DNA of 64,000 nucleotides from an uncultured delta proteobacterium (GCA_963767925.1 CAVYGB010000008.1:160001-224000); one strand, 5' to 3'; positions 1 to 64,000 are shown, numbered from the stretch's first letter. The notes: a model not told the origin generated them from the sequence alone. Numbers and translations are program-made.

Positions 1-1523
<1,523 letters not shown>

Positions 1524-1733
1524 CGGAGGCCGCCGGAGTATCCCGGCCTTCGCCCCTCGCGGCAACGCCGGCGAGGCCGTCCGCGTCATGCTGGCGCCCC
1601 GGGGGGGGCTCGACCTGTGCGCCTGCGACGGGAGGAGCGGGGCGCGGCGCGAGGTGTTCCGCAGCATGCCGACGCGGTGGTTGCGTTTGCCCGCGCTGAC
1701 TGAGAGAACATCAGGCCCACTCTGGAGGTGACG

Positions 1734-3504
1734 ATGAGGATCTCGGTCCCTGTGCTCTCCGCCCTGCTCGCCGGCGCCCTGGGCGCCGGTACGGTCCACG
1801 CCGCCGACGACTACGTCCCGGGGCCCGACTCGAAGCCCCAGCCGGGCGTCCCCAAGGGCGAGGTGCTGAAGTTCAGCCTCGGCCAGAGCAGCCACTTCCC
1901 GGGGACCCAGCGCGACTACTGGCTGTACGTGCCCGCGCAGTACAAGCCCGACCAGCCCGCCTGCGTCTACGTCGGGCAAGACGGCATCCGCTTCGACGCG
2001 CCGGCCGTGTTCGACAACCTCATCCACAAGAAGCAGATGCCGGTCGTGATCGGCGATCTTCGTCATGCCGGGCAAGGTCCCCGCCATCAAGCCCGACGCC
2101 GCCCTCGACCGGATGAACCGCAGCTACGAATACGACACCCCCGGCGACACCTACGCCCGCTTCCTGGCCGAGGACCTGCTGCCCGACGTGGAGAAGCGCC
2201 AGGCCTCCGACGGGCGGGCCATCCACCTGTCGAAGAACGGCAACGACCGGGCCATCGGGGGCGGCAGCAGCGGCGCTATCGCCGCCTTCACCGCCGCCTG
2301 GGAGCGCCCCGAGGAGTGGAGCCGGGTGTTCAGCGCCATCGGCACCTACGTGGGGCTGCGGGGCGGCGACGGCTACCCGACCCTCATCCGCAAGTTCGAG
2401 CCCCGGCCGATCCGGATCTTCTTGCAGGACGGCTCGAACGACAACAACCGCTACGGCGGCGACTGGTGGATGGCCAACCAGACCATGCAGCGGGCCCTGA
2501 CCTTCGCCGGCTACGAGGTGGAGCACGCCTGGGGCGACGGCGGCCACACGCCGAAACACGCCACCGCCATCTTCCCCGATGCCATGCGCTTCCTCTGGAA
2601 GGACTGGCCCAAACCCGTCAAGGGCGGCAAGAGCGGGAACCACGTGCTGGCCGAACTGCTCGTCCCCGGCGAGGACTGGCAGCTCGTCGGCGAGGGCTAC
2701 CGCTTCACCGAGGGCCCCGCGGTCAACGCCCGCGGCGAGGTGTTCTTCAACGACATCCCGAACGCCAAGACCTACAAGGTCGGCCTCGACGGCAAGGTCA
2801 GCGTCTTCCTCGAGGACTCGCAGAAGGCCAACGGACAGGCCTTCGGGCCCGACGGGCGCCTCTACCAGCTCACCGGCACCGAGGGCAAGCTGGTGGCGGT
2901 CGACGACAAGCGCCAGACCAAGGTCATCGCCGAGGGGTTCATGGGCAACGACCTCGTGGTGGCCCACAACGGCAACATCTACGCCACCAACCCGCCCGAC
3001 AACCGCAACCCGGCCGCCCCCAGCAACGTCATCCTCATCCGCAAGAGCGGCGAGAAGCTGCCCGTCGACACGGGGCTACGCTACGCCAACGGGGTCACCC
3101 TCTCGCCCGACCAGACCCTGCTCTTCGTGGACGACCACCGCTCGCACTGGGTCTACAGCTACCAGATCCAGCCCGACGGCACCCTGGCCAACAAGCAGCG
3201 CTTCTACGCCTTGCAGACCCTGGAGACCGCCGACGACAGCTCGGCCGATGGCATGAAGGTCGACCGCGAGGGCCGGCTCTACGTCGCCACCCGCGCCGGC
3301 CTGCTGCAGATCTGCGATCAGGCGGGGCGGGTCAACGCGATCTTGTCCACCCCAAACCGCCGCATCTCCAACGTCACCTTCGGGGGCAAGAACTTCGACA
3401 CGATCTTCGCTACCGCGGGCGACAAGGTCTACAAGCGCAAGCTCCGCACCCGGGGGGCCAACGCCTGGGCGGCCCCCTTCAAGCCGGCGCCGCCCCGCAT
3501 GTGA
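1734..3504 (+). CDS. Secreted esterase (Fes/enterochelin-esterase-like alpha/beta hydrolase) fused to an SMP-30/gluconolactonase beta-propeller; +1 frameshift near 2055
   Basis: GGAGG RBS then ATG 1734; signal peptide; RDYWLYVPAQY; extra G in gtgatcggcGatcttc; then GGSSGA nucleophile elbow, FTEGP, ANGVTLSPD and ADGMKVD SMP-30 motifs in ORF 2065-3504. Confidence 0.8.
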
Positions 3505-3511
3505 CCCCTTC

Positions 3512-5419
3512 TCAGGCCGTCTCGAAGTCGAGGTTTCGGGTGATGCGGGTGCCTTCCTGCTCGAAGGTCCCCAGGTAGTCGGAGATGCGGGCCTTGGCCT
3601 GGCCGAGATCGATCAGGCCGAGGTTGAGATTGAGCAGGTCGATGTACCAGGGCGCCTTGCGGGGCGAGGTGACGTAGCGGCGCACGATCTCGCGGGCGAT
3701 GGGCAGCGTCGTCGCCTTCGAGTCGTCGTGCACGTCGCGGTTCCCTGCGGCCAGCAGCTTGGCGTACTCCTGCTCGAGGAGTCGATCGAAGAGGGCGGCG
3801 CCGAAGAGGTCCCCCGCCTGGCTGCCGGTCCCGGCGTCGGCCTCGCTGAGGGGGGCGCCCTTGTGCAGCCACTCCCAGAGGATGGACAGGCGGATCTCTC
3901 CGGTGGCCATGTCCTCCATGAGGTAGAGGACGTCGTCCTGGCCGAAGAAGTCGGCCGGCTTCAGGGCGGCGGCCTGGAAGCCTTGCAGGAAGGCGTTGCC
4001 GTATTGCAGAGCCACGCTGAGCAGATCCCGGGCGCCCCGCACCGTGCGGGGGGCCGCCTCCAGCGCCACCAGGGCCTCGGCCTCGGCCTCGCCGTACCCG
4101 AGCGGCGGGAAGGAACGGCCGAGCTGGTTCTCCTGGCCAGCCTTCTCCCAGACCGGCCGCACGATGTGGACCATCTTCCAGTGGGCCACCCACTTGCCGC
4201 TGGCCCCCTCGCGCTGCTCGCGCTCGGCCCCCGCCACCGCCCGCTTCATCCCGCTCGCCACCCCCGCCGCCGACCCGACCGGGATGTTGGGCTCCATGCC
4301 CCCCTGCCACAACGCAAACCGCCCGTTGCGGTCGGGCGTGTTGACCGCCCGGCGCACCCGATCCTCGTAGTTGCGCATGTACCCGTAGGTCATCGTGATG
4401 GCGTCGATGTTGGGGTTCTGAAAGCCGGGATCCCAGGCCAGCGCGTCCGACACGCTGTTGATGTAGTCCCAGCGCCCGGTGTTGAAGCCCACGAAGTGCC
4501 GCCCCAGGGCCGCCCGGATCTCCATGAGCTGGAAGCTCGCCTCGAGCTGCTCGACCAGCACGTACACCTTCACCGTCCCCGCCGGCAGGCCCAGGTGCTG
4601 CTCGAGGGTGTTGAGCAGCCGGTTCCACAGCGCCGCCTCCTCGGCGGTCTGGATCTTCGGCAGGTAGAGCACGATCGAGGCGCCGGTGCTGCGCAGGCGC
4701 TCGTGGTTGTTGACCACGTAGAGGGCGGCGTCGACGATCGACGCCGAGAACCCCATGCCGTCGGCCCAGCGCACGTGGCGGTCGTCGAGGTGCAGGCCCC
4801 GGGCCCGGAAGATCACCGTCGTGAACCCGAGCTGGCTGCGGTGGTCGTCGATGATGGCTCGCCCCAGGAAGCCGCGGGCCCAGCCGTTCATCTCCTCGGC
4901 GACCTGGGCGGCGATCTTCAGGAAGCGGGGGTCCCGATCGATGGCCAGCTTCAGGTTGCGCTGGTTGTCGAGCGACATGGTCGACACCTGGCCCAGGGCG
5001 TCCTCCCCGTCGAACATCCAGCCGTCCGCCCCCGACAGCAGGGCGTAGGCCACGTTGCGCAGGCTCGTCTCGGTGGGCTGCCCGGGGCGGGTGGCCGGTC
5101 CGGTCCCCTGCACCCACTGCCGCTGCAGGTCGGCGGGGATCTCGCCGCCGGCGAACTGGCCCTCCCGGGCCTGCTGCACGGTGAGGTCGGTCCCGGCGAT
5201 GGTGGCGCCCGGATCCAGGAAGCCGAGGCGCTGGCGCCCGCGGGCCCGCCCCTGGCGCCGGTCGAGCCGGGCCTGCATCAGCGCCCGGCGGGTCTCATCG
5301 AGGGGGGCCAGCTCGGCCAGGGCGGCCATCGCCGCGGGCGTGTAGACGTCGGGGTAAGCGCGTTCGAGGCCGCCCCGGACCTGCAGGGCCAGCGACTCGC
5401 CCAGGATGGTGTTGCTCAT
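3512..5419 (-). CDS. aceB: Malate synthase (635 aa, MSA-like)
   Basis: GAGGAG RBS before ATG 5419; [13 protein letters not shown] (catalytic Arg), [37 protein letters not shown] (catalytic Asp). Confidence 0.85.
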
Positions 5420-5484
5420 GATCTCCTCGGCGGCCGCGCGGGTCGTGCCGGCGGGCTGCGCGGTCGCCTGGGCCCAGTTTACCC

Positions 5485-6524
5485 TCAACCGGGCCGCTCG
5501 ACGCGCCCCGAGGCGTGGCGGGCGAAGCGCCCCTCCTCGCGCGGGTGGACCGGATCGTCGCTGGGCCAGGGCCAGCCACCGAACTGGGTGCGCTGGTAGT
5601 CGATCATCGCCTGCTGGATCTCGGCCCGCGTGTTCATCACGAAGGGCCCGTACTGGGCCACCGGCTCCTGGATCGGCCGCCCCTGCAGCAAGAGCAGCTC
5701 GCTCGGTCCCACGCTCCGGAGCGGCACCGGCAGGTGGGCGGCGAGCTCCGCACCCTGGGGCGCGGCCAGCACCTCGCCGGCCACGTGCAGGCGGTCGCCG
5801 CGGAAGAAGTACAGGCTGCGGTTGGTCCCAGGCTGGGCGGGGGGCAAGGTGAAGCGGGCGCCGGCCTCGAGGCGCAGGGTCCAGATGGCGACGTCGCTGT
5901 CGGGGCGGGCGGCCCAGGACCGGGGCGGCGGCGCGGGCGCCACCCGATCGCCGAGCCGTCCGGCCACCAGCGCCACCTCGGTGGCGCGCCCCTCGGCGTC
6001 GCGCTCGACCTGGCGGGGGATGGCCTCGTCCCACAACATCGAGAAGTGGGGCTCGGCCAGCTTGTCGGCCCGCGGGCAGGTTGAGCCAGATCTGGAACAG
6101 CTCGAGGGGGTTGTCCTGCTCGCGCTCGAGCAGGGGAAACATCTCGGCGTGCACGATCCCCTTGCCGGCGGTCAGCCACTGCACGTCGCCCCGCCCGAAG
6201 CGAGCGGCAGCCCCCAGCGAGTCCGAGTGGTCGATGCAGCCCGCGGCGCACGATGGTGACGGTCTCGAAGCCGCGGTGCGGGTGCTGGGGAAATCCGGGA
6301 ACCACCTGGCCGTGGTACATGCGCCAGCCCTCGCGCACGGCCGCCTCGCTGGCGAAGTCCTGTCCCAGGTCGCGCCCCGACAGCGAGGCCGCCGGCCCCA
6401 GCAGGTCGTTTCCGCGCGGGTAGGCGTCGTCGTGGTGCACGCAGAACAGGAACGGATCCGCCGTCTCCCAGGGAAAGCCGAGCGGGCGGATGCGAAGGAC
6501 GGGATTGGCGTGCGGGTCGGCCAC
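5485..6524 (-). CDS. Pirin-family protein split by two +1 frameshifts (~6237 and ~6070)
   Basis: [23 protein letters not shown], then DHSDSLG...[16 protein letters not shown]...QIWLNLP, then [13 protein letters not shown], spread over three frames. Confidence 0.85.
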
Positions 6525-6671
6525 GTCCTGTGAAACCTAGGAGACCGACCGGGCCCCCGCAACCCCGGCTCCGACGGGCGCCCGGTTGCGGACAGCGTGT
6601 CGCTCCTGGCCCGCCGTCGAGCCGATCGGGGTGGCTTCCCGACATGAAAGGCTGCCCGGTCGCGCCGCCGC

Positions 6672-6707
6672 CTGCGGATTTCGCAGGAGCCGCTGCGATT
6701 TTCGCAG
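6672..6707. promoter_or_regulatory. Two tandem palindromes CTGCG-N5-CGCAG, 21 bp apart; candidate enhancer/operator
   Basis: ctgcggatttcgcag (6672-6686) and ctgcgattttcgcag (6693-6707) in the divergent intergenic region between pirin and the two-component system. Confidence 0.5.
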
Positions 6708-6872
6708 TCACCGCGCGGGCGAGAACCGCGCGGCAACGGGAGGGGCTCGAAGCGCTCGAAGCGCCCGCTGCGCTCGAACGTCAGGCGGCGGCCCCGCGGG
6801 GCCAGGGGGTGGGGACCGGCGCCGCGGGCGGGTTTGGTATCGTCTGTGCTTCGAGTCTCGCTTCGTGCACCC

Positions 6873-8177
<1,305 letters not shown>

Positions 8178-8192
8178 TCGGGGGATCGCTGC

Positions 8193-9548
8193 ATGTCGCG
8201 CATTCTGGTGGTCGACGACGAGGAAGGGATCCGGACCTTCGTGGCCGAGGCCCTCGAGGCCGAGGGCGCCGAGATCGAGAGCGCCGCCAGCGGCGACGAG
8301 GCGGCGGCGCTGCTCGACCGCCAGGGGTTCGACGTGGTGGTGACCGATCTCAAGATGCCGGGTCGGGATGGCATGTCTCTGCTGGCGAAGGTGCGGGCCG
8401 ACCAGCCGGAGACCCAGGTGATCCTGCTGACCGCCCACGGCACCGTCGAGACCGCGGTGCAGGCCATGAAGGCCGGCGCCTTCGATTACCTGCAAAAGCC
8501 CATCGGCAGCCCCGACGAGCTGCGGCTGGTGGTGGCCCGCGCGCTCGAGCGGCGGCAGCTTTTGGCTTCGCGGGAGGGCACCACCCGGGCCGAGGCCGAG
8601 GCCACTTTTCCGCTGACCTACGGCGATCCGGCCATGACTCCCATCAAGGCCGCGCTCGACAAGGTGGCCCGCACCGACGCCACCGTGCTGCTGCTGGGAG
8701 AGACCGGCACCGGCAAGGAGGTGGCGGCGCGGGCCCTGCACGCGGCCAGCGCGCGGGCCGGGCGCCCCTTCGTGGCGGTCAACTGCGCCGCGCTCAGCGA
8801 GTCGCTGCTGGAGAGCGAGCTGTTCGGCCACGAGAAGGGGGCCTTCACGGGGGCTCACGCCCAGCGCCGGGGCCGTCTCGAGCTGGCCGAGGGCGGGACC
8901 TTCTTTCTCGACGAGGTGGGCGAGCTGAAGCTCGATCTGCAGGCCAAGCTGCTGCGGGTCCTGCAGGAGCGGCGCTTCGAGCGGGTGGGCGGCACGCGCA
9001 CCCTGGCCGCCGACGTGCGCTGGGTGGCCGCCACCAACCGCGACCTGCGCGCGATGATCGAGGCGGGGACCTTCCGCGAGGACCTCTACCACCGGCTGGC
9101 CGTCTTCCCCATCCGCCTGCCGACCCTGCGCGAACGCCCGGGCGACATCTTGCCCCTGGCCGATCTGCTCCTGCGCCGGGCCGCCGCCGAGCTGGGGCGT
9201 CCGCCGCTGCGGCTCACCGAAGAGGCCCGGGCCCGGGTGCAGGCGGCTCCGCTGCGGGGAAACATCCGCGAGCTCAAGAACATGCTCGAGCGCGCCGCCA
9301 TCCTGGCCGACGGCGGGGTGGTGCAGGCCGAGCACATCTGGCTCGACCCCTCGGGGACCGTTGGCGCGCCGGCGCCCCCCTCGGGGCCACCCCTTCCCGA
9401 GGCCTCGGGGTCCCTCGACGACCTGGAGAAGGCCGCCATCCAGCGGGCGCTGGCCGAGACCGGGGGCAACCGGCGCCGGGCCGCCGAGCGGCTGGGCATC
9501 GGCCTGCGCACCTTGTACGAAAAGCTCAAGCGCTACGACCTGAGCTAG
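8193..9548 (+). CDS. Sigma-54-dependent response regulator (NtrC family)
   Basis: REC (VVDDE, TDLKMP), [22 protein letters not shown]-terminal Fis-type HTH. Confidence 0.95.
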
Positions 9549-9746
9549 CCGGGCCCTCGCGGAGCGAGGGAACCCGGCCACTTTTGCAACCGTCTCGCAG
9601 CCATCCCTTCCCGGTTCCCCGCTCGGGGGTGGAGTGTGGAGTGTGAGCGCGGACGGATCTGTCACCGCGGGGGCGTGGACGCCGCGCTCCGCATCCGATA
9701 CGATCGCGCCGACATTTCAGAGTTTCGTTGTCGAAAGGAGATCCGC

Positions 9747-10562
9747 ATGCGCGCTTTGGCCAGTTGGGCGTTGGTTCTTGTCGTGTCGAGCGCGGCGCTG
9801 CCCGCCTGTGACCCCGGTGAGGACGGCACGAGCGACGGCGCTGCCGGCACGGGTGGAGGCGGGGGCACCGGTGGATCGGGTGGCTCCGGTGGATCGGGCG
9901 GCTCCGGCGGATCGGGCGGACGGACGCCAGACGCCCGGGCTCCCGACACGGCGGCCGGCTCGGCCTACCAGTGGATCGGCATCTTCGACAACGATAAGGT
10001 CGCCGTGTGCACCGGGAGCGGACCGGGGCCGGACATCGACTCGGTCGACCTGCGGCGGGCCGGGGCGAACATCGGTGTGGGGCTCCGGAGCTCGGCGATC
10101 TTCTCCCCCGACCGCCCCGGTGAGACAGTCAGCGCCTGCACCATGTGCGCGGGGACGACGTGCGCCCACTCCGGCACCCAGGCCCAGGCGCGCGCCGAGG
10201 GGATCCCGGACGCGATGTTTTACACGAACATGTCCGACATCGGATACATCTCGCTGAACAGCGGCGTGTTGTGGATCCAGATCGGCCAGGCCAACGGCAA
10301 CAACCCGGCCCAGGAGATCCGCTCCGGGGACACCGTGATCGTGCGCGAGGTGGATCAGGTGTACAAGGCCGAGGGCGGAGCGCCCTGGACTGGCTGCGGC
10401 TGCGTTCCCGAGAAATACGCGGCCTACGCCTACGTCACGCGGGACGTGAACGCGACCCGCGTCCAGCTCGTGCCGACCGCCTACCGCGCCGAAAACCAGA
10501 GCGCCTGCGGCGCCGTCGCCAACAACCTCGGCTGCGGCACCACCGACTTCACCGTTCCCTAG
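9747..10562 (+). CDS. Hypothetical Cys-rich lipoprotein with GGS linker
   Basis: AAGGAG RBS; lipobox LPAC; GTGGGGGTGGSGGSGGSGGSGGSGG linker; 8 further Cys. Confidence 0.75.
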   Translation: MRALASWALVLVVSSAALPACDPGEDGTSDGAAGTGGGGGTGGSGGSGGSGGSGGSGGRTPDARAPDTAAGSAYQWIGIFDNDKVAVCTGSGPGPDIDSVDLRRAGANIGVGLRSSAIFSPDRPGETVSACTMCAGTTCAHSGTQAQARAEGIPDAMFYTNMSDIGYISLNSGVLWIQIGQANGNNPAQEIRSGDTVIVREVDQVYKAEGGAPWTGCGCVPEKYAAYAYVTRDVNATRVQLVPTAYRAENQSACGAVANNLGCGTTDFTVP

Positions 10563-10595
10563 CCGCCGCTGGGCGGGGGCGACCGACCGACCGCT

Positions 10596-10625
10596 CCACC
10601 ATCCGCGCCGGCGCGCGGATGGTGG
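10596..10625. terminator. Perfect 13-bp hairpin between convergent genes (possible bidirectional terminator)
   Basis: ccaccatccgcgc-cggc-gcgcggatggtgg; no U-tract. Confidence 0.5.
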
Positions 10626-10655
10626 GCGAACCAGGCACGCCAGTACGGGTTGCGG

Positions 10656-11705
10656 CTAGACCACGTCCTCGCGTTTCACTCCGGGGAACTCGAGGATGAG
10701 GTCGCGGCCGTAGACGCCGGCGGGGGTCTGGAACCCGGCGGGCGCCTCTCCGGCGAGGGCCCGCTGGGCCAGGGCCACCGCGCTCAGGCGGGTGAGCTCG
10801 TACCCCTCGGGCACCACCAGCCGCGAGGTCACCTTCCTTCCGGCGGCGTCTGTCGCCTCTCCCCACACGAGGCTGCGACCCCGGCGGCGCGCCTCGGCCG
10901 ACGGGCCGGGAGCTCCGGCGCGGATGCGGGCCGCCAGCAGGCGCTGCACCCGCCGTAGCCGGAGCAGCGGCGCCATCAGCCGCGCCACCCGCACGGCGGC
11001 CCGGATCGCCCAGGGCACGCCGATGTAGACCTCGACGTTGGGGATCCCCGTGGTCACCGTCGCGGTGAACACGTCGCCCCAGGGGATGGCGATGGCCCGG
11101 GTGGCCCCCCGGCCGAAGTCCACCCGGATCGTCCGGTGGCCGAGCGGGACGGGGGTCAAGACCCCGTCCCGGCGGATCATGCCCTGGCTCCCGGCCGCCT
11201 CGAGCGTGCTGAGCGCCGTTCCCCGGGAGGCTTTGCCCCCCGGCTGGAACGCCAGGCGCAGGTGGGTGGCGCCGGGGAGCCGGTGGCGCAGGTGGGCCGC
11301 CAGGCAGTCCGTGGGCACGACGTCGAACCCCGCCCCGGGCAGCAACATCACGCCCGCCGCCCGCGCCTGGGCGTCCAGCCCGGCCAGGGCGGCGAAGACC
11401 GCCACCTCGCCGGTGATGTCGAGGTAGTGGGCCCGCAGGCGAAGGCAGGCCGCGGCCAGCGGACCCGCGGTCCGGGTGAAGGGCCCGGCACAGCTCAGCA
11501 GCACCGTGGCCCCGGCCAGCCCGGCGTCGACGGCCGCCGGGTCGTCCAGGGCGAAGGCCCGGGCCGGGACCCCCAGCTCGGCGGCCAGCGCCGCCAGCGG
11601 CTCGAGCCGCCGGCCCGCCAGCACCGGCCGCAGGCCACACTCCACCGCCCGCCGGGCGACCAGCTCACCCGAATAGCCATTGGCCCCGTAGATCAGCAAG
11701 CCCAT
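10656..11705 (-). CDS. Saccharopine-dehydrogenase-like NAD(P)-binding oxidoreductase
   Basis: IYGANGYSG Rossmann motif, LAGR, CAGPF, HYLDITGE, GFDVVPTD, SRGT. Confidence 0.85.
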   Translation of the reverse strand: MGLLIYGANGYSGELVARRAVECGLRPVLAGRRLEPLAALAAELGVPARAFALDDPAAVDAGLAGATVLLSCAGPFTRTAGPLAAACLRLRAHYLDITGEVAVFAALAGLDAQARAAGVMLLPGAGFDVVPTDCLAAHLRHRLPGATHLRLAFQPGGKASRGTALSTLEAAGSQGMIRRDGVLTPVPLGHRTIRVDFGRGATRAIAIPWGDVFTATVTTGIPNVEVYIGVPWAIRAAVRVARLMAPLLRLRRVQRLLAARIRAGAPGPSAEARRRGRSLVWGEATDAAGRKVTSRLVVPEGYELTRLSAVALAQRALAGEAPAGFQTPAGVYGRDLILEFPGVKREDVV

Positions 11706-11737
11706 GTCGGGCCGACGTTAGCCGAGGGGCCGCCCGC

Positions 11738-13324
11738 TCACCAGCCTGGCAAGCGCGAGCGGGCGGTGATGGTCGGATCGACGATCGCGCGCGGGAGCTC
11801 GATGGTGAAGGTCGAGCCCTTGCCCGACTCGCTCTCCACCTCGATCGAGCCGCCCATCCCCTCGACGATCTGGCGGGTGATCCAGAGCCCCAGGCCCAGC
11901 CCGCCGTAGTGCCGGCTGGACACCGCCCGCTCGAAGCGCCCGAAGATCCGCGGCTGGTCGACGGCGGCGATGCCGATCCCGCGATCCACGACCCGCAGGC
12001 GGGCCCGGGCCTCGGTCCCCACCACCTGCACGTGGATGGGCTGGTTGCCCCCGTATTTCACGGCGTTCGATAGCAGGTTGTTGAGCACCTGCTCGAGCCG
12101 GAGGCGATCCCAGGTGCCCGGCAGCTCGGCGGGCAGGTCGGTCGTGAACTCGGTCTCGTCGGCCGGCGCCGGGTTGACCTCGCCGGGCCGCCGGCCGGCC
12201 GCCTGCCGCCAGCGCTCGACCGTGCCCTGCACGAGGTCGACGAGGTCGAACTCGCTGCAGTCGAAGCGCAGGCGCCCCGAGTTGATGCGGGAGACGTCGA
12301 GCAGCAGCTCGACCAGCTCGGTCAGCCGCTGGGCCTGCTCGGCCACCGCGGCCGCGTTGCTGTCGAGCCGCCCGCTGCGCAGGGCGGGGCCGGGGGATCG
12401 CTTCAGGGTGCGGTGCAGGTTGTCGATCTGGAGCTGCAGCGCGGTCAAGGGGGTCTTGAGCTCGTGGGAGGCGATCGACAGGAACTCGTCGCGCACCTGC
12501 ACCGCGCGCCGCAGCTCGCTCTCGAGGGCCCGCCGCTCGGTGATGTCGATGCAGGAGCCGATGAAGCCGGCGAAGGTCCCGTCCGGCATGTAGCGGGGGG
12601 TGCCCCGGTCGAGGATCCAGCGGTGCGCCCCGTCCCGCCGCCGCAGGCGGTACTCCAGCTCGAAAACTCGCCGCTCGTTGAAGGCCTCGACGTAGGTGTC
12701 GAGGCAGCGTTGCAGGTCCTCGAAGTGCACCCCCTCGGCCCAGCCCACCCCCCACTCCTGTTCGAGCGTGCGGCCGGTAAAGTCGAGCCAGGTCTGGTTG
12801 AAGAAGGTGCACATCCCGTCCGGCTCGGACATCCAGAGCAGGACCGGAGCCGCGTCGGCCATGGTGCGGAAGCGCCCCTCGGTCTCCTTCACCTGCTCGG
12901 CAGCCCAGTGGGCCTCGCTGACGTCGCGGATGATGGCGATGCCGCCCTGGATCGCGCCGGCGTCGTCGCGCAGCGGCCCGTAGCTGCCATCGAAGAAGCC
13001 CCGGCGCAGGGTGCGGGAGACGACGAAGGGGCGGGCCCGCGACCAGACCTCCTCGCCCGCCAGCGCCCGCTGGTAATACTGGTCCTCGCCGATGTCGACG
13101 AGGAAGGGAAACAGGTCGAAGGCCCGCTGGCCCAGCACCTCGCTGGCCGGCAGCCCCGACAGGCGCTCCATGGCCGCGTTCCAGTAGGTGTAGCGGCACT
13201 CCCGATCGAAGGCGAGGATGCCGTCGGCGCTCTGGGCCAGCACGCGGGCGGCGAGCGGCAGGATGAGCGGGGTGGGGGGCGCGGCGGCCGGCGCGGGCAG
13301 GGCGCGCTGGCCGGCGGTGGTCAT
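11738..13324 (-). CDS. Cytoplasmic PAS-PAS histidine kinase, translationally coupled to the SDIMO beta subunit
   Basis: Two PAS domains (DGILAFD..YWNAAME; WMSEPDG..FFNQTW..EYRLRRRDG..W..DITER), ASHELKTPL, NLLSNAVKY, GLGLGL; no TM segment; ATGA overlap with the beta stop. Confidence 0.9.
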   Translation of the reverse strand: MTTAGQRALPAPAAAPPTPLILPLAARVLAQSADGILAFDRECRYTYWNAAMERLSGLPASEVLGQRAFDLFPFLVDIGEDQYYQRALAGEEVWSRARPFVVSRTLRRGFFDGSYGPLRDDAGAIQGGIAIIRDVSEAHWAAEQVKETEGRFRTMADAAPVLLWMSEPDGMCTFFNQTWLDFTGRTLEQEWGVGWAEGVHFEDLQRCLDTYVEAFNERRVFELEYRLRRRDGAHRWILDRGTPRYMPDGTFAGFIGSCIDITERRALESELRRAVQVRDEFLSIASHELKTPLTALQLQIDNLHRTLKRSPGPALRSGRLDSNAAAVAEQAQRLTELVELLLDVSRINSGRLRFDCSEFDLVDLVQGTVERWRQAAGRRPGEVNPAPADETEFTTDLPAELPGTWDRLRLEQVLNNLLSNAVKYGGNQPIHVQVVGTEARARLRVVDRGIGIAAVDQPRIFGRFERAVSSRHYGGLGLGLWITRQIVEGMGGSIEVESESGKGSTFTIELPRAIVDPTITARSRLPGW

Positions 13325-14298
13325 CGCGGCTCCCCCAGGCCGAGGTCCTCCAGCCAGGCGCGGACCGAGCCCTCGACGCGGGCGAGGGCGGGGGCGCCCG
13401 CCGGCCCCCAGAAGCTGGCCAGCGCCGCCGTCGCCTCGCGGGCCGGCGGCAGCCAGGTCCGCACCCAGCCCTGCAAGGTGGCCTGGTTGTCGGCCGACTC
13501 GGCCGCCACCAGCCGCACCAGCGCCGCTGCCCAGGCCCGGTGCCAGCGGCCGTCTTCGGCCAGCGAGGCGAGGATCTCCCCGAGGAAGAAGTCCTGCCGG
13601 TCGCGGGCCAGGGTGGCCAGCTCATCGAGGGCGAGCTGGTCGAGCAGGGGCTTGAGGCAGAGGCAGAGGGCCACGAACGATTCGCCCCAGTCGTAGCGGA
13701 CCAGGCCTTGTTCGAGCGTGCGCCGCAGGGGCTGCCAGACGGGAGCTTCCTGCCAGTCGCCGAGGGCGGCGCCGGCAAACCCGGGCCCGGTGTGGCGGAG
13801 CTGCCCCAGGCGGTGGGCGATGCGGTGGATCCGCCGCATCTCGTCCGCCGCCTGGAACATGGCCACCAGGGTGAGGCGCCCGCTGGGCGCCATCTGGCCG
13901 ACGTAGGCGGCCTGCATCTGCAACCCATGCCAGAAGTAACGCAGGGGCGACAGGAGGCCATCGAGCAACGCCCGCCACTCGGGCGCCAGCTTGCGATCGT
14001 GGTCGGTGCTCTCGATCGAGCTCATGAGCGCGTCGAGGTGCCGCTCGCGATCGGCCTGCAGAGAGGTGTAAGAGGAGTAGGTTGTCTCGCGGGGATCGGC
14101 GAAGCGTTCCCAGTCGGTGCAGCGCAGGGCCGCCTCTCGCTGGTACCGCTGATAAAAAGGTCCCAGCGGGACGTCGATCGCGAAGCCCCGCTCGACGTGA
14201 TAGAGCAGGCGCGAGCTGACGATGTCGTATTCGCTCGGCACCTTCCGGCGCTGCTCCAGGTGCGAATAGGTGCGCAGGGGCGGGATGGTCCGGCTCAC
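13321..14298 (-). CDS. tmoE: SDIMO hydroxylase beta subunit (TmoE/IsoE-like)
   Basis: PLRTYSHL..RKVPSEYDIVS, W..FADP..TY..Y...Q, FQAADEMR, W...PVWQPLRR..E..L..YDWGESF. Confidence 0.88.
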   Translation of the reverse strand: MSRTIPPLRTYSHLEQRRKVPSEYDIVSSRLLYHVERGFAIDVPLGPFYQRYQREAALRCTDWERFADPRETTYSSYTSLQADRERHLDALMSSIESTDHDRKLAPEWRALLDGLLSPLRYFWHGLQMQAAYVGQMAPSGRLTLVAMFQAADEMRRIHRIAHRLGQLRHTGPGFAGAALGDWQEAPVWQPLRRTLEQGLVRYDWGESFVALCLCLKPLLDQLALDELATLARDRQDFFLGEILASLAEDGRWHRAWAAALVRLVAAESADNQATLQGWVRTWLPPAREATAALASFWGPAGAPALARVEGSVRAWLEDLGLGEPR

Positions 14299-14594
14299 GT
14301 CCAGAAGGCCTCCTCCTGGGACATCGAGAGGGTCCCGGCGAAGGAGACCATCACCTCCTCGAGATCGGCCGGCAGGTGAAAGCTCTCGCCCAGGTGTCGC
14401 TCGACCGCCGAGCGGGTGAGGTGGCAGCGATATTTGACCAGCACGCGCAGGTAGGCCCCCCGATCGATGACCTCCACCTCGCCGTTCAGCTCGCGGATGG
14501 CGGCCAGCACCGCCTGGCTGCGGGGGCCGGCCGAGAGGACCGGCCCCACCACCGCCGTCGCCCCGCCTTCACCGGCTGGAGCTGTCCGCCCCAT
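14295..14594 (-). CDS. tmoD: SDIMO effector/coupling protein (TmoD/MmoB/DmpM family); start uncertain (14594 or 14615)
   Basis: VGPVL..G....AVLAAIRELN..VEVIDRGAYLRV......LTR..VE..LG..F.LP.DLE..MVSFAG. Confidence 0.88.
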   Translation of the reverse strand: MGRTAPAGEGGATAVVGPVLSAGPRSQAVLAAIRELNGEVEVIDRGAYLRVLVKYRCHLTRSAVERHLGESFHLPADLEEVMVSFAGTLSMSQEEAFWT

Positions 14595-14892
14595 CGACGT
14601 CGATCCAGATGGCATCGTCTTGCACCTTTACTTCGAAGCGCCGGAGGGCGACTTTCCGGGGGTTGAGGCCCGCGCCGGTGCGGGCGTCGTATTGCCACTC
14701 GTGGGCCGCGCAGGTCAGGGTGGTCCCCACCAGCCGCCCCCGGTGCAGCGGAAACGCCTGATGCGGGCAGCGGTCGGAGAAGGCGCTCACCTGGCCGAGG
14801 GTGTTGATCAGCACGACCGGCTGTTCCGCCACCGAGCAGGGGCGCATCTCTCCCTCCCACAGCTCGTCCAGGGCGCAGACCCGCCGGAGCAT
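14569..14892 (-). CDS. tmoC: Rieske [2Fe-2S] ferredoxin (TmoC-like)
   Basis: LDELWEGEM, CPHQ...CAAHEWQYD (CxH...CxxH); TGATG overlap with the gamma subunit. Confidence 0.9.
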   Translation of the reverse strand: MLRRVCALDELWEGEMRPCSVAEQPVVLINTLGQVSAFSDRCPHQAFPLHRGRLVGTTLTCAAHEWQYDARTGAGLNPRKVALRRFEVKVQDDAIWIDVDGADSSSR

Positions 14893-15131
14893 CAGGGCGT
14901 CTCCTCCACGACGTCGATGCGGTCGAGCGGTCCGATCTCGGCCTCCTGGACGGTGGTGCCCGCCGGCAGGCGGCGCCCGCGATGGATCACAACCGGACGG
15001 GCCAGGGGAGCTACCCGTACGGAAGCGGCGGACTGGAGCTTGTGGCACAAGGTGGCGGTGTCGTCCTCGGGCTGGGCGAGCACGAGCATCCCGATCGTGT
15101 CGCCGGCCAGAAAGCCGTAAAGGGGGATCAC
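14892..15131 (-). CDS. tmoB: SDIMO hydroxylase gamma subunit (TmoB-like, 79 aa)
   Basis: GTG overlapping the alpha stop (GTGA); IPLYGFLAGD....LVL....D...TVQEAEIGPLDRIDV. Confidence 0.8.
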   Translation of the reverse strand: MIPLYGFLAGDTIGMLVLAQPEDDTATLCHKLQSAASVRVAPLARPVVIHRGRRLPAGTTVQEAEIGPLDRIDVVEETP

Positions 15132-16606
15132 CGCTCTCCCCGATCGATGAACCCGTAGCGCCCGCCGTGGGCGTCTTTGCCCCAGGAGTGGTAGTCGAGG
15201 CCGAAGTACTCCCGGAGCATCGCCACCAGGTTGGCGGGGGCCTCCCCCGCGAGCACCCGCCGCACGACGTCCTTGTGCCGCTTGTAGCGCTCGGGCTGGC
15301 TCTCGAAGATGACCCGGCAGGGCTCCGAGCAGAAGATGAGCCGCTGGCCCTCCCGGTCCACCACGACGGCGCTGTTGTGGCCCGGCCGCCCGCCGCACAG
15401 CACGAGCTGGCACAGGCAGCAGAAGGTCACGATGGCCGATCCGTGCACGGCGAAGTCGTTGCCCGGGTCGGCCTTCTGCCAGCGGGAGGTGATGCGCGAC
15501 CAGACCGGATCGAGCTCCGGCCAGGAGCCGGGGTACTTGCGGCGCAGCCAGGCCCGCTCCTCGGGGCCGGGCAACACGAAGTTGAACCAGACCGAGGCCC
15601 GGTAGGTGTAGGCGCTCGCGTAGACCATGTGGTGGTAGTAGTCGAGCGACTCGAGGAAGGTGTCCCAGTACCAGGGTTTGCGCAGGCCGTGCTGCTCGAG
15701 GGCGGGCACGAACTGGCCGATCACCCACTCCTGCATGAACTCCTTGAAGGACTGGGTGCGGGCGTGCAGGGGGGTCAGGTAGTCCATGCTGAAGCCGGTG
15801 ACCACCGCGAACATCAGCCAGCTCCGCCAGAACCACTTGTCGATGAGCTGCTGAGCGTACTCCCGATCGTGCTCCACCACGATGCGCAGCACCGCCGAGC
15901 CGATCTGGGCGTGGCGGGCCTCGTCGGTCTGGATGCTGGTCACCATCTTCTCGAACATCTTGTCGCCCGCGCCGTGGGCCATCGCCGCCAGCCCCACGAA
16001 CTGCAGGTTGGTGAACCCGGTCTCGAAGACGAAGTGGGTGGCGATGGCGAACTCGATGGCGTCGCAGCCGAGCAGCAGCTCGTCGGTGAGGTGACGGGCG
16101 GCGATCGCTACCCAGTTGTTGGAGTGGTAAAAGCGCCAGGTCCAGTCGAACTGGCGATCCCAGCCCACCAGCTCGTGCATGAGCAGCAGGGGGATCTGGG
16201 TGTGGCGGAACTCGTCGAGCGCGCCCAGCAGTGAGGTGCTGCGCCAGGCGCTGCTGCGCCCGAAGCGGGCGCCCCGCAGATTGCCGATCACCGCGGCGAA
16301 CTCGGCCAGGGGCAAGGTGGCGGCGTGCAGCTTCAGCCCGTTGACCCACTCGGGCGCCAGCTTGGCGTAGTCGTCGGGCTTGCCGAGGGCGTCGCGAACC
16401 GCGTAGACCGAGGCGTCCTTGTCGCGCTGCTTGATGACGTATTCGGCGTAGTGCGTCCGGTAAGGCTCCTGCCAGCCGGCCCAGTCGGCGGCGGGCAGCC
16501 AGGGCTGCCCGGACAGCGCCGCCGGGAAGACCTCCTCCTCGCGCACGTAGGAGAACCGCCAGTCGAGCTGACCGGCCAGATCGAGCCAGACGTCGCGTCC
16601 CAGCAC
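15128..16606 (-). CDS. tmoA: SDIMO hydroxylase alpha subunit (TmoA/XamoA/IsoA-like) with C-terminal YHS-like domain
   Basis: Di-iron ligands E102, DE132FRH135, FE195TGFTN, QTDE229ARH232; SMDYLTP..R..SFKEFM.EW; KPWYWD. Confidence 0.93.
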   Translation of the reverse strand: MLGRDVWLDLAGQLDWRFSYVREEEVFPAALSGQPWLPAADWAGWQEPYRTHYAEYVIKQRDKDASVYAVRDALGKPDDYAKLAPEWVNGLKLHAATLPLAEFAAVIGNLRGARFGRSSAWRSTSLLGALDEFRHTQIPLLLMHELVGWDRQFDWTWRFYHSNNWVAIAARHLTDELLLGCDAIEFAIATHFVFETGFTNLQFVGLAAMAHGAGDKMFEKMVTSIQTDEARHAQIGSAVLRIVVEHDREYAQQLIDKWFWRSWLMFAVVTGFSMDYLTPLHARTQSFKEFMQEWVIGQFVPALEQHGLRKPWYWDTFLESLDYYHHMVYASAYTYRASVWFNFVLPGPEERAWLRRKYPGSWPELDPVWSRITSRWQKADPGNDFAVHGSAIVTFCCLCQLVLCGGRPGHNSAVVVDREGQRLIFCSEPCRVIFESQPERYKRHKDVVRRVLAGEAPANLVAMLREYFGLDYHSWGKDAHGGRYGFIDRGER

Positions 16607-16626
16607 CAGGACAAGCCCCCCGTCGC

Positions 16627-16632
16627 ATTATA
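16627..16632 (-). promoter_or_regulatory. Candidate sigma70-type -10 box (TATAAT) of the SDIMO operon
   Basis: Perfect TATAAT 20 nt upstream of the alpha start in a very GC-rich context; no recognisable -35. Confidence 0.45.
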
Positions 16633-16774
16633 CCCACGCGGATCCCCTCGCCGCTTCGATCCCGTCCGGCAAGGAGGAGTCCAGTCCGCACCGTACGGGG
16701 TGCTCACTCGTCGGGGTCGGGTGGTCTCCTGGTCCTCCTTTTGGTCTGCCTTGTGCCGTAGTAGAAGACCCCAC

Positions 16775-18502
16775 ATGAAGAGCCCCGCGGTCGCGGCCGT
16801 GCCCCGTCGTGTCTGCCGCTTTCTGTCCTGCTGCACGCTGACGTTCCTCGTCGTCCTGCCGAACGTCCTGCCGAACGTGGCGACAGCCGCGCCCAAGGCT
16901 CCTCCGGCGCCCAAGCTCGTCGTCCTGCTGGCGGTCGATCAGATGCGCGGCGACTACATCGAGCGCTACGGCGGCACCTGGAAACACGGCCTGCGCACCC
17001 TCGTGGATCGGGGGGCCCTGTTTCGCAAGGCCCGCTTCCCCTACCTCGCCACCGTGACCTGCCCGGGCCACGTCACCCTCGGCACCGGCGCTTACCCCCA
17101 CACCCACGGAATGGTCCTCAACGGCTGGTGGGACCGGGCCCAGAACAAGCTTGTCGAGTGCACCGCCGACCCCAGCTCGGCCATCGTTTCGTACGGGGAG
17201 TCGCGGGCCCGCAACGGGGACAGCGCGAAGAACATGCTGGTCCCCACCCTGGCCGACGAGATGAAGGCCCAGCTCACCCCGACCCCCCGGGTCGTGTCGT
17301 TTTCGCACAAGGCCCGCTCGGCCATCGGCCTCGCCGGGCACAAGCCGGACCTCGTCACCTGGTACGAGGACGGCGGCTGGGTCACCGCCCAGGCCTTCAC
17401 CGCCGAGCCCAGCCCGGTGGTGGCCAAGCTGATCAAGGACAACCCCATCGACGCCGTGATGGGCAGCGCCTGGGAGAAGATCCTCCCCGCGGCCGCCTAC
17501 AAATACAGCGACGACGCGCCCGAGGAGCCCTCTTCCTCCCAGTGGACGCGCACCTTCCCCAAGACGCTGGTCTACGCCAACGCCACCACCACCCCCGGCA
17601 ACCCCGCGGCCGCCTCCGGCTCCCGGCGCTATTCGCTGTGGGAGCGCAGCCCGCTGCCCGACGATCTGCTGGGTCGGTTCGCCGCGGGCGCCATCACCGA
17701 GCTGAAGCTCGGCCAGGGGCCCGGCACCGATTTCCTGGCGGTCAGCTTCTCCGCCCTCGACACCGTGGGGCACGCCTACGGCCCCCTCAGCCACGAGGTG
17801 CAGGACGTGCTCGCCCGCCTCGACCGGGTGCTGGGCAAGCTCCTCGAGACGCTCGACAAGCAGGTGGGGCGCGGCAAATACGTCCTGGCCCTCAGCGCCG
17901 ATCACGGCGTGGCCGTGTACCCCGAACGCCTCAAGGCCGAGGGCAAAGACGCCGGCCGGATCGCCATGCGCGAGCTGGCCGAGAAGGTCAACGCCGCGCT
18001 GGAGGAGGAGATCGGCCCCGGCAAACACATCGCGACCATCAGCTACACCGACGTCTACTTCGCGCCGGGCGTGCTCGAGAAGCTCGAGGCCAAGCCGGGC
18101 GCGGTCGACCGGGTCAAGGCGGTGGCGGCCGGGCTGGCCGGGGTGGCGGCGGTGTTCTCCACCCGCGAGCTCCGGGATCTGGCCCGAGCCACCGATCCCA
18201 CCCAGCGGGCCGCCACCCTCAGCCACTACGCGGGCCGCAGCGGCGACCTGATCGTCGTGCCGAAGAGCAACTGGCTCAACACCAGCGCCGGCACCACCCA
18301 CGGCACGCCGTACGACTACGATCAGCACGTGCCGGTGCTGTTTTACGGGGCTGGCATCCGCCGGGGAAAGTACGACGTTCCGGCCAGCCCCGCGGACATC
18401 GCGCCCACCCTGGGCAGCCTGGTGGGCGTCACCCTGGGCAAGGCCGAGGGGACCGTGCTGAAGCAGGCCCTGCTCAAGCCGCCTGCTGCGCCCCGGCCCT
18501 GA
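16775..18502 (+). CDS. PafA-like alkaline phosphatase superfamily enzyme
   Basis: Signal peptide; AVDQMRGDY, TVTCPGH (Thr nucleophile), DTVGHAYG, SADHG, THG. Confidence 0.88.
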   Translation: MKSPAVAAVPRRVCRFLSCCTLTFLVVLPNVLPNVATAAPKAPPAPKLVVLLAVDQMRGDYIERYGGTWKHGLRTLVDRGALFRKARFPYLATVTCPGHVTLGTGAYPHTHGMVLNGWWDRAQNKLVECTADPSSAIVSYGESRARNGDSAKNMLVPTLADEMKAQLTPTPRVVSFSHKARSAIGLAGHKPDLVTWYEDGGWVTAQAFTAEPSPVVAKLIKDNPIDAVMGSAWEKILPAAAYKYSDDAPEEPSSSQWTRTFPKTLVYANATTTPGNPAAASGSRRYSLWERSPLPDDLLGRFAAGAITELKLGQGPGTDFLAVSFSALDTVGHAYGPLSHEVQDVLARLDRVLGKLLETLDKQVGRGKYVLALSADHGVAVYPERLKAEGKDAGRIAMRELAEKVNAALEEEIGPGKHIATISYTDVYFAPGVLEKLEAKPGAVDRVKAVAAGLAGVAAVFSTRELRDLARATDPTQRAATLSHYAGRSGDLIVVPKSNWLNTSAGTTHGTPYDYDQHVPVLFYGAGIRRGKYDVPASPADIAPTLGSLVGVTLGKAEGTVLKQALLKPPAAPRP

Positions 18503-18503
18503 C

Positions 18504-19643
18504 TCATCCCCGCAGGGCGTGGACCAGGAGGCTGGTGGCCGCGCCCCCCAGCACGAGGTAGGCCGAGCTGGTCCGCCGCCACAGGAGGAGAGCCAGCGCC
18601 GCGGCGGCGAGCACCGCGGTCAGCGGGTCGACGATGGCGGCGCGGCCGAGCTCCCAGGAGACGACGGCCATGGCCGCCAGCGAGCCGACGTTCACCCCGT
18701 CGAGCAGCGCGCTCGCGGTGGGCGACCGGCGCAAGCGGGGGATCAATGGCGCGCTCGCGGCCACGAACACGAAGGCGGGCAGGAAGATCGCCACCGTGGC
18801 CAGGCTGGCGCCCGCCCCTCCGCCCAGCAGGTAGCCGATGAAGGTGGCGCTGGTCGAGACCGGTCCGGGGGTCATCTGACCCACCGCCACCGCGTCGATG
18901 AGCTGCGCCTCGCTCAGCCAGCCGGTCCGCTCGACGAAGTCGGCGCGCAGGAAGGCCAGCAACACGTAGCCGCTGCCGAAGAGGACCGAGCCGATCTTGA
19001 GGAAGATGAGGAAGAGCGCGCCCAGGTCGAAGCCCGGCGGGGCCGCCCCACCGGCCGCCAGCGCCAGCGGGAGGGGCAGGGCGATGAGAGACGCGGCCGG
19101 CCCGGGCGTTCCCCGCCGGCGCGCCAGGGCGGGCGCCGCCGCGACCAGCCCGGCGCCGAAGATCACGAGCAGCTCGTGCACCCCGAGGGCCGCCGCCCCG
19201 GTGGCGGCCAGGGCCAGCGCCGCCAGCCAGCGGGTCCTGAGCGCGGTCCGCCCGAGGGTCCCCACCGCCTGGGCAACGACCGCGATGATGACCGGCTTGA
19301 TGCCGTACAGGGCGGCCTCGGCCCGGGGCAGGCGGCCGTAGCGCTGGTAGGCCCAGGCCAGGGCCAGCACCAGCACGAACGAAGGGAGGATGAAGCAGAC
19401 CCCGCCGAGGATCAGCCCCCTCCAGCCCGCCCGCTCGCGGCCCAGGTGGATGGCCAGCTCGGTCGAGTTGGGGCCCGGGATCAGGTTGGTGGCCCCCAGC
19501 AGATCGAGGAACCGGTCGCGCGAGAGCCAGCCCCGCTTGCCGACCAGCTCGTCCTCCATGAGGGCGACGTGGGCGGCCGGTCCTCCGAAACCGAGCAGGC
19601 CCAGCTTCAGGAAGGTGAGCGCCACCTCGCCGAGCGCGCCCAC
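18504..19643 (-). CDS. chrA: Chromate efflux transporter (long-chain CHR)
   Basis: GFGGPAAH, PGPNSTE, FGSGY, QMTPGP duplicated CHR motifs. Confidence 0.92.
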   Translation of the reverse strand: MGALGEVALTFLKLGLLGFGGPAAHVALMEDELVGKRGWLSRDRFLDLLGATNLIPGPNSTELAIHLGRERAGWRGLILGGVCFILPSFVLVLALAWAYQRYGRLPRAEAALYGIKPVIIAVVAQAVGTLGRTALRTRWLAALALAATGAAALGVHELLVIFGAGLVAAAPALARRRGTPGPAASLIALPLPLALAAGGAAPPGFDLGALFLIFLKIGSVLFGSGYVLLAFLRADFVERTGWLSEAQLIDAVAVGQMTPGPVSTSATFIGYLLGGGAGASLATVAIFLPAFVFVAASAPLIPRLRRSPTASALLDGVNVGSLAAMAVVSWELGRAAIVDPLTAVLAAAALALLLWRRTSSAYLVLGGAATSLLVHALRG

Positions 19644-19647
19644 CGGC

Positions 19648-20136
19648 TCAGCCGATCTCCTCGAAGAAGCCCAGGTCGCGGTTCTTTCGCACGTTGTTCC
19701 AGAGAAAATAGCGCCCGTTCATGGCGACGTAGGTGCCAGGTGGCAAGGCCTGGGCGAAGGCGAGGGCGCTGCCGAGGTTGAACAGCCCGTCCGAGCTGCC
19801 AAAGGTATAGGGGATCATGGCCCCGGTGAGCACGACCGTCTTGTTCAGCCCGGCCTGGCCCAGGGCCCGGGCGGTCAGCTCCATGGTGTCGGTGCCGTGG
19901 GTGATGACGATCCGCTCGGCCGGCGCCGCCCGACAGGCGTCGACGATCTGCGCCCGGTCGGCCTCGGTCATGTCGAGGCTGTCGATCAGCATCAGCGTCT
20001 GCACGTCGACCTTCAGGCCGCAGCGGCCCAGGGCCAGCATCTCCGGCACCCGGGTCTCGGCGAAGTAGAGCTTTCCCCCGATCTCGTCGTAGTCCTTGTC
20101 GAAGGTGCCGCCGGTTACCAGGATCCGGACTTCCAT
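19648..20136 (-). CDS. Short asparaginase N-terminal-domain protein (162 aa)
   Basis: TGGTFDK, DSLDM, ITHGTDTM, VLTGAM. Confidence 0.85.
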   Translation of the reverse strand: MEVRILVTGGTFDKDYDEIGGKLYFAETRVPEMLALGRCGLKVDVQTLMLIDSLDMTEADRAQIVDACRAAPAERIVITHGTDTMELTARALGQAGLNKTVVLTGAMIPYTFGSSDGLFNLGSALAFAQALPPGTYVAMNGRYFLWNNVRKNRDLGFFEEIG

Positions 20137-20260
20137 CGGCGCATCATAACGTCCGTCGACGGGTCCCTGGGTCCGGGCGGGGAAAAAAACAAGTGACTTT
20201 CTTGCCAGCCGCTCTGGCTGGTGTTTGATGGAAAAAAGAGCGGGGCCTGCGGAGGTAGGC

Positions 20261-21262
20261 ATGAGCAACACGCTGTGCATGAAAGTCGACGACCAGCTGG
20301 CGACGCCGATCGGCGAGGAAACTCTGGATGAATCGATCCCGCAGGCGGACGACCCGGAGCCTCTGGCGGCGGCCGAGCCGGCGCGGGCGGTGACCGGGGA
20401 GGTCGCCACGCCCGAGCCCGAAGGATCGATCGTCCTGCACGAGTCGCTCCTCCGGGAGCCGACCGTCGACGAGCCGGACCCCGAGATCGCCGCCGCGATC
20501 GCCGCGATCCAGTCCGCGCCGGTTGCCACCGCCCTGGCGGTCGCCACCGCGGTCGAGACGCCCGAGGAGCCGGTCCCCGAGGGCAACCCCCGGGGCGGCA
20601 CCTCCGAGGTTCGCCAGTTCATCGCCATGCTCCGGAGCGAGCGCAAGGCCCGGGTGCGCACCCGCCGGCTCAAACGGCTGGGCTGGGTGGTGGCCGCCGC
20701 CGGCGCCGCCGGCTGGCTGGCCGCCCGATCGAGCGACCCCTCCGAGGGCGGGGTGGCCGCCGGCCCTCCGGCCGCGCTGGCCACCGTCACCGAGAGCTTG
20801 CCCCCGGTGGCCTTCGAGGTCGACCCGGCGGGCGCACTGCTGGCGCCCGCGAGCGCCGAGCCGCTCGGCGAGCCCGCCCAGTGCCAGGCGCACTTCGCCC
20901 AGCAGCGATGGCGCTCGGCGGTCGAGAGCTGCACCCGCGTCTTCGAGCAGGCGCCTGCCGCGGCCCTGGCGCTCCGGATCGCCCACGCCCACTACTCACG
21001 GGGTCAGGCCACGCCGGCCGGGTTCTGGGCGCGCACCGCGCTCGGCCTCGGCACCAAGGACGCCGACGCCTTCGTGTTGATCGGCCACTCCGAGCGCGAG
21101 GCGGGCCACACCCAGAACGCCGTCGACGCTTACCAGAAATACCTGCAGGCCTCGCCGCGGGGCTGGCACGCCAAGCGGCTGCGCGCAGCGCTCCGCGAGC
21201 TGAAACCCCGCCCCGCCTACCGCCAGCCCTCCGCGCGTCGAGACACCCGCCCCCCGGCCTGA
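20261..21262 (+). CDS. Hypothetical membrane-anchored TPR protein
   Basis: GGAGG RBS; acidic disordered N-terminus; one hydrophobic segment; TPR-like C-terminus (AVDAYQKYLQASPRG). Confidence 0.65.
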   Translation: MSNTLCMKVDDQLATPIGEETLDESIPQADDPEPLAAAEPARAVTGEVATPEPEGSIVLHESLLREPTVDEPDPEIAAAIAAIQSAPVATALAVATAVETPEEPVPEGNPRGGTSEVRQFIAMLRSERKARVRTRRLKRLGWVVAAAGAAGWLAARSSDPSEGGVAAGPPAALATVTESLPPVAFEVDPAGALLAPASAEPLGEPAQCQAHFAQQRWRSAVESCTRVFEQAPAAALALRIAHAHYSRGQATPAGFWARTALGLGTKDADAFVLIGHSEREAGHTQNAVDAYQKYLQASPRGWHAKRLRAALRELKPRPAYRQPSARRDTRPPA

Positions 21263-21325
21263 CCGTCGCTCGCCGCGTCCAGCCCGTCGCGTTGGCAGCG
21301 GCCGTCGGCCGCGACCCGACCGCTG

Positions 21326-21350
21326 GAACAAATCCCCGCGCCGCCCGTTA
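21326..21350 (+). promoter_or_regulatory. Candidate ECF-sigma promoter GAACAAA-N13-CGTTA upstream of the M28 peptidase
   Basis: Same motif and spacing as at 23285-23310. Confidence 0.5.
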
Positions 21351-21445
21351 CCGGGTTTGCCGGGGGATTTCGGTCGTGAAAGGTAGGCGGCGAAGGTACG
21401 CTCCCGGCTCGTCGGACAGTTCAGCCAGCCAGCCGGGGGTCGACC

Positions 21446-23236
21446 ATGCACATCCGCCATCTGGGAGCCCGATCGAGGATTCGCCTGCTGCGCGCGGCCG
21501 TCGCGCTGGCGGCGGGAGCGGGCGGCCTGCTCCCGGGCGGCCACCTCCACGCCGAGGAGCCGGTGGACCGGGCGGCCATCCACCAGATCAAGCAGGAGGG
21601 CCTGCGGCGGTCGAAGGTCATGGACTACGCCTCCATGTTGACCGACGTGCACGGGCCCCGCCTGACCGGCTCGCCCAACCTGCGGGCCTCCGCGGAGTGG
21701 GCCCGGAAGACTTTCCAGGAGCTCGGTCTCGAGCGGCCCCGCCTCGAGCCCTGGGGACCGTTCGGCCGGGGTTGGAGCCAGGAGTACTTCGAGGCCCATG
21801 TGGTGAGCCCGCAGCGCTTCTCCCTGGTCGGGTTCCCGAAGGCCTGGACGCCGGGGACGGCCGGACGGGTCGCGGGCGAGGTGGTGATGGTGACGGCGCT
21901 GACCCGGGACGAGGACCTCAAGGCCTGGGAAGGCAAGCTCCGGGGCAAGTTCGTGTTCTTCGCCCCGCCGCGCCCGGCCTCGCCGCCCTTCCAGGCACCG
22001 GCCCGGCGGCTCACCGATCAGGAGCTCGTCGACCTATCGTTCGAGGCCGACCCGTCGCGGGTCGGACCCAGCCTGCCAGGCATGGGGCAGGGCACGTCCG
22101 AAGGCGCCCAGCCCCCGGCGGCGCCGCAGCTCCCGCTCTACCTCCCGCCCCGCGACGGCCCGGCCGGCGCTCCCGGCGGGGGCGAGGGGGGCGACCGCCG
22201 GGAGTTCGTGGCCCGCCGGATGAAGTTCCTCCTCGATCAGGGGGTGCTGGCCGTGCTCGAGCCCGGTCGGGGCGACTCGGGCGTGTTCGTGGTGGCGAGC
22301 GGCGGCCCCCGCGATCGCAAGGAGCCGCCGGTGGTCCCCCAGGTCGTCTTGACCATGGACCACTACAATCGGATGGCCCGCCTGCTGGCCCGGAAGATCC
22401 CCGTCAAGCTGGAGATGGAGGTGCGCAACCGCTTCCACGACGAGGACCCGATGGCCTTCAACGTGCTCGCCGATCTGCCCGGCACCGACAAGCGCGGCGA
22501 GGTGGTGATGCTGGGCGCCCACCTCGACTCCTGGCACGCGGGCACCGGCGCCACCGACAACGCTGCCGGGGTGGCGGTGGTGATGGAGGCGATCCGCATC
22601 CTCAAGGCCACCGGCCTCAAGCTGCGCCGGACGGTGCGGGTGGGCCTGTGGACCGGCGAGGAGCAGGGGATCTTCGGCTCGCGGGCCTACGTGAAGGCCC
22701 ACTTCGCCGATCGGGCCGACATGAAGCCCCGGCCCGATCACGCGCGGCTGGCCGGCTACTTCAACCTCGACAACGGCACTGGCGCCATCCGCGGGATCTT
22801 CGCCCAGAGCAACGACGCCGTGGTCCCGATCTTCGAGGACTGGTGCGCGCCCCTGCGCAGCCTGGGGGTGACGACGGTCAGCCCGCGCAACACCGGCGGC
22901 ACCGACCATCTGCCCTTCGACGAGGTGGGCCTGCCCGGCTTCCAGTTCATCCAGGACCCGGTCGACTACCAGTCGCGCACCCACCACACCAACCTCGACA
23001 CCTACGAGCGGCTGGTGGCCAACGACATGACGAAAAACGCGGTCGTCATGGCCAGCTTCGCCTACCACACCGCCAACCGGGCGGAGCGGCTCCCCCGCAA
23101 GCCGATGCCGAAGGCGCCCGCGCGGCCGGCACCGCCTGCCGCACCCGCCGCTCCCGGCCGCCAGCCCACCGCTCAGCCGCCCGCCGGGTCCGCCCCTCAG
23201 GCGCAGACGCAGGGGCCCACCACGGGCGGGCTATGA
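21446..23236 (+). CDS. M28-family secreted metallopeptidase (carboxypeptidase Q-like)
   Basis: GAHLDSW, GATDN, GEEQG, NLDNG, TDH, HHTNLD. Confidence 0.9.
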   Translation: MHIRHLGARSRIRLLRAAVALAAGAGGLLPGGHLHAEEPVDRAAIHQIKQEGLRRSKVMDYASMLTDVHGPRLTGSPNLRASAEWARKTFQELGLERPRLEPWGPFGRGWSQEYFEAHVVSPQRFSLVGFPKAWTPGTAGRVAGEVVMVTALTRDEDLKAWEGKLRGKFVFFAPPRPASPPFQAPARRLTDQELVDLSFEADPSRVGPSLPGMGQGTSEGAQPPAAPQLPLYLPPRDGPAGAPGGGEGGDRREFVARRMKFLLDQGVLAVLEPGRGDSGVFVVASGGPRDRKEPPVVPQVVLTMDHYNRMARLLARKIPVKLEMEVRNRFHDEDPMAFNVLADLPGTDKRGEVVMLGAHLDSWHAGTGATDNAAGVAVVMEAIRILKATGLKLRRTVRVGLWTGEEQGIFGSRAYVKAHFADRADMKPRPDHARLAGYFNLDNGTGAIRGIFAQSNDAVVPIFEDWCAPLRSLGVTTVSPRNTGGTDHLPFDEVGLPGFQFIQDPVDYQSRTHHTNLDTYERLVANDMTKNAVVMASFAYHTANRAERLPRKPMPKAPARPAPPAAPAAPGRQPTAQPPAGSAPQAQTQGPTTGGL

Positions 23237-23284
23237 CCGCCGCGAGGCGCCACCGCCGATGATCGGCCCGGCCGATTTTCTCGC

Positions 23285-23310
23285 GAACAAACCGGGCGCG
23301 GCGCCGTGTA
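23285..23310 (+). promoter_or_regulatory. Candidate autoregulated ECF promoter GAACAAA-N13-CGTGTA
   Basis: Fits the ECF -35 GAAC / -10 CGT pattern, 13 nt before the sigma start codon. Confidence 0.55.
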
Positions 23311-23323
23311 ACGCCTGGCCTAC

Positions 23324-23920
23324 ATGCGAACCATGCCCCTGAGATCTCCCGCCTCGGCCGAGCGTGAGCGGGAGCTGGACGAGGCCACCCTCCGGCGGGC
23401 CCAGGCCGGTGACCAGTCGGCGCAGGCCGCCCTGATCGAGCGCTACCAGCGCCCGGTGTTCGCCCTGCTGTCGCGCATGGTGGGCGGCGATCCGGAGCTG
23501 GTCGAGGACCTGGCCCAGGAGACCTTCTTGCGGGTGCTGGGCGCGCTGGCCGGCTTCGACCCCCGGGGGGAGGCCCGCCTGGTGACCTGGATCCTCACCA
23601 TCGCCGGGCATCTGGCCATCGATCACCTGCGCGCGGCCGGCTCGCGGGGGGACGCCAGCGCGGCGGCGGGCGGCCTGCCGTCGACGTTGCCCCGCCCGGA
23701 TCAGGACGCCCAGCGGCGCGACCTGGCGGTCGCCCTGGCCACCGCCGTCGACGAGCTGGGTCCCCACTTCCGGGCCGCCTTCGTGCTGCGCGAGGTGCAG
23801 GGGCTCAGCTACGAGGAGATCGCCACCGTGCTCGACATCCAGGTCGGCACGGTCAAGTCGCGGCTGTCGCGGGCGCGCTGGGCCCTCAAGCGGGCCCTGG
23901 CGGAGCTGCACGATGAGTGA
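23324..23920 (+). CDS. ECF RNA polymerase sigma factor
   Basis: EDLAQETFLR (region 2); LSYEEIA..L....GTVKSRLSRAR (region 4). Confidence 0.93.
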   Translation: MRTMPLRSPASAERERELDEATLRRAQAGDQSAQAALIERYQRPVFALLSRMVGGDPELVEDLAQETFLRVLGALAGFDPRGEARLVTWILTIAGHLAIDHLRAAGSRGDASAAAGGLPSTLPRPDQDAQRRDLAVALATAVDELGPHFRAAFVLREVQGLSYEEIATVLDIQVGTVKSRLSRARWALKRALAELHDE

Positions 23921-25313
23921 CCGGCGCGATCCCCGGTCGATCGAGGAGCTCCCGCTCGAGCAGCTCATCGACGAGCTGTGGCCCTTCCCGCAGCCCCCGC
24001 CCGGGTTTGCCGCCCGCGTGCTGGCCGCCCACCACCGCCGGGGCGCGCTCGCGGCGCCGGCCGGCCGCCGCCCGGAGGAGCAGCGGACCGCCCGCTGGCC
24101 GCTGCTCGTCGCCCTCGGCGCCGGGGGAGCCCTGGCCGCCGCCCTCGTGCTCCTGGTGGTGACCCGGGGCGGAGGCAGCGGGGCCATCGTGCGGACCGAC
24201 GGGCAGCTAAGAGCCGACGAGCGGCAGACCGTCCGTCTCGACGACCGGGTGCTGGCGGTCGCCGAGAAGGGCAGCGAGATCGCCTGGAGCGCGCGCGCCG
24301 ACGGCCTGCGCGTCGACCAGCCGCGCGGCGAGGTCTTCTATCGCGTCGACAAGGGGGACCAGTTCCTCGTCGTCACGCCCGCCGGGGAGGTCGAGGTCAC
24401 CGGGACCTGCTTCCGGGTGGCGGTCGACGAGCCCGGGAGTGGCCGCCTGTCGCCCCGCATGCGGGTGGAGGTCTCCGAGGGGTCGGTCCGGGCGCGCAGC
24501 GGCCCCAGCGAGATCGTCCTGCGCGCGGGCGAGGAGGCCCGCCTGTCTCCCGACCAGGTCCCCCTGCGCACCGACCGCAGCGACAGCACCGGACCCGTGG
24601 TCGAGGGGCCCCACGCTGCCAGCGCCGCCGAGCTGCGGGCCTGGGAGCGGGCCAGCCGCATCCGGGCCCTGGAGGCGGAGGCCCGCCTGCGGCGGCTGGA
24701 GCGGACGGTGGCCCTGCAGCCCCGTCCGGCCGAAGCCGCCGGGGCCAGCGCCGGCCTGCCCCCGCGCCGCAAGGTGTACGCCTTCACCGCGGAGGAGCGG
24801 GCGGCCCTGGCCCGCCGCTGCGAGTTTCGCTGGGGTCTGCCCCGCCACCTCACCCACTGGGCTACCCCCTCGGTCGACAAGAAGCTCGTCATCGACGCCG
24901 TCGAGAGCGCTGCGGTGGCCCGGGTCATGGAAGAGCAGCGGACCGAGTTCATGGAGCAGCTCCGGGCCCTGTACCTGGAGGTGGTCGGGGATCGCCAGGC
25001 CGTGGCGACCCTCTCGGCCATGGCCCTGCACCACGAGATCACCAACAAGTCGCGCAGCGGGGATGGTCACGAGGCCCGCCAGAACCTGCTGCTCGAGTGG
25101 GCCGGCCGGCGGCCACCACCGGCCGACCCCGACCGCAGCCCCCCGCTCGAGCGCTTCTGGCGCCTGCAGACGGGCGCGGGCGACGAGCTCGTGCGCCGCC
25201 TGCAGCCCATCCTGGGACCCGAACGGGCTCGCGAGCTGGCCCTGGACCTGACCGACGTCAGCGTCCGGGGCCACGAGCGAAACTGCCCGTCCGGGGATAA
25301 GACCGGCCGCTGA
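23913..25313 (+). CDS. Anti-sigma factor with FecR-like domain and uncharacterised C-terminal domain
   Basis: Overlaps the sigma stop; PPPGFAARVL, one TM helix, GEVFYRV...VVTPAGEVEVTGTCFRV...VSEGSV. Confidence 0.75.
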   Translation: MSDRRDPRSIEELPLEQLIDELWPFPQPPPGFAARVLAAHHRRGALAAPAGRRPEEQRTARWPLLVALGAGGALAAALVLLVVTRGGGSGAIVRTDGQLRADERQTVRLDDRVLAVAEKGSEIAWSARADGLRVDQPRGEVFYRVDKGDQFLVVTPAGEVEVTGTCFRVAVDEPGSGRLSPRMRVEVSEGSVRARSGPSEIVLRAGEEARLSPDQVPLRTDRSDSTGPVVEGPHAASAAELRAWERASRIRALEAEARLRRLERTVALQPRPAEAAGASAGLPPRRKVYAFTAEERAALARRCEFRWGLPRHLTHWATPSVDKKLVIDAVESAAVARVMEEQRTEFMEQLRALYLEVVGDRQAVATLSAMALHHEITNKSRSGDGHEARQNLLLEWAGRRPPPADPDRSPPLERFWRLQTGAGDELVRRLQPILGPERARELALDLTDVSVRGHERNCPSGDKTGR

Positions 25314-25326
25314 GGCGGCCGGCCGC

Positions 25327-25999
25327 TCACTCGGCGGCCTGGGCCTCCGGCAGCGGCTCGCCGTGGACGGGGGTCAGGACCAGGGCCGGCATCCTCGCGC
25401 AGGCGAACAGGGTGGCCGCGACGCCGAGGTAGCTGGCGGCCAGGACCGGCGACTCGGCGAACCCGATCGCCTCGCCGTGCATGAAGCCGAAGAAGGTCAG
25501 CACGGCTCCCACCGCCGCGAAGACCCCCGCCTTGCTGAAGGCCCGGTCGATGATGAAGGCGGCGATCGCGCCGAGGATGAGGCCGCCCAGGATCGAGCCG
25601 CCGCCCAGGACGGACAGGCCCTGGTAGAGCACCCCTCCCTGGCCGAGCTTGTCGAAGCCCACCGCCGCGGCGGAGGTGCCGGCCGCGGCCAGCGAGTTGT
25701 CGATCTGCAGCTTGCCCCAGTGGGCCAGGTGGGGCATCAGCGACAGGATGATGGCGGGGGCGTGGCTCCTGGGCGTCTCCTGGAAGGGCCAGCCGGGCGT
25801 AATACAAGGTCGACAGGCACAACATCAGGCCGGTGGCGGGGATGATGCGCCCGAACACCAGCTCGTCGGGCATGCGCAGGACGAAGCGCAACAGCCCGGT
25901 CAGCACCAGCAGGTTGACGAGGATGTTGGTGCCGAACCCGAAAAACGCGTTCCAGTCACCGGGCGTCCACAGCGCCGGCTTCTTCCCTTCGATCGTCAT
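25327..25999 (-). pseudogene. NCS2/xanthine-uracil-like permease with large internal deletion and frameshift at ~25787
   Basis: N-terminal 71 aa (WTPGDWNAFFGFGTNILVN) joined out of frame to a C-terminal part (FQETPRSHAPAI...GGGSILGG..LGAI...LTFFGFMHG). Confidence 0.75.
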
Positions 26000-26027
26000 G
26001 ATTGTCTCCTCCTCCGTCTGCCCTGCA

Positions 26028-26705
26028 CTATTCGAGCGCCGCGAGCACCCGGGCCGAGTCGGTGACCCAGCCGAAGATCCCGCCCTGGGCCTTGATCATC
26101 CGCAGGGCGACCTCGTGAAACTCCGGGAAATACGAGGCGCAGCAGTCGCCGGGCACCAGGCAGCGGTACCCGCGGTCGTTGGCCTCTCGCACCGTCGTGT
26201 GCACGCAGACCTCGGTTGTCACGCCGCACACGATGAGGTCGGCGATGCCCAGGTTCTGCAGGATGGTGTGCAGGTCGGTGGCGAAGAAGGATCCCTTGCC
26301 CGGCTTGTCGATCACCGGCTCGCCCGGCCGGGGGTACAGCTCGGGCACGATGTCGTGGCCGGCCTCGCCGCGCACGAGGATGCGGCCCATGGGGCCGGGG
26401 TCTCCGATGCGTTTCCCGGGCGCGCCCCGCTGCACCTTGGCCGGCGGAGCGTCGCTCAGATCGGGCCGGTGCCCCTCGCGGGTGTGGAGGATCGGCAGGC
26501 CCTTGCGGCGGGCCAGCTCCAGGAGGGCCCGGCAGGGCTTCACCGCGGCCGAGAGCCGCTGCACCTGGTTGCCCAGCGCCTCCCCGAAGCCGCCCGGCTC
26601 GAGGAAGTCCCGCTGCATGTCGATGATGATCAGCGCCGTGCGGGCGAGATCGAGGGAGATGGCCCCTGGCTCGGCGGCAATGCTGACGACTCCGGTGGCC
26701 CCCAT
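26028..26705 (-). CDS. trtA: Isochorismatase-family cysteine hydrolase, triuret hydrolase (TrtA)-type
   Basis: Asp-Lys-Cys triad (IDMQ, DKPGK, TTEVC); TrtA-type signature residues F/L/N in GGFGEALGN, E in TTEVC, Y in ASYFP, I in GGIFG. Confidence 0.75.
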   Translation of the reverse strand: MGATGVVSIAAEPGAISLDLARTALIIIDMQRDFLEPGGFGEALGNQVQRLSAAVKPCRALLELARRKGLPILHTREGHRPDLSDAPPAKVQRGAPGKRIGDPGPMGRILVRGEAGHDIVPELYPRPGEPVIDKPGKGSFFATDLHTILQNLGIADLIVCGVTTEVCVHTTVREANDRGYRCLVPGDCCASYFPEFHEVALRMIKAQGGIFGWVTDSARVLAALE

Positions 26706-26776
26706 GTTCGGTCCTCTCTCCCGGGACCTCTGGGTCTCGGGGCTAGTGACCGTACCGAGCGTACCTGAGCGTCGTT

Positions 26777-29700
26777 TCAGCCATCTTTCGTCGAGGTTAA
26801 ACTCTCCTGCACCACGGCCAGGATCTGGCCCGGCTGCACCGGGCGGCCGGCGACGGCGCGGATCTCCCGCACGGTGCCCGCGCTCGTCGCCGCCACGCTG
26901 ATCTCGGTCTTCATCGCCTCGACGATCGCGAGCGGCTCGCCCTCGGCCACCCGGTCACCCGGGGCCTTGAGGATCTTCCAGAGGTTGCCCGCCACTGGGC
27001 TGAGCACGGGCAGGCAGCCGGGCGGCAAGTCGGCCGCAGGCGGCGGCGGGTCGGCCTCGACGGGATCGTCCGCCGCCAGGTCCTGGCCGGCGGCGGCCCA
27101 GCGCTCGCGCTCGGCGAGGAAGGCCGCCTGCTGCTGGCGCTTGAAGGCGGCGATCTCCCGGGCGCTCTCCCCCAGCAGCCGCTGGTAGGCGGGGAAGTCG
27201 AAGATCCCCTCCTCGATCCGGATCGGGGTGCGGCCGAACAGGAACCCCGCCCGCATGGCCAGCAGCTCGTCCGCCGCCACCGGGTAAAAGCGGATGCGAT
27301 CGAAGGGGCGCAGCAGCCAGGGTTTGCCCTCGCGAAAGGGCGGGGTCTGGCGGTGCGTGTTCCAGACCTGCACCGTCCGGCCGACGAACTGGTAGCCGCC
27401 GGGTCCCTCCATGCCATAGATGCACAGGTAGGCGCCGCCGATCCCCACCGCGTTCTCCGGGGTCCAGGTGCGGGCCGGGTTGTATTTGGTGGTGACGAGC
27501 CGGTGCCGGGGATCGAGGGGCGTGGCCACCGGCGCCCCCAGGTAGACGTCGCCCAGGCCGAGCACGAGGAAGCTGGCGTCGAAGACGATGCCGCGGACGT
27601 CGGCGGTGCTCGCCAGGCCGTTGATGCGGCGGATGAACTCGATGTTGCTCGGGCACCAGGGCGCGTCGCTGCGCACCACCCGCTGGTACTTCTCGATGGC
27701 CTCCAGGGTGGCTGGATCCTCCCAGGACAGCGGCAGGTGCACGGTGCGGCTGGGGATGCGCAGGCTCTCGGGTCCGGGCAGGTCGGCCTCCAGGGCCTTC
27801 AGGGTCTGCAGCAGGGCGGGGGTGGAGAGGCGCCCGGGATCGTGGTGGATCTGCAGCGAGCGGATCCCCGGCGTCAGGTCGACGATCCCCGGCAGGGCCC
27901 GGGCGGCCAGCGCCTCCATGAGGGCGTGGGCCCGCAGGCGCAGGGCCAGGTCGAGGGTGGGGGGGCCGTATTCGACGAGCAGATAGTCGTCGCCCGCTCG
28001 CCGGTACACGACTGGCACCGGGCCCCGGCTGCCCTCGGCCAGGATGGGAGAGTCCTGCTCGATCGGCAGGGCGCGGCCGGCGGGGCGGGGGCGGGGGGGC
28101 TCGAGCTCGTCGATCCAGGATTGCTGATCGGCGAGCAGGGCCGCCCCCTCCTCCGGCGTGATTCGCCGGAAGTGGACCCGGTCGCCGGCCTTGAGCTGGC
28201 CCAGCTTCCAGCGCTCGGCCTGGACCACTGTGGCGGGGCAGACGAACCCGCCGAGGCTGGGCCCGTCGGGGCCGAGGAGGATCGGCATGTCGCCGGTGAA
28301 GTCCACCGTGCCGACCGCGTAGGCGTTGTCGTGGATGTTCGAGGGGTGCAGGCCGGCCTCGCCGCCGTCGGAGCGGGCCCAGGTCGGCCGGGGCCCGATC
28401 AGGCGGACGCCGGTGCGGTCGGAGTTGTGGTGCACGCGGAACGAGGTGGCGAAGAAGGTCTCGATGTCCGCGTCGGTGAAGAAGTCGGGCGCCCCGTGGG
28501 GGCCGTACAGCACGGCCAGATCCCAGCTCCGGGGGTATTCGGGGAGGGCCCGCAGGGGGCTGGTGAGGGGGGCGTGGACGGCGGCGCTGCTGCCCACCCG
28601 CAGGACGTCCCCCGGTCGCAGGGCCCGGCCGCCGTGGCCCCCGAAGCCACCGAGCAGGAAGGTCGCCCGGCTGCCGAACACCTCGGGCACGTCGAGCCCG
28701 CCGCGCACCGCCAGGTAAGCGCGCGCGCCCGCCCGGGGCCCCGCGCTCGCCACCGCCCCCAGGCGCAGCAGCCCACCCGCCGGCACGGTGAAGGCGCAGC
28801 CCTCGGGGACCGGCCGTCCGTCGAGCCGGGCCGCGATCTCGGACCCGGCCAGCGCCACCACCGCCTGCCGGCGAAAGCGCAGGGTGGGCCCGGCCAGCGC
28901 CAGCTCGAGGGCGGGGGCGCCAGGGGCGTTGCCCACCAGGCGGTTGGCCACCCGGAAGGCGAAGTCGTCCATCGGGCCCGAGGGGGGGACGCCCACCGCC
29001 CACAGGCCGAGCCGGCCCGGCCAGTCCTGCACCGTGGTCTGGGTGCCGCCGTCGACGACGTCGATGGCCGCCGCGTCCGGCTGGATCTCGCCCAGCAGGT
29101 CGGTCCGCACGTCGCCCCGGGCGAAGGCGGGGTGCTCGACCACCACCTGCAGGTAGGCGAGGTTCGTCTCGATGCCGTGGATGCGGGTCTGCGCCAGGGC
29201 GTCGGCCAGGCGGGCCAGCGCCTGGCTCCGGTCGGCGCCGGTGGCGATGATCTTCACCAGCAGCGGGTCGTAGTGGGGCGTGATCTCGAGCCCCGGCTCG
29301 ATCCAGCCGTCGCAGCGCACGCCGGGGGGCAGCTCGACCGCGGTGAGGCGCCCGGTGCTGGGCTGGAAGCCCTTGCCCGCGTCCTCGGCGTAGACCCGGG
29401 CCTCCACCGCGGCTCCCCGCGGCCCGGGAGCCCGGGCGGGCAGGGTGAACCCGCCGGCGGCCTGGCGGATCATCCACTCGACGAGATCGATCCCGGTGAC
29501 CGCCTCGGTCACCCCGTGCTCGACCTGCAGCCTCGTGTTGACCTCGAGGAAGAAGACCTCCTGCGAGCGCCCGTCCATCACGAACTCGACCGTGCCGGCC
29601 GAGGCGTAGCGCACGGCCTGCCCCATGCGCACCGCCGCCTCCTGCAGGGCCTGGCGCACCTCCGGCCGCAGGCCCGGGGCGGGCGCCTCTTCGATCACCT

Positions 29701-30406
29701 TCTGGTTGCGGCGCTGGGTGGAGCAGTCACGCTCGCCGAGGGCCAGCACGTTGCCCGTCCCGTCGCCGAAGATCTGCACCTCGATGTGGCGGGCCGGCTC
29801 GAGGAAACGCTCGAGGTAGGCCCCGCCGTCGTCGAAGTTCTGGCGGGACAGGCGCCGGACCGTCTCGAAGGCCTCCTCGAGGGCCCGGGCGTCCCGGCAC
29901 ACGCGCAGGCCGATCCCCCCGCCGCCGGCGGTGCTCTTGCACATCACCGGGTACCCGATCCGCTCGGCCGCCGCGCGGGCCTCCTCGAGATCGGCCAGCA
30001 GGCCGGTCCCCGGCAGCAGGGGGACCCCCTCGCGGACGGCGACCTCCCGGGCCAGGTGCTTGAGGCCGAAGCGGTGGATCTGCTCGGGCGTGGGGCCGAT
30101 GAAGCGGATCCCCGCCGCCTGGCAGGTCCGGGCGAACGCCGCGTTCTCCGAGAGGAACCCGTACCCGGGATGGATCGCCTCCGCGCCGCTGGCCTGGGCG
30201 GCGGCGAGGATGCGCTCGCTCCGCAGGTAGCTCTCGCCCACGGCGGCCCCCCCGATCGGGATCGCCTCGTCGGCCTCCCGCACGTGGCGGGCGTTGGCGT
30301 CCGCCTCCGAGTAGACCGCCACCGACCCGATCCCCATCTCCCGCAAAGTCCGCAACACGCGGCAGGCGATCTCCCCCCGGTTGGCAACCAGAACCTTGCG
30401 AAACAT
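26777..30406 (-). CDS. uca: Urea/guanidine carboxylase (guanidine-type)
   Basis: Biotin carboxylase (ANRGEIA, HPGYGFLSEN), carboxyltransferase HPSNIHDNAYAVGTVDFTGDMP (Asp variant), biotin motif EAMK. Confidence 0.95.
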   Translation of the reverse strand: MFRKVLVANRGEIACRVLRTLREMGIGSVAVYSEADANARHVREADEAIPIGGAAVGESYLRSERILAAAQASGAEAIHPGYGFLSENAAFARTCQAAGIRFIGPTPEQIHRFGLKHLAREVAVREGVPLLPGTGLLADLEEARAAAERIGYPVMCKSTAGGGGIGLRVCRDARALEEAFETVRRLSRQNFDDGGAYLERFLEPARHIEVQIFGDGTGNVLALGERDCSTQRRNQKVIEEAPAPGLRPEVRQALQEAAVRMGQAVRYASAGTVEFVMDGRSQEVFFLEVNTRLQVEHGVTEAVTGIDLVEWMIRQAAGGFTLPARAPGPRGAAVEARVYAEDAGKGFQPSTGRLTAVELPPGVRCDGWIEPGLEITPHYDPLLVKIIATGADRSQALARLADALAQTRIHGIETNLAYLQVVVEHPAFARGDVRTDLLGEIQPDAAAIDVVDGGTQTTVQDWPGRLGLWAVGVPPSGPMDDFAFRVANRLVGNAPGAPALELALAGPTLRFRRQAVVALAGSEIAARLDGRPVPEGCAFTVPAGGLLRLGAVASAGPRAGARAYLAVRGGLDVPEVFGSRATFLLGGFGGHGGRALRPGDVLRVGSSAAVHAPLTSPLRALPEYPRSWDLAVLYGPHGAPDFFTDADIETFFATSFRVHHNSDRTGVRLIGPRPTWARSDGGEAGLHPSNIHDNAYAVGTVDFTGDMPILLGPDGPSLGGFVCPATVVQAERWKLGQLKAGDRVHFRRITPEEGAALLADQQSWIDELEPPRPRPAGRALPIEQDSPILAEGSRGPVPVVYRRAGDDYLLVEYGPPTLDLALRLRAHALMEALAARALPGIVDLTPGIRSLQIHHDPGRLSTPALLQTLKALEADLPGPESLRIPSRTVHLPLSWEDPATLEAIEKYQRVVRSDAPWCPSNIEFIRRINGLASTADVRGIVFDASFLVLGLGDVYLGAPVATPLDPRHRLVTTKYNPARTWTPENAVGIGGAYLCIYGMEGPGGYQFVGRTVQVWNTHRQTPPFREGKPWLLRPFDRIRFYPVAADELLAMRAGFLFGRTPIRIEEGIFDFPAYQRLLGESAREIAAFKRQQQAAFLAERERWAAAGQDLAADDPVEADPPPPAADLPPGCLPVLSPVAGNLWKILKAPGDRVAEGEPLAIVEAMKTEISVAATSAGTVREIRAVAGRPVQPGQILAVVQESLTSTKDG

Positions 30407-30461
30407 CCTGCGATTGGCTCCGTTCAGCAGACGCTCCCGGGAGAGCGGTTCGAGTCCTCGT

Positions 30462-31115
30462 CTAGATGGGGTTCCAGACCAGGAGCCGGATGGGGGTGGG
30501 GTTGTAGGCGTTGCAGGGGTTGTTGAGCTGGGGGCAGTTGGAGATCAGGCACAACACGTCCATCTCCGCCCGCAGCTCGACGTATTTGCCGCCCGCCGAC
30601 ACGCCGTCCTCGAAGGTGAGCTTGCCCTCGACCGTCACCGGGACGTTCATGAAGAAGTTGATGTTGGCGGTGAGGTCTCGCTTGCCCAGCGGGAGGTTCG
30701 CCCTGGCCGCCGCCAGCAGGAAGCTGTCCCGGCAGTTGTGCATGTTGCGGGTGTGGTGGCCGTAGCGGACGGTGTTGCTCTCGGCCGAGCAGGCGCCGCC
30801 CAGGGTGTCGTGGCGCCCGCAGAGGTCGGCCACGATGGTCAGCAGCTTGCGGTTGCTGGTGGAGCGCAGCTCGCTCCCGGTGCTGAGGTAGAGGTTCCCC
30901 TGGGCCCGGATCGTGTCGACCGCGCTGTACCGTTCCCGGGGGTCCTCGGCGTTGAAGAACAGGGTGTCGACCGCCTGGTTTCCCTCGAGGTCGACGATGC
31001 GCAGGACCTGGCCCCGGTTGATCCGTCGCAGCCAGGCCTCGCCGGCCGGCAGCACCGCGTCCAGCGCGGCCCGGGCGGGATCGAGGCGGCTCTCCTTGAA
31101 GTTGAAAGAACGCAT
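30462..31115 (-). CDS. cgdB: Carboxyguanidine deiminase subunit B (urea carboxylase-associated protein 1)
   Basis: [48 protein letters not shown]. Confidence 0.9.
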
Positions 31116-31127
31116 GATCGCTCCGGC

Positions 31128-31877
31128 CTAGAGGAAGAACCGCTCGGTGTTCTGGAAGCCCCGCTCGTTCTCCGGCCGGGAGGTGCGGCAGGGATCGTCG
31201 GGCCCCGGGGGATCCGAACGCCAGAGCAGGAGCTTGATCCGGCGGGGGGCGTACTCCGGGCCGGGGTCGAGCGGGTGGGGGCAGGTGTTGAGCACGAAGA
31301 GCACGTTCAGCTCCGCTCGCAGGTCGACATAGCTGCCGGGTGGGCTGTGCCCGGGCACGAAGCGCAGGCGGCCGTCCGAGTCGGCCGTCACCTTGGAGAA
31401 GAGGTTGAGGTTGGGCATCAGGTCCTGCTGCCCCAGCCCCCACTTGCCCAGCTCGACAAGGAAACAGTCGTGGGCGTTGCGGTGGTAGAGGTTGCGCTTC
31501 TCCTGGTAGCGAGCCACGCCGTAGCGGGCCACCGCGCCGGCGGCGTCGAGGTGGCCGGCCAGCGTGTCGTGCCAGCCGCACGAATCGGCAGGGATCGAGC
31601 AGAGGACCCGCCCCATGTCCGAGTAGAGCGCCCGTCCCTGGGTGAGGAAGGCGGTGTGCTGGGCCTTCAGCGTGTCGGGCATGTTGTAGCGCTCGCCGAG
31701 CAGGTCCCGGTTGTAGAGCATCAGCCCCACGTTGGCCCCGCCGTCGAGGTCGATGAGCCGCAAGGTGTGATGCCGCCGCACCACCTGGGACCACATGGCT
31801 CCACCGGCCAGCTCCTCCTCGAGGAGGATCCGGTCGGGCGCGGGAAGAGACGGCATGGGCGGCGGGATCGACGACAT
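31128..31877 (-). CDS. cgdA: Carboxyguanidine deiminase subunit A (urea carboxylase-associated protein 2)
   Basis: ERYNMPDTLKAQHT, SDMGRVL, WHD, NLFSKV, TCPHPLDP. Confidence 0.9.
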   Translation of the reverse strand: MSSIPPPMPSLPAPDRILLEEELAGGAMWSQVVRRHHTLRLIDLDGGANVGLMLYNRDLLGERYNMPDTLKAQHTAFLTQGRALYSDMGRVLCSIPADSCGWHDTLAGHLDAAGAVARYGVARYQEKRNLYHRNAHDCFLVELGKWGLGQQDLMPNLNLFSKVTADSDGRLRFVPGHSPPGSYVDLRAELNVLFVLNTCPHPLDPGPEYAPRRIKLLLWRSDPPGPDDPCRTSRPENERGFQNTERFFL

Positions 31878-31924
31878 GGTGCTGCCTTATAACTCAGGTC
31901 ATGGCCGGGCCGAGCGGCGCTCCC

Positions 31925-32821
31925 CTACTCGACATCGTCTCCCGCCATCGTCATGCGCCGGATGGGCAGCCGCTCGATGACCTGGGGGAGGGCGCGGTGG
32001 ATGTGGGACTCCAGGCGCCGCTTGGTGCGCAGGAAGAGCTCGCTCTCGAGGTGGGCGGGCTCGCGCGGACGGGGCACCCAGTTCTCCACCTGGGCCAGCA
32101 GGCGCCCCGGGTTGGCCCCCATCACGAGGACCCGGTCGGCCAGGAACACCGCCTCGTCGAGGTCGTGGGTGATGAAGACGACGGTGACGTCGACGTTGCG
32201 CCAGATCTGGATGAGGTGGCCCTGCATCTCGGCCCGGGTCTGGGCGTCGAGGGCCCCGAAGGGCTCGTCCATCACGAGGATGCGGGGACGGTTGACCAGG
32301 GCGCGGGCGATCGCCACCCGTTGTTTCATCCCGCCCGAGAGCTGGTGCGGGTAGGCGTTGGCAAAGTGACTCAGGCCAACCATCTCGACCCAGGGGCGGG
32401 CCTCCCGCTCGGCGACCGAGGGGTGCAGGCCGGCGATCTCGAGGCCGAACATCACGTTGCCCAGCACCGTGCGCCAGGGGAAGAGCGTGTAGCCCTGGAA
32501 CACCATGCCCCGGTCCGAGCCGGGCCCCTCCACCTCCTTGCCGTCGACCAGCACCCGCCCGCCGCTCGGGCGGTCGAGGCCGGCGATGATGCGGCCGATC
32601 GTGCTCTTGCCGCAGCCGGAGGGGCCGATCACACAGAGCAGCTCGCGGCGGTGCACCTTGAAAGAGAGCTGGTCGAGCGCCCGCACCGGGCCGTCTTCGC
32701 CCTCGAACACCCGGCAGATGCCGTCGACCTCCAGCACCACCGGCCGGGCGTAGACCTTGGCGAAGCGATCGCGCGCCGCCGGGGGCGGCTCCTCGAGCGC
32801 CGGCACCGCGGAGCTGCTCAC
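31925..32821 (-). CDS. ABC transporter ATP-binding protein (TauB/SsuB-like)
   Basis: GPSGCGKST, LSGGMKQR, MDEPFGALD; GTGA overlap with the permease. Confidence 0.92.
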   Translation of the reverse strand: MSSSAVPALEEPPPAARDRFAKVYARPVVLEVDGICRVFEGEDGPVRALDQLSFKVHRRELLCVIGPSGCGKSTIGRIIAGLDRPSGGRVLVDGKEVEGPGSDRGMVFQGYTLFPWRTVLGNVMFGLEIAGLHPSVAEREARPWVEMVGLSHFANAYPHQLSGGMKQRVAIARALVNRPRILVMDEPFGALDAQTRAEMQGHLIQIWRNVDVTVVFITHDLDEAVFLADRVLVMGANPGRLLAQVENWVPRPREPAHLESELFLRTKRRLESHIHRALPQVIERLPIRRMTMAGDDVE

Positions 32822-33855
32822 GTGGCCCCCGCCGAGGCGGTCGACTTGCCCAGCCGGGCCGGCAGCAGGGCCCGGAACATCCGGGGCAGCGAGGAGCGGC
32901 TCGCGGTGGGGTGCCAGGGGAACAGGTGGTGCGACAGGCGGGCCAGCAGCAGGTCCGTCCCCAGCCCGATCAGCCCGATCAGCATGATGCCGGCGTACAC
33001 GTTGGGGTAGTTGCGGTAGCGGGCCTGCTGGTTGATGAAGTAGGTGATGCCGGTGGTGGTGCCCACCAGCTCGGCCACGATGAGGTAGGTCCAGGCCCAG
33101 CCCAGCAGCACCCGCAGGTCGGTGTAGAGGTCGACGATCACCCCCGGCACGACCACCTTCCAGAGGAGCTGGCGCGGGCGGGCGCCCAGGGTCTGGGCCG
33201 CCTCGACCAGGCCGCCGTCGAGCCGGCGGGTCGTGTTGGCCACCACCAGCACCTGCTGGAAGAACGTCCCGATGAAGATGATGGCGACCTTGGGGGCGTC
33301 GTAGATGCCCAGCACCGCCACCGCAAGGGCGCCGAAGGCGGGAGCCGGCAGGTAGCGGAAGAACTCGATGAAGGGCTCGACCAGGCGCGAGCCGGCCGGG
33401 AAGGCCCCGCAGAGGATGCCGATCGGCACCCCCACCAGCGACGAGAGCAGAAAGCCCCAGAAGATGACCTGCAGGCTCCCCCAGAGGCTCTCGTGCAGCC
33501 ACGGCTCACCCGGCAGGCGCGGCGGGGTGCGGAAGGCGGCGTAGAGGGCGTGGCCAACCTCGTGGGGGGCGGGCAGATAGACCGGGTTGGCCGGCGAGCC
33601 AGTCGCGGGGGCCTTGCCCTCGGCCCGCGCCCGCTGGTTCTCCGCGGCGAAGGTCTCGCGGTCCAGCCGGGTCCCGGCCGGGTAGTCGGTCAGCCCACCC
33701 GGATCGGTGATCGCGACGTAGGGATGCCACAGAAAGGGCAGGTAGCTGAGCGCCGCCCACAGCAGCAGGGGCACGGTGAACGACGCCACCACCAGCAGCG
33801 CCCGCCGGGGGGGCGACACCGACTGGCGGATCGCGAGCCAGGGGGGTCGCGCCAT
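32818..33855 (-). CDS. ABC transporter permease
   Basis: FFRYLPAPAFG, EAAQTLGA (EAA loop), GWAWTYLIVAE. Confidence 0.92.
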   Translation of the reverse strand: MARPPWLAIRQSVSPPRRALLVVASFTVPLLLWAALSYLPFLWHPYVAITDPGGLTDYPAGTRLDRETFAAENQRARAEGKAPATGSPANPVYLPAPHEVGHALYAAFRTPPRLPGEPWLHESLWGSLQVIFWGFLLSSLVGVPIGILCGAFPAGSRLVEPFIEFFRYLPAPAFGALAVAVLGIYDAPKVAIIFIGTFFQQVLVVANTTRRLDGGLVEAAQTLGARPRQLLWKVVVPGVIVDLYTDLRVLLGWAWTYLIVAELVGTTTGITYFINQQARYRNYPNVYAGIMLIGLIGLGTDLLLARLSHHLFPWHPTASRSSLPRMFRALLPARLGKSTASAGAT

Positions 33856-33863
33856 GGGCCGCC

Positions 33864-34952
33864 TTACAGCGCGGTCACCAGGTCGGGGGCGATGTAGTCC
33901 TCGGCGGACTGGGAGGCCTGGTAGACCTTGTTGGCCATGTTGAAGTCGTCGGCGATCTTCGTCGAGCCGTAGATCGACTCGAGGCCGTCGCCCCGGGCGA
34001 AGCGCTTCTTGGCCTCCTCGAGCGACAGGAAGTAGGTGCCGGGGACGGCGGCGGCGTACTCCTCGGGCTTGACCCCCACCTTGGCCGCCATGATCGCCAC
34101 CGCGTCCGCCTGGGTCTTGCTGTCGCGCACGTAGTCCGAGACCCGGAACCAGACCTTGACCACCTTGGTCCAGTCGTCGCGCCGCTGGGCCAGGCTCTCC
34201 GGCTTGACCGCCAGCGTGTCGTAGATGAGGCCCGGGACGTCGGCGCTGCTGAACAGCGACTTTGCCCCCGGCACCGCCTGGCGGGCCTGCCCGGCCACCG
34301 GGTACCAGGCCGCCACCGCGCTGACCTGGCCCGAGGCGAGGGCCTGGGGCGTGTTGTTGGTGGGGAAGTTGACGAGCTGGACGTCGGCCGGCTTCATGCC
34401 GAACTTCTCGAGCGCCTTGAGGAAGAGCAGGTGGTCCACCAGGGTGAGCTCGAGGCCGACCTTCTTCCCCTTCAGATCCTTGAAGGACTTGATGCCGGGC
34501 TTGGCGATGACCTGGTCGTTGCCGTTGCTGTAGTCGTTGATGAGGATGATCTTGCTCTTGGCGCCGGCGGCCCCCGTGACCAGGGCGTCGCCGTTCGTCA
34601 CGGTGACGGCGTCGACCTTGCCGGCGGTGTACGCCTCGAGCGAGGGCAGGTAGTCGAACCAGGAGAACGCGACCTCGACGCCCGCCTCCTTGAACCAGCC
34701 CTTCTGGATGGCGATCTCCCAGGCGGTCCAGCCCGGCCAGTCGCTGTAGGCGATCCGCAGCGGCGCCCGGGCCGGAGCGGCGAGGGGGGCGGCGGGCGCC
34801 GCCGTCGGCGCGGGCGCGGGCGCCTCGCTGCTCGTCTTGCAGCCGACCAGGCCCACCAGGGCCGGGATCAGCAGCATCGGCGCGGCGAGCCGCCGGAAGG
34901 ACGATCGGGAACCGGACGCGAGCGATGGACCAGGCGCCGAGGACTTGAGCAC
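33864..34952 (-). CDS. ABC substrate-binding lipoprotein (urea-carboxylase-associated, likely guanidine)
   Basis: AAGAAAGGA RBS before GTG 34952; lipobox [21 protein letters not shown]. Confidence 0.88.
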
Positions 34953-35060
34953 GGTGATTCCTTTCTTGGGCAGAGCTTGCGGGCTCTGCACCGCCGCGAT
35001 GGGCAGATCGGGACGAGCCCGTCGTTGCCCTTCGTGGCCCTGCGTTCGTGAGCCCGCCGA
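34953..35060 (-). ncRNA. Candidate structured 5' leader (possible non-canonical guanidine riboswitch)
   Basis: Possible H-type pseudoknot GGGCA-ACGA-CGGGCUC-9nt-UGCCC-14nt-GAGCCCG, competing with hairpin GCAGAGC/GCUCUGC next to the SD; location is typical of guanidine riboswitches; no canonical match. Confidence 0.3.
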
Positions 35061-35218
35061 GCCAGCGGCGACCCACCCCCCCTGGCGAGAATCTTTACCC
35101 GCGACCGTGTTTCACTCGGGTATCTCGGCGGTAAAGGTTCTTCGCCGGCGCGCAATCGGGCGGGCGCGCCGCCGGGCGTCTTCCATCGCAGCGGGCGTCC
35201 TCCGCGAGGAGGGCACCC

Positions 35219-36322
35219 TCACGGCTCCAGCCGCACCACCCGGTTGTTTCCCGAGTCGGCGATGAGGAGGCGCCGGCTCGCGTCCTCGAACACCCCGTGC
35301 GGGCGATTCAGCCCTTCGGCCAGGAGCACGATGCCCATCCCCGGGACGTATTTGCGCAGGCGATCGCTCTCGGTGTCGGCGATGAGGATGTTGTCGTCGG
35401 CGTCGACCGAGATGCGCTTGGGCGCGTCAACCGCGCCCGGCAGGTTCGTCACCGCGCCGGCGAGGTCGATTCTCTTGATCACGTTGCCTCCGTTCTGCAC
35501 GACGTAGAGGTTGCCCTGCGAATCGACGGTCACCACGCGGGGCGAGGGGGTGGCGACGCCGGTGACGGCCAGCGAGGTGAGGTCGATGATCTCGATGCGG
35601 CCGCCGCCCGTGTTGGTGAGGTAGAGGCGCTTCCCCGCCCGATCGAAGGCGAGGCAATAGGCGCCGCGCAGGCCGGGGATCAGGCGCGTGCCGGCGCCGG
35701 CGAAGGGCTCGATCGCGCCGCTGTCCGCGTCGAAGCGCAGGACCCGGTTGCCGAAGGTGTCGGCGACGAACAGGGAGCGGGTGCCCGGGCGAAACAGCAG
35801 GTCGTGGGGACGGTCGAGCCGGACGGCGCCGGCCGGGCCGCTGGCGCCCGGTCCCATCACGGTGTGGATGTTCCCCTGGGCGTCGATCCGCCGGACCCGC
35901 CCCCGTCCATATTCGGCGATGTAGATCTCGCCGGTCCGGGGATCGGTCACCGCGCCGAAGGGCTCCGCGAGGCGTGCCTGGCTGGCCGGGATGCCGTCGG
36001 CGTCCATGTCCCCGCCGGCCAGCACGACCAGGGTTCCCCGCCCGGGAGCGGGGGGCAGCGCCGGGGGCGCGTCCGCCGGGCCAGCGGCGTCCCCCTCCCC
36101 GGGGCCGGCGGCATCCGCGGCGGTGTCCGCCGCAGCGTCGATCGCACCGTCCCCGGCGGCGGTCCTGGCATCCGGCGATGGCGCCGGCGCCGCCGCGTCC
36201 ACCCTGCCCACGGTCTCCGACATGGCGTCCAGCGGGCCGGCCGCCGGCGTGGAATCGGAGCAAGCCGAGGTAACCAGGGACAAAGCGGCCAGGACGGAGA
36301 GCGACGTCTTCTTCACGTCCAT
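35219..36322 (-). CDS. NHL-repeat beta-propeller lipoprotein
   Basis: Lipobox TSAC; Ala/Asp/Pro linker; LAEPFG, PHDL, IADT, RPHGV NHL repeats. Confidence 0.85.
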   Translation of the reverse strand: MDVKKTSLSVLAALSLVTSACSDSTPAAGPLDAMSETVGRVDAAAPAPSPDARTAAGDGAIDAAADTAADAAGPGEGDAAGPADAPPALPPAPGRGTLVVLAGGDMDADGIPASQARLAEPFGAVTDPRTGEIYIAEYGRGRVRRIDAQGNIHTVMGPGASGPAGAVRLDRPHDLLFRPGTRSLFVADTFGNRVLRFDADSGAIEPFAGAGTRLIPGLRGAYCLAFDRAGKRLYLTNTGGGRIEIIDLTSLAVTGVATPSPRVVTVDSQGNLYVVQNGGNVIKRIDLAGAVTNLPGAVDAPKRISVDADDNILIADTESDRLRKYVPGMGIVLLAEGLNRPHGVFEDASRRLLIADSGNNRVVRLEP

Positions 36323-36394
36323 GAAGTGACGTGGTGCCCGCGCCACCGTGCGACGGTCGCTACCGCATAGAGTCACAATAACTGTAATACAGAT

Positions 36395-36403
36395 TGCTAT
36401 AAT
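36395..36403 (+). promoter_or_regulatory. Candidate extended -10 promoter TGCTATAAT
   Basis: TGn-TATAAT in an AT-rich divergent intergenic region, 80 nt upstream of the kinase start. Confidence 0.5.
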
Positions 36404-36482
36404 AGACGTGGAAACGATGGATCTGGAAACGTTTGCCCGGGACCGCCGCGGCTTCCTCACAACCATCAGTGAGCGCTGATCG

Positions 36483-38261
36483 ATGCACGCGCTGCTCAGG
36501 CGGCAGCTCGAGCGCCTCGACGTCGACGCCCAGCACCCGCCCTCGCCCCAGGCCTGGCGGGCGCTGATCGACGAGATCAGCCAGACCTACTCCGAGACCG
36601 ACCAGGTCGAGAGCCTGGGGGTCCTGCACGCCATCCACGAGGCGGCGCCCGACGGCATCCTCCTCATCGGCCCCGACCGCCGGGTGCTCGGGTTCAACCG
36701 CCGCTTCGCCCGCCTATGGAGGATGCCGGCCGGGCTGATGTCGGCCCGCGACGACGACAAGCTCCTCTCTTACGTCCTGCACCTCATGTCGGACCCCGAC
36801 GAGTTCATCCGGCGCGTGCTCCACCTCTACGAGCACCCGAGCGAGTCGAGCCGGGAGGAGATCAGGCTGGTCGACGGCCGGGTGCTCGACCGCTACTCGG
36901 CGCCGGTCCCCTCCGACCGGGGCGCCTGCGGGCGGGTGTGGTTCTTCCGGGACATCACCGCCCAGCGCTCGGCCGAGGAGGCCCTGCGCGAGCTGAACAG
37001 CCAGCTCGAGGAGCGGGTGGTGGAGCGGACCCGGGCCCTGGCCCAGGCCAACGGCGAGCTCGACGAGAACCTGCGCAAGCTGCGCGACACCCAGGAACAG
37101 CTCCTGCACGCCGGGCGGATGGCGGCGGTGGGGACGCTGGCCGCGGGCGTGGCCCACGAGATCAACAACCCCCTCACCTTCGTGATGAACAACCTGGGCT
37201 TCATCCGCGAGCAGCTCGACAGCCTGTGGGACGCCCAGCAGGTCCCCCCCGCCCAGACCCGGGAGATCCGCCAGGCCCTCGAGGACGTGGCCGACGGGGC
37301 CGAACGGGTGCGAGTCATCGTGCGCGACCTGCGGATCATGTCCCGCCCTCAGCCCGAGCAGCGCGCCCCGGTCGACGTCAACGGCGCCCTCGAGACCGCG
37401 GTGGGCTTCGCCGGCAATGAGCTGCGGCACCGGGCCCGGGTGGTGTGGAACCTGGGCGACGTCCCGGCGGTGTCGGCCAACGAGGCCCGCCTGGGGCAGG
37501 TGTTCCTCAACCTGATCGTCAACGCCGCCCAGGCGCTGCCCGACGAGGCGGCGCAGCGCAACGAGATCCGGGTGAGCAGCCGACTCGAGGACAATCAGGT
37601 TATCGTCGAGGTGGCGGACAACGGGGTGGGCATCCCCCGCGAGCACCTGCCCCGTCTCTTCGATCCCTTCTTCACCACCAAGCCGGCCGGCAAGGGCACC
37701 GGCCTGGGCCTCTCGATCTGCCACGCCATCGTCACCGGTCTCGGCGGGCGGATCGCAGTGGACAGCGCGGTGGGGCTGGGCAGCACCTTCCGGGTGGTGC
37801 TCCCGGCTGGCGTGCAGGATCTCCCCGAGATCCCCCGCCGGGCCAACCCGGCGGGCGGGGGCGGGCCGCGGGGCCGGGTCCTGGTGCTCGACGACGAGGA
37901 GCAGGTCGGAAAATCAATCCGCCGGGTCCTCAACGAGGACCACGAGGTGATCTGCGCCCGCAACGTGCGCGACGCCCTGGCCCTGATGGACGCGGCGGGG
38001 GCCTTCGACGTCGTCCTCTGCGATCTGATGATGCCCGGCCTGACGGGGATGAAGGAGTTCTACTCCGAGGTGAAGGACCGGCACCCCGAGTTCACCGACC
38101 GGATCGTCTTCATGGCCGGCACCTCCACCCCCGCGGGCGACGCCTTCCTGGCCCGCACCGGCAACCGCTGCATCGAGAAGCCCTGCGACCCGGCCAACCT
38201 CCGGGCGGTGGTGGCCGAGCTCGTCGCCCACCACCGCTCGCCCCGCCGGGCCGCCGGCTGA
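36483..38261 (+). CDS. Hybrid PAS-HisKA-HATPase-REC kinase
   Basis: PAS (DGILL..NRRF..W), [18 protein letters not shown]-terminal REC (CDLMMP). Confidence 0.92.
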
Positions 38262-38267
38262 GCCGGG

Positions 38268-38978
38268 CTACCGGGCCCGTTCCAGGGCCCGGCGTTCGCG
38301 GCGGCGGCGCTTGCGGGCGTCGCGGGAGGACTCGCCGGGCAGGCGCATCTCGATGTGGACGCCGCCCATGAGGGCCAGGCCGGTCACCCGGAGCAGCGGC
38401 GCACCGGGGTCGGGCTGGGCGGGCGCGCGATCGACGTGATCGAAGCCGCCCATGATGGCGATCCCCTCGGACTCCACCGGCAGGTGAGGGGGCACGATGA
38501 TCTCGACCCCGCCCATCAGCGCGGCCACCCGCAGCTCGATCGGCCCGGGGGGCAGCCAGGCTTCGCGCAGGTCCAGCTTGGCGCCGCCCATCACCACGCC
38601 GACGTTGAGCGAGCGCGGCACCGTCCAGCTCCCCTTGCGCTCCATGCCGCCCATCACGGTGAACACCGTGCCCCGCTGCTTGACCGAGTGGGGCTGCAAC
38701 ACCGACCGGGTGGCGGGGGCCGGGGCCGGGGCGGCCGGGCGGTTCGGGCGCGCGGGCAGGTCGGCCACCAGCGACTGGATCTCGGTCAGGCTGTCGCTCC
38801 GCTGGGCCACCGTGACCCGGCGCTCGAACTCCTCGACGTCGATGAGATCGGTGGCGAAGGCTTCGCTCAGGCGGGCGATGGTCTGATCCCGAATGATGGT
38901 CGCCGGCCGCAGCGTGGTCACTCCGGGCGCGGCCAGCGTGCCACCGGCGGAACGTTCCCCATCCATGATCGGCATCAT
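38268..38978 (-). CDS. DUF1707 plus LiaF/DUF2154-like domain protein
   Basis: RDQTIARLSEAFA..LIDVEEFERRV...LVADLP; repeated MGG motifs (MGGAKLDLR, MGGVEIIVP). Confidence 0.8.
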   Translation of the reverse strand: MMPIMDGERSAGGTLAAPGVTTLRPATIIRDQTIARLSEAFATDLIDVEEFERRVTVAQRSDSLTEIQSLVADLPARPNRPAAPAPAPATRSVLQPHSVKQRGTVFTVMGGMERKGSWTVPRSLNVGVVMGGAKLDLREAWLPPGPIELRVAALMGGVEIIVPPHLPVESEGIAIMGGFDHVDRAPAQPDPGAPLLRVTGLALMGGVHIEMRLPGESSRDARKRRRRERRALERAR

Positions 38979-39039
38979 GGTCTCTCGCGGCTCGAATGCA
39001 AGCGGGGGTAGACGGGAGCTATTTTCGCGCCGCTGACCG

Positions 39040-40782
39040 TCAGTGCTCGGCGCTCAGCGGGGCGCCGCTGCCGTCGCTGGCGGTCGGGGACACGCTGGCC
39101 CCCACTGGCAGCACGACGGTGAACTCGGCGCCCTGGTTGGGCTTGCTCACCGCCCGGATGTCGCCGCCGTGGGCGGCCACGATCTGCCGGGCGATGTACA
39201 GCCCCAGCCCCAGGCCACCGTAGGTCGGAGAGGCCGCCCGCTCGAAGCGCTCGAAGATGTGGGGCAACTTGTCGGGATCGATGCCGATCCCCTGGTCCCG
39301 CACCCGCAGCACCGCCGAGTCGCCCTCCCCGCCGACCGTCACCAGCACCGGCTTGCCCCGGCCATATTTCAGGGCATTGGCCACCAGGTTGGTGACGAGC
39401 TGCTCGACCCGGATGCGGTCCCAGTGCCCGACCACCGGCTGTTCGGCCTGGATCTCCAGGGCGCAGCTCGCCCGGGCGATCTCCTCGCCAAAGCGGCTCA
39501 GCACCTCGCGCACCACCTCGCTGAGGTCGACCTGGTCGAGGTTGAGGTTGAGCGCGCCGGCCGAGATGCGCGACACATCGAGGAGGGAATCGATCAGCTT
39601 GGCCAGCCGCTGGAGCTGGCGCTCACACTTGGTCAGGGTCTCGCGCAGCTTGTCCGGGTTGGTCGACTCGACCCGCCGCTCGGGGTGGAGCAGCTTCTGG
39701 AAGTGGAGCAGCAAGGGGGTGAGCGGCGTGCGCAGCTCGTGCGAGGCGATGGAGAGGAACTCCTCCCGCAGGGCGACGGCCCGGCGGGCTTCCTTGTACA
39801 GCCGGGCGTTGTCGAAGGCGAAGGCGATGCGGTGGGCGAGATCCCGGGCCATCTCCAGATCTTCGGCCATGTAGCTCTCGGCCCGCCCGGTGAACAGCGC
39901 CAGGGAGCCCACGGCATGGTTGGCCAGGGCGATCGGCACCCGCAAGAAGGAGCGGCAGCCGGCCCGGCTCAGCAGGCGGGCCACCTCCGGATCCTCGAGC
40001 CGCTGGCGCAGGTCCTTCTCCTCGAGCCCGGCCGCCAGCTCGGTGCTCTCGGCCCGCAGCAGGCCCTCCAGGCCCGAGTCGTGGGCGGCGAGGCGCCGCC
40101 GCAACTCGGCCATCACCTCGTCCCGCTGCGAGTCGGCGTGTTTCAGGAAGAGGTGGGCCCCCAGGGCCCCCTCTCCGTCGCTGGCCTCCAGGAAACACCA
40201 GTCGGCGGTCCCCTGCACCGACAACGCCACCACCCCGGCGAGCGCCGGCCCCAGCTCGAGCGAGCTCAGGAGAGCTTCGCTCGCGTTGGCCAGGAAGCGG
40301 TGGCGCTCCTCGGTCTGGCGGCGCTGCTCGCGCAAGGCTTGCTCGCCCCGTTGCCGCTCCGCCTCCCGAAGCTTCTGCTCCTGCCGCCGGATCTGCTGCG
40401 ACTTGCGGTAGAGGTCTACGAACACCGCCACCTTGGCCCGCACCACGTCGGGGTCGATCGGTTTGATGAGGTAGTCGACCGCCCCCACCGAATAGGCCTT
40501 GTAGATGAGGCTGACGTCGCTGGCGTTGGCCGTGAGGAAGACGATGGGCGTGTCCCGGGAGGCCTCCCGCGCCCGCACCAGGCTGGCGGTCTCGAACCCG
40601 TCCATGCGGGGCATCATCACGTCGAGCAGGATGAGGGCGAAGTCGTGCTTGAGCACGAACTTGAGCGCCTCGGCCCCCGAGTGGGCCCTGACGATCCGGT
40701 ACTCCGGCTTGCTGAGGATGCCCTCGAGCGCCACCAGATTCTCGGGGTGGTCGTCGACGGCGAGGATGTCCACGGGCTCCAT
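39040..40782 (-). CDS. Hybrid REC-GAF-histidine kinase
   Basis: ILAVDDHPENL, LLDVMMP, GAVDYLIKP; GAF (ADWC...LAHRIAFAFDNARLY); ASHELRTPL. Confidence 0.92.
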   Translation of the reverse strand: MEPVDILAVDDHPENLVALEGILSKPEYRIVRAHSGAEALKFVLKHDFALILLDVMMPRMDGFETASLVRAREASRDTPIVFLTANASDVSLIYKAYSVGAVDYLIKPIDPDVVRAKVAVFVDLYRKSQQIRRQEQKLREAERQRGEQALREQRRQTEERHRFLANASEALLSSLELGPALAGVVALSVQGTADWCFLEASDGEGALGAHLFLKHADSQRDEVMAELRRRLAAHDSGLEGLLRAESTELAAGLEEKDLRQRLEDPEVARLLSRAGCRSFLRVPIALANHAVGSLALFTGRAESYMAEDLEMARDLAHRIAFAFDNARLYKEARRAVALREEFLSIASHELRTPLTPLLLHFQKLLHPERRVESTNPDKLRETLTKCERQLQRLAKLIDSLLDVSRISAGALNLNLDQVDLSEVVREVLSRFGEEIARASCALEIQAEQPVVGHWDRIRVEQLVTNLVANALKYGRGKPVLVTVGGEGDSAVLRVRDQGIGIDPDKLPHIFERFERAASPTYGGLGLGLYIARQIVAAHGGDIRAVSKPNQGAEFTVVLPVGASVSPTASDGSGAPLSAEH

Positions 40783-40803
40783 CAGGATTCAGGTCTTCCT
40801 GGA

Positions 40804-46869
<6,066 letters not shown>

Positions 46870-47059
46870 GGGTCCCCTCCAAGCGGGTGCAACGAATGGA
46901 GTGCGATCGTACGCTGAAACGCAGGGAAACGCCTATAGGGCACCGGCGTATAAGGAGCAGTCCCATGGCCAAGGGGACTTACCTATTTTCGCCCCACCGG
47001 CCGCAGGGATCCGGTCCGATGAGCAGCCCCGGTTCCTTCCGGGTACCATCCGACTCGCC

Positions 47060-47431
47060 GTGACGGTCCTGGTAATCGACGATGACGACGGCGTCCGGGA
47101 GGCCATCCTCGACGTGCTGGAGGGAGCGGGGGTCCAGGCCCGCGGTGTGGCCAGCGGCGCGGAGGCGTTCTCCTACCTCGACGACAACCCCGTCCCCCGG
47201 CTCATCCTCCTCGACCTCGTCCTGCCCGACATGGCGGGCAGCGAGATCCGGAACCGCCTGCTCGCGCTCCCCCGGCTAGCCGGCGTGCCGGTCGTGCTCA
47301 TGAGCGCCAGCAGCAACCTGGAGGTGGAGGAGTCCTGCCAGCAGCTCGCCGGCCGCCTCCGCAAACCGTTCGAGCTGGAAACCCTGCTGGGGGTGGTCGG
47401 GCAGTTCGTCGCGGTCACGCCGGACGAATAG
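47060..47431 (+). CDS. Single-domain response regulator
   Basis: VLVIDDD, LLDLVLPDM, MSA, LRKPF; start (GTG 47060) inferred. Confidence 0.85.
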   Translation: MTVLVIDDDDGVREAILDVLEGAGVQARGVASGAEAFSYLDDNPVPRLILLDLVLPDMAGSEIRNRLLALPRLAGVPVVLMSASSNLEVEESCQQLAGRLRKPFELETLLGVVGQFVAVTPDE

Positions 47432-47504
47432 CCGGCGCGCGGGAGCTGGTGCAGAACCGCTGAAAGAAAGCGCCCGAGCGCCCCCGCCCCCCCGGCGAGC
47501 GGCC

Positions 47505-47774
47505 TCAGGCCGCGCGCGAGTAGGGGGTCCGCCGGCCGGCCCGCTTGAGGTCCCGGACCTGGGCCTGCTCGACGAGGTTTGCCACGTCGGCCCGGCGGGT
47601 CCGCCCCAGCCAGCGGCCCACGGTCCGGGTCGCCAGGTTGGCCACCACGTCCGGGTCCGAGGTCACGATCTCTGCCCGATCGAACGCGGCAGCGACGAGC
47701 TCACCGAAGCTCACGACCTTGCCCTCGACCGGTTTCCCTGCCCGAATTCGCGAAGAAGAAGATGCGTTTGCCAT
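47505..47774 (-). CDS. Small hypothetical protein (89 aa)
   Basis: TAAGGAG RBS before ATG 47774; SFGELVAAAFDRA..VTSDP..VA.LATR; sigma-54 promoter upstream. Confidence 0.7.
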   Translation of the reverse strand: MANASSSSRIRAGKPVEGKVVSFGELVAAAFDRAEIVTSDPDVVANLATRTVGRWLGRTRRADVANLVEQAQVRDLKRAGRRTPYSRAA

Positions 47775-47810
47775 GTTCGTAGACTCCTTACCAACCGACT
47801 CGATACCCAC

Positions 47811-47826
47811 AGCAAGCGTCGTTCCA
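47811..47826 (-). promoter_or_regulatory. Sigma-54 (-24/-12) promoter
   Basis: TGGAACG-ACGC-TTGCT, GG-N10-GC spacing, one mismatch to TGGCACG-N4-TTGC. Confidence 0.7.
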
Positions 47827-48194
47827 TCGCCTGCCTTCTCCTGCCGCTGGCCCGAACCAAACCCGTTCTGATGAAAGTATCGTCAGTTCCGCCTGCAAGT
47901 TGGACCCGCCGGCCGGGTCCGGGCGTTACCGTTCGGTGACGGCGGGTGTAGGTTTGATGAAACATCGAGCGGGCCTCCAGATGTCGCTGACATGCCGAAC
48001 CCTCCGACCGTGTGGCCGAAGGTCTTCCGGAACACACGCAGCGCTGTAGCTTCCCCTCCCCGGGCGACGTCGAAAGGTGCGACGATGGCCGCGGCGGGGA
48101 CGGGCGCGACGCGCCGTGTTCGCGCGCCACAACGCGTAGTAGAGAACGGCCCGGCATTGGTGTATGTCCGGGGAACTGAAACGGAGACCCGCTG

Positions 48195-49997
48195 GTGAAA
48201 CCGACGGATATTCGCGACCCGAATTACTTTCACAAAGTCGTCGATTGCCAGTATGCGTGCCCGGCACATACCAACGTTCCCGAGTACATACGGCTGATCG
48301 CTCAGGGTGAGTACTCGGAGGCGTACCTCCTCAACCGTGAATCCAACGTGTTTCCGGGAGTTCTCGGACGCACCTGCGACCGCCCCTGTGAGCCCGCCTG
48401 CCGCCGCACCCGGGTGGACGGCCAGCCGGTGGCCATCTGCCGCCTCAAGCGGGTGGCCGCCGACCTCAAGGACGACGTCCGCGACCGCCTACCGAAGGCC
48501 CCCGAGAAGAAGAACGGCAAGCGGATCGCCTGCGTTGGAGCGGGACCGGCCGCGCTCACCGTGGCCAACGATCTGGCTCCGCTCGGCTACCAGGTCACCC
48601 TGTTCGAGAAGCTGTCCGCCGCCGGCGGCCTCATGCGCTCGAACATCCCCTCGTTCCGCCTGCCGGCCGCGGTGCTCGACGAGGAGATCGGCATGGTCGT
48701 CGGCATCGGGGGGGTCGAGATCCGTTACAGCAGCCCGGTCGACAGCCTGAAGGGTCTGCTGGCCGAGGGCTACGACGCCATCTTCGTGGGCAGCGGCGCG
48801 CCAAAGGGCAAGGAGCTGGACCTGCCCGGGCGCAAGGAAGCCGGAGCCAACGTGCACATCGGCATCTCCTGGCTCGAGTCGGTGGCCTTCGGGCACATCG
48901 GCAAGATCGGGGAGCGGGTGCTCATCATCGGGGTGGGCAACACCGCGATGGACTGCTGCCGGACCTCGCGCCGGCTGGGCGGCAAGGACATCAAGGTGAT
49001 GGCCCGCCGCCCCCGCGGCTACTTCAAGGCCTCCCCCTGGGAGCTGGAGGACGCCGAGGAGGAGCAGATCGAGATCATCATCAACCACGCGCCCAAGTCC
49101 TTCGTCGTGGAGGAGGGGAAGCTGCGGGGCATGATGTTCGACCGCCTCGAGTGGACCCCCGACGAGAAGGGCCAGCTCACCAGGTCCAAGGTTGTCGAGA
49201 CCGTCTTCATCCCCGCCGACGACGTCATCCTGGCCATCGGGCAGGAGGCGGCTTTCCCCTGGATCGAGCGGGACATCGGCATCGAGTTCGACCCCCGCAC
49301 CGGTATGCCGGTGGTGGACAAGAAGACCCATCAGGCCAGCCGGCCGGGGATCTTCTTCGGAGGCGACGCCGCCTGGGGCCCCGAGAACATCATCTGGGCG
49401 GTGGCCCACGGCCACCAGGCTGCCATCTCCATCGACCGGCACTGCCAGGCGATCCCCCTCGAGGACCGGCCCAAGCCGGGCATGACCCTGGCGAGCCAGA
49501 AGATGGGGATCCACGAGTGGAGCTACTCGAACGACTACAACGTCGCCAGGCGCCAGAAGATGAAACACGTCGATCTGGCCGAGCGCTTCGCCAAGCTCAC
49601 CGTGGAGGTCGAGAAGGGCTTCGACGCCGAGCAGACCGCCCGGGAGGTCGAGCGCTGTCTCAACTGCGACATCCAGACCGTGTTCGCCGCGCCCAAGTGC
49701 ATCGAATGTGATGCCTGCATCGACATCTGCCCGGTGCACTGCCTGACTATAACGCCCGACGCTGAAGAGCAGCAGCTCCGGCCGCTCCTCACCGTCCCGG
49801 CCCTCAACCCCAAGCAGGATCTCTACGTCTCCGACGGATTGCCGCAGACCAAGCGGGTGATGGTGAAGGACGAGGATCTCTGCGTGCACTGCGGGCTATG
49901 CGCCGAGCGTTGCCCGACGGCGGCGTGGGACATGCAGAAATTCGAGCTCGTCGTACCGTATGCAGGCAAGGCCTCCGAGAGGACGGCCCGGTCCTAG
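48195..49997 (+). CDS. GltD-like FAD/NAD(P) oxidoreductase with N- and C-terminal [4Fe-4S] motifs (KorC-like)
   Basis: CQYACP, CDRPCEPAC, GAGPA, GVGNTAMD, CIECDACIDICP, CVHCGLCAERCP. Confidence 0.88.
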   Translation: MKPTDIRDPNYFHKVVDCQYACPAHTNVPEYIRLIAQGEYSEAYLLNRESNVFPGVLGRTCDRPCEPACRRTRVDGQPVAICRLKRVAADLKDDVRDRLPKAPEKKNGKRIACVGAGPAALTVANDLAPLGYQVTLFEKLSAAGGLMRSNIPSFRLPAAVLDEEIGMVVGIGGVEIRYSSPVDSLKGLLAEGYDAIFVGSGAPKGKELDLPGRKEAGANVHIGISWLESVAFGHIGKIGERVLIIGVGNTAMDCCRTSRRLGGKDIKVMARRPRGYFKASPWELEDAEEEQIEIIINHAPKSFVVEEGKLRGMMFDRLEWTPDEKGQLTRSKVVETVFIPADDVILAIGQEAAFPWIERDIGIEFDPRTGMPVVDKKTHQASRPGIFFGGDAAWGPENIIWAVAHGHQAAISIDRHCQAIPLEDRPKPGMTLASQKMGIHEWSYSNDYNVARRQKMKHVDLAERFAKLTVEVEKGFDAEQTAREVERCLNCDIQTVFAAPKCIECDACIDICPVHCLTITPDAEEQQLRPLLTVPALNPKQDLYVSDGLPQTKRVMVKDEDLCVHCGLCAERCPTAAWDMQKFELVVPYAGKASERTARS

Positions 49998-50028
49998 CGA
50001 TCCCCTGCGACCTTTGCGGAAACAGCGC

Positions 50029-51864
50029 ATGCACCAGGAACAACTCGTCCGGACGAACGACTTCGCGGTCAAGCTCGCCAACGTGAACGGGACCGGGTCG
50101 GCCAGCGCCAACGGCCTGCTCATGCAGGCCATCTTCCGCATGGGGATCCCGGTCTCGGGCAAGAACCTGTTCCCCTCCAACATCCAGGGGCTCCCCACCT
50201 GGTACGAGATCCGGGTCAACAAGGACGGCCACACCGCCCGGGCCCTGGACTACGACCTCATGGTGGCGATGAACGCGGAGACCTACATCCGCGACGTGGC
50301 CGAGGTCAAATCGGGCGGCTTTCTCCTCTACGACTCGAGCTGGCCGCTGCCCCGGGCGCTGCTCCGCTCCGACGTGGAGTTCCTGGGCGTGCCCCTGGCC
50401 CACCTGTGCAACGAGGCCTTCGGCGAGCCGCGCGAGCGGATCCTCATGAAGAACATCGCCTACGCCGGCGTGCTGGTGGCGCTGCTCGACATCGACATGG
50501 CGGTCATCGAGGGCCTCCTCGAGGAGAAGTACGGCCGCAAGAAGGCCCTCATGGACTCGAACCACAAGGCCATCCGCCTGGGCTACGACTTCGCCATCGA
50601 CAACCTCCCCTCGCCCCTGCCGATCCGGCTGCAGAAGATGAACGCCTCGGTGGACAAGATCCTGATCGACGGCAACACCGCCACCGCCCTTGGCTGCCTG
50701 TACGCGGGGGCCACGGTGGCCGCCTGGTACCCCATCACCCCCGCCACCTCCGTGATGGACGCCTTCAAGGGGCTCTGCGACAAGTTCCGCAAGGACCCCG
50801 AGACCGGCAAGAAGAACTACTGCATCCTCCAGGCCGAAGACGAGCTGGCCGCCATCGGCATGGTGATCGGGGCCGGCTGGAACGGAGCTCGCTCCTTCAC
50901 CTCGACGGCGGGCCCCGGCATCTCGCTCATGAACGAGCTCATCGGGCTGGCCTACTACGCCGAGGTGCCGGCGGTGATCATCGACGTGCAGCGCACGGGC
51001 CCCTCGACCGGGATGCCCACCCGCACCCAGCAGGCCGACATCCTGAGCTGCGCCTACGCCTCCCACGGCGACACGAAACACGTGTTGCTCTTCCCATCCA
51101 ACCCCAACGAGTGCTTCCACTTCGCGGTCAAGGCCTTCGATCTGGCCGAGCGTTTCCAGACCCCCGTGTTCATGTTGACCGATCTCGACATCGGCATGAA
51201 CGACTGGGTCGTCCCCAAGCTCGAGTGGGACGACAGCTACCGGCCCGATCGGGGGGTGGTGCTCACCGCCGAGGATCTGGAGAAGATGGAGCGCTTCTTC
51301 CGCTACTCGCCGGCCGACGAGAACCACGTCGCCGCCCGCACCTTGCCCGGCGTCCATCAGAAGGGGGCCTACTTCATCCGCGGCTCGGGGCACAACCGCT
51401 TCGGCGCCTACACCGAGGTGCCCGACGAATACCAGGACGTGGTCGACCGCCTGTCGCGCAAGCACAAGGCCGCGGCCCGCTGGGCCCCTCCGCCCATCAT
51501 CGAGACCCAGCCGGGGGCCACCTTCGGCCTGGTGACGCTGGGGGGCTGCGACGCCGCGGTCCGCGAGGCCATGGTCGAGCTGGACCGGCGGGGGCTGCGC
51601 GCCGACTACATGCGCGTGCGGGCCTTCCCCTTCGACGAGTCGGTCGAACGTTTCCTCGAGTCCCACCCCCGCAACTTCATCATCGAGCAGAACCGGGACG
51701 GTCAGCTCCGCACCCTGATGGTGGTGGAGACCCCGGTGGCGAAAGACAAGCTCGAGTCGATCCTCGTCTACGGCGGCTTTCCGCTGAGCGCGAAGCACGT
51801 GGTGGAAGCGGTGACCGCGCGCCTGGGGCAACAGGCGCAAAAGCCGCAGGAGCTGGCCTCATGA
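50029..51864 (+). CDS. korA: 2-oxoacid:acceptor oxidoreductase alpha subunit
   Basis: NGTGSASAN, WYPITPATS, QAEDELAA, QRTGPSTGMPTRTQQAD. Confidence 0.9.
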   Translation: MHQEQLVRTNDFAVKLANVNGTGSASANGLLMQAIFRMGIPVSGKNLFPSNIQGLPTWYEIRVNKDGHTARALDYDLMVAMNAETYIRDVAEVKSGGFLLYDSSWPLPRALLRSDVEFLGVPLAHLCNEAFGEPRERILMKNIAYAGVLVALLDIDMAVIEGLLEEKYGRKKALMDSNHKAIRLGYDFAIDNLPSPLPIRLQKMNASVDKILIDGNTATALGCLYAGATVAAWYPITPATSVMDAFKGLCDKFRKDPETGKKNYCILQAEDELAAIGMVIGAGWNGARSFTSTAGPGISLMNELIGLAYYAEVPAVIIDVQRTGPSTGMPTRTQQADILSCAYASHGDTKHVLLFPSNPNECFHFAVKAFDLAERFQTPVFMLTDLDIGMNDWVVPKLEWDDSYRPDRGVVLTAEDLEKMERFFRYSPADENHVAARTLPGVHQKGAYFIRGSGHNRFGAYTEVPDEYQDVVDRLSRKHKAAARWAPPPIIETQPGATFGLVTLGGCDAAVREAMVELDRRGLRADYMRVRAFPFDESVERFLESHPRNFIIEQNRDGQLRTLMVVETPVAKDKLESILVYGGFPLSAKHVVEAVTARLGQQAQKPQELAS

Positions 51865-52910
51865 CCAAGAAACCGCCCATCATCCACCCCAGCCTGCGAG
51901 CCAACAAGCTCGGCCTCACCATCCGGGACTACGAGGGGTCGATGTCGACCCTCTGCGCCGGCTGCGGCCACGACTCGGTCACCGCCGCCATCGTCCGCTC
52001 CTTCTGGGAGCTGGAGATCGCCCCCCACATGGTGGGCAAGCTGTCCGGCATCGGCTGCTCCTCGAAGACCCCCACCTACTTCGTGAGCGGGGCCCACGGC
52101 TTCAACTCGGCCCACGGGCGGATGCCCGCCATCGCCGCCGGGGCGTCCGCCGCCAACCGGCAGCTCACCTACATCGGCATCTCGGGCGACGGCGACTCGC
52201 TGTCGATCGGGCTGGGCCAGCTCTGCCACGCCATCCGGCGCAACGTCGACATGTTGTATCTCATCGAGAACAACGGGGTGTACGGCCTCACCAAGGGACA
52301 GTTCTCCGCCTCCGCCGACGTGGGCAGCAAGAGCAAGAAGGGGGAGGCCAACCAGATGAACCCCATCGATCCGGTGATGACGGCGCTCAACCTCGGCGCC
52401 AGCTTCGTCGCCCGCAGCTTCTCGGGCGACAAGCAGCAGCTCGTTCCCCTGATCAAGGCCGGGCTCACCCACCGGGGCTTCGCCCTCATCGACGTCATCT
52501 CGCCCTGCGTGACCTTCAACGACCACGACGGCTCGACCAAGGCCTACCGCTTCACCCGCGAGCACAAGGTCGAGGTGACCACCACCGACTTCGTGCCGCT
52601 GCGCCGGGAGATCCAGGCCCAGATCGCCGAGGAAGGCCCCACCAGCGTCACCATGCACGACGGCAGCGTGGTGCGCTTCAGCCGGGTGGCGCCCGACTAC
52701 AACCCCCGCGATCGGCAAGCGGCCTACGGTTACCTCCAGGCCAGCCAGGCGCGGGGCGAGGTGCCGACCGGCCTGCTCTACATCGACGAGGGCGCTTCCG
52801 AGATGCACGCCCTCAATGACACGACCGCCGTCCCGCTCTCGCAGGTCCCCTACGAGAAGCTCTGCCCTGGCAGCGCCGCCCTGGAGAAGCTCCAGAAGGC
52901 GTTTCGCTAG
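51861..52910 (+). CDS. korB: 2-oxoacid:ferredoxin oxidoreductase beta subunit (TPP-binding)
   Basis: CAGCGH, SGIGCSS, GDGD, NNGVYGLTKGQ, SPCVTFN; ATGA overlap. Confidence 0.92.
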   Translation: MTKKPPIIHPSLRANKLGLTIRDYEGSMSTLCAGCGHDSVTAAIVRSFWELEIAPHMVGKLSGIGCSSKTPTYFVSGAHGFNSAHGRMPAIAAGASAANRQLTYIGISGDGDSLSIGLGQLCHAIRRNVDMLYLIENNGVYGLTKGQFSASADVGSKSKKGEANQMNPIDPVMTALNLGASFVARSFSGDKQQLVPLIKAGLTHRGFALIDVISPCVTFNDHDGSTKAYRFTREHKVEVTTTDFVPLRREIQAQIAEEGPTSVTMHDGSVVRFSRVAPDYNPRDRQAAYGYLQASQARGEVPTGLLYIDEGASEMHALNDTTAVPLSQVPYEKLCPGSAALEKLQKAFR

Positions 52911-53098
52911 CCGGGCCCGAAGCGCCGGCGAAGAGAAGGGCCGGGCGCGCCGGCGCCGTGCCCCCCGACGGGCACCAGCTAACTTGTGGCAGTGCGCACG
53001 GGGTAATGCGCGGCGTCTGCGGAGCCGTGTGCAGAATGCTCCCCACGGCTCGTTTCTGAGATATCGTCGCCCATCGTGATCGAGCACGGAGGCAGCGC

Positions 53099-54502
53099 AT
53101 GACGAAGCTTGGGTTCCCCGTCCTCCTCGTTTCGGCAGGTCTCTCGCTGGTCGCGGCGCCCGGGCGGGCCGCCGCCCAGACCGCACAGGAGCTCACGGTG
53201 CAAAGTGGTCCCACCCACCGCGATTTTCGCCTCGAGCTGGGCGTCGTGGGCGGCGGTCACTACTTCAACAGCGAGCACACCCTGGGCCGCAGCGACATCG
53301 ACCCGGCCGAGCGATCGCCTTACCACGCGGGCACCTTCGGCGTCGGGCTCGGATTTCACCTGGGCCGCTACATCACCCTCGAGGCCGAAGGCCTGGCCTC
53401 GCGCACCCGGACGCGCGACGCGGCCACCGACCTCTGGATCTTCCAGCTCGGCGGTCACCTGCGCCTGCACCCGCACACCGAGGGGGCCTTCCAGCCCTAC
53501 CTGATGCTCGGCTACGGCGCCATCGGGTCGCTGGTCGACGACGAGGGGATCGAGCCCGACGATCAGGACGGGGTGGGGCGGGCCGGGCTGGGGGCGCGTA
53601 TCCGACTTTCCGAGCGGGTCGGCTTCCGGCTCGAAGGCCGGGTGCAGAGCTCGCTGGCCTTCGCCTCGAAGGTGTTCTCTATCGGCGACGAGACCTCTTA
53701 CGGCGGCCCCGACTTTCTCGGCCTGCTCACCGTCTTCGTCAACCTGGGCGAGCAGCCCTCCCGCCTGACACGGGAGAAGATCTTCATCCAGGACGATGCG
53801 CCCTTCCCCGATCCCGACCGGGATGGCCTGCACACCCGGGGCGACAAGTGTCCCAACGAGGCCGAAGATCCCGACGGATTCCAGGACGACGACGGCTGTC
53901 CGGATCTGGACAACGACGCCGACGGCATCGCCGACGCCAAGGACCGCTGCCCCCTGCGTCCCGAAACGCGCAACCAGATCGACGACCTGGACGGCTGCCC
54001 CGAGACCGACGACGACGGCGATGGCCTGATCGGGTCGCTCGACCAGTGCCCGGCCGCGGCCGAGACGAAAAATGGCTTCAAGGACGGGGACGGCTGCGCC
54101 GACGACCTGCCCGACCCGGTCAAGAGCGTGGTGGGGGTGATCGACGGCATCAAGTTCCGGGGCCTCACCGCCCAGCTCCTCGGCACCTCGCTGGGGACCC
54201 TCGACCGCATCGCCGACGTGCTGAAGGAGTTCCCCGACATCAAGGTCGAGATCGCCGGCCACACCGACGGGCGGGGTCGCGAGGATGTCAACCGGGAGCT
54301 GTCGCAGCAGCGCGCCGAGGCGGTGCGGGAGTACCTGGTCAGCCGGGGCACCGCCCGCGAGCGGGTGAGCGCGATCGGCCATGGTATGGATCGCCCCATC
54401 GCCACCAACCGCACCCAGGCCGGCCGGGCCAGCAACCGCCGGGTCGAGCTGAAGATAGCGGTGGGGCAGGCCGGGTCGCCGCCGACCAGCGCCCTGCCCT
54501 GA
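53099..54502 (+). CDS. Outer-membrane beta-barrel, TSP3-like Ca-binding repeats and OmpA C-terminal domain
   Basis: Signal peptide; amphipathic strands; DKCPNEAEDPDGFQDDDGCPD repeats; GHTDGRG, LSQQRAEAV, NRRVE. Confidence 0.9.
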   Translation: MTKLGFPVLLVSAGLSLVAAPGRAAAQTAQELTVQSGPTHRDFRLELGVVGGGHYFNSEHTLGRSDIDPAERSPYHAGTFGVGLGFHLGRYITLEAEGLASRTRTRDAATDLWIFQLGGHLRLHPHTEGAFQPYLMLGYGAIGSLVDDEGIEPDDQDGVGRAGLGARIRLSERVGFRLEGRVQSSLAFASKVFSIGDETSYGGPDFLGLLTVFVNLGEQPSRLTREKIFIQDDAPFPDPDRDGLHTRGDKCPNEAEDPDGFQDDDGCPDLDNDADGIADAKDRCPLRPETRNQIDDLDGCPETDDDGDGLIGSLDQCPAAAETKNGFKDGDGCADDLPDPVKSVVGVIDGIKFRGLTAQLLGTSLGTLDRIADVLKEFPDIKVEIAGHTDGRGREDVNRELSQQRAEAVREYLVSRGTARERVSAIGHGMDRPIATNRTQAGRASNRRVELKIAVGQAGSPPTSALP

Positions 54503-54592
54503 GCGGTCCCGCGCCTCCGGCGGGAGACCACAAAGGCGAGCGGACGGCCGCCCGACCGGGGTGGGTCAGGGGCGCTCCCGCCGGGCGGGTGC

Positions 54593-56041
54593 TCAGGGCG
54601 TGTGGGCCCGGGGCTCGGCGCCCCAGGTGGCGTCGTCGGGGGCAGAGGCGGGGCGGGCGGTCAGGGGCAGGCGCAGGTGGAAGGTGGTGCCCTTGCCCAT
54701 CTCGGTCTCGAAGGTGATGGTGCCGCCGTGTTTTTCCACGACCACCGAGCGGGCCAGGGCCAGCCCCTGGCCGGTCCCCTTGCCCACCCCCTTGGTGGTG
54801 AAGAAGGGATCGAAGATGCGATCCCGGATCTCCTCGGGGATGCCGGTGCCGGTGTCGGCGATGGAGACCACCACCTGATCCCCCTCCATGCGGGTCGCCA
54901 CCCGGATGCACCCCCGCCCCGCGGTGGCGCCCACCACGTCGGCGATGGCGTGGGCGGCGTTGACCAGCAGGTTGAGGAACACCTGGTTGAGGTCACTCAG
55001 ATAACAGGGCACCGGGGGCAGGGGGGCCAGGTCGGTCTGGACCTCGGCCACGTATTTGAGCTCGTTCGTCGCCACCGTGAGCGTGCTCCGCATGGCGGCG
55101 TTGAGGTCGGCGGGGCTCTTCTCCCCCCGGTCGGGGTGGGCAAAGCTCTTCATCGCCTGCACGATGTGGGCGACCCGGCGGGCGCCGTCGAGGGTGGCGG
55201 CGATCGAGCGGGGCACGTTCTCCCGCAGATAGGCCAGATCGGCCGCCTCTTCGGCCTCGGCCAGGCGGACGCGGTCCTCCGGCCCCAGCAGCCGGGAGGC
55301 CGCCTCGTCGCACAGGCTTCGGTAGAAGTTGCACAGGGTCAGCAAATCGCTGAAGGCCGAGCTGAGGAAGCTCACGTTGTCCCCCACGAACTGGATGGGG
55401 GTGTTGATCTCGTGGGCGATGCCCGCCGCGAGCCGCCCCACCGACTCGAGCTTCTGCGAGTGGCGCAGCTCGACCTCGAGGCGGTTCCGCTCGGTCACGT
55501 CCTCGACGACGATGAGGATCTGCTGGACGATGCCCCGCTCGTCGTGGACGCCGGCGGCGACGAACTTCGTGAAGACGGTGGCCCCGCCCTGATCGACCAG
55601 GCGCCGCTCGCAGCTCAGCAGGCTGCGACGGCCGCTGCTCACCTCGGCGAACATCTGCCGGGTGGGGGCCTCCTCCTGGGGATGGACGAACCCCGGCAGG
55701 GGGCGTCCCGTCATGTCGGCCGGCTCCAGCCCGACGATCTTCGACAGGGCGCTGTTGGTCATGACGATGGTCCCATCGAGCTCGAGGCGGGCCAGGCCGA
55801 CCGGCGCCGCCTTGAAGATCTGGGCGAGCTGATCGCGCTCGACGACGAGGTTGGCGTTGAGCTGCCGCATCTCCCGGGAGGAGAAGGCGAACGAACGCTT
55901 CATGAGGAAGCGAAGCTGTTCGGCCTCGGCATAGCTCCGGCTGATGTCGGTCAGGAGCTGTCGCCACACCTCTTCCGTGGGAGGACGGCCGGCGTCCAGA
56001 CCGAGCGTGTGCAGGAGGTTGACGAGTTCGCTGTGAAACAT
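54593..56041 (-). CDS. Cytoplasmic PAS histidine kinase
   Basis: PAS (FVHPQE, EDVTER), IAHEINTPIQF, GKGTGQGL. Confidence 0.92.
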   Translation of the reverse strand: MFHSELVNLLHTLGLDAGRPPTEEVWRQLLTDISRSYAEAEQLRFLMKRSFAFSSREMRQLNANLVVERDQLAQIFKAAPVGLARLELDGTIVMTNSALSKIVGLEPADMTGRPLPGFVHPQEEAPTRQMFAEVSSGRRSLLSCERRLVDQGGATVFTKFVAAGVHDERGIVQQILIVVEDVTERNRLEVELRHSQKLESVGRLAAGIAHEINTPIQFVGDNVSFLSSAFSDLLTLCNFYRSLCDEAASRLLGPEDRVRLAEAEEAADLAYLRENVPRSIAATLDGARRVAHIVQAMKSFAHPDRGEKSPADLNAAMRSTLTVATNELKYVAEVQTDLAPLPPVPCYLSDLNQVFLNLLVNAAHAIADVVGATAGRGCIRVATRMEGDQVVVSIADTGTGIPEEIRDRIFDPFFTTKGVGKGTGQGLALARSVVVEKHGGTITFETEMGKGTTFHLRLPLTARPASAPDDATWGAEPRAHTP

Positions 56042-56186
56042 GGGGCCGGAACGCCGCCGGGCTGACCAACCTGAGAGAGACTCGGCAGCAACCGGCGGAA
56101 GCTCAAGCTCGCCCCGCCCGAGATCGTCAGGATGGGTGCGCGGGTAGGCAGGTGTGGGGGCCGGCTGTGGCCCGACGGTGACGGCC

Positions 56187-56435
56187 TCAGGGGGTCTGAG
56201 TCGCCAGCACGTGCGAATCGGCGTAGGTGATCGAGAAGCCGTTGTCGGCCTTTGCCTCGCCGAACTCCAGGCGCAGGCGCTTCTTGGCCGGGCGGGGCAG
56301 GGCGGTAATCTCGGCCTTGGGGACCGTCCAGAACGTGGGCCGCCGGCGCAGCGCTCGGCCCATGGTGCTCTTGCGATACACGGCCAACACCAGGATCGAT
56401 CGCGAGATCACCTTCTCCGCGGTTCGTTTCTTCAT
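56187..56435 (-). CDS. Small basic hypothetical protein (82 aa)
   Basis: MKKRTAEKVISRSILVLAVYRKSTMGRALRRRPTFW...; G/C-biased third codon positions; no SD. Confidence 0.5.
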   Translation of the reverse strand: MKKRTAEKVISRSILVLAVYRKSTMGRALRRRPTFWTVPKAEITALPRPAKKRLRLEFGEAKADNGFSITYADSHVLATQTP

Positions 56436-56698
56436 GGATGGCTCAATGGTTCTTTTAGCACCGACCTGCCCGCGACGAAAATACGTCTGCGCGCCACGTC
56501 GAGCCGCTCTGGACCGACCCACCTCGACAACGCCCGGCGCCCCCGGGCCGTGGCCGCCCGGAGGGAGCCGAGAAGACCAGCCGGGAGACCGATGCCGCGA
56601 CCGTAGCGGTCGACGCTGTGTGTAGCGAACGTTTTCATCCGGTTTCCTCCCCAGTTGGCGCTTGCGACCGTCGGAGATTTCGACGAAAAGCAGGTCTC

Positions 56699-58324
56699 AT
56701 GAGCCGCTCCATCGCCTCTGCCGTCGGCCGGTACCGTTGGTGGATCTGTACGCTCCTGTTCCTGGCCACCACGATCAACTACATCGATCGCCAGATCCTC
56801 TCGCTCCTCAAGCCGATGCTCGACGAGGAGCTGAAGTGGACGAACGAGCAGTTCGGCCAGGTAAACTCCGTGTTTCAGGGGGCCTACGCCCTGAGCTTGC
56901 TGGGTTTCGGCTGGCTGGTCGATCGCTTCGGCACCAAGGCGGGGTACGCGATCTCGATCGTGTTCTGGAGCCTGGCGGCCATCGGCCACGCCTTCGTGGG
57001 CAGCGTACGCGGCTTCTTCGTGGCCCGGGCCGCCCTGGGCTTGGGCGAAGGCGGAAACTTCCCCGCCGCCATCAAGGCGGTCGCGATCTGGTTCCCCAAG
57101 CGCGAGCGGGCCTTCGCCACCAGCCTCTTCAACGCCGGGACCAACGTGGGCGCCATCGTGGCTCCGGCGGTGGTCCCCTGGATCGCCGGCGCCTGGGGCT
57201 GGCAGGCGGCCTTCGTCGCCGCCGGCATCGCCGGCTTCCTCTGGCTGCTCCTCTGGATCCCGTTTTACGACGTCCCCGAGAAGATCGCGCGGATGTCCCG
57301 CTCCGAGATGGAGCACATCAACAGCGACCCCCAGGAAGCGCGGGTCGCCGGCGAGCCGGAGCGCAAGGTCAGCTGGATCACCTTGCTTGGCTACCGGCAG
57401 ACCTGGTCGTTCGTGGTCGGCAAGTTCCTCACCGACCCGGTCTGGTGGTTCTTCCTCATCTGGCTGCCCGACTTCTTCAAGAAGACGCGGGGGCTCGACA
57501 TCAAGCAGAGCTGGATCCACCTGGTGACGATCTACGTGATCGTCACGGTGCTGAGCATCGGCGGCGGCTGGCTCACCGGGCACCTCAACCGCACCGGCTA
57601 CAGCATCACCCGGGCCCGCAAGACCGGCATGTTCGCCTTCGCCCTGGCGGTGTTGCCGATCTTCCTGGTGACCAGGGCCAGCGACTGGGAGGCGGTGGTG
57701 CTCATCGGCATCGCCGGCGCGGCCCACCAGGCCTGGTCGGCCAACATCTACACCACCGTCTCGGACATGTTCCCCAAGCGGGCGGTGGCCTCGGTCATCG
57801 GGATCGGCGGCATGGCCGGCTCGATCGGCGGCATGTTGTTCCCCTGGCTGGCCGGGCGGGTGCTCGATCAGTTCCAGGGCACCGAAGGCGGGGCGGCCGC
57901 CGGCTACAGGATCCTGTTTGCGATCTGCGGCAGCGCCTACCTGGTGGCCTTCGCCATCCACCACCTGCTGGCCCCCAGCTTCACCGAGATCCAGCTCCGC
58001 GACAACCCGGGCCGCCTCGGCCGGACCGCCTTCGGTCTGCGCAGCCTGGTCATCGTGGGGGGCGGCGTCCTGCTCGCCACCTGGAGCTACAACGCGGTGG
58101 CCGGGGTCGGCCACATGATCGCGATCCTCATCGCCCTTTTCGCCCTGGTGGCCTTCGCCTACCAGGCGGTCAAGCGGCTGCACGACCTCGATCGGCCGGC
58201 GTCGCAGTTCTTCCTGCTCCTCATCCCGGTCTACCAGCTCTTCCCGCTGTTCCGGCTGCTGGTGACGCCCGGGACCCCCGGCTCGAACCGCTACGGCGCC
58301 GCGACCGAGAACAAGCCCTTCTGA
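56699..58324 (+). CDS. ExuT-like hexuronate MFS transporter with in-frame C-terminal DUF805 domain
   Basis: RYRWWIC.LLFLATTINYIDRQ, GEGGNFPAA, TDPVWWF, AHQAWSAN; tail VKRLHD...LLLIP...PGTPGSNRYG. Confidence 0.88.
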   Translation: MSRSIASAVGRYRWWICTLLFLATTINYIDRQILSLLKPMLDEELKWTNEQFGQVNSVFQGAYALSLLGFGWLVDRFGTKAGYAISIVFWSLAAIGHAFVGSVRGFFVARAALGLGEGGNFPAAIKAVAIWFPKRERAFATSLFNAGTNVGAIVAPAVVPWIAGAWGWQAAFVAAGIAGFLWLLLWIPFYDVPEKIARMSRSEMEHINSDPQEARVAGEPERKVSWITLLGYRQTWSFVVGKFLTDPVWWFFLIWLPDFFKKTRGLDIKQSWIHLVTIYVIVTVLSIGGGWLTGHLNRTGYSITRARKTGMFAFALAVLPIFLVTRASDWEAVVLIGIAGAAHQAWSANIYTTVSDMFPKRAVASVIGIGGMAGSIGGMLFPWLAGRVLDQFQGTEGGAAAGYRILFAICGSAYLVAFAIHHLLAPSFTEIQLRDNPGRLGRTAFGLRSLVIVGGGVLLATWSYNAVAGVGHMIAILIALFALVAFAYQAVKRLHDLDRPASQFFLLLIPVYQLFPLFRLLVTPGTPGSNRYGAATENKPF

Positions 58325-58370
58325 GCGCGGCCTTGCCTCGGCGGGGGGCGCCGGCTACGCTCGCGCCACT

Positions 58371-59042
58371 TTGCGCGAGTACGTGGAAAAATTGCAGCGC
58401 TCGCCCGCGGCCGCAGACCAGCAGGCGCTGCTCGACCGCATCATCTCCCAGCCCGCCCTGCACGCCCGGATGGTGAACACCTTCGCCCGCCTGGAGTACG
58501 TGGGGGTGCGCAAGATCCTGAAGAGCCGCCGCTCCGAGAGGCTCGACCTCGATGGCCTGCAGCACATGCTCGACGAGACCATCCACGCCATGCGCCTCAA
58601 GAAGGGGGCCCTGGCCCTGGCCCGGGAGCCGTCCGAGGTGGCGACCTTCTCCGGCGCCGATACCCTGGCGGGCGACGCCGGCGAGGACTACCTGCAGGAG
58701 GTCGATCGCGCGGCCGAGGCCGTGCTGGCCGAGCTGCCCGACCCGGAGCGGGCCGAGGTGAACTACGTCCTCACCAGCGCCGCGATCGAGATCCGGGCCC
58801 AGGCCTTTTACCCGATGTACGAGGCCCGGCTGCGGGCCGCCGGATCGTCCCTCTCGGTGGCGGCCATCGTGCGCGACGAGGACCGCCACCTGGCCGAGAT
58901 GGCCGAGCGGCTCGAGGTTGTGCTCCCCGACTGGCGGGCCCGCCTCTCCCCCGTGCTCGACCGGGAGGCCGCCGCCTTCGGCCGGTTCTTCCAGGCCGTC
59001 GCCCAGGCCGTCGAAGCGCGATCCGGCGCGGACCCCTCCTGA
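58371..59042 (+). CDS. Ferritin-like di-iron four-helix-bundle protein (start uncertain)
   Basis: LEYVG..., DETIH, IEIRA, DEDRH: E/ExxH/E/ExxH pattern. Confidence 0.75.
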   Translation: MREYVEKLQRSPAAADQQALLDRIISQPALHARMVNTFARLEYVGVRKILKSRRSERLDLDGLQHMLDETIHAMRLKKGALALAREPSEVATFSGADTLAGDAGEDYLQEVDRAAEAVLAELPDPERAEVNYVLTSAAIEIRAQAFYPMYEARLRAAGSSLSVAAIVRDEDRHLAEMAERLEVVLPDWRARLSPVLDREAAAFGRFFQAVAQAVEARSGADPS

Positions 59043-59072
59043 GGGGCGGCTCCGCCTGGCCGCGTCCCCCCG

Positions 59073-60206
59073 TCAGCGGAGGGCCACGCCTTCGCGGGTG
59101 GGGCCGCCGAGGACCACCTTCACGATGCGGTGGTTCTCGCTGTCCGACAGGAGCAGGTCTCCGTTCTTCTCGACGTAGACGCCGTGGGGCCGGGCCAGCT
59201 CGAGCTTCTCGGGCGGGCCACCCAGGCCACCGCCGCCCCGCTGGCCGGTCCCGGCCACCAGGGTGATGCGCCCGTCACCGGGGGCGTAGCGGCGGATGTT
59301 GTGGTTCTCGGTGTCGACGATCAGCACGCTGTCGTCCCGATCCACCGTGAGGTGTTTGGGGCCGTTGAGGAGCGCCTTGCGCGCGTCGCCCCCGTCGCCC
59401 GCGTTGCCCTTCTCGCCGGTGCCGGCCACCGTCCGGATCTTCCCGTCGGTCCCCACCACCCGCAGGGCGTGGCCGCCCCGCTCGAGGATGTAGAGCTGTC
59501 CCTGCGAGTCGACGGCGATGGCCCGGGGGTCGACGAGAGGGGCCTGCAGGGCGTCGGCCCCGTCGGCGGGGACCCCCTTTTCACCGTTGCCCGCCACCGT
59601 GCTCACGACACCGGTGGTGAGGTCGACCGCCCGCACCCGCCGGTTGTCGAGGTCGATGGCGTAGAGGCGCTTGCCGGCGCGGTCGAAGTCGATGCAGTAG
59701 ATGCCGCCGAAGTGGGCCGCGCTGGCCGGGCCACCGTCGCCGCCGAAGGCCTTCTGTCCGGTGCCCACGACGCTGCTGATCACCCCCGTGTCGGGGTCCA
59801 GCGTCCGCACCCGGTTGTTCCAGGTGTCGGCGATGTACAGGAGGCGCCCGTCGGAGGGGACGGCGATGTGGTGGGGGCCGTTCAGCTTGGCCTGGATGCC
59901 GGGGCCGCCGTCGCCGCCATCCCCCTTCGAGCCCTCGCCGGCCACCGTGGTGAGGATGCCGCTGGGGTCGACCTTGCGCACGCGGTTGCCACCCATCTCG
60001 ACGATGTACAGATTGCCTCGGCCATCCCGCGCGACCCCGAAGGGCTCGTTCAGGCGAGCCTGCGTCGCGGGTGTCCCGTCTTCACCGCTGCCTCCGCCGG
60101 CCACCAGGGCAGTGGTCACGCCGGCTGCGGCAGCGGGGGGACGCTGGCCGTGTGCGCAGGCCAGGAAGAGAGAAAACGCCGGGAAAAACAGCAGGAGGTT
60201 TTTCAT
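59073..60206 (-). CDS. NHL-repeat lipoprotein
   Basis: Lipobox FLAC; repeated VAGTG..G..GDGG..A.LNGP units. Confidence 0.88.
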   Translation of the reverse strand: MKNLLLFFPAFSLFLACAHGQRPPAAAAGVTTALVAGGGSGEDGTPATQARLNEPFGVARDGRGNLYIVEMGGNRVRKVDPSGILTTVAGEGSKGDGGDGGPGIQAKLNGPHHIAVPSDGRLLYIADTWNNRVRTLDPDTGVISSVVGTGQKAFGGDGGPASAAHFGGIYCIDFDRAGKRLYAIDLDNRRVRAVDLTTGVVSTVAGNGEKGVPADGADALQAPLVDPRAIAVDSQGQLYILERGGHALRVVGTDGKIRTVAGTGEKGNAGDGGDARKALLNGPKHLTVDRDDSVLIVDTENHNIRRYAPGDGRITLVAGTGQRGGGGLGGPPEKLELARPHGVYVEKNGDLLLSDSENHRIVKVVLGGPTREGVALR

Positions 60207-60280
60207 TGGGCGTACCTTACACCGGACTGGTCGGGACCAGAATCCTCCCCGAAACACGTCGCGCTATAGTCGAGCGGGCC

Positions 60281-63127
60281 ATGTCTCGCTCGCCGCTCCT
60301 GCTCGTCGTGGCCCTCGTACTCGGCGCCTGCGCCAGCCGCCCGCCTGCCGCCGCCGGGGCCGCAGCGGCCGCGATCGCCGCGGGTGGCCCGGCCGCGGAC
60401 GAGGCCCCCTTGCCGGTGGACCCCGCCGTCCGGGTGGGAACGTTTCCCAACGGTCTTCGCTACTACATCCGTCGCAACGAGGAGCCCCGCCAGCGCGCCT
60501 CCTTGCGCCTGGTGGTCAACGCCGGATCGGTCCTGGAGGAGGACGCCGAGCAGGGGTTCGCCCACTTCGTCGAGCACATGGCCTTCAACGGGACCCGCCT
60601 GCTGCCCAAACACGAGATCGTCGCCTTCATCGAGAGCGTGGGCATGCGCTTCGGCCAGGACGCCAACGCCAGCACGTCGTTCGACGAGACCATCTACATG
60701 TTCGAGATCCCCACCGAAGACGCGGCGGTGGTGGCCCGGGCCTTCCTCGTGCTCGCCCAGATCGCCAGCGACGTCAGCTTCGAGCCCGAGGAGGTCGACC
60801 GGGAGCGGGGGGTCATCATCGAGGAGTGGCGGCTGGGCCGCGGCGCCGCCACCCGCGTGCTGGAGAAGGTGTTGCCCACCATCTTCCGCGGCTCCCGTTA
60901 CGCCGAGCGGATCCCCATCGGCCGCAAGGAGATCCTCGAGCGGGCCACCGCCGAGGGGCTGCGCGGGTTCTACCGGCGCTGGTATCGGCCCGACCTGATG
61001 GCGGTCATCGCCGTGGGCGACCTCGATCCGAAGGCGGTCCTCGGGAACCTGGAGCGCACCTTCGCCCCGCTACCCCGCTCGCCCGCCGCGGGAGAGCGGC
61101 CCCGGTTTCCCGTCCCCGACCACGAGGAGACCCTCGTCGCCGTGGGCAAGGACCGGGAGCTGCCCGGCACCTCGGTGGGTGTCCTCTACAAGATGCCCCG
61201 GCGGGTGGTGGCCAGCGAGCGCCAGTACCGGCGGCACGTGGTGGAGGCGATGTACCACCGGATGATCAACGCCCGCCTGGAGGAGCAGACCCGCAGCGCC
61301 GACCCCCCCTTCCTGTTCGCCGCCTCGGTCACCCAGCCGTTCGTGCAGGCGATCGACGTCTTCTTGCAGGCGGCGGTGGTCAAGCAGGACGGGATCGATC
61401 GGGGGCTGCTGGCGCTGACCCGCGAGACCGAGCGCATCGACCGCCAGGGCTTCCAGGCCAGCGAGCTCGAGCGGGAGAAGCTGGAGCTCCTGAGCGAGCT
61501 CGAGCGGGCGGTCAAGGAGAAGGACAAGGTCCCCTCGGCCACCCTGGCCGAGGAGATGATCCGCCACTACCTGCGGCAAGAGGGCATGCCCGGCATCGAG
61601 CGGGAGCTGTCCCTCACCCGGGCCTTCTTGCCCACCGTGACCCTCGCGGAGATGAACCGGGTGGCCTCCGAATGGATCGCCGAGCGCAACCGGGTGATCC
61701 TGGTGCAGGCGCCCGAGGACGCCCCGGTGCCGCCGGACAGGGAGCTGCGGGCCCTGTTCGAGAAGGTGCAGAAGGAGGAGGTCGCCCCCTACGTCGACAA
61801 GGTGGCGGAGGGACCGCTGGTGGAGGCGTTGCCGCCCCCGGGACCGGTGCGGCAGGAGCGGCAGCTCCCGGAGGTGGGCCTGACCGAATGGCGCCTGGCC
61901 AACGGCGTGCGGGTCGTGGTCAAGCCCACGGACTTCCGCAACGACCAGATCCTGGTGCGGGCCCTCAGCCCGGGCGGCCACTCGCGGGTGCCGGCGCGAG
62001 ACTATCCCTCCGCCCTCTACGCCGCCGACCTGGTCGGGGCCAGCGGGGTCGGCCGCTTCGGGCCGACCGAGCTGCGGAAGGCCCTGGCGGGGAAGGCGGT
62101 GTCGGTCGGCCCCTTCATCGACGAGCTGGAGGAGGGGGTGATCGGCCAGGCCTCCCCCGACGACCTCGAGACCCTGCTGCAGCTCATCCACCTCTACCTG
62201 ACCGCCCCCCGCAAGGACCCGGAGGTCTTCGCGGCGGCGCGCGAGCAACTCCGCGAGCAGCTCAGCCGCCGGGGCGCCGACCCCGAGACGGTGTTCGGAG
62301 ACCGCTGGCAGGTCGAGCTCTACCGCAACCACCCGCGCCGCCGGCCCCCCGATCCGGCGATGCTCGCGAAGCTCTCGCTCGACAAGGCCCTGCGCATCTA
62401 CAAGGAGCGGTTCGCCGACGCGGGGGACTTCACCTTCGTATTCGTGGGGCGGGTCGACCCCCAGGCCCTCCGCCCGCTGGTCGAGCGCTACCTGGGCTCG
62501 TTGCCCGGCCGGGGTCGCAAGGAGACCTGGCGCGACGTGGGCGCCCGCCCCCTCTCCGGCGAGCGCCGCTTCGAGGTGGCGGTCGGGGTGGAGCCGCGGA
62601 GCACCGTCGCCCAGGCCTTCACCGGCCCCCAGGCCTTCAGCCGGGAGCAGGAGCAGCGGCTGGACACCGTGACCGAGGCCCTGGCCATGCGGTTGCGCGA
62701 GATCCTGCGGGAGGAGCTGGGCGGCACCTACGGCGTGGACGTGGAAGGGGCGATCGAGCGCCGGCCGGTGCCCTACTTTCTCACCGACGTGCGCTTCGCC
62801 TGCGCGCCCGAGAACGTCGCGCGCATGGTGAAGGCCGTCCACGACGAGATAGCCAATGTCCAGGAGCGCGGGTTCTCCGAGGACCTGATCGCCCGGGTGA
62901 AGCTGGCCCAGCGCCGGGCCCTGGAGGTGGCCACCCGCAACAATGGGTACTGGCTTTCCCGCCTCTCCGAGCACTATCGCTTCGGGACCGACCCCCGCCT
63001 CATCCTGGCCGAGCCGCAGCTCATCGACGGGGTGGACGCGGCGGCGGCGCGCGCCGCGGCCCGGATCTACTTCAAGGGTCGTGGCCGGTTGCTCGGCATC
63101 CTCGAGCCGGCCGCCGCGACGCCGTGA
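60281..63127 (+). CDS. M16 zinc protease (PqqL-like) lipoprotein
   Basis: Lipobox LGAC; HFVEHMAFNGT (HxxEH); ERGVIIEEWR; LREELGGTYG. Confidence 0.92.
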   Translation: MSRSPLLLVVALVLGACASRPPAAAGAAAAAIAAGGPAADEAPLPVDPAVRVGTFPNGLRYYIRRNEEPRQRASLRLVVNAGSVLEEDAEQGFAHFVEHMAFNGTRLLPKHEIVAFIESVGMRFGQDANASTSFDETIYMFEIPTEDAAVVARAFLVLAQIASDVSFEPEEVDRERGVIIEEWRLGRGAATRVLEKVLPTIFRGSRYAERIPIGRKEILERATAEGLRGFYRRWYRPDLMAVIAVGDLDPKAVLGNLERTFAPLPRSPAAGERPRFPVPDHEETLVAVGKDRELPGTSVGVLYKMPRRVVASERQYRRHVVEAMYHRMINARLEEQTRSADPPFLFAASVTQPFVQAIDVFLQAAVVKQDGIDRGLLALTRETERIDRQGFQASELEREKLELLSELERAVKEKDKVPSATLAEEMIRHYLRQEGMPGIERELSLTRAFLPTVTLAEMNRVASEWIAERNRVILVQAPEDAPVPPDRELRALFEKVQKEEVAPYVDKVAEGPLVEALPPPGPVRQERQLPEVGLTEWRLANGVRVVVKPTDFRNDQILVRALSPGGHSRVPARDYPSALYAADLVGASGVGRFGPTELRKALAGKAVSVGPFIDELEEGVIGQASPDDLETLLQLIHLYLTAPRKDPEVFAAAREQLREQLSRRGADPETVFGDRWQVELYRNHPRRRPPDPAMLAKLSLDKALRIYKERFADAGDFTFVFVGRVDPQALRPLVERYLGSLPGRGRKETWRDVGARPLSGERRFEVAVGVEPRSTVAQAFTGPQAFSREQEQRLDTVTEALAMRLREILREELGGTYGVDVEGAIERRPVPYFLTDVRFACAPENVARMVKAVHDEIANVQERGFSEDLIARVKLAQRRALEVATRNNGYWLSRLSEHYRFGTDPRLILAEPQLIDGVDAAAARAAARIYFKGRGRLLGILEPAAATP

Positions 63128-63189
63128 CCGCCGGCTGCGACACCCGCGTCCAAGGGGCGTCTCTTGCATAAGGAGCAGAGAGCGACTTC

Positions 63190-63831
63190 ATGGAGGTGCT
63201 CGTGCTCACTACAGCGCATGCGTCCGTCAGGGAAAACAGTGGTCCGAGTTCTATAACACACCCCGCCGCGGGAGCGGCCTGGGGCGACGTCCTCGTCGCC
63301 GACGACGATTCCATCTGCCTGCAGCAGATCCGAGAGCTCCTCACGCCCGCGGGCTGGCGGGTCCGGGTGGCGCGCGACGGCGCGCAGTGGCTGGCGGCGA
63401 TCCGGGAGAACGCCTTCGATCTCGTCATCTTCGAGCCGAACCTGCCCGGCCGGCTCTGGTATTCGTCCATCCACGACGTGCGCAGCCACCTGGGCCGGGC
63501 CCGGCTGATCATCACGACCGCCTTCCCCTCGCGGGCGCTGACCCGGGAGGCCCGGGCCCTGCAGGCCGAGGCCGTGCTGACCAAGCCGTTCCGCATCGAG
63601 CGCCTGGCCGCCACCTTGCGGACGCCCGGGTCGGACCCCGCCGCCGCCCTGCCCCCCGAGCGGGATCCCCTGCCCGACGGGCGGACCCCCTCGCTGGCCC
63701 GGCTCGAGTGGGAATACATCAACCACATCCTCCGGCGCTGCGACGGCAACGTCAGCGAGGCCTCCCGGCACCTGCGGGTGCCCCGGCAGACCCTGTATCG
63801 CAAGTTCCGCAAGCACCCCCCGCCCTCCTAG
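63190..63831 (+). CDS. RegA/ActR-like response regulator with Glu at the phosphoacceptor position (start uncertain)
   Basis: VLVADDD; DLVIFEPNLP; LTKP; SLARLEWEYINHILRRCDGNVSEASRHL...RQTLYRK. Confidence 0.8.
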   Translation: MEVLVLTTAHASVRENSGPSSITHPAAGAAWGDVLVADDDSICLQQIRELLTPAGWRVRVARDGAQWLAAIRENAFDLVIFEPNLPGRLWYSSIHDVRSHLGRARLIITTAFPSRALTREARALQAEAVLTKPFRIERLAATLRTPGSDPAAALPPERDPLPDGRTPSLARLEWEYINHILRRCDGNVSEASRHLRVPRQTLYRKFRKHPPPS

Positions 63832-63861
63832 CTCGGTGCTCCTGGCGGGGACCGGGCGCGG

Positions 63862-64000
63862 TCAGGGCGCCAGGCCGGCGATCCAGCGCGTCACCACCTC
63901 GATGCCGCTGGGGTCGATGACCTCGGTGGCCAGCGACGGCATCTGATCCTTGCTGCCGCGGATCTTCATGCGTTCGAGCAGGCCACTGCGTCCCGGATCG
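63862..64000 (-). CDS. C-terminal fragment of a protein entering from the right edge (resembles c-type cytochrome domain tails)
   Basis: DPGRSGLLERMKIRGSKDQMPSLATEVIDPSGIEVVTRWIAGLAP-stop; no CxxCH is visible in the window. Confidence 0.55.
   Translation of the reverse strand, partial: DPGRSGLLERMKIRGSKDQMPSLATEVIDPSGIEVVTRWIAGLAP

Follow-up and report, generated by a model that had tools for sequence, protein, structure and literature searches.

A histidine kinase always found in the reductase position of a soil-myxobacterial monooxygenase operon suggests that enzyme and kinase work as one sensing unit

Background

What is a histidine kinase doing at the place where a monooxygenase operon is expected to carry its reductase? 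The question is raised by a locus in a stretch of 64,000 nucleotides from an uncultured delta proteobacterium, which as a whole is called the window below. An earlier sequence-only reading had described five genes of a soluble di-iron monooxygenase (SDIMO), in the order alpha, gamma, Rieske, effector and beta with overlapping junctions, and a PAS-PAS kinase whose ATG overlaps the beta stop. It had seen no FAD/[2Fe-2S] reductase, no ring-cleavage or epoxide-processing genes and no cognate response regulator nearby, and had proposed that the monooxygenase may be part of a signalling module rather than of a catabolic pathway. It suggested tabulating the gene after beta in orthologous clusters, which might usually carry a reductase and leave the kinase adjacency unique to this assembly, as well as building an alpha tree, searching the genome for TmoF-like reductases and predicting the structure of kinase-hydroxylase complexes.

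Results

A TMO-type monooxygenase with a kinase as sixth gene

Open reading frames and junctions were read straight from the sequence, and domains were assigned with Pfam (Table 1). Together they confirm the five SDIMO genes and their overlaps, including that of beta and kinase. By direct reading, the gamma GTG lies on the alpha stop (GTGA), the Rieske ATG on the gamma stop (TGATG), the beta GTG on the effector stop (GTGA) and the kinase ATG on the beta stop (ATGA); the Rieske and effector genes overlap by at most 47 nt, the effector start being uncertain. The translated Rieske protein has the CPH and CAAH ligand motifs.

Table 1. Features of the cassette and its surroundings in the window
Feature	Position	Strand	Evidence or remark
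Alpha subunit of SDIMO hydroxylase, TmoA-like, 492 aa, C-terminal YHS	15128-16606	-	Pfam Phenol_Hydrox 2.6e-59 and YHS
Gamma subunit, TmoB-like, 79 aa	14892-15131	-	Pfam TmoB 8.5e-9
Rieske [2Fe-2S] ferredoxin, TmoC-like, 107 aa	14569-14892	-	Pfam Rieske 2.3e-17
Effector/coupling protein, MmoB/DmpM family, at most 106 aa, start uncertain	14295-14615	-	Pfam MmoB_DmpM 2.1e-17, residues 23-105
Hydroxylase beta subunit, 325 aa	13321-14298	-	Pfam Phenol_Hydrox 2.2e-57
Cytoplasmic histidine kinase, 528 aa	11738-13324	-	Pfam: two PAS, HisKA, HATPase_c
NtrC-type sigma-54 response regulator	8193-9548	+	2.2 kb beyond kinase gene, convergent
Kinase paired with NtrC-type regulator	6834-8177	+	Neighbour of regulator
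Saccharopine-dehydrogenase-like NAD(P)-binding protein	10656-11705	-	Pfam Sacchrp_dh_NADP 9.3e-10; 32 nt after kinase
TATAAT, -10-like hexamer, candidate promoter with short leader	16627-16632	-	20 nt before alpha GTG

The alpha subunit aligns with T4moA (PDB 3dhg) over residues 4-481 (E 6.5e-121), and its iron ligands E102, E132, H135, E195, E229 and H232 all fall on those of T4moA (6/6). These four Glu and two His, the residues of two E..EXXH motifs, occur without exception in the 85 alphas of the alignment; T201, N202 and Q228 are also aligned with T4moA and, like the ligands, invariant in 28/28 rows of the clade described below. The pocket differs from that of T4moA by I100L, G103A, Q141P and L192T (26/28 clade rows), the F176 position is variable, and the Cys4 site of the YHS domain is kept in the clade alignment.

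With 40-44% identity to alphas of the toluene-monooxygenase (TMO) type from named hosts such as Pseudomonas, Burkholderia and Xanthobacter, the subunit lies above the cut-off of 35% given for SDIMO groups in the relevant passage of PMC11825192 and thus inside the TMO group, which is group 1 in that paper and group 2 in older schemes. With Pfam run on each ORF of the cassette, the gene order is that of the TMO type, and the clade loci share it. By ligands, gene order and alpha grouping the enzyme is a TMO-type four-component di-iron monooxygenase, for which activity on aromatic, alkene or ether substrates is predicted. The sixth gene of this type, TmoF with Fer2, FAD_binding_6 and NAD_binding_1, is absent from the cassette, and the kinase stands in its position.

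The kinase linkage is conserved in a deep clade

In a tree built of TMO-type alphas, without an outgroup from other SDIMO groups, 28 of the 85 rows form a monophyletic clade, set off from the rest by a branch of SH-aLRT 100. This clade is deep and separate within TMO, beside the other 55 TMO rows and with Mycobacteriales as sister, and its members are mostly Polyangia MAGs. It is an undescribed TMO lineage, defined by its kinase arrangement.

In every clade locus whose sequence continues beyond beta, 26 in all, the kinase is the very next gene (three others end at a contig edge and stand outside this count). The adjacency is thus not unique to this assembly, and the orthologous clusters do not usually carry a reductase, as a TmoF-like one was found in no clade locus. 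In 15 of the 26 the beta stop and the kinase start share exactly 4 nt, and in 8 the overlap has another length, while the spacing is +7 nt in one and +76 and +116 nt in two; L051, though rearranged, still has effector, beta and kinase in one block. Alpha identity within the clade goes down to 60.6% and whole-kinase identity to about 30%, and the hosts, labelled as several phyla, span 50-72% GC. Throughout this deep clade and its GC-divergent hosts, enzyme and kinase are strictly linked. Among 40 relatives searched, orthologues of the kinase sensor region (at least 51% identity) occur only in the 7 that bear the enzyme, apart from G020, which has lost the enzyme genes by deletion and retains a decayed, frameshifted kinase remnant.

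Reductase and electron supply

TmoF-like reductases occur in 0 of 24 named clade loci, in none of the relatives' loci and in 27 of the 55 other TMO loci (26 near full length); the positive controls L100, L101, L076 and L064 were recovered. A reductase is absent within 9 kb in 28 of those 55 loci too. The contigs of the window's own genome yielded no full-length TmoF homologue either, and their 3 NAD_binding_1 and 5 Fer2 matches never fall together. The cassette is, as had been claimed, without an FAD/[2Fe-2S] reductase. The assembly is 84% complete and a reductase or catabolic genes could therefore be missing from it. Contig C13 encodes a fusion of Rieske, Pyr_redox_2 and Reductase_C, with orthologues in 7/7 enzyme-bearing relatives and 10/33 other relatives.

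Sensor part of the kinase

The kinase consists of PAS-A (about 27-139), PAS-B of PAS_3 type (about 150-265), HisKA (3.8e-12) and HATPase_c (2.8e-29). All of the H, N, G1 and G2 boxes are present in the translation, as in classical HisKA kinases; the best PDB match among the matches listed (best 60 of 75) is HK853 at 1.9e-29, and no MmoS structure is found among these 60. Inspection of the translation showed no hydrophobic segment, and Pfam found a single HisKA and HATPase_c module and no receiver domain.

PAS-A is poorly conserved in the clade (31.9% mean identity); L029, L038 and L059 lack it, and probably L052 and L053 as well. PAS-B is highly conserved (70.7% mean identity), and this PAS_3 domain persists in L052 and L053, whose transmitter comes from another family (HisKA_2/HWE), and in L051, whose transmitter is fused to REC. 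Its cysteines C33 and C119 occur in all of 25 sequences, and C68 belongs to the nearly invariant class (at least 90%). PAS-B matches 7577 proteins at E <= 1e-30; unrelated multi-PAS kinases, for example of cyanobacteria, are 53-67% identical to PAS-B with the same three cysteines, and the same subfamily and cysteines recur in hundreds of ordinary kinases. Because domain and cysteines are not specific to the cassette, the conservation of PAS-B within the clade is a subfamily trait. The constant domain comes from a widespread, slowly evolving PAS_3-type subfamily and therefore offers no tailor-made ligand pocket; judged from its sequence, it is not an evident ligand sensor.

Possible contact between kinase and hydroxylase

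The structure prediction of alpha, beta and PAS-B, folded as a complex from our own alignments and so outside the calibration of the tool, gave a median score of 0.56 (runs 0.62, 0.42 and 0.56), the best of 3 controls reaching 0.00. At least 82% of the contacts recur between the runs, and the pLDDT of the partner does not fall below 86; the output named no interface. In the calibration, 116 of 157 solved complexes attained this mark, as did 2 of 215 mismatches, and at scores of at most 0.60 it was attained by only 18 of the 157 and by both mismatches; according to the tool, a score in this weak band turns out wrong more often than right, save where the guess was already a likely one. The fold thus points weakly to a docking of PAS-B on the alpha/beta hydroxylase. 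In one metagenomic protein, P0233, the C-terminal part of beta is joined in frame to the kinase; it is the only one found (1 protein, 1 contig), and the fusion may be an assembly indel.

Receivers and catabolic genes

A receiver-domain gene adjoins the cassette or is fused to it in 12 of 23 scanned clade loci, as a stand-alone REC, REC-EAL, GAF-REC-GGDEF or hybrid kinase, and none of the 23 has a DNA-binding regulator immediately adjacent. Of 306 receiver candidates in the 9.3 Mb of the own genome, 150 gave a scored match. NtrC-type regulators lie 2-5 kb from the cassette in the window, L030, L040 and L041. Because the one in the window, with its own kinase, is 2.2 kb away, the statement that no cognate response regulator is nearby holds for immediate adjacency and not beyond.

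The noted absence of catabolic genes was borne out: none is conserved beside the cassette in the window and the scanned clade flanks, and the flanks, with genes called by a crude GC3 filter, are not conserved across the clade loci. Catechol 2,3-dioxygenase had no match at the cut-off in the own genome.

Discussion

Comparison with known systems

The cluster shares gene order, iron ligands and T201/N202/Q228 with toluene 4-monooxygenase (T4MO, TmoABCDEF of Pseudomonas mendocina KR1). It differs in that cluster and genome lack a tmoF-type reductase, with the kinase there instead, in the substituted alpha pocket, and in having no catabolic neighbours.

TodS/TodT and TmoS/TmoT are similar in that a cytoplasmic PAS kinase is genetically tied to a hydrocarbon oxygenase operon. 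TodS combines two PAS domains and two kinase modules with a receiver inside the protein, and its partner is a DNA-binding regulator of the TodT type encoded next to it. In contrast, the window's kinase has a single HisKA/HATPase module, no receiver and no such neighbour, and its gene overlaps that of an enzyme subunit. In the sMMO copper switch of Methylococcus capsulatus, MmoS holds FAD in PAS-A and has MmoQ as partner, and the sMMO operon keeps its reductase MmoC. Here the likeness is a tandem PAS-PAS kinase encoded with a soluble di-iron monooxygenase, whereas PAS-A is not conserved in the window's clade. The passages of PMC8534201 on these kinases describe toluene binding in the first PAS domain of TodS, which is the domain that is dispensable in our clade; they tie the PAS-PAS system MmoS/MmoQ to sMMO, and MmoS is thought there to sense redox state, not substrate.

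Two Binatia TMO clusters (L093, L095) likewise have a PAS kinase after the enzyme genes and no TmoF-like reductase within 9 kb. On the other hand, their order is alpha-beta-Rieske-effector, they form a separate clade on the alpha tree, and their kinase (27-28% identical) is followed by an NtrC-type sigma-54 regulator, a classical pair. In view of MmoS/MmoQ, the Binatia clusters and the reductase-less TMO lineages (28/55), the background of the sequence-only reading, that TMO operons end in a reductase and have separate sensors, was drawn too narrowly.

BceS with BceAB and DcuS with DctA are kinases that read the activity state of their partners, which are membrane transporters, by direct contact. 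Our proposal shares this concept, with a soluble oxygenase as partner and a contact weakly predicted by the fold. We know of no co-sensing kinase with a soluble multicomponent oxygenase.

What the kinase may read

Since the kinase is present in 26/26 loci, reductase and catabolic genes are missing and receivers often adjoin, a signalling module appears to fit better than a catabolic operon. This claim of the sequence-only reading is partly supported by the gene context; the widespread type of the PAS domain and the operon-specific regulator discussed below weigh against it.

In the explanation that we favour, at an even chance, the cassette would be a self-contained, enzyme-coupled sensor module of six genes, comprising a predicted catalytically competent monooxygenase without its own reductase and a soluble PAS kinase that would be co-transcribed with the enzyme genes and translationally coupled to beta. 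The Rieske protein would receive its electrons in trans from a reductase encoded elsewhere, for which the Rieske / FAD-NAD reductase fusion on C13 is a candidate. The kinase would read the state of the enzyme, not a hydrocarbon through a tailored pocket, either with its conserved PAS_3-type domain docked on the hydroxylase or through a cue that turnover produces, be it redox, an oxidant or an electrophile, and would pass phosphate to receivers (single REC, REC-EAL, GAF-REC-GGDEF, hybrid kinases) that are unlinked in the own genome. The enzyme would be the input device of a signalling pathway and may feed back on its own expression.

A more specific version, tentative and in our opinion rather unlikely, makes the hydroxylase the sensory input of a phosphorelay that would have given up a reductase of its own. 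The kinase, docked by PAS_3 on the alpha/beta hydroxylase, would respond to turnover by phosphorylating receiver, c-di-GMP and hybrid-kinase partners; turnover would mean that an otherwise inert hydrocarbon is present together with O2 and reducing power. If true, a soluble multicomponent oxygenase would for the first time be seen coupled to a flux-sensing kinase, and predatory soil bacteria could sense volatile hydrocarbons.

In a serious competitor, possible if on the improbable side, the monooxygenase would serve ordinary catabolism or co-metabolism. Its kinase would regulate this operon specifically, sensing substrate or inducer like TodS/TmoS and acting through an unlinked DNA-binding regulator, and the reductase and pathway genes would be scattered in the genome. 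Oxygenase-linked kinases are known (TodS and MmoS, in the passages of PMC8534201 mentioned), but here PAS-A is variable and often missing, and PAS-B is of a generic subfamily with no evident tailored hydrocarbon pocket. The Binatia clusters end in a PAS kinase and an NtrC-type regulator, and such regulators lie within 2-5 kb in several clade loci; yet none of the 23 scanned loci has an adjacent DNA-binding regulator, the adjoining receivers are of other types, and a search upstream of alpha found no sigma-54 promoter motif in 29 loci. Two-component genes abound in myxobacteria, about a third of them orphans according to the part of PMC4603909 that treats them, and an unlinked operon regulator would therefore be ordinary there. 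Reductase-less clusters also occur in other TMO lineages, but catabolic neighbours are not conserved and catechol 2,3-dioxygenase was not found in the genome.

It is very improbable that the kinase is part of the electron path, with a PAS cofactor, or a structural subunit replacing the reductase, and not a signalling protein. Its tmoF position, its overlap with beta, the weak docking and the constant PAS-B cysteines are compatible with such a role, but Pfam finds no flavin or NAD(P)H reductase domain, and the same subfamily and cysteines occur in ordinary kinases; the intact H, N and G boxes and the receivers adjoining in many loci point to a real signalling protein. We give still less credit to a linkage without functional meaning, captured once by the clade ancestor and carried passively: a single origin with one change is compatible with the alpha tree, but the linkage has outlasted the divergence of sequences and host GC, the L051 rearrangement and the transmitter replacement in L052/L053, and the kinase is frameshifted in G020 where the enzyme genes are gone.

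In the enzyme-coupled sensor module the kinase would share one transcript with the enzyme. A consensus scan found no full -35/-10 promoter, and in several clade loci TATAAT/TACAAT-like hexamers precede the start by 13-20 nt. Apart from the window, G001 is the one clade locus with the saccharopine-dehydrogenase-like gene after the kinase; this gene may close the transcript, though only within this genus.

The cassette and its enzyme

The cassette consists of six head-to-tail genes on the minus strand of the window, at 11738-16606. A sequence-only reading had described them as five genes of a soluble di-iron monooxygenase (SDIMO) followed by a PAS-PAS histidine kinase. Having read the open frames and their Pfam domains, we find all six in place (see table), joined as that reading had it by GTGA, TGATG, a longer overlap, GTGA and, between beta and kinase, ATGA. 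Note that the length of the longer overlap, between the Rieske and effector genes, is set by the choice of the effector start. The sixth gene apart, every feature tested places the enzyme among SDIMOs of the toluene monooxygenase (TMO) type; TMO operons, as presented in the main text of the 2025 review of SDIMO diversity, have six genes, of which the last encodes the reductase (PMC11825192). The Phenol_Hydrox pair of the cassette is the sole one in the genome (G000), and no NCBIfam equivalog was found for any of the subunits.

The alpha subunit aligns with that of toluene 4-monooxygenase (T4moA, PDB 3dhg) across residues 4-481 (E = 6.5e-121), including the six iron ligands, T201, N202 and Q228, all of which are invariant in the 28 alpha sequences of the kinase-linked clade described below. 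Judging from these residues, the enzyme looks functional. The pocket differs from that of T4moA by I100L, G103A, Q141P and L192T, with threonine at 192 in 26 of the 28 sequences, and the position of F176 is variable across the clade. At alpha residues 396, 399, 426 and 430, in the YHS domain, the clade and its sister have four invariant cysteines; T4moA lacks the full set, which just 17 of the 55 other TMO alphas possess. The four look like a retained metal site.

The absence of a nearby response regulator, part of the sequence-only reading, holds for the immediate neighbours of the kinase; 2.2 kb farther, however, there are a kinase and an NtrC-type sigma-54 regulator in convergent orientation. 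The gene 32 nt past the kinase is, as a correction to that reading, saccharopine-dehydrogenase-like. A consensus scan of window positions 10300-17000 detected no promoter; its three terminator-like sites were uninformative. A pattern search for sigma-54 promoters in the 400 nt 5' of alpha, in 29 loci, found none in the window and one loose match (L036).

Features of the cassette, of candidate electron donors, of related loci (L numbers denote loci, L114 being one of G000) and of the window (C8:160001-224000); C8 and C13 are contigs of G000
Feature	Location	Strand	Remarks
Alpha	window 15128-16606	-	Pfam Phenol_Hydrox 2.6e-59; YHS domain
Gamma		-	Pfam TmoB 8.5e-9
Rieske ferredoxin		-	Pfam 2.3e-17
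Effector		-	Pfam MmoB/DmpM 2.1e-17
Beta		-	Pfam Phenol_Hydrox 2.2e-57
Kinase, 528 aa		-	Pfam: two PAS, HisKA, HATPase_c
PAS-B of the kinase	window 12500-12907	-	PAS_3 type
FNR-like genes	C8:150669-151460; about C8:1169331-1170029		
Rieske + Pyr_redox_2 + Reductase_C fusion, 528 aa	C13:205971-207554 (L114:151-1737)	+	
Binatia clusters	L093, L095, about 9001-15526		
Cassette remnant of relative G020	G020:C89, about 9730-11298 (L034)		
Stand-alone REC after kinase	L036, L040, L056		
REC-EAL	L041		
GAF-REC-GGDEF	L029		
REC directly before alpha	L046		
REC-kinase-REC hybrids ending at alpha start	L040, L041, L042, L045		orthologous
Other hybrids	L037, L052, L053		
Receiver fused to the kinase	L051		
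Urea-carboxylase-like protein, 1209 aa	window 26777-31877	-	biotin carboxylase, CT_A_B, CT_C_D, biotinyl domains
Open frame, 1193 aa	window 3512-7093	-	Pirin match near residue 300; malate-synthase domains from residue 759
ORF, 2021 aa	window 40804-46869	-	GC3 0.97; receiver-domain matches at C8:200429-201166

Linkage of the kinase to the monooxygenase

An alpha orthologue is found in 7 of 40 relatives (66-84% identity), and all seven have the six genes in colinear order. Among species-representative genomes our scan picked up 79 loci, whose identities are distributed bimodally: 24 lie at 65-84%, a further two at 50%, and the others at 44% or less. The sequence-only reading had proposed tabulating the gene that follows beta. 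This gene is the kinase in all 26 clade loci that extend beyond beta (the window and four relatives' loci included; three loci end too early) and in none of the 55 other TMO loci, so the adjacency is not unique to this assembly. The beta stop and the kinase start overlap by exactly 4 nt in 15 of the 26. Members of the clade are all uncultured MAGs or draft genomes, and counts over related genomes are not independent.

In a quick maximum-likelihood tree of 85 alphas, all of the TMO group, the kinase-linked sequences cluster together as a single group of 28 rows (SH-aLRT 100). A long stem leads to this group, whose sister is a pair of Mycobacteriales sequences, a long-branch join that is uncertain according to the warning of the tool. 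The clade comprises 24 species-level genomes, and a large protein collection holds at least 120 clusters at 67% identity or more to this alpha. Polyangia or Myxococcota MAGs make up most of the hosts; a few loci at 50-55% G+C are labelled Bdellovibrionales or Turneriella, and further labels are Fibrobacteres, Planctomycetota, Rhodocyclaceae and Obscuribacterales. Provided that these labels are right, the kinase has travelled between phyla along with the rest of the cassette. The two sister loci, L058 (Mycolicibacterium iranicum) and L060, have an alpha 50% identical to ours, no reductase within 9 kb and no kinase after beta.

Loss of the enzyme can be followed in one relative, G020, where the enzyme genes are deleted and what is left of alpha (residues 1-129) adjoins kinase residues 97-510, which are in a different frame. 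The kinase remnant has a further frameshift, while the REC-kinase-REC hybrid gene upstream is intact; this is one case of kinase decay after enzyme loss.

Kinases associated with hydrocarbon oxygenases are already known. TodS and MmoS have partner regulators, and their enzymes retain reductases. As summarised in the sections of PMC8534201 on these sensors, toluene is bound in a PAS domain of TodS, and MmoS carries FAD in its PAS-A and has a role in the sMMO copper switch. Two Binatia loci have the gene order alpha-beta-Rieske-effector, and after the effector come a PAS histidine kinase and an NtrC-type sigma-54 regulator; like the clade, they have no TmoF-like reductase within 9 kb. Neither the kinase-linked clade nor any kinase is mentioned in the main text of the 2025 review, where the terms "histidine kinase", "sensor" and "two-component" are absent and Myxococcota appear only under group 7 (PMC11825192). 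Full-text searches on SDIMO or toluene monooxygenase in Myxococcota, Polyangia or Myxococcales brought up no account of a kinase-ended TMO arrangement.

Electron supply

We used four Pfam-confirmed reductases of the TmoF type, from loci of Pseudomonas benzenivorans, Xanthobacter agilis, Burkholderia aenigmatica and Mycobacterium helveticum, as tblastn queries. The whole-genome search, which the sequence-only reading had suggested, gave no full match in an assembly (9.34 Mb, about 72% G+C) that is 84% complete; the partial matches were to two FNR-like genes without a Fer2 domain. As candidates these two were ruled out, their homologues being present in no clade locus. The genome has three NAD_binding_1 and five Fer2 matches, which never coincide.

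The same queries match 27 of the 55 other TMO loci, 26 of them near full length, whereas neither the 24 named clade loci nor those of the relatives gave any match. Clade members thus lack, as a rule, a reductase within 9 kb, a trait that is also found elsewhere: Binatia, Acidimicrobiales and the Mycobacteriales sister clade likewise have none within this distance. A possible in-trans electron donor is the Rieske-reductase fusion on contig C13. It is common throughout this family of genomes, with orthologues in all seven enzyme-bearing relatives, but also in 10 of the 33 enzyme-less ones, and is a general-purpose gene that is not dedicated to the cassette.

The second PAS domain

Strong orthologues of the sensor region of the kinase occur only in enzyme-bearing genomes. 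Its constant part is the second PAS domain (PAS-B), with a mean pairwise identity of 70.7% among 25 members, compared with 68.1% for alpha, 52.5% for the effector, 48.5% for Rieske and 47.8% for beta. PAS-A averages 31.9% and is missing in several loci, and the transmitter is of the HisKA_2/HWE type in L052 and L053. Cysteines 33 and 119 of PAS-B are conserved (invariant in the clade) and cysteine 68 usually so; they are rare among 10 paralogous PAS domains of G000.

High conservation and three cysteines could mark a sensor specific to the clade. We ruled this out, because PAS-B is a member of a PAS_3 subfamily that is widespread and evolves slowly: a search returned 7577 proteins at E <= 1e-30, and its identity to unrelated multi-PAS kinases (from cyanobacteria, Tepidisphaeraceae and others), which have the same conserved cysteines, is 53-67%. 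The subfamily spans kinases of Polyangia, cyanobacteria and Planctomycetota (e.g. the collection proteins P0124, P0137 and P0142), often in tandem arrays. For the same reason PAS-B is unlikely to have a hydrocarbon-tailored pocket; more likely, it senses a general cue or mediates a protein contact. A structure model of PAS-B (mean pLDDT 75.7, poor in the N-terminal third) gave only generic PAS, LOV and ARNT matches in a Foldseek search of the PDB, at 16-23% identity.

The proposed structure prediction of kinase with hydroxylase was carried out on alpha, beta and PAS-B, with a separate alignment for each. It lends weak support to docking, with a median score of 0.56 (runs 0.62, 0.42 and 0.56) against 0.00 for the best control, where 116 of the 157 solved complexes, and 2 of the 215 mismatches, reach the mark for complexes, but at 0.60 or below just 18 of the solved ones and the two mismatches do so. 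Contacts are shared between the runs to at least 82%, and the partner pLDDT is at least 86. Furthermore, the 726-aa ENA metagenome protein P0233, the only such fusion that our search returned, has the last ~215 residues of beta (its C-terminal two thirds) in frame with a PAS-PAS histidine kinase, whose PAS-B is 81% identical to that of the cassette. P0233 may be a natural fusion, or an assembly error or indel at the overlapping stop and start.

Neighbouring genes

The flanks vary between loci. Neither ring-cleavage nor epoxide genes were found in the flanks of the scanned clade loci, which bears out the sequence-only reading on this point. In the whole of G000 no catechol 2,3-dioxygenase scores above the cut-off (best 22.9 bits vs 320), and there is one weak intradiol-type match.

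A receiver-domain gene is directly adjacent or fused in 12 of 23 scanned clade loci, which are related to each other and have crude flank gene calls. Since the 9.3 Mb of G000 hold 150 scored receiver matches (of 306 candidates), such adjacency would be expected far more rarely by chance. The remnant of G020, preceded by the same REC-kinase-REC hybrid as in L040, L041, L042 and L045, is outside the 12. The adjacent receivers are heterogeneous among themselves, and none has a DNA-binding domain. Homology pointed to no cognate regulator, as the receivers adjacent in other loci have no clear orthologue in G000 (best 48% identical). Serine/threonine kinases and sigma-54 activators are also encoded repeatedly within a few kb of the cassette.

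In L040 and L041, paired di-haem cytochrome c peroxidase (CCP_MauG) genes surround an NtrC-type regulator 1-4 kb past the kinase. AhpC-type peroxiredoxins adjoin the cluster in L050 and, downstream and together with a PucR-type regulator, in the sister locus L060. From these neighbours, the cassette may be tied to peroxide.

Possible function

SDIMOs are studied as catabolic enzymes and biocatalysts. Throughout this clade a co-translated sensor kinase takes the place of the reductase, and the neighbours are signalling genes, not pathway genes. The reading best supported by this genomic context, to which we give an even chance, is that the cassette is an enzyme-coupled sensing module. The monooxygenase would take electrons from a reductase encoded elsewhere; the kinase would read the state of the enzyme, either by contact or by way of a cue (redox, oxidant or electrophile), and would signal to receiver proteins that are unlinked in G000.

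The main rival, which we hold to be possible but less likely, is that the kinase does no more than regulate its own operon, through a transcription factor that is unlinked. This would be ordinary for myxobacteria, in which about a third of two-component genes are orphan by the account in the relevant part of PMC4603909. The two readings do not exclude each other. If the kinase only regulates its operon, the clade nevertheless represents a TMO subgroup not described before, in which the active-site pocket is altered. If the coupling of the sensing module is functional, the cassette would present an oxygenase serving as a sensor, show how such enzymes are supplied with electrons without a dedicated reductase, and offer a natural hydrocarbon-to-phosphorylation biosensor.

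Other genes in the window

Two DUF1989 genes adjoin the gene of the urea-carboxylase-like protein, with an isochorismatase-family gene nearby. The 1193-aa open frame is probably two merged genes or has too long a start, and the 2021-aa ORF has a strong coding bias.
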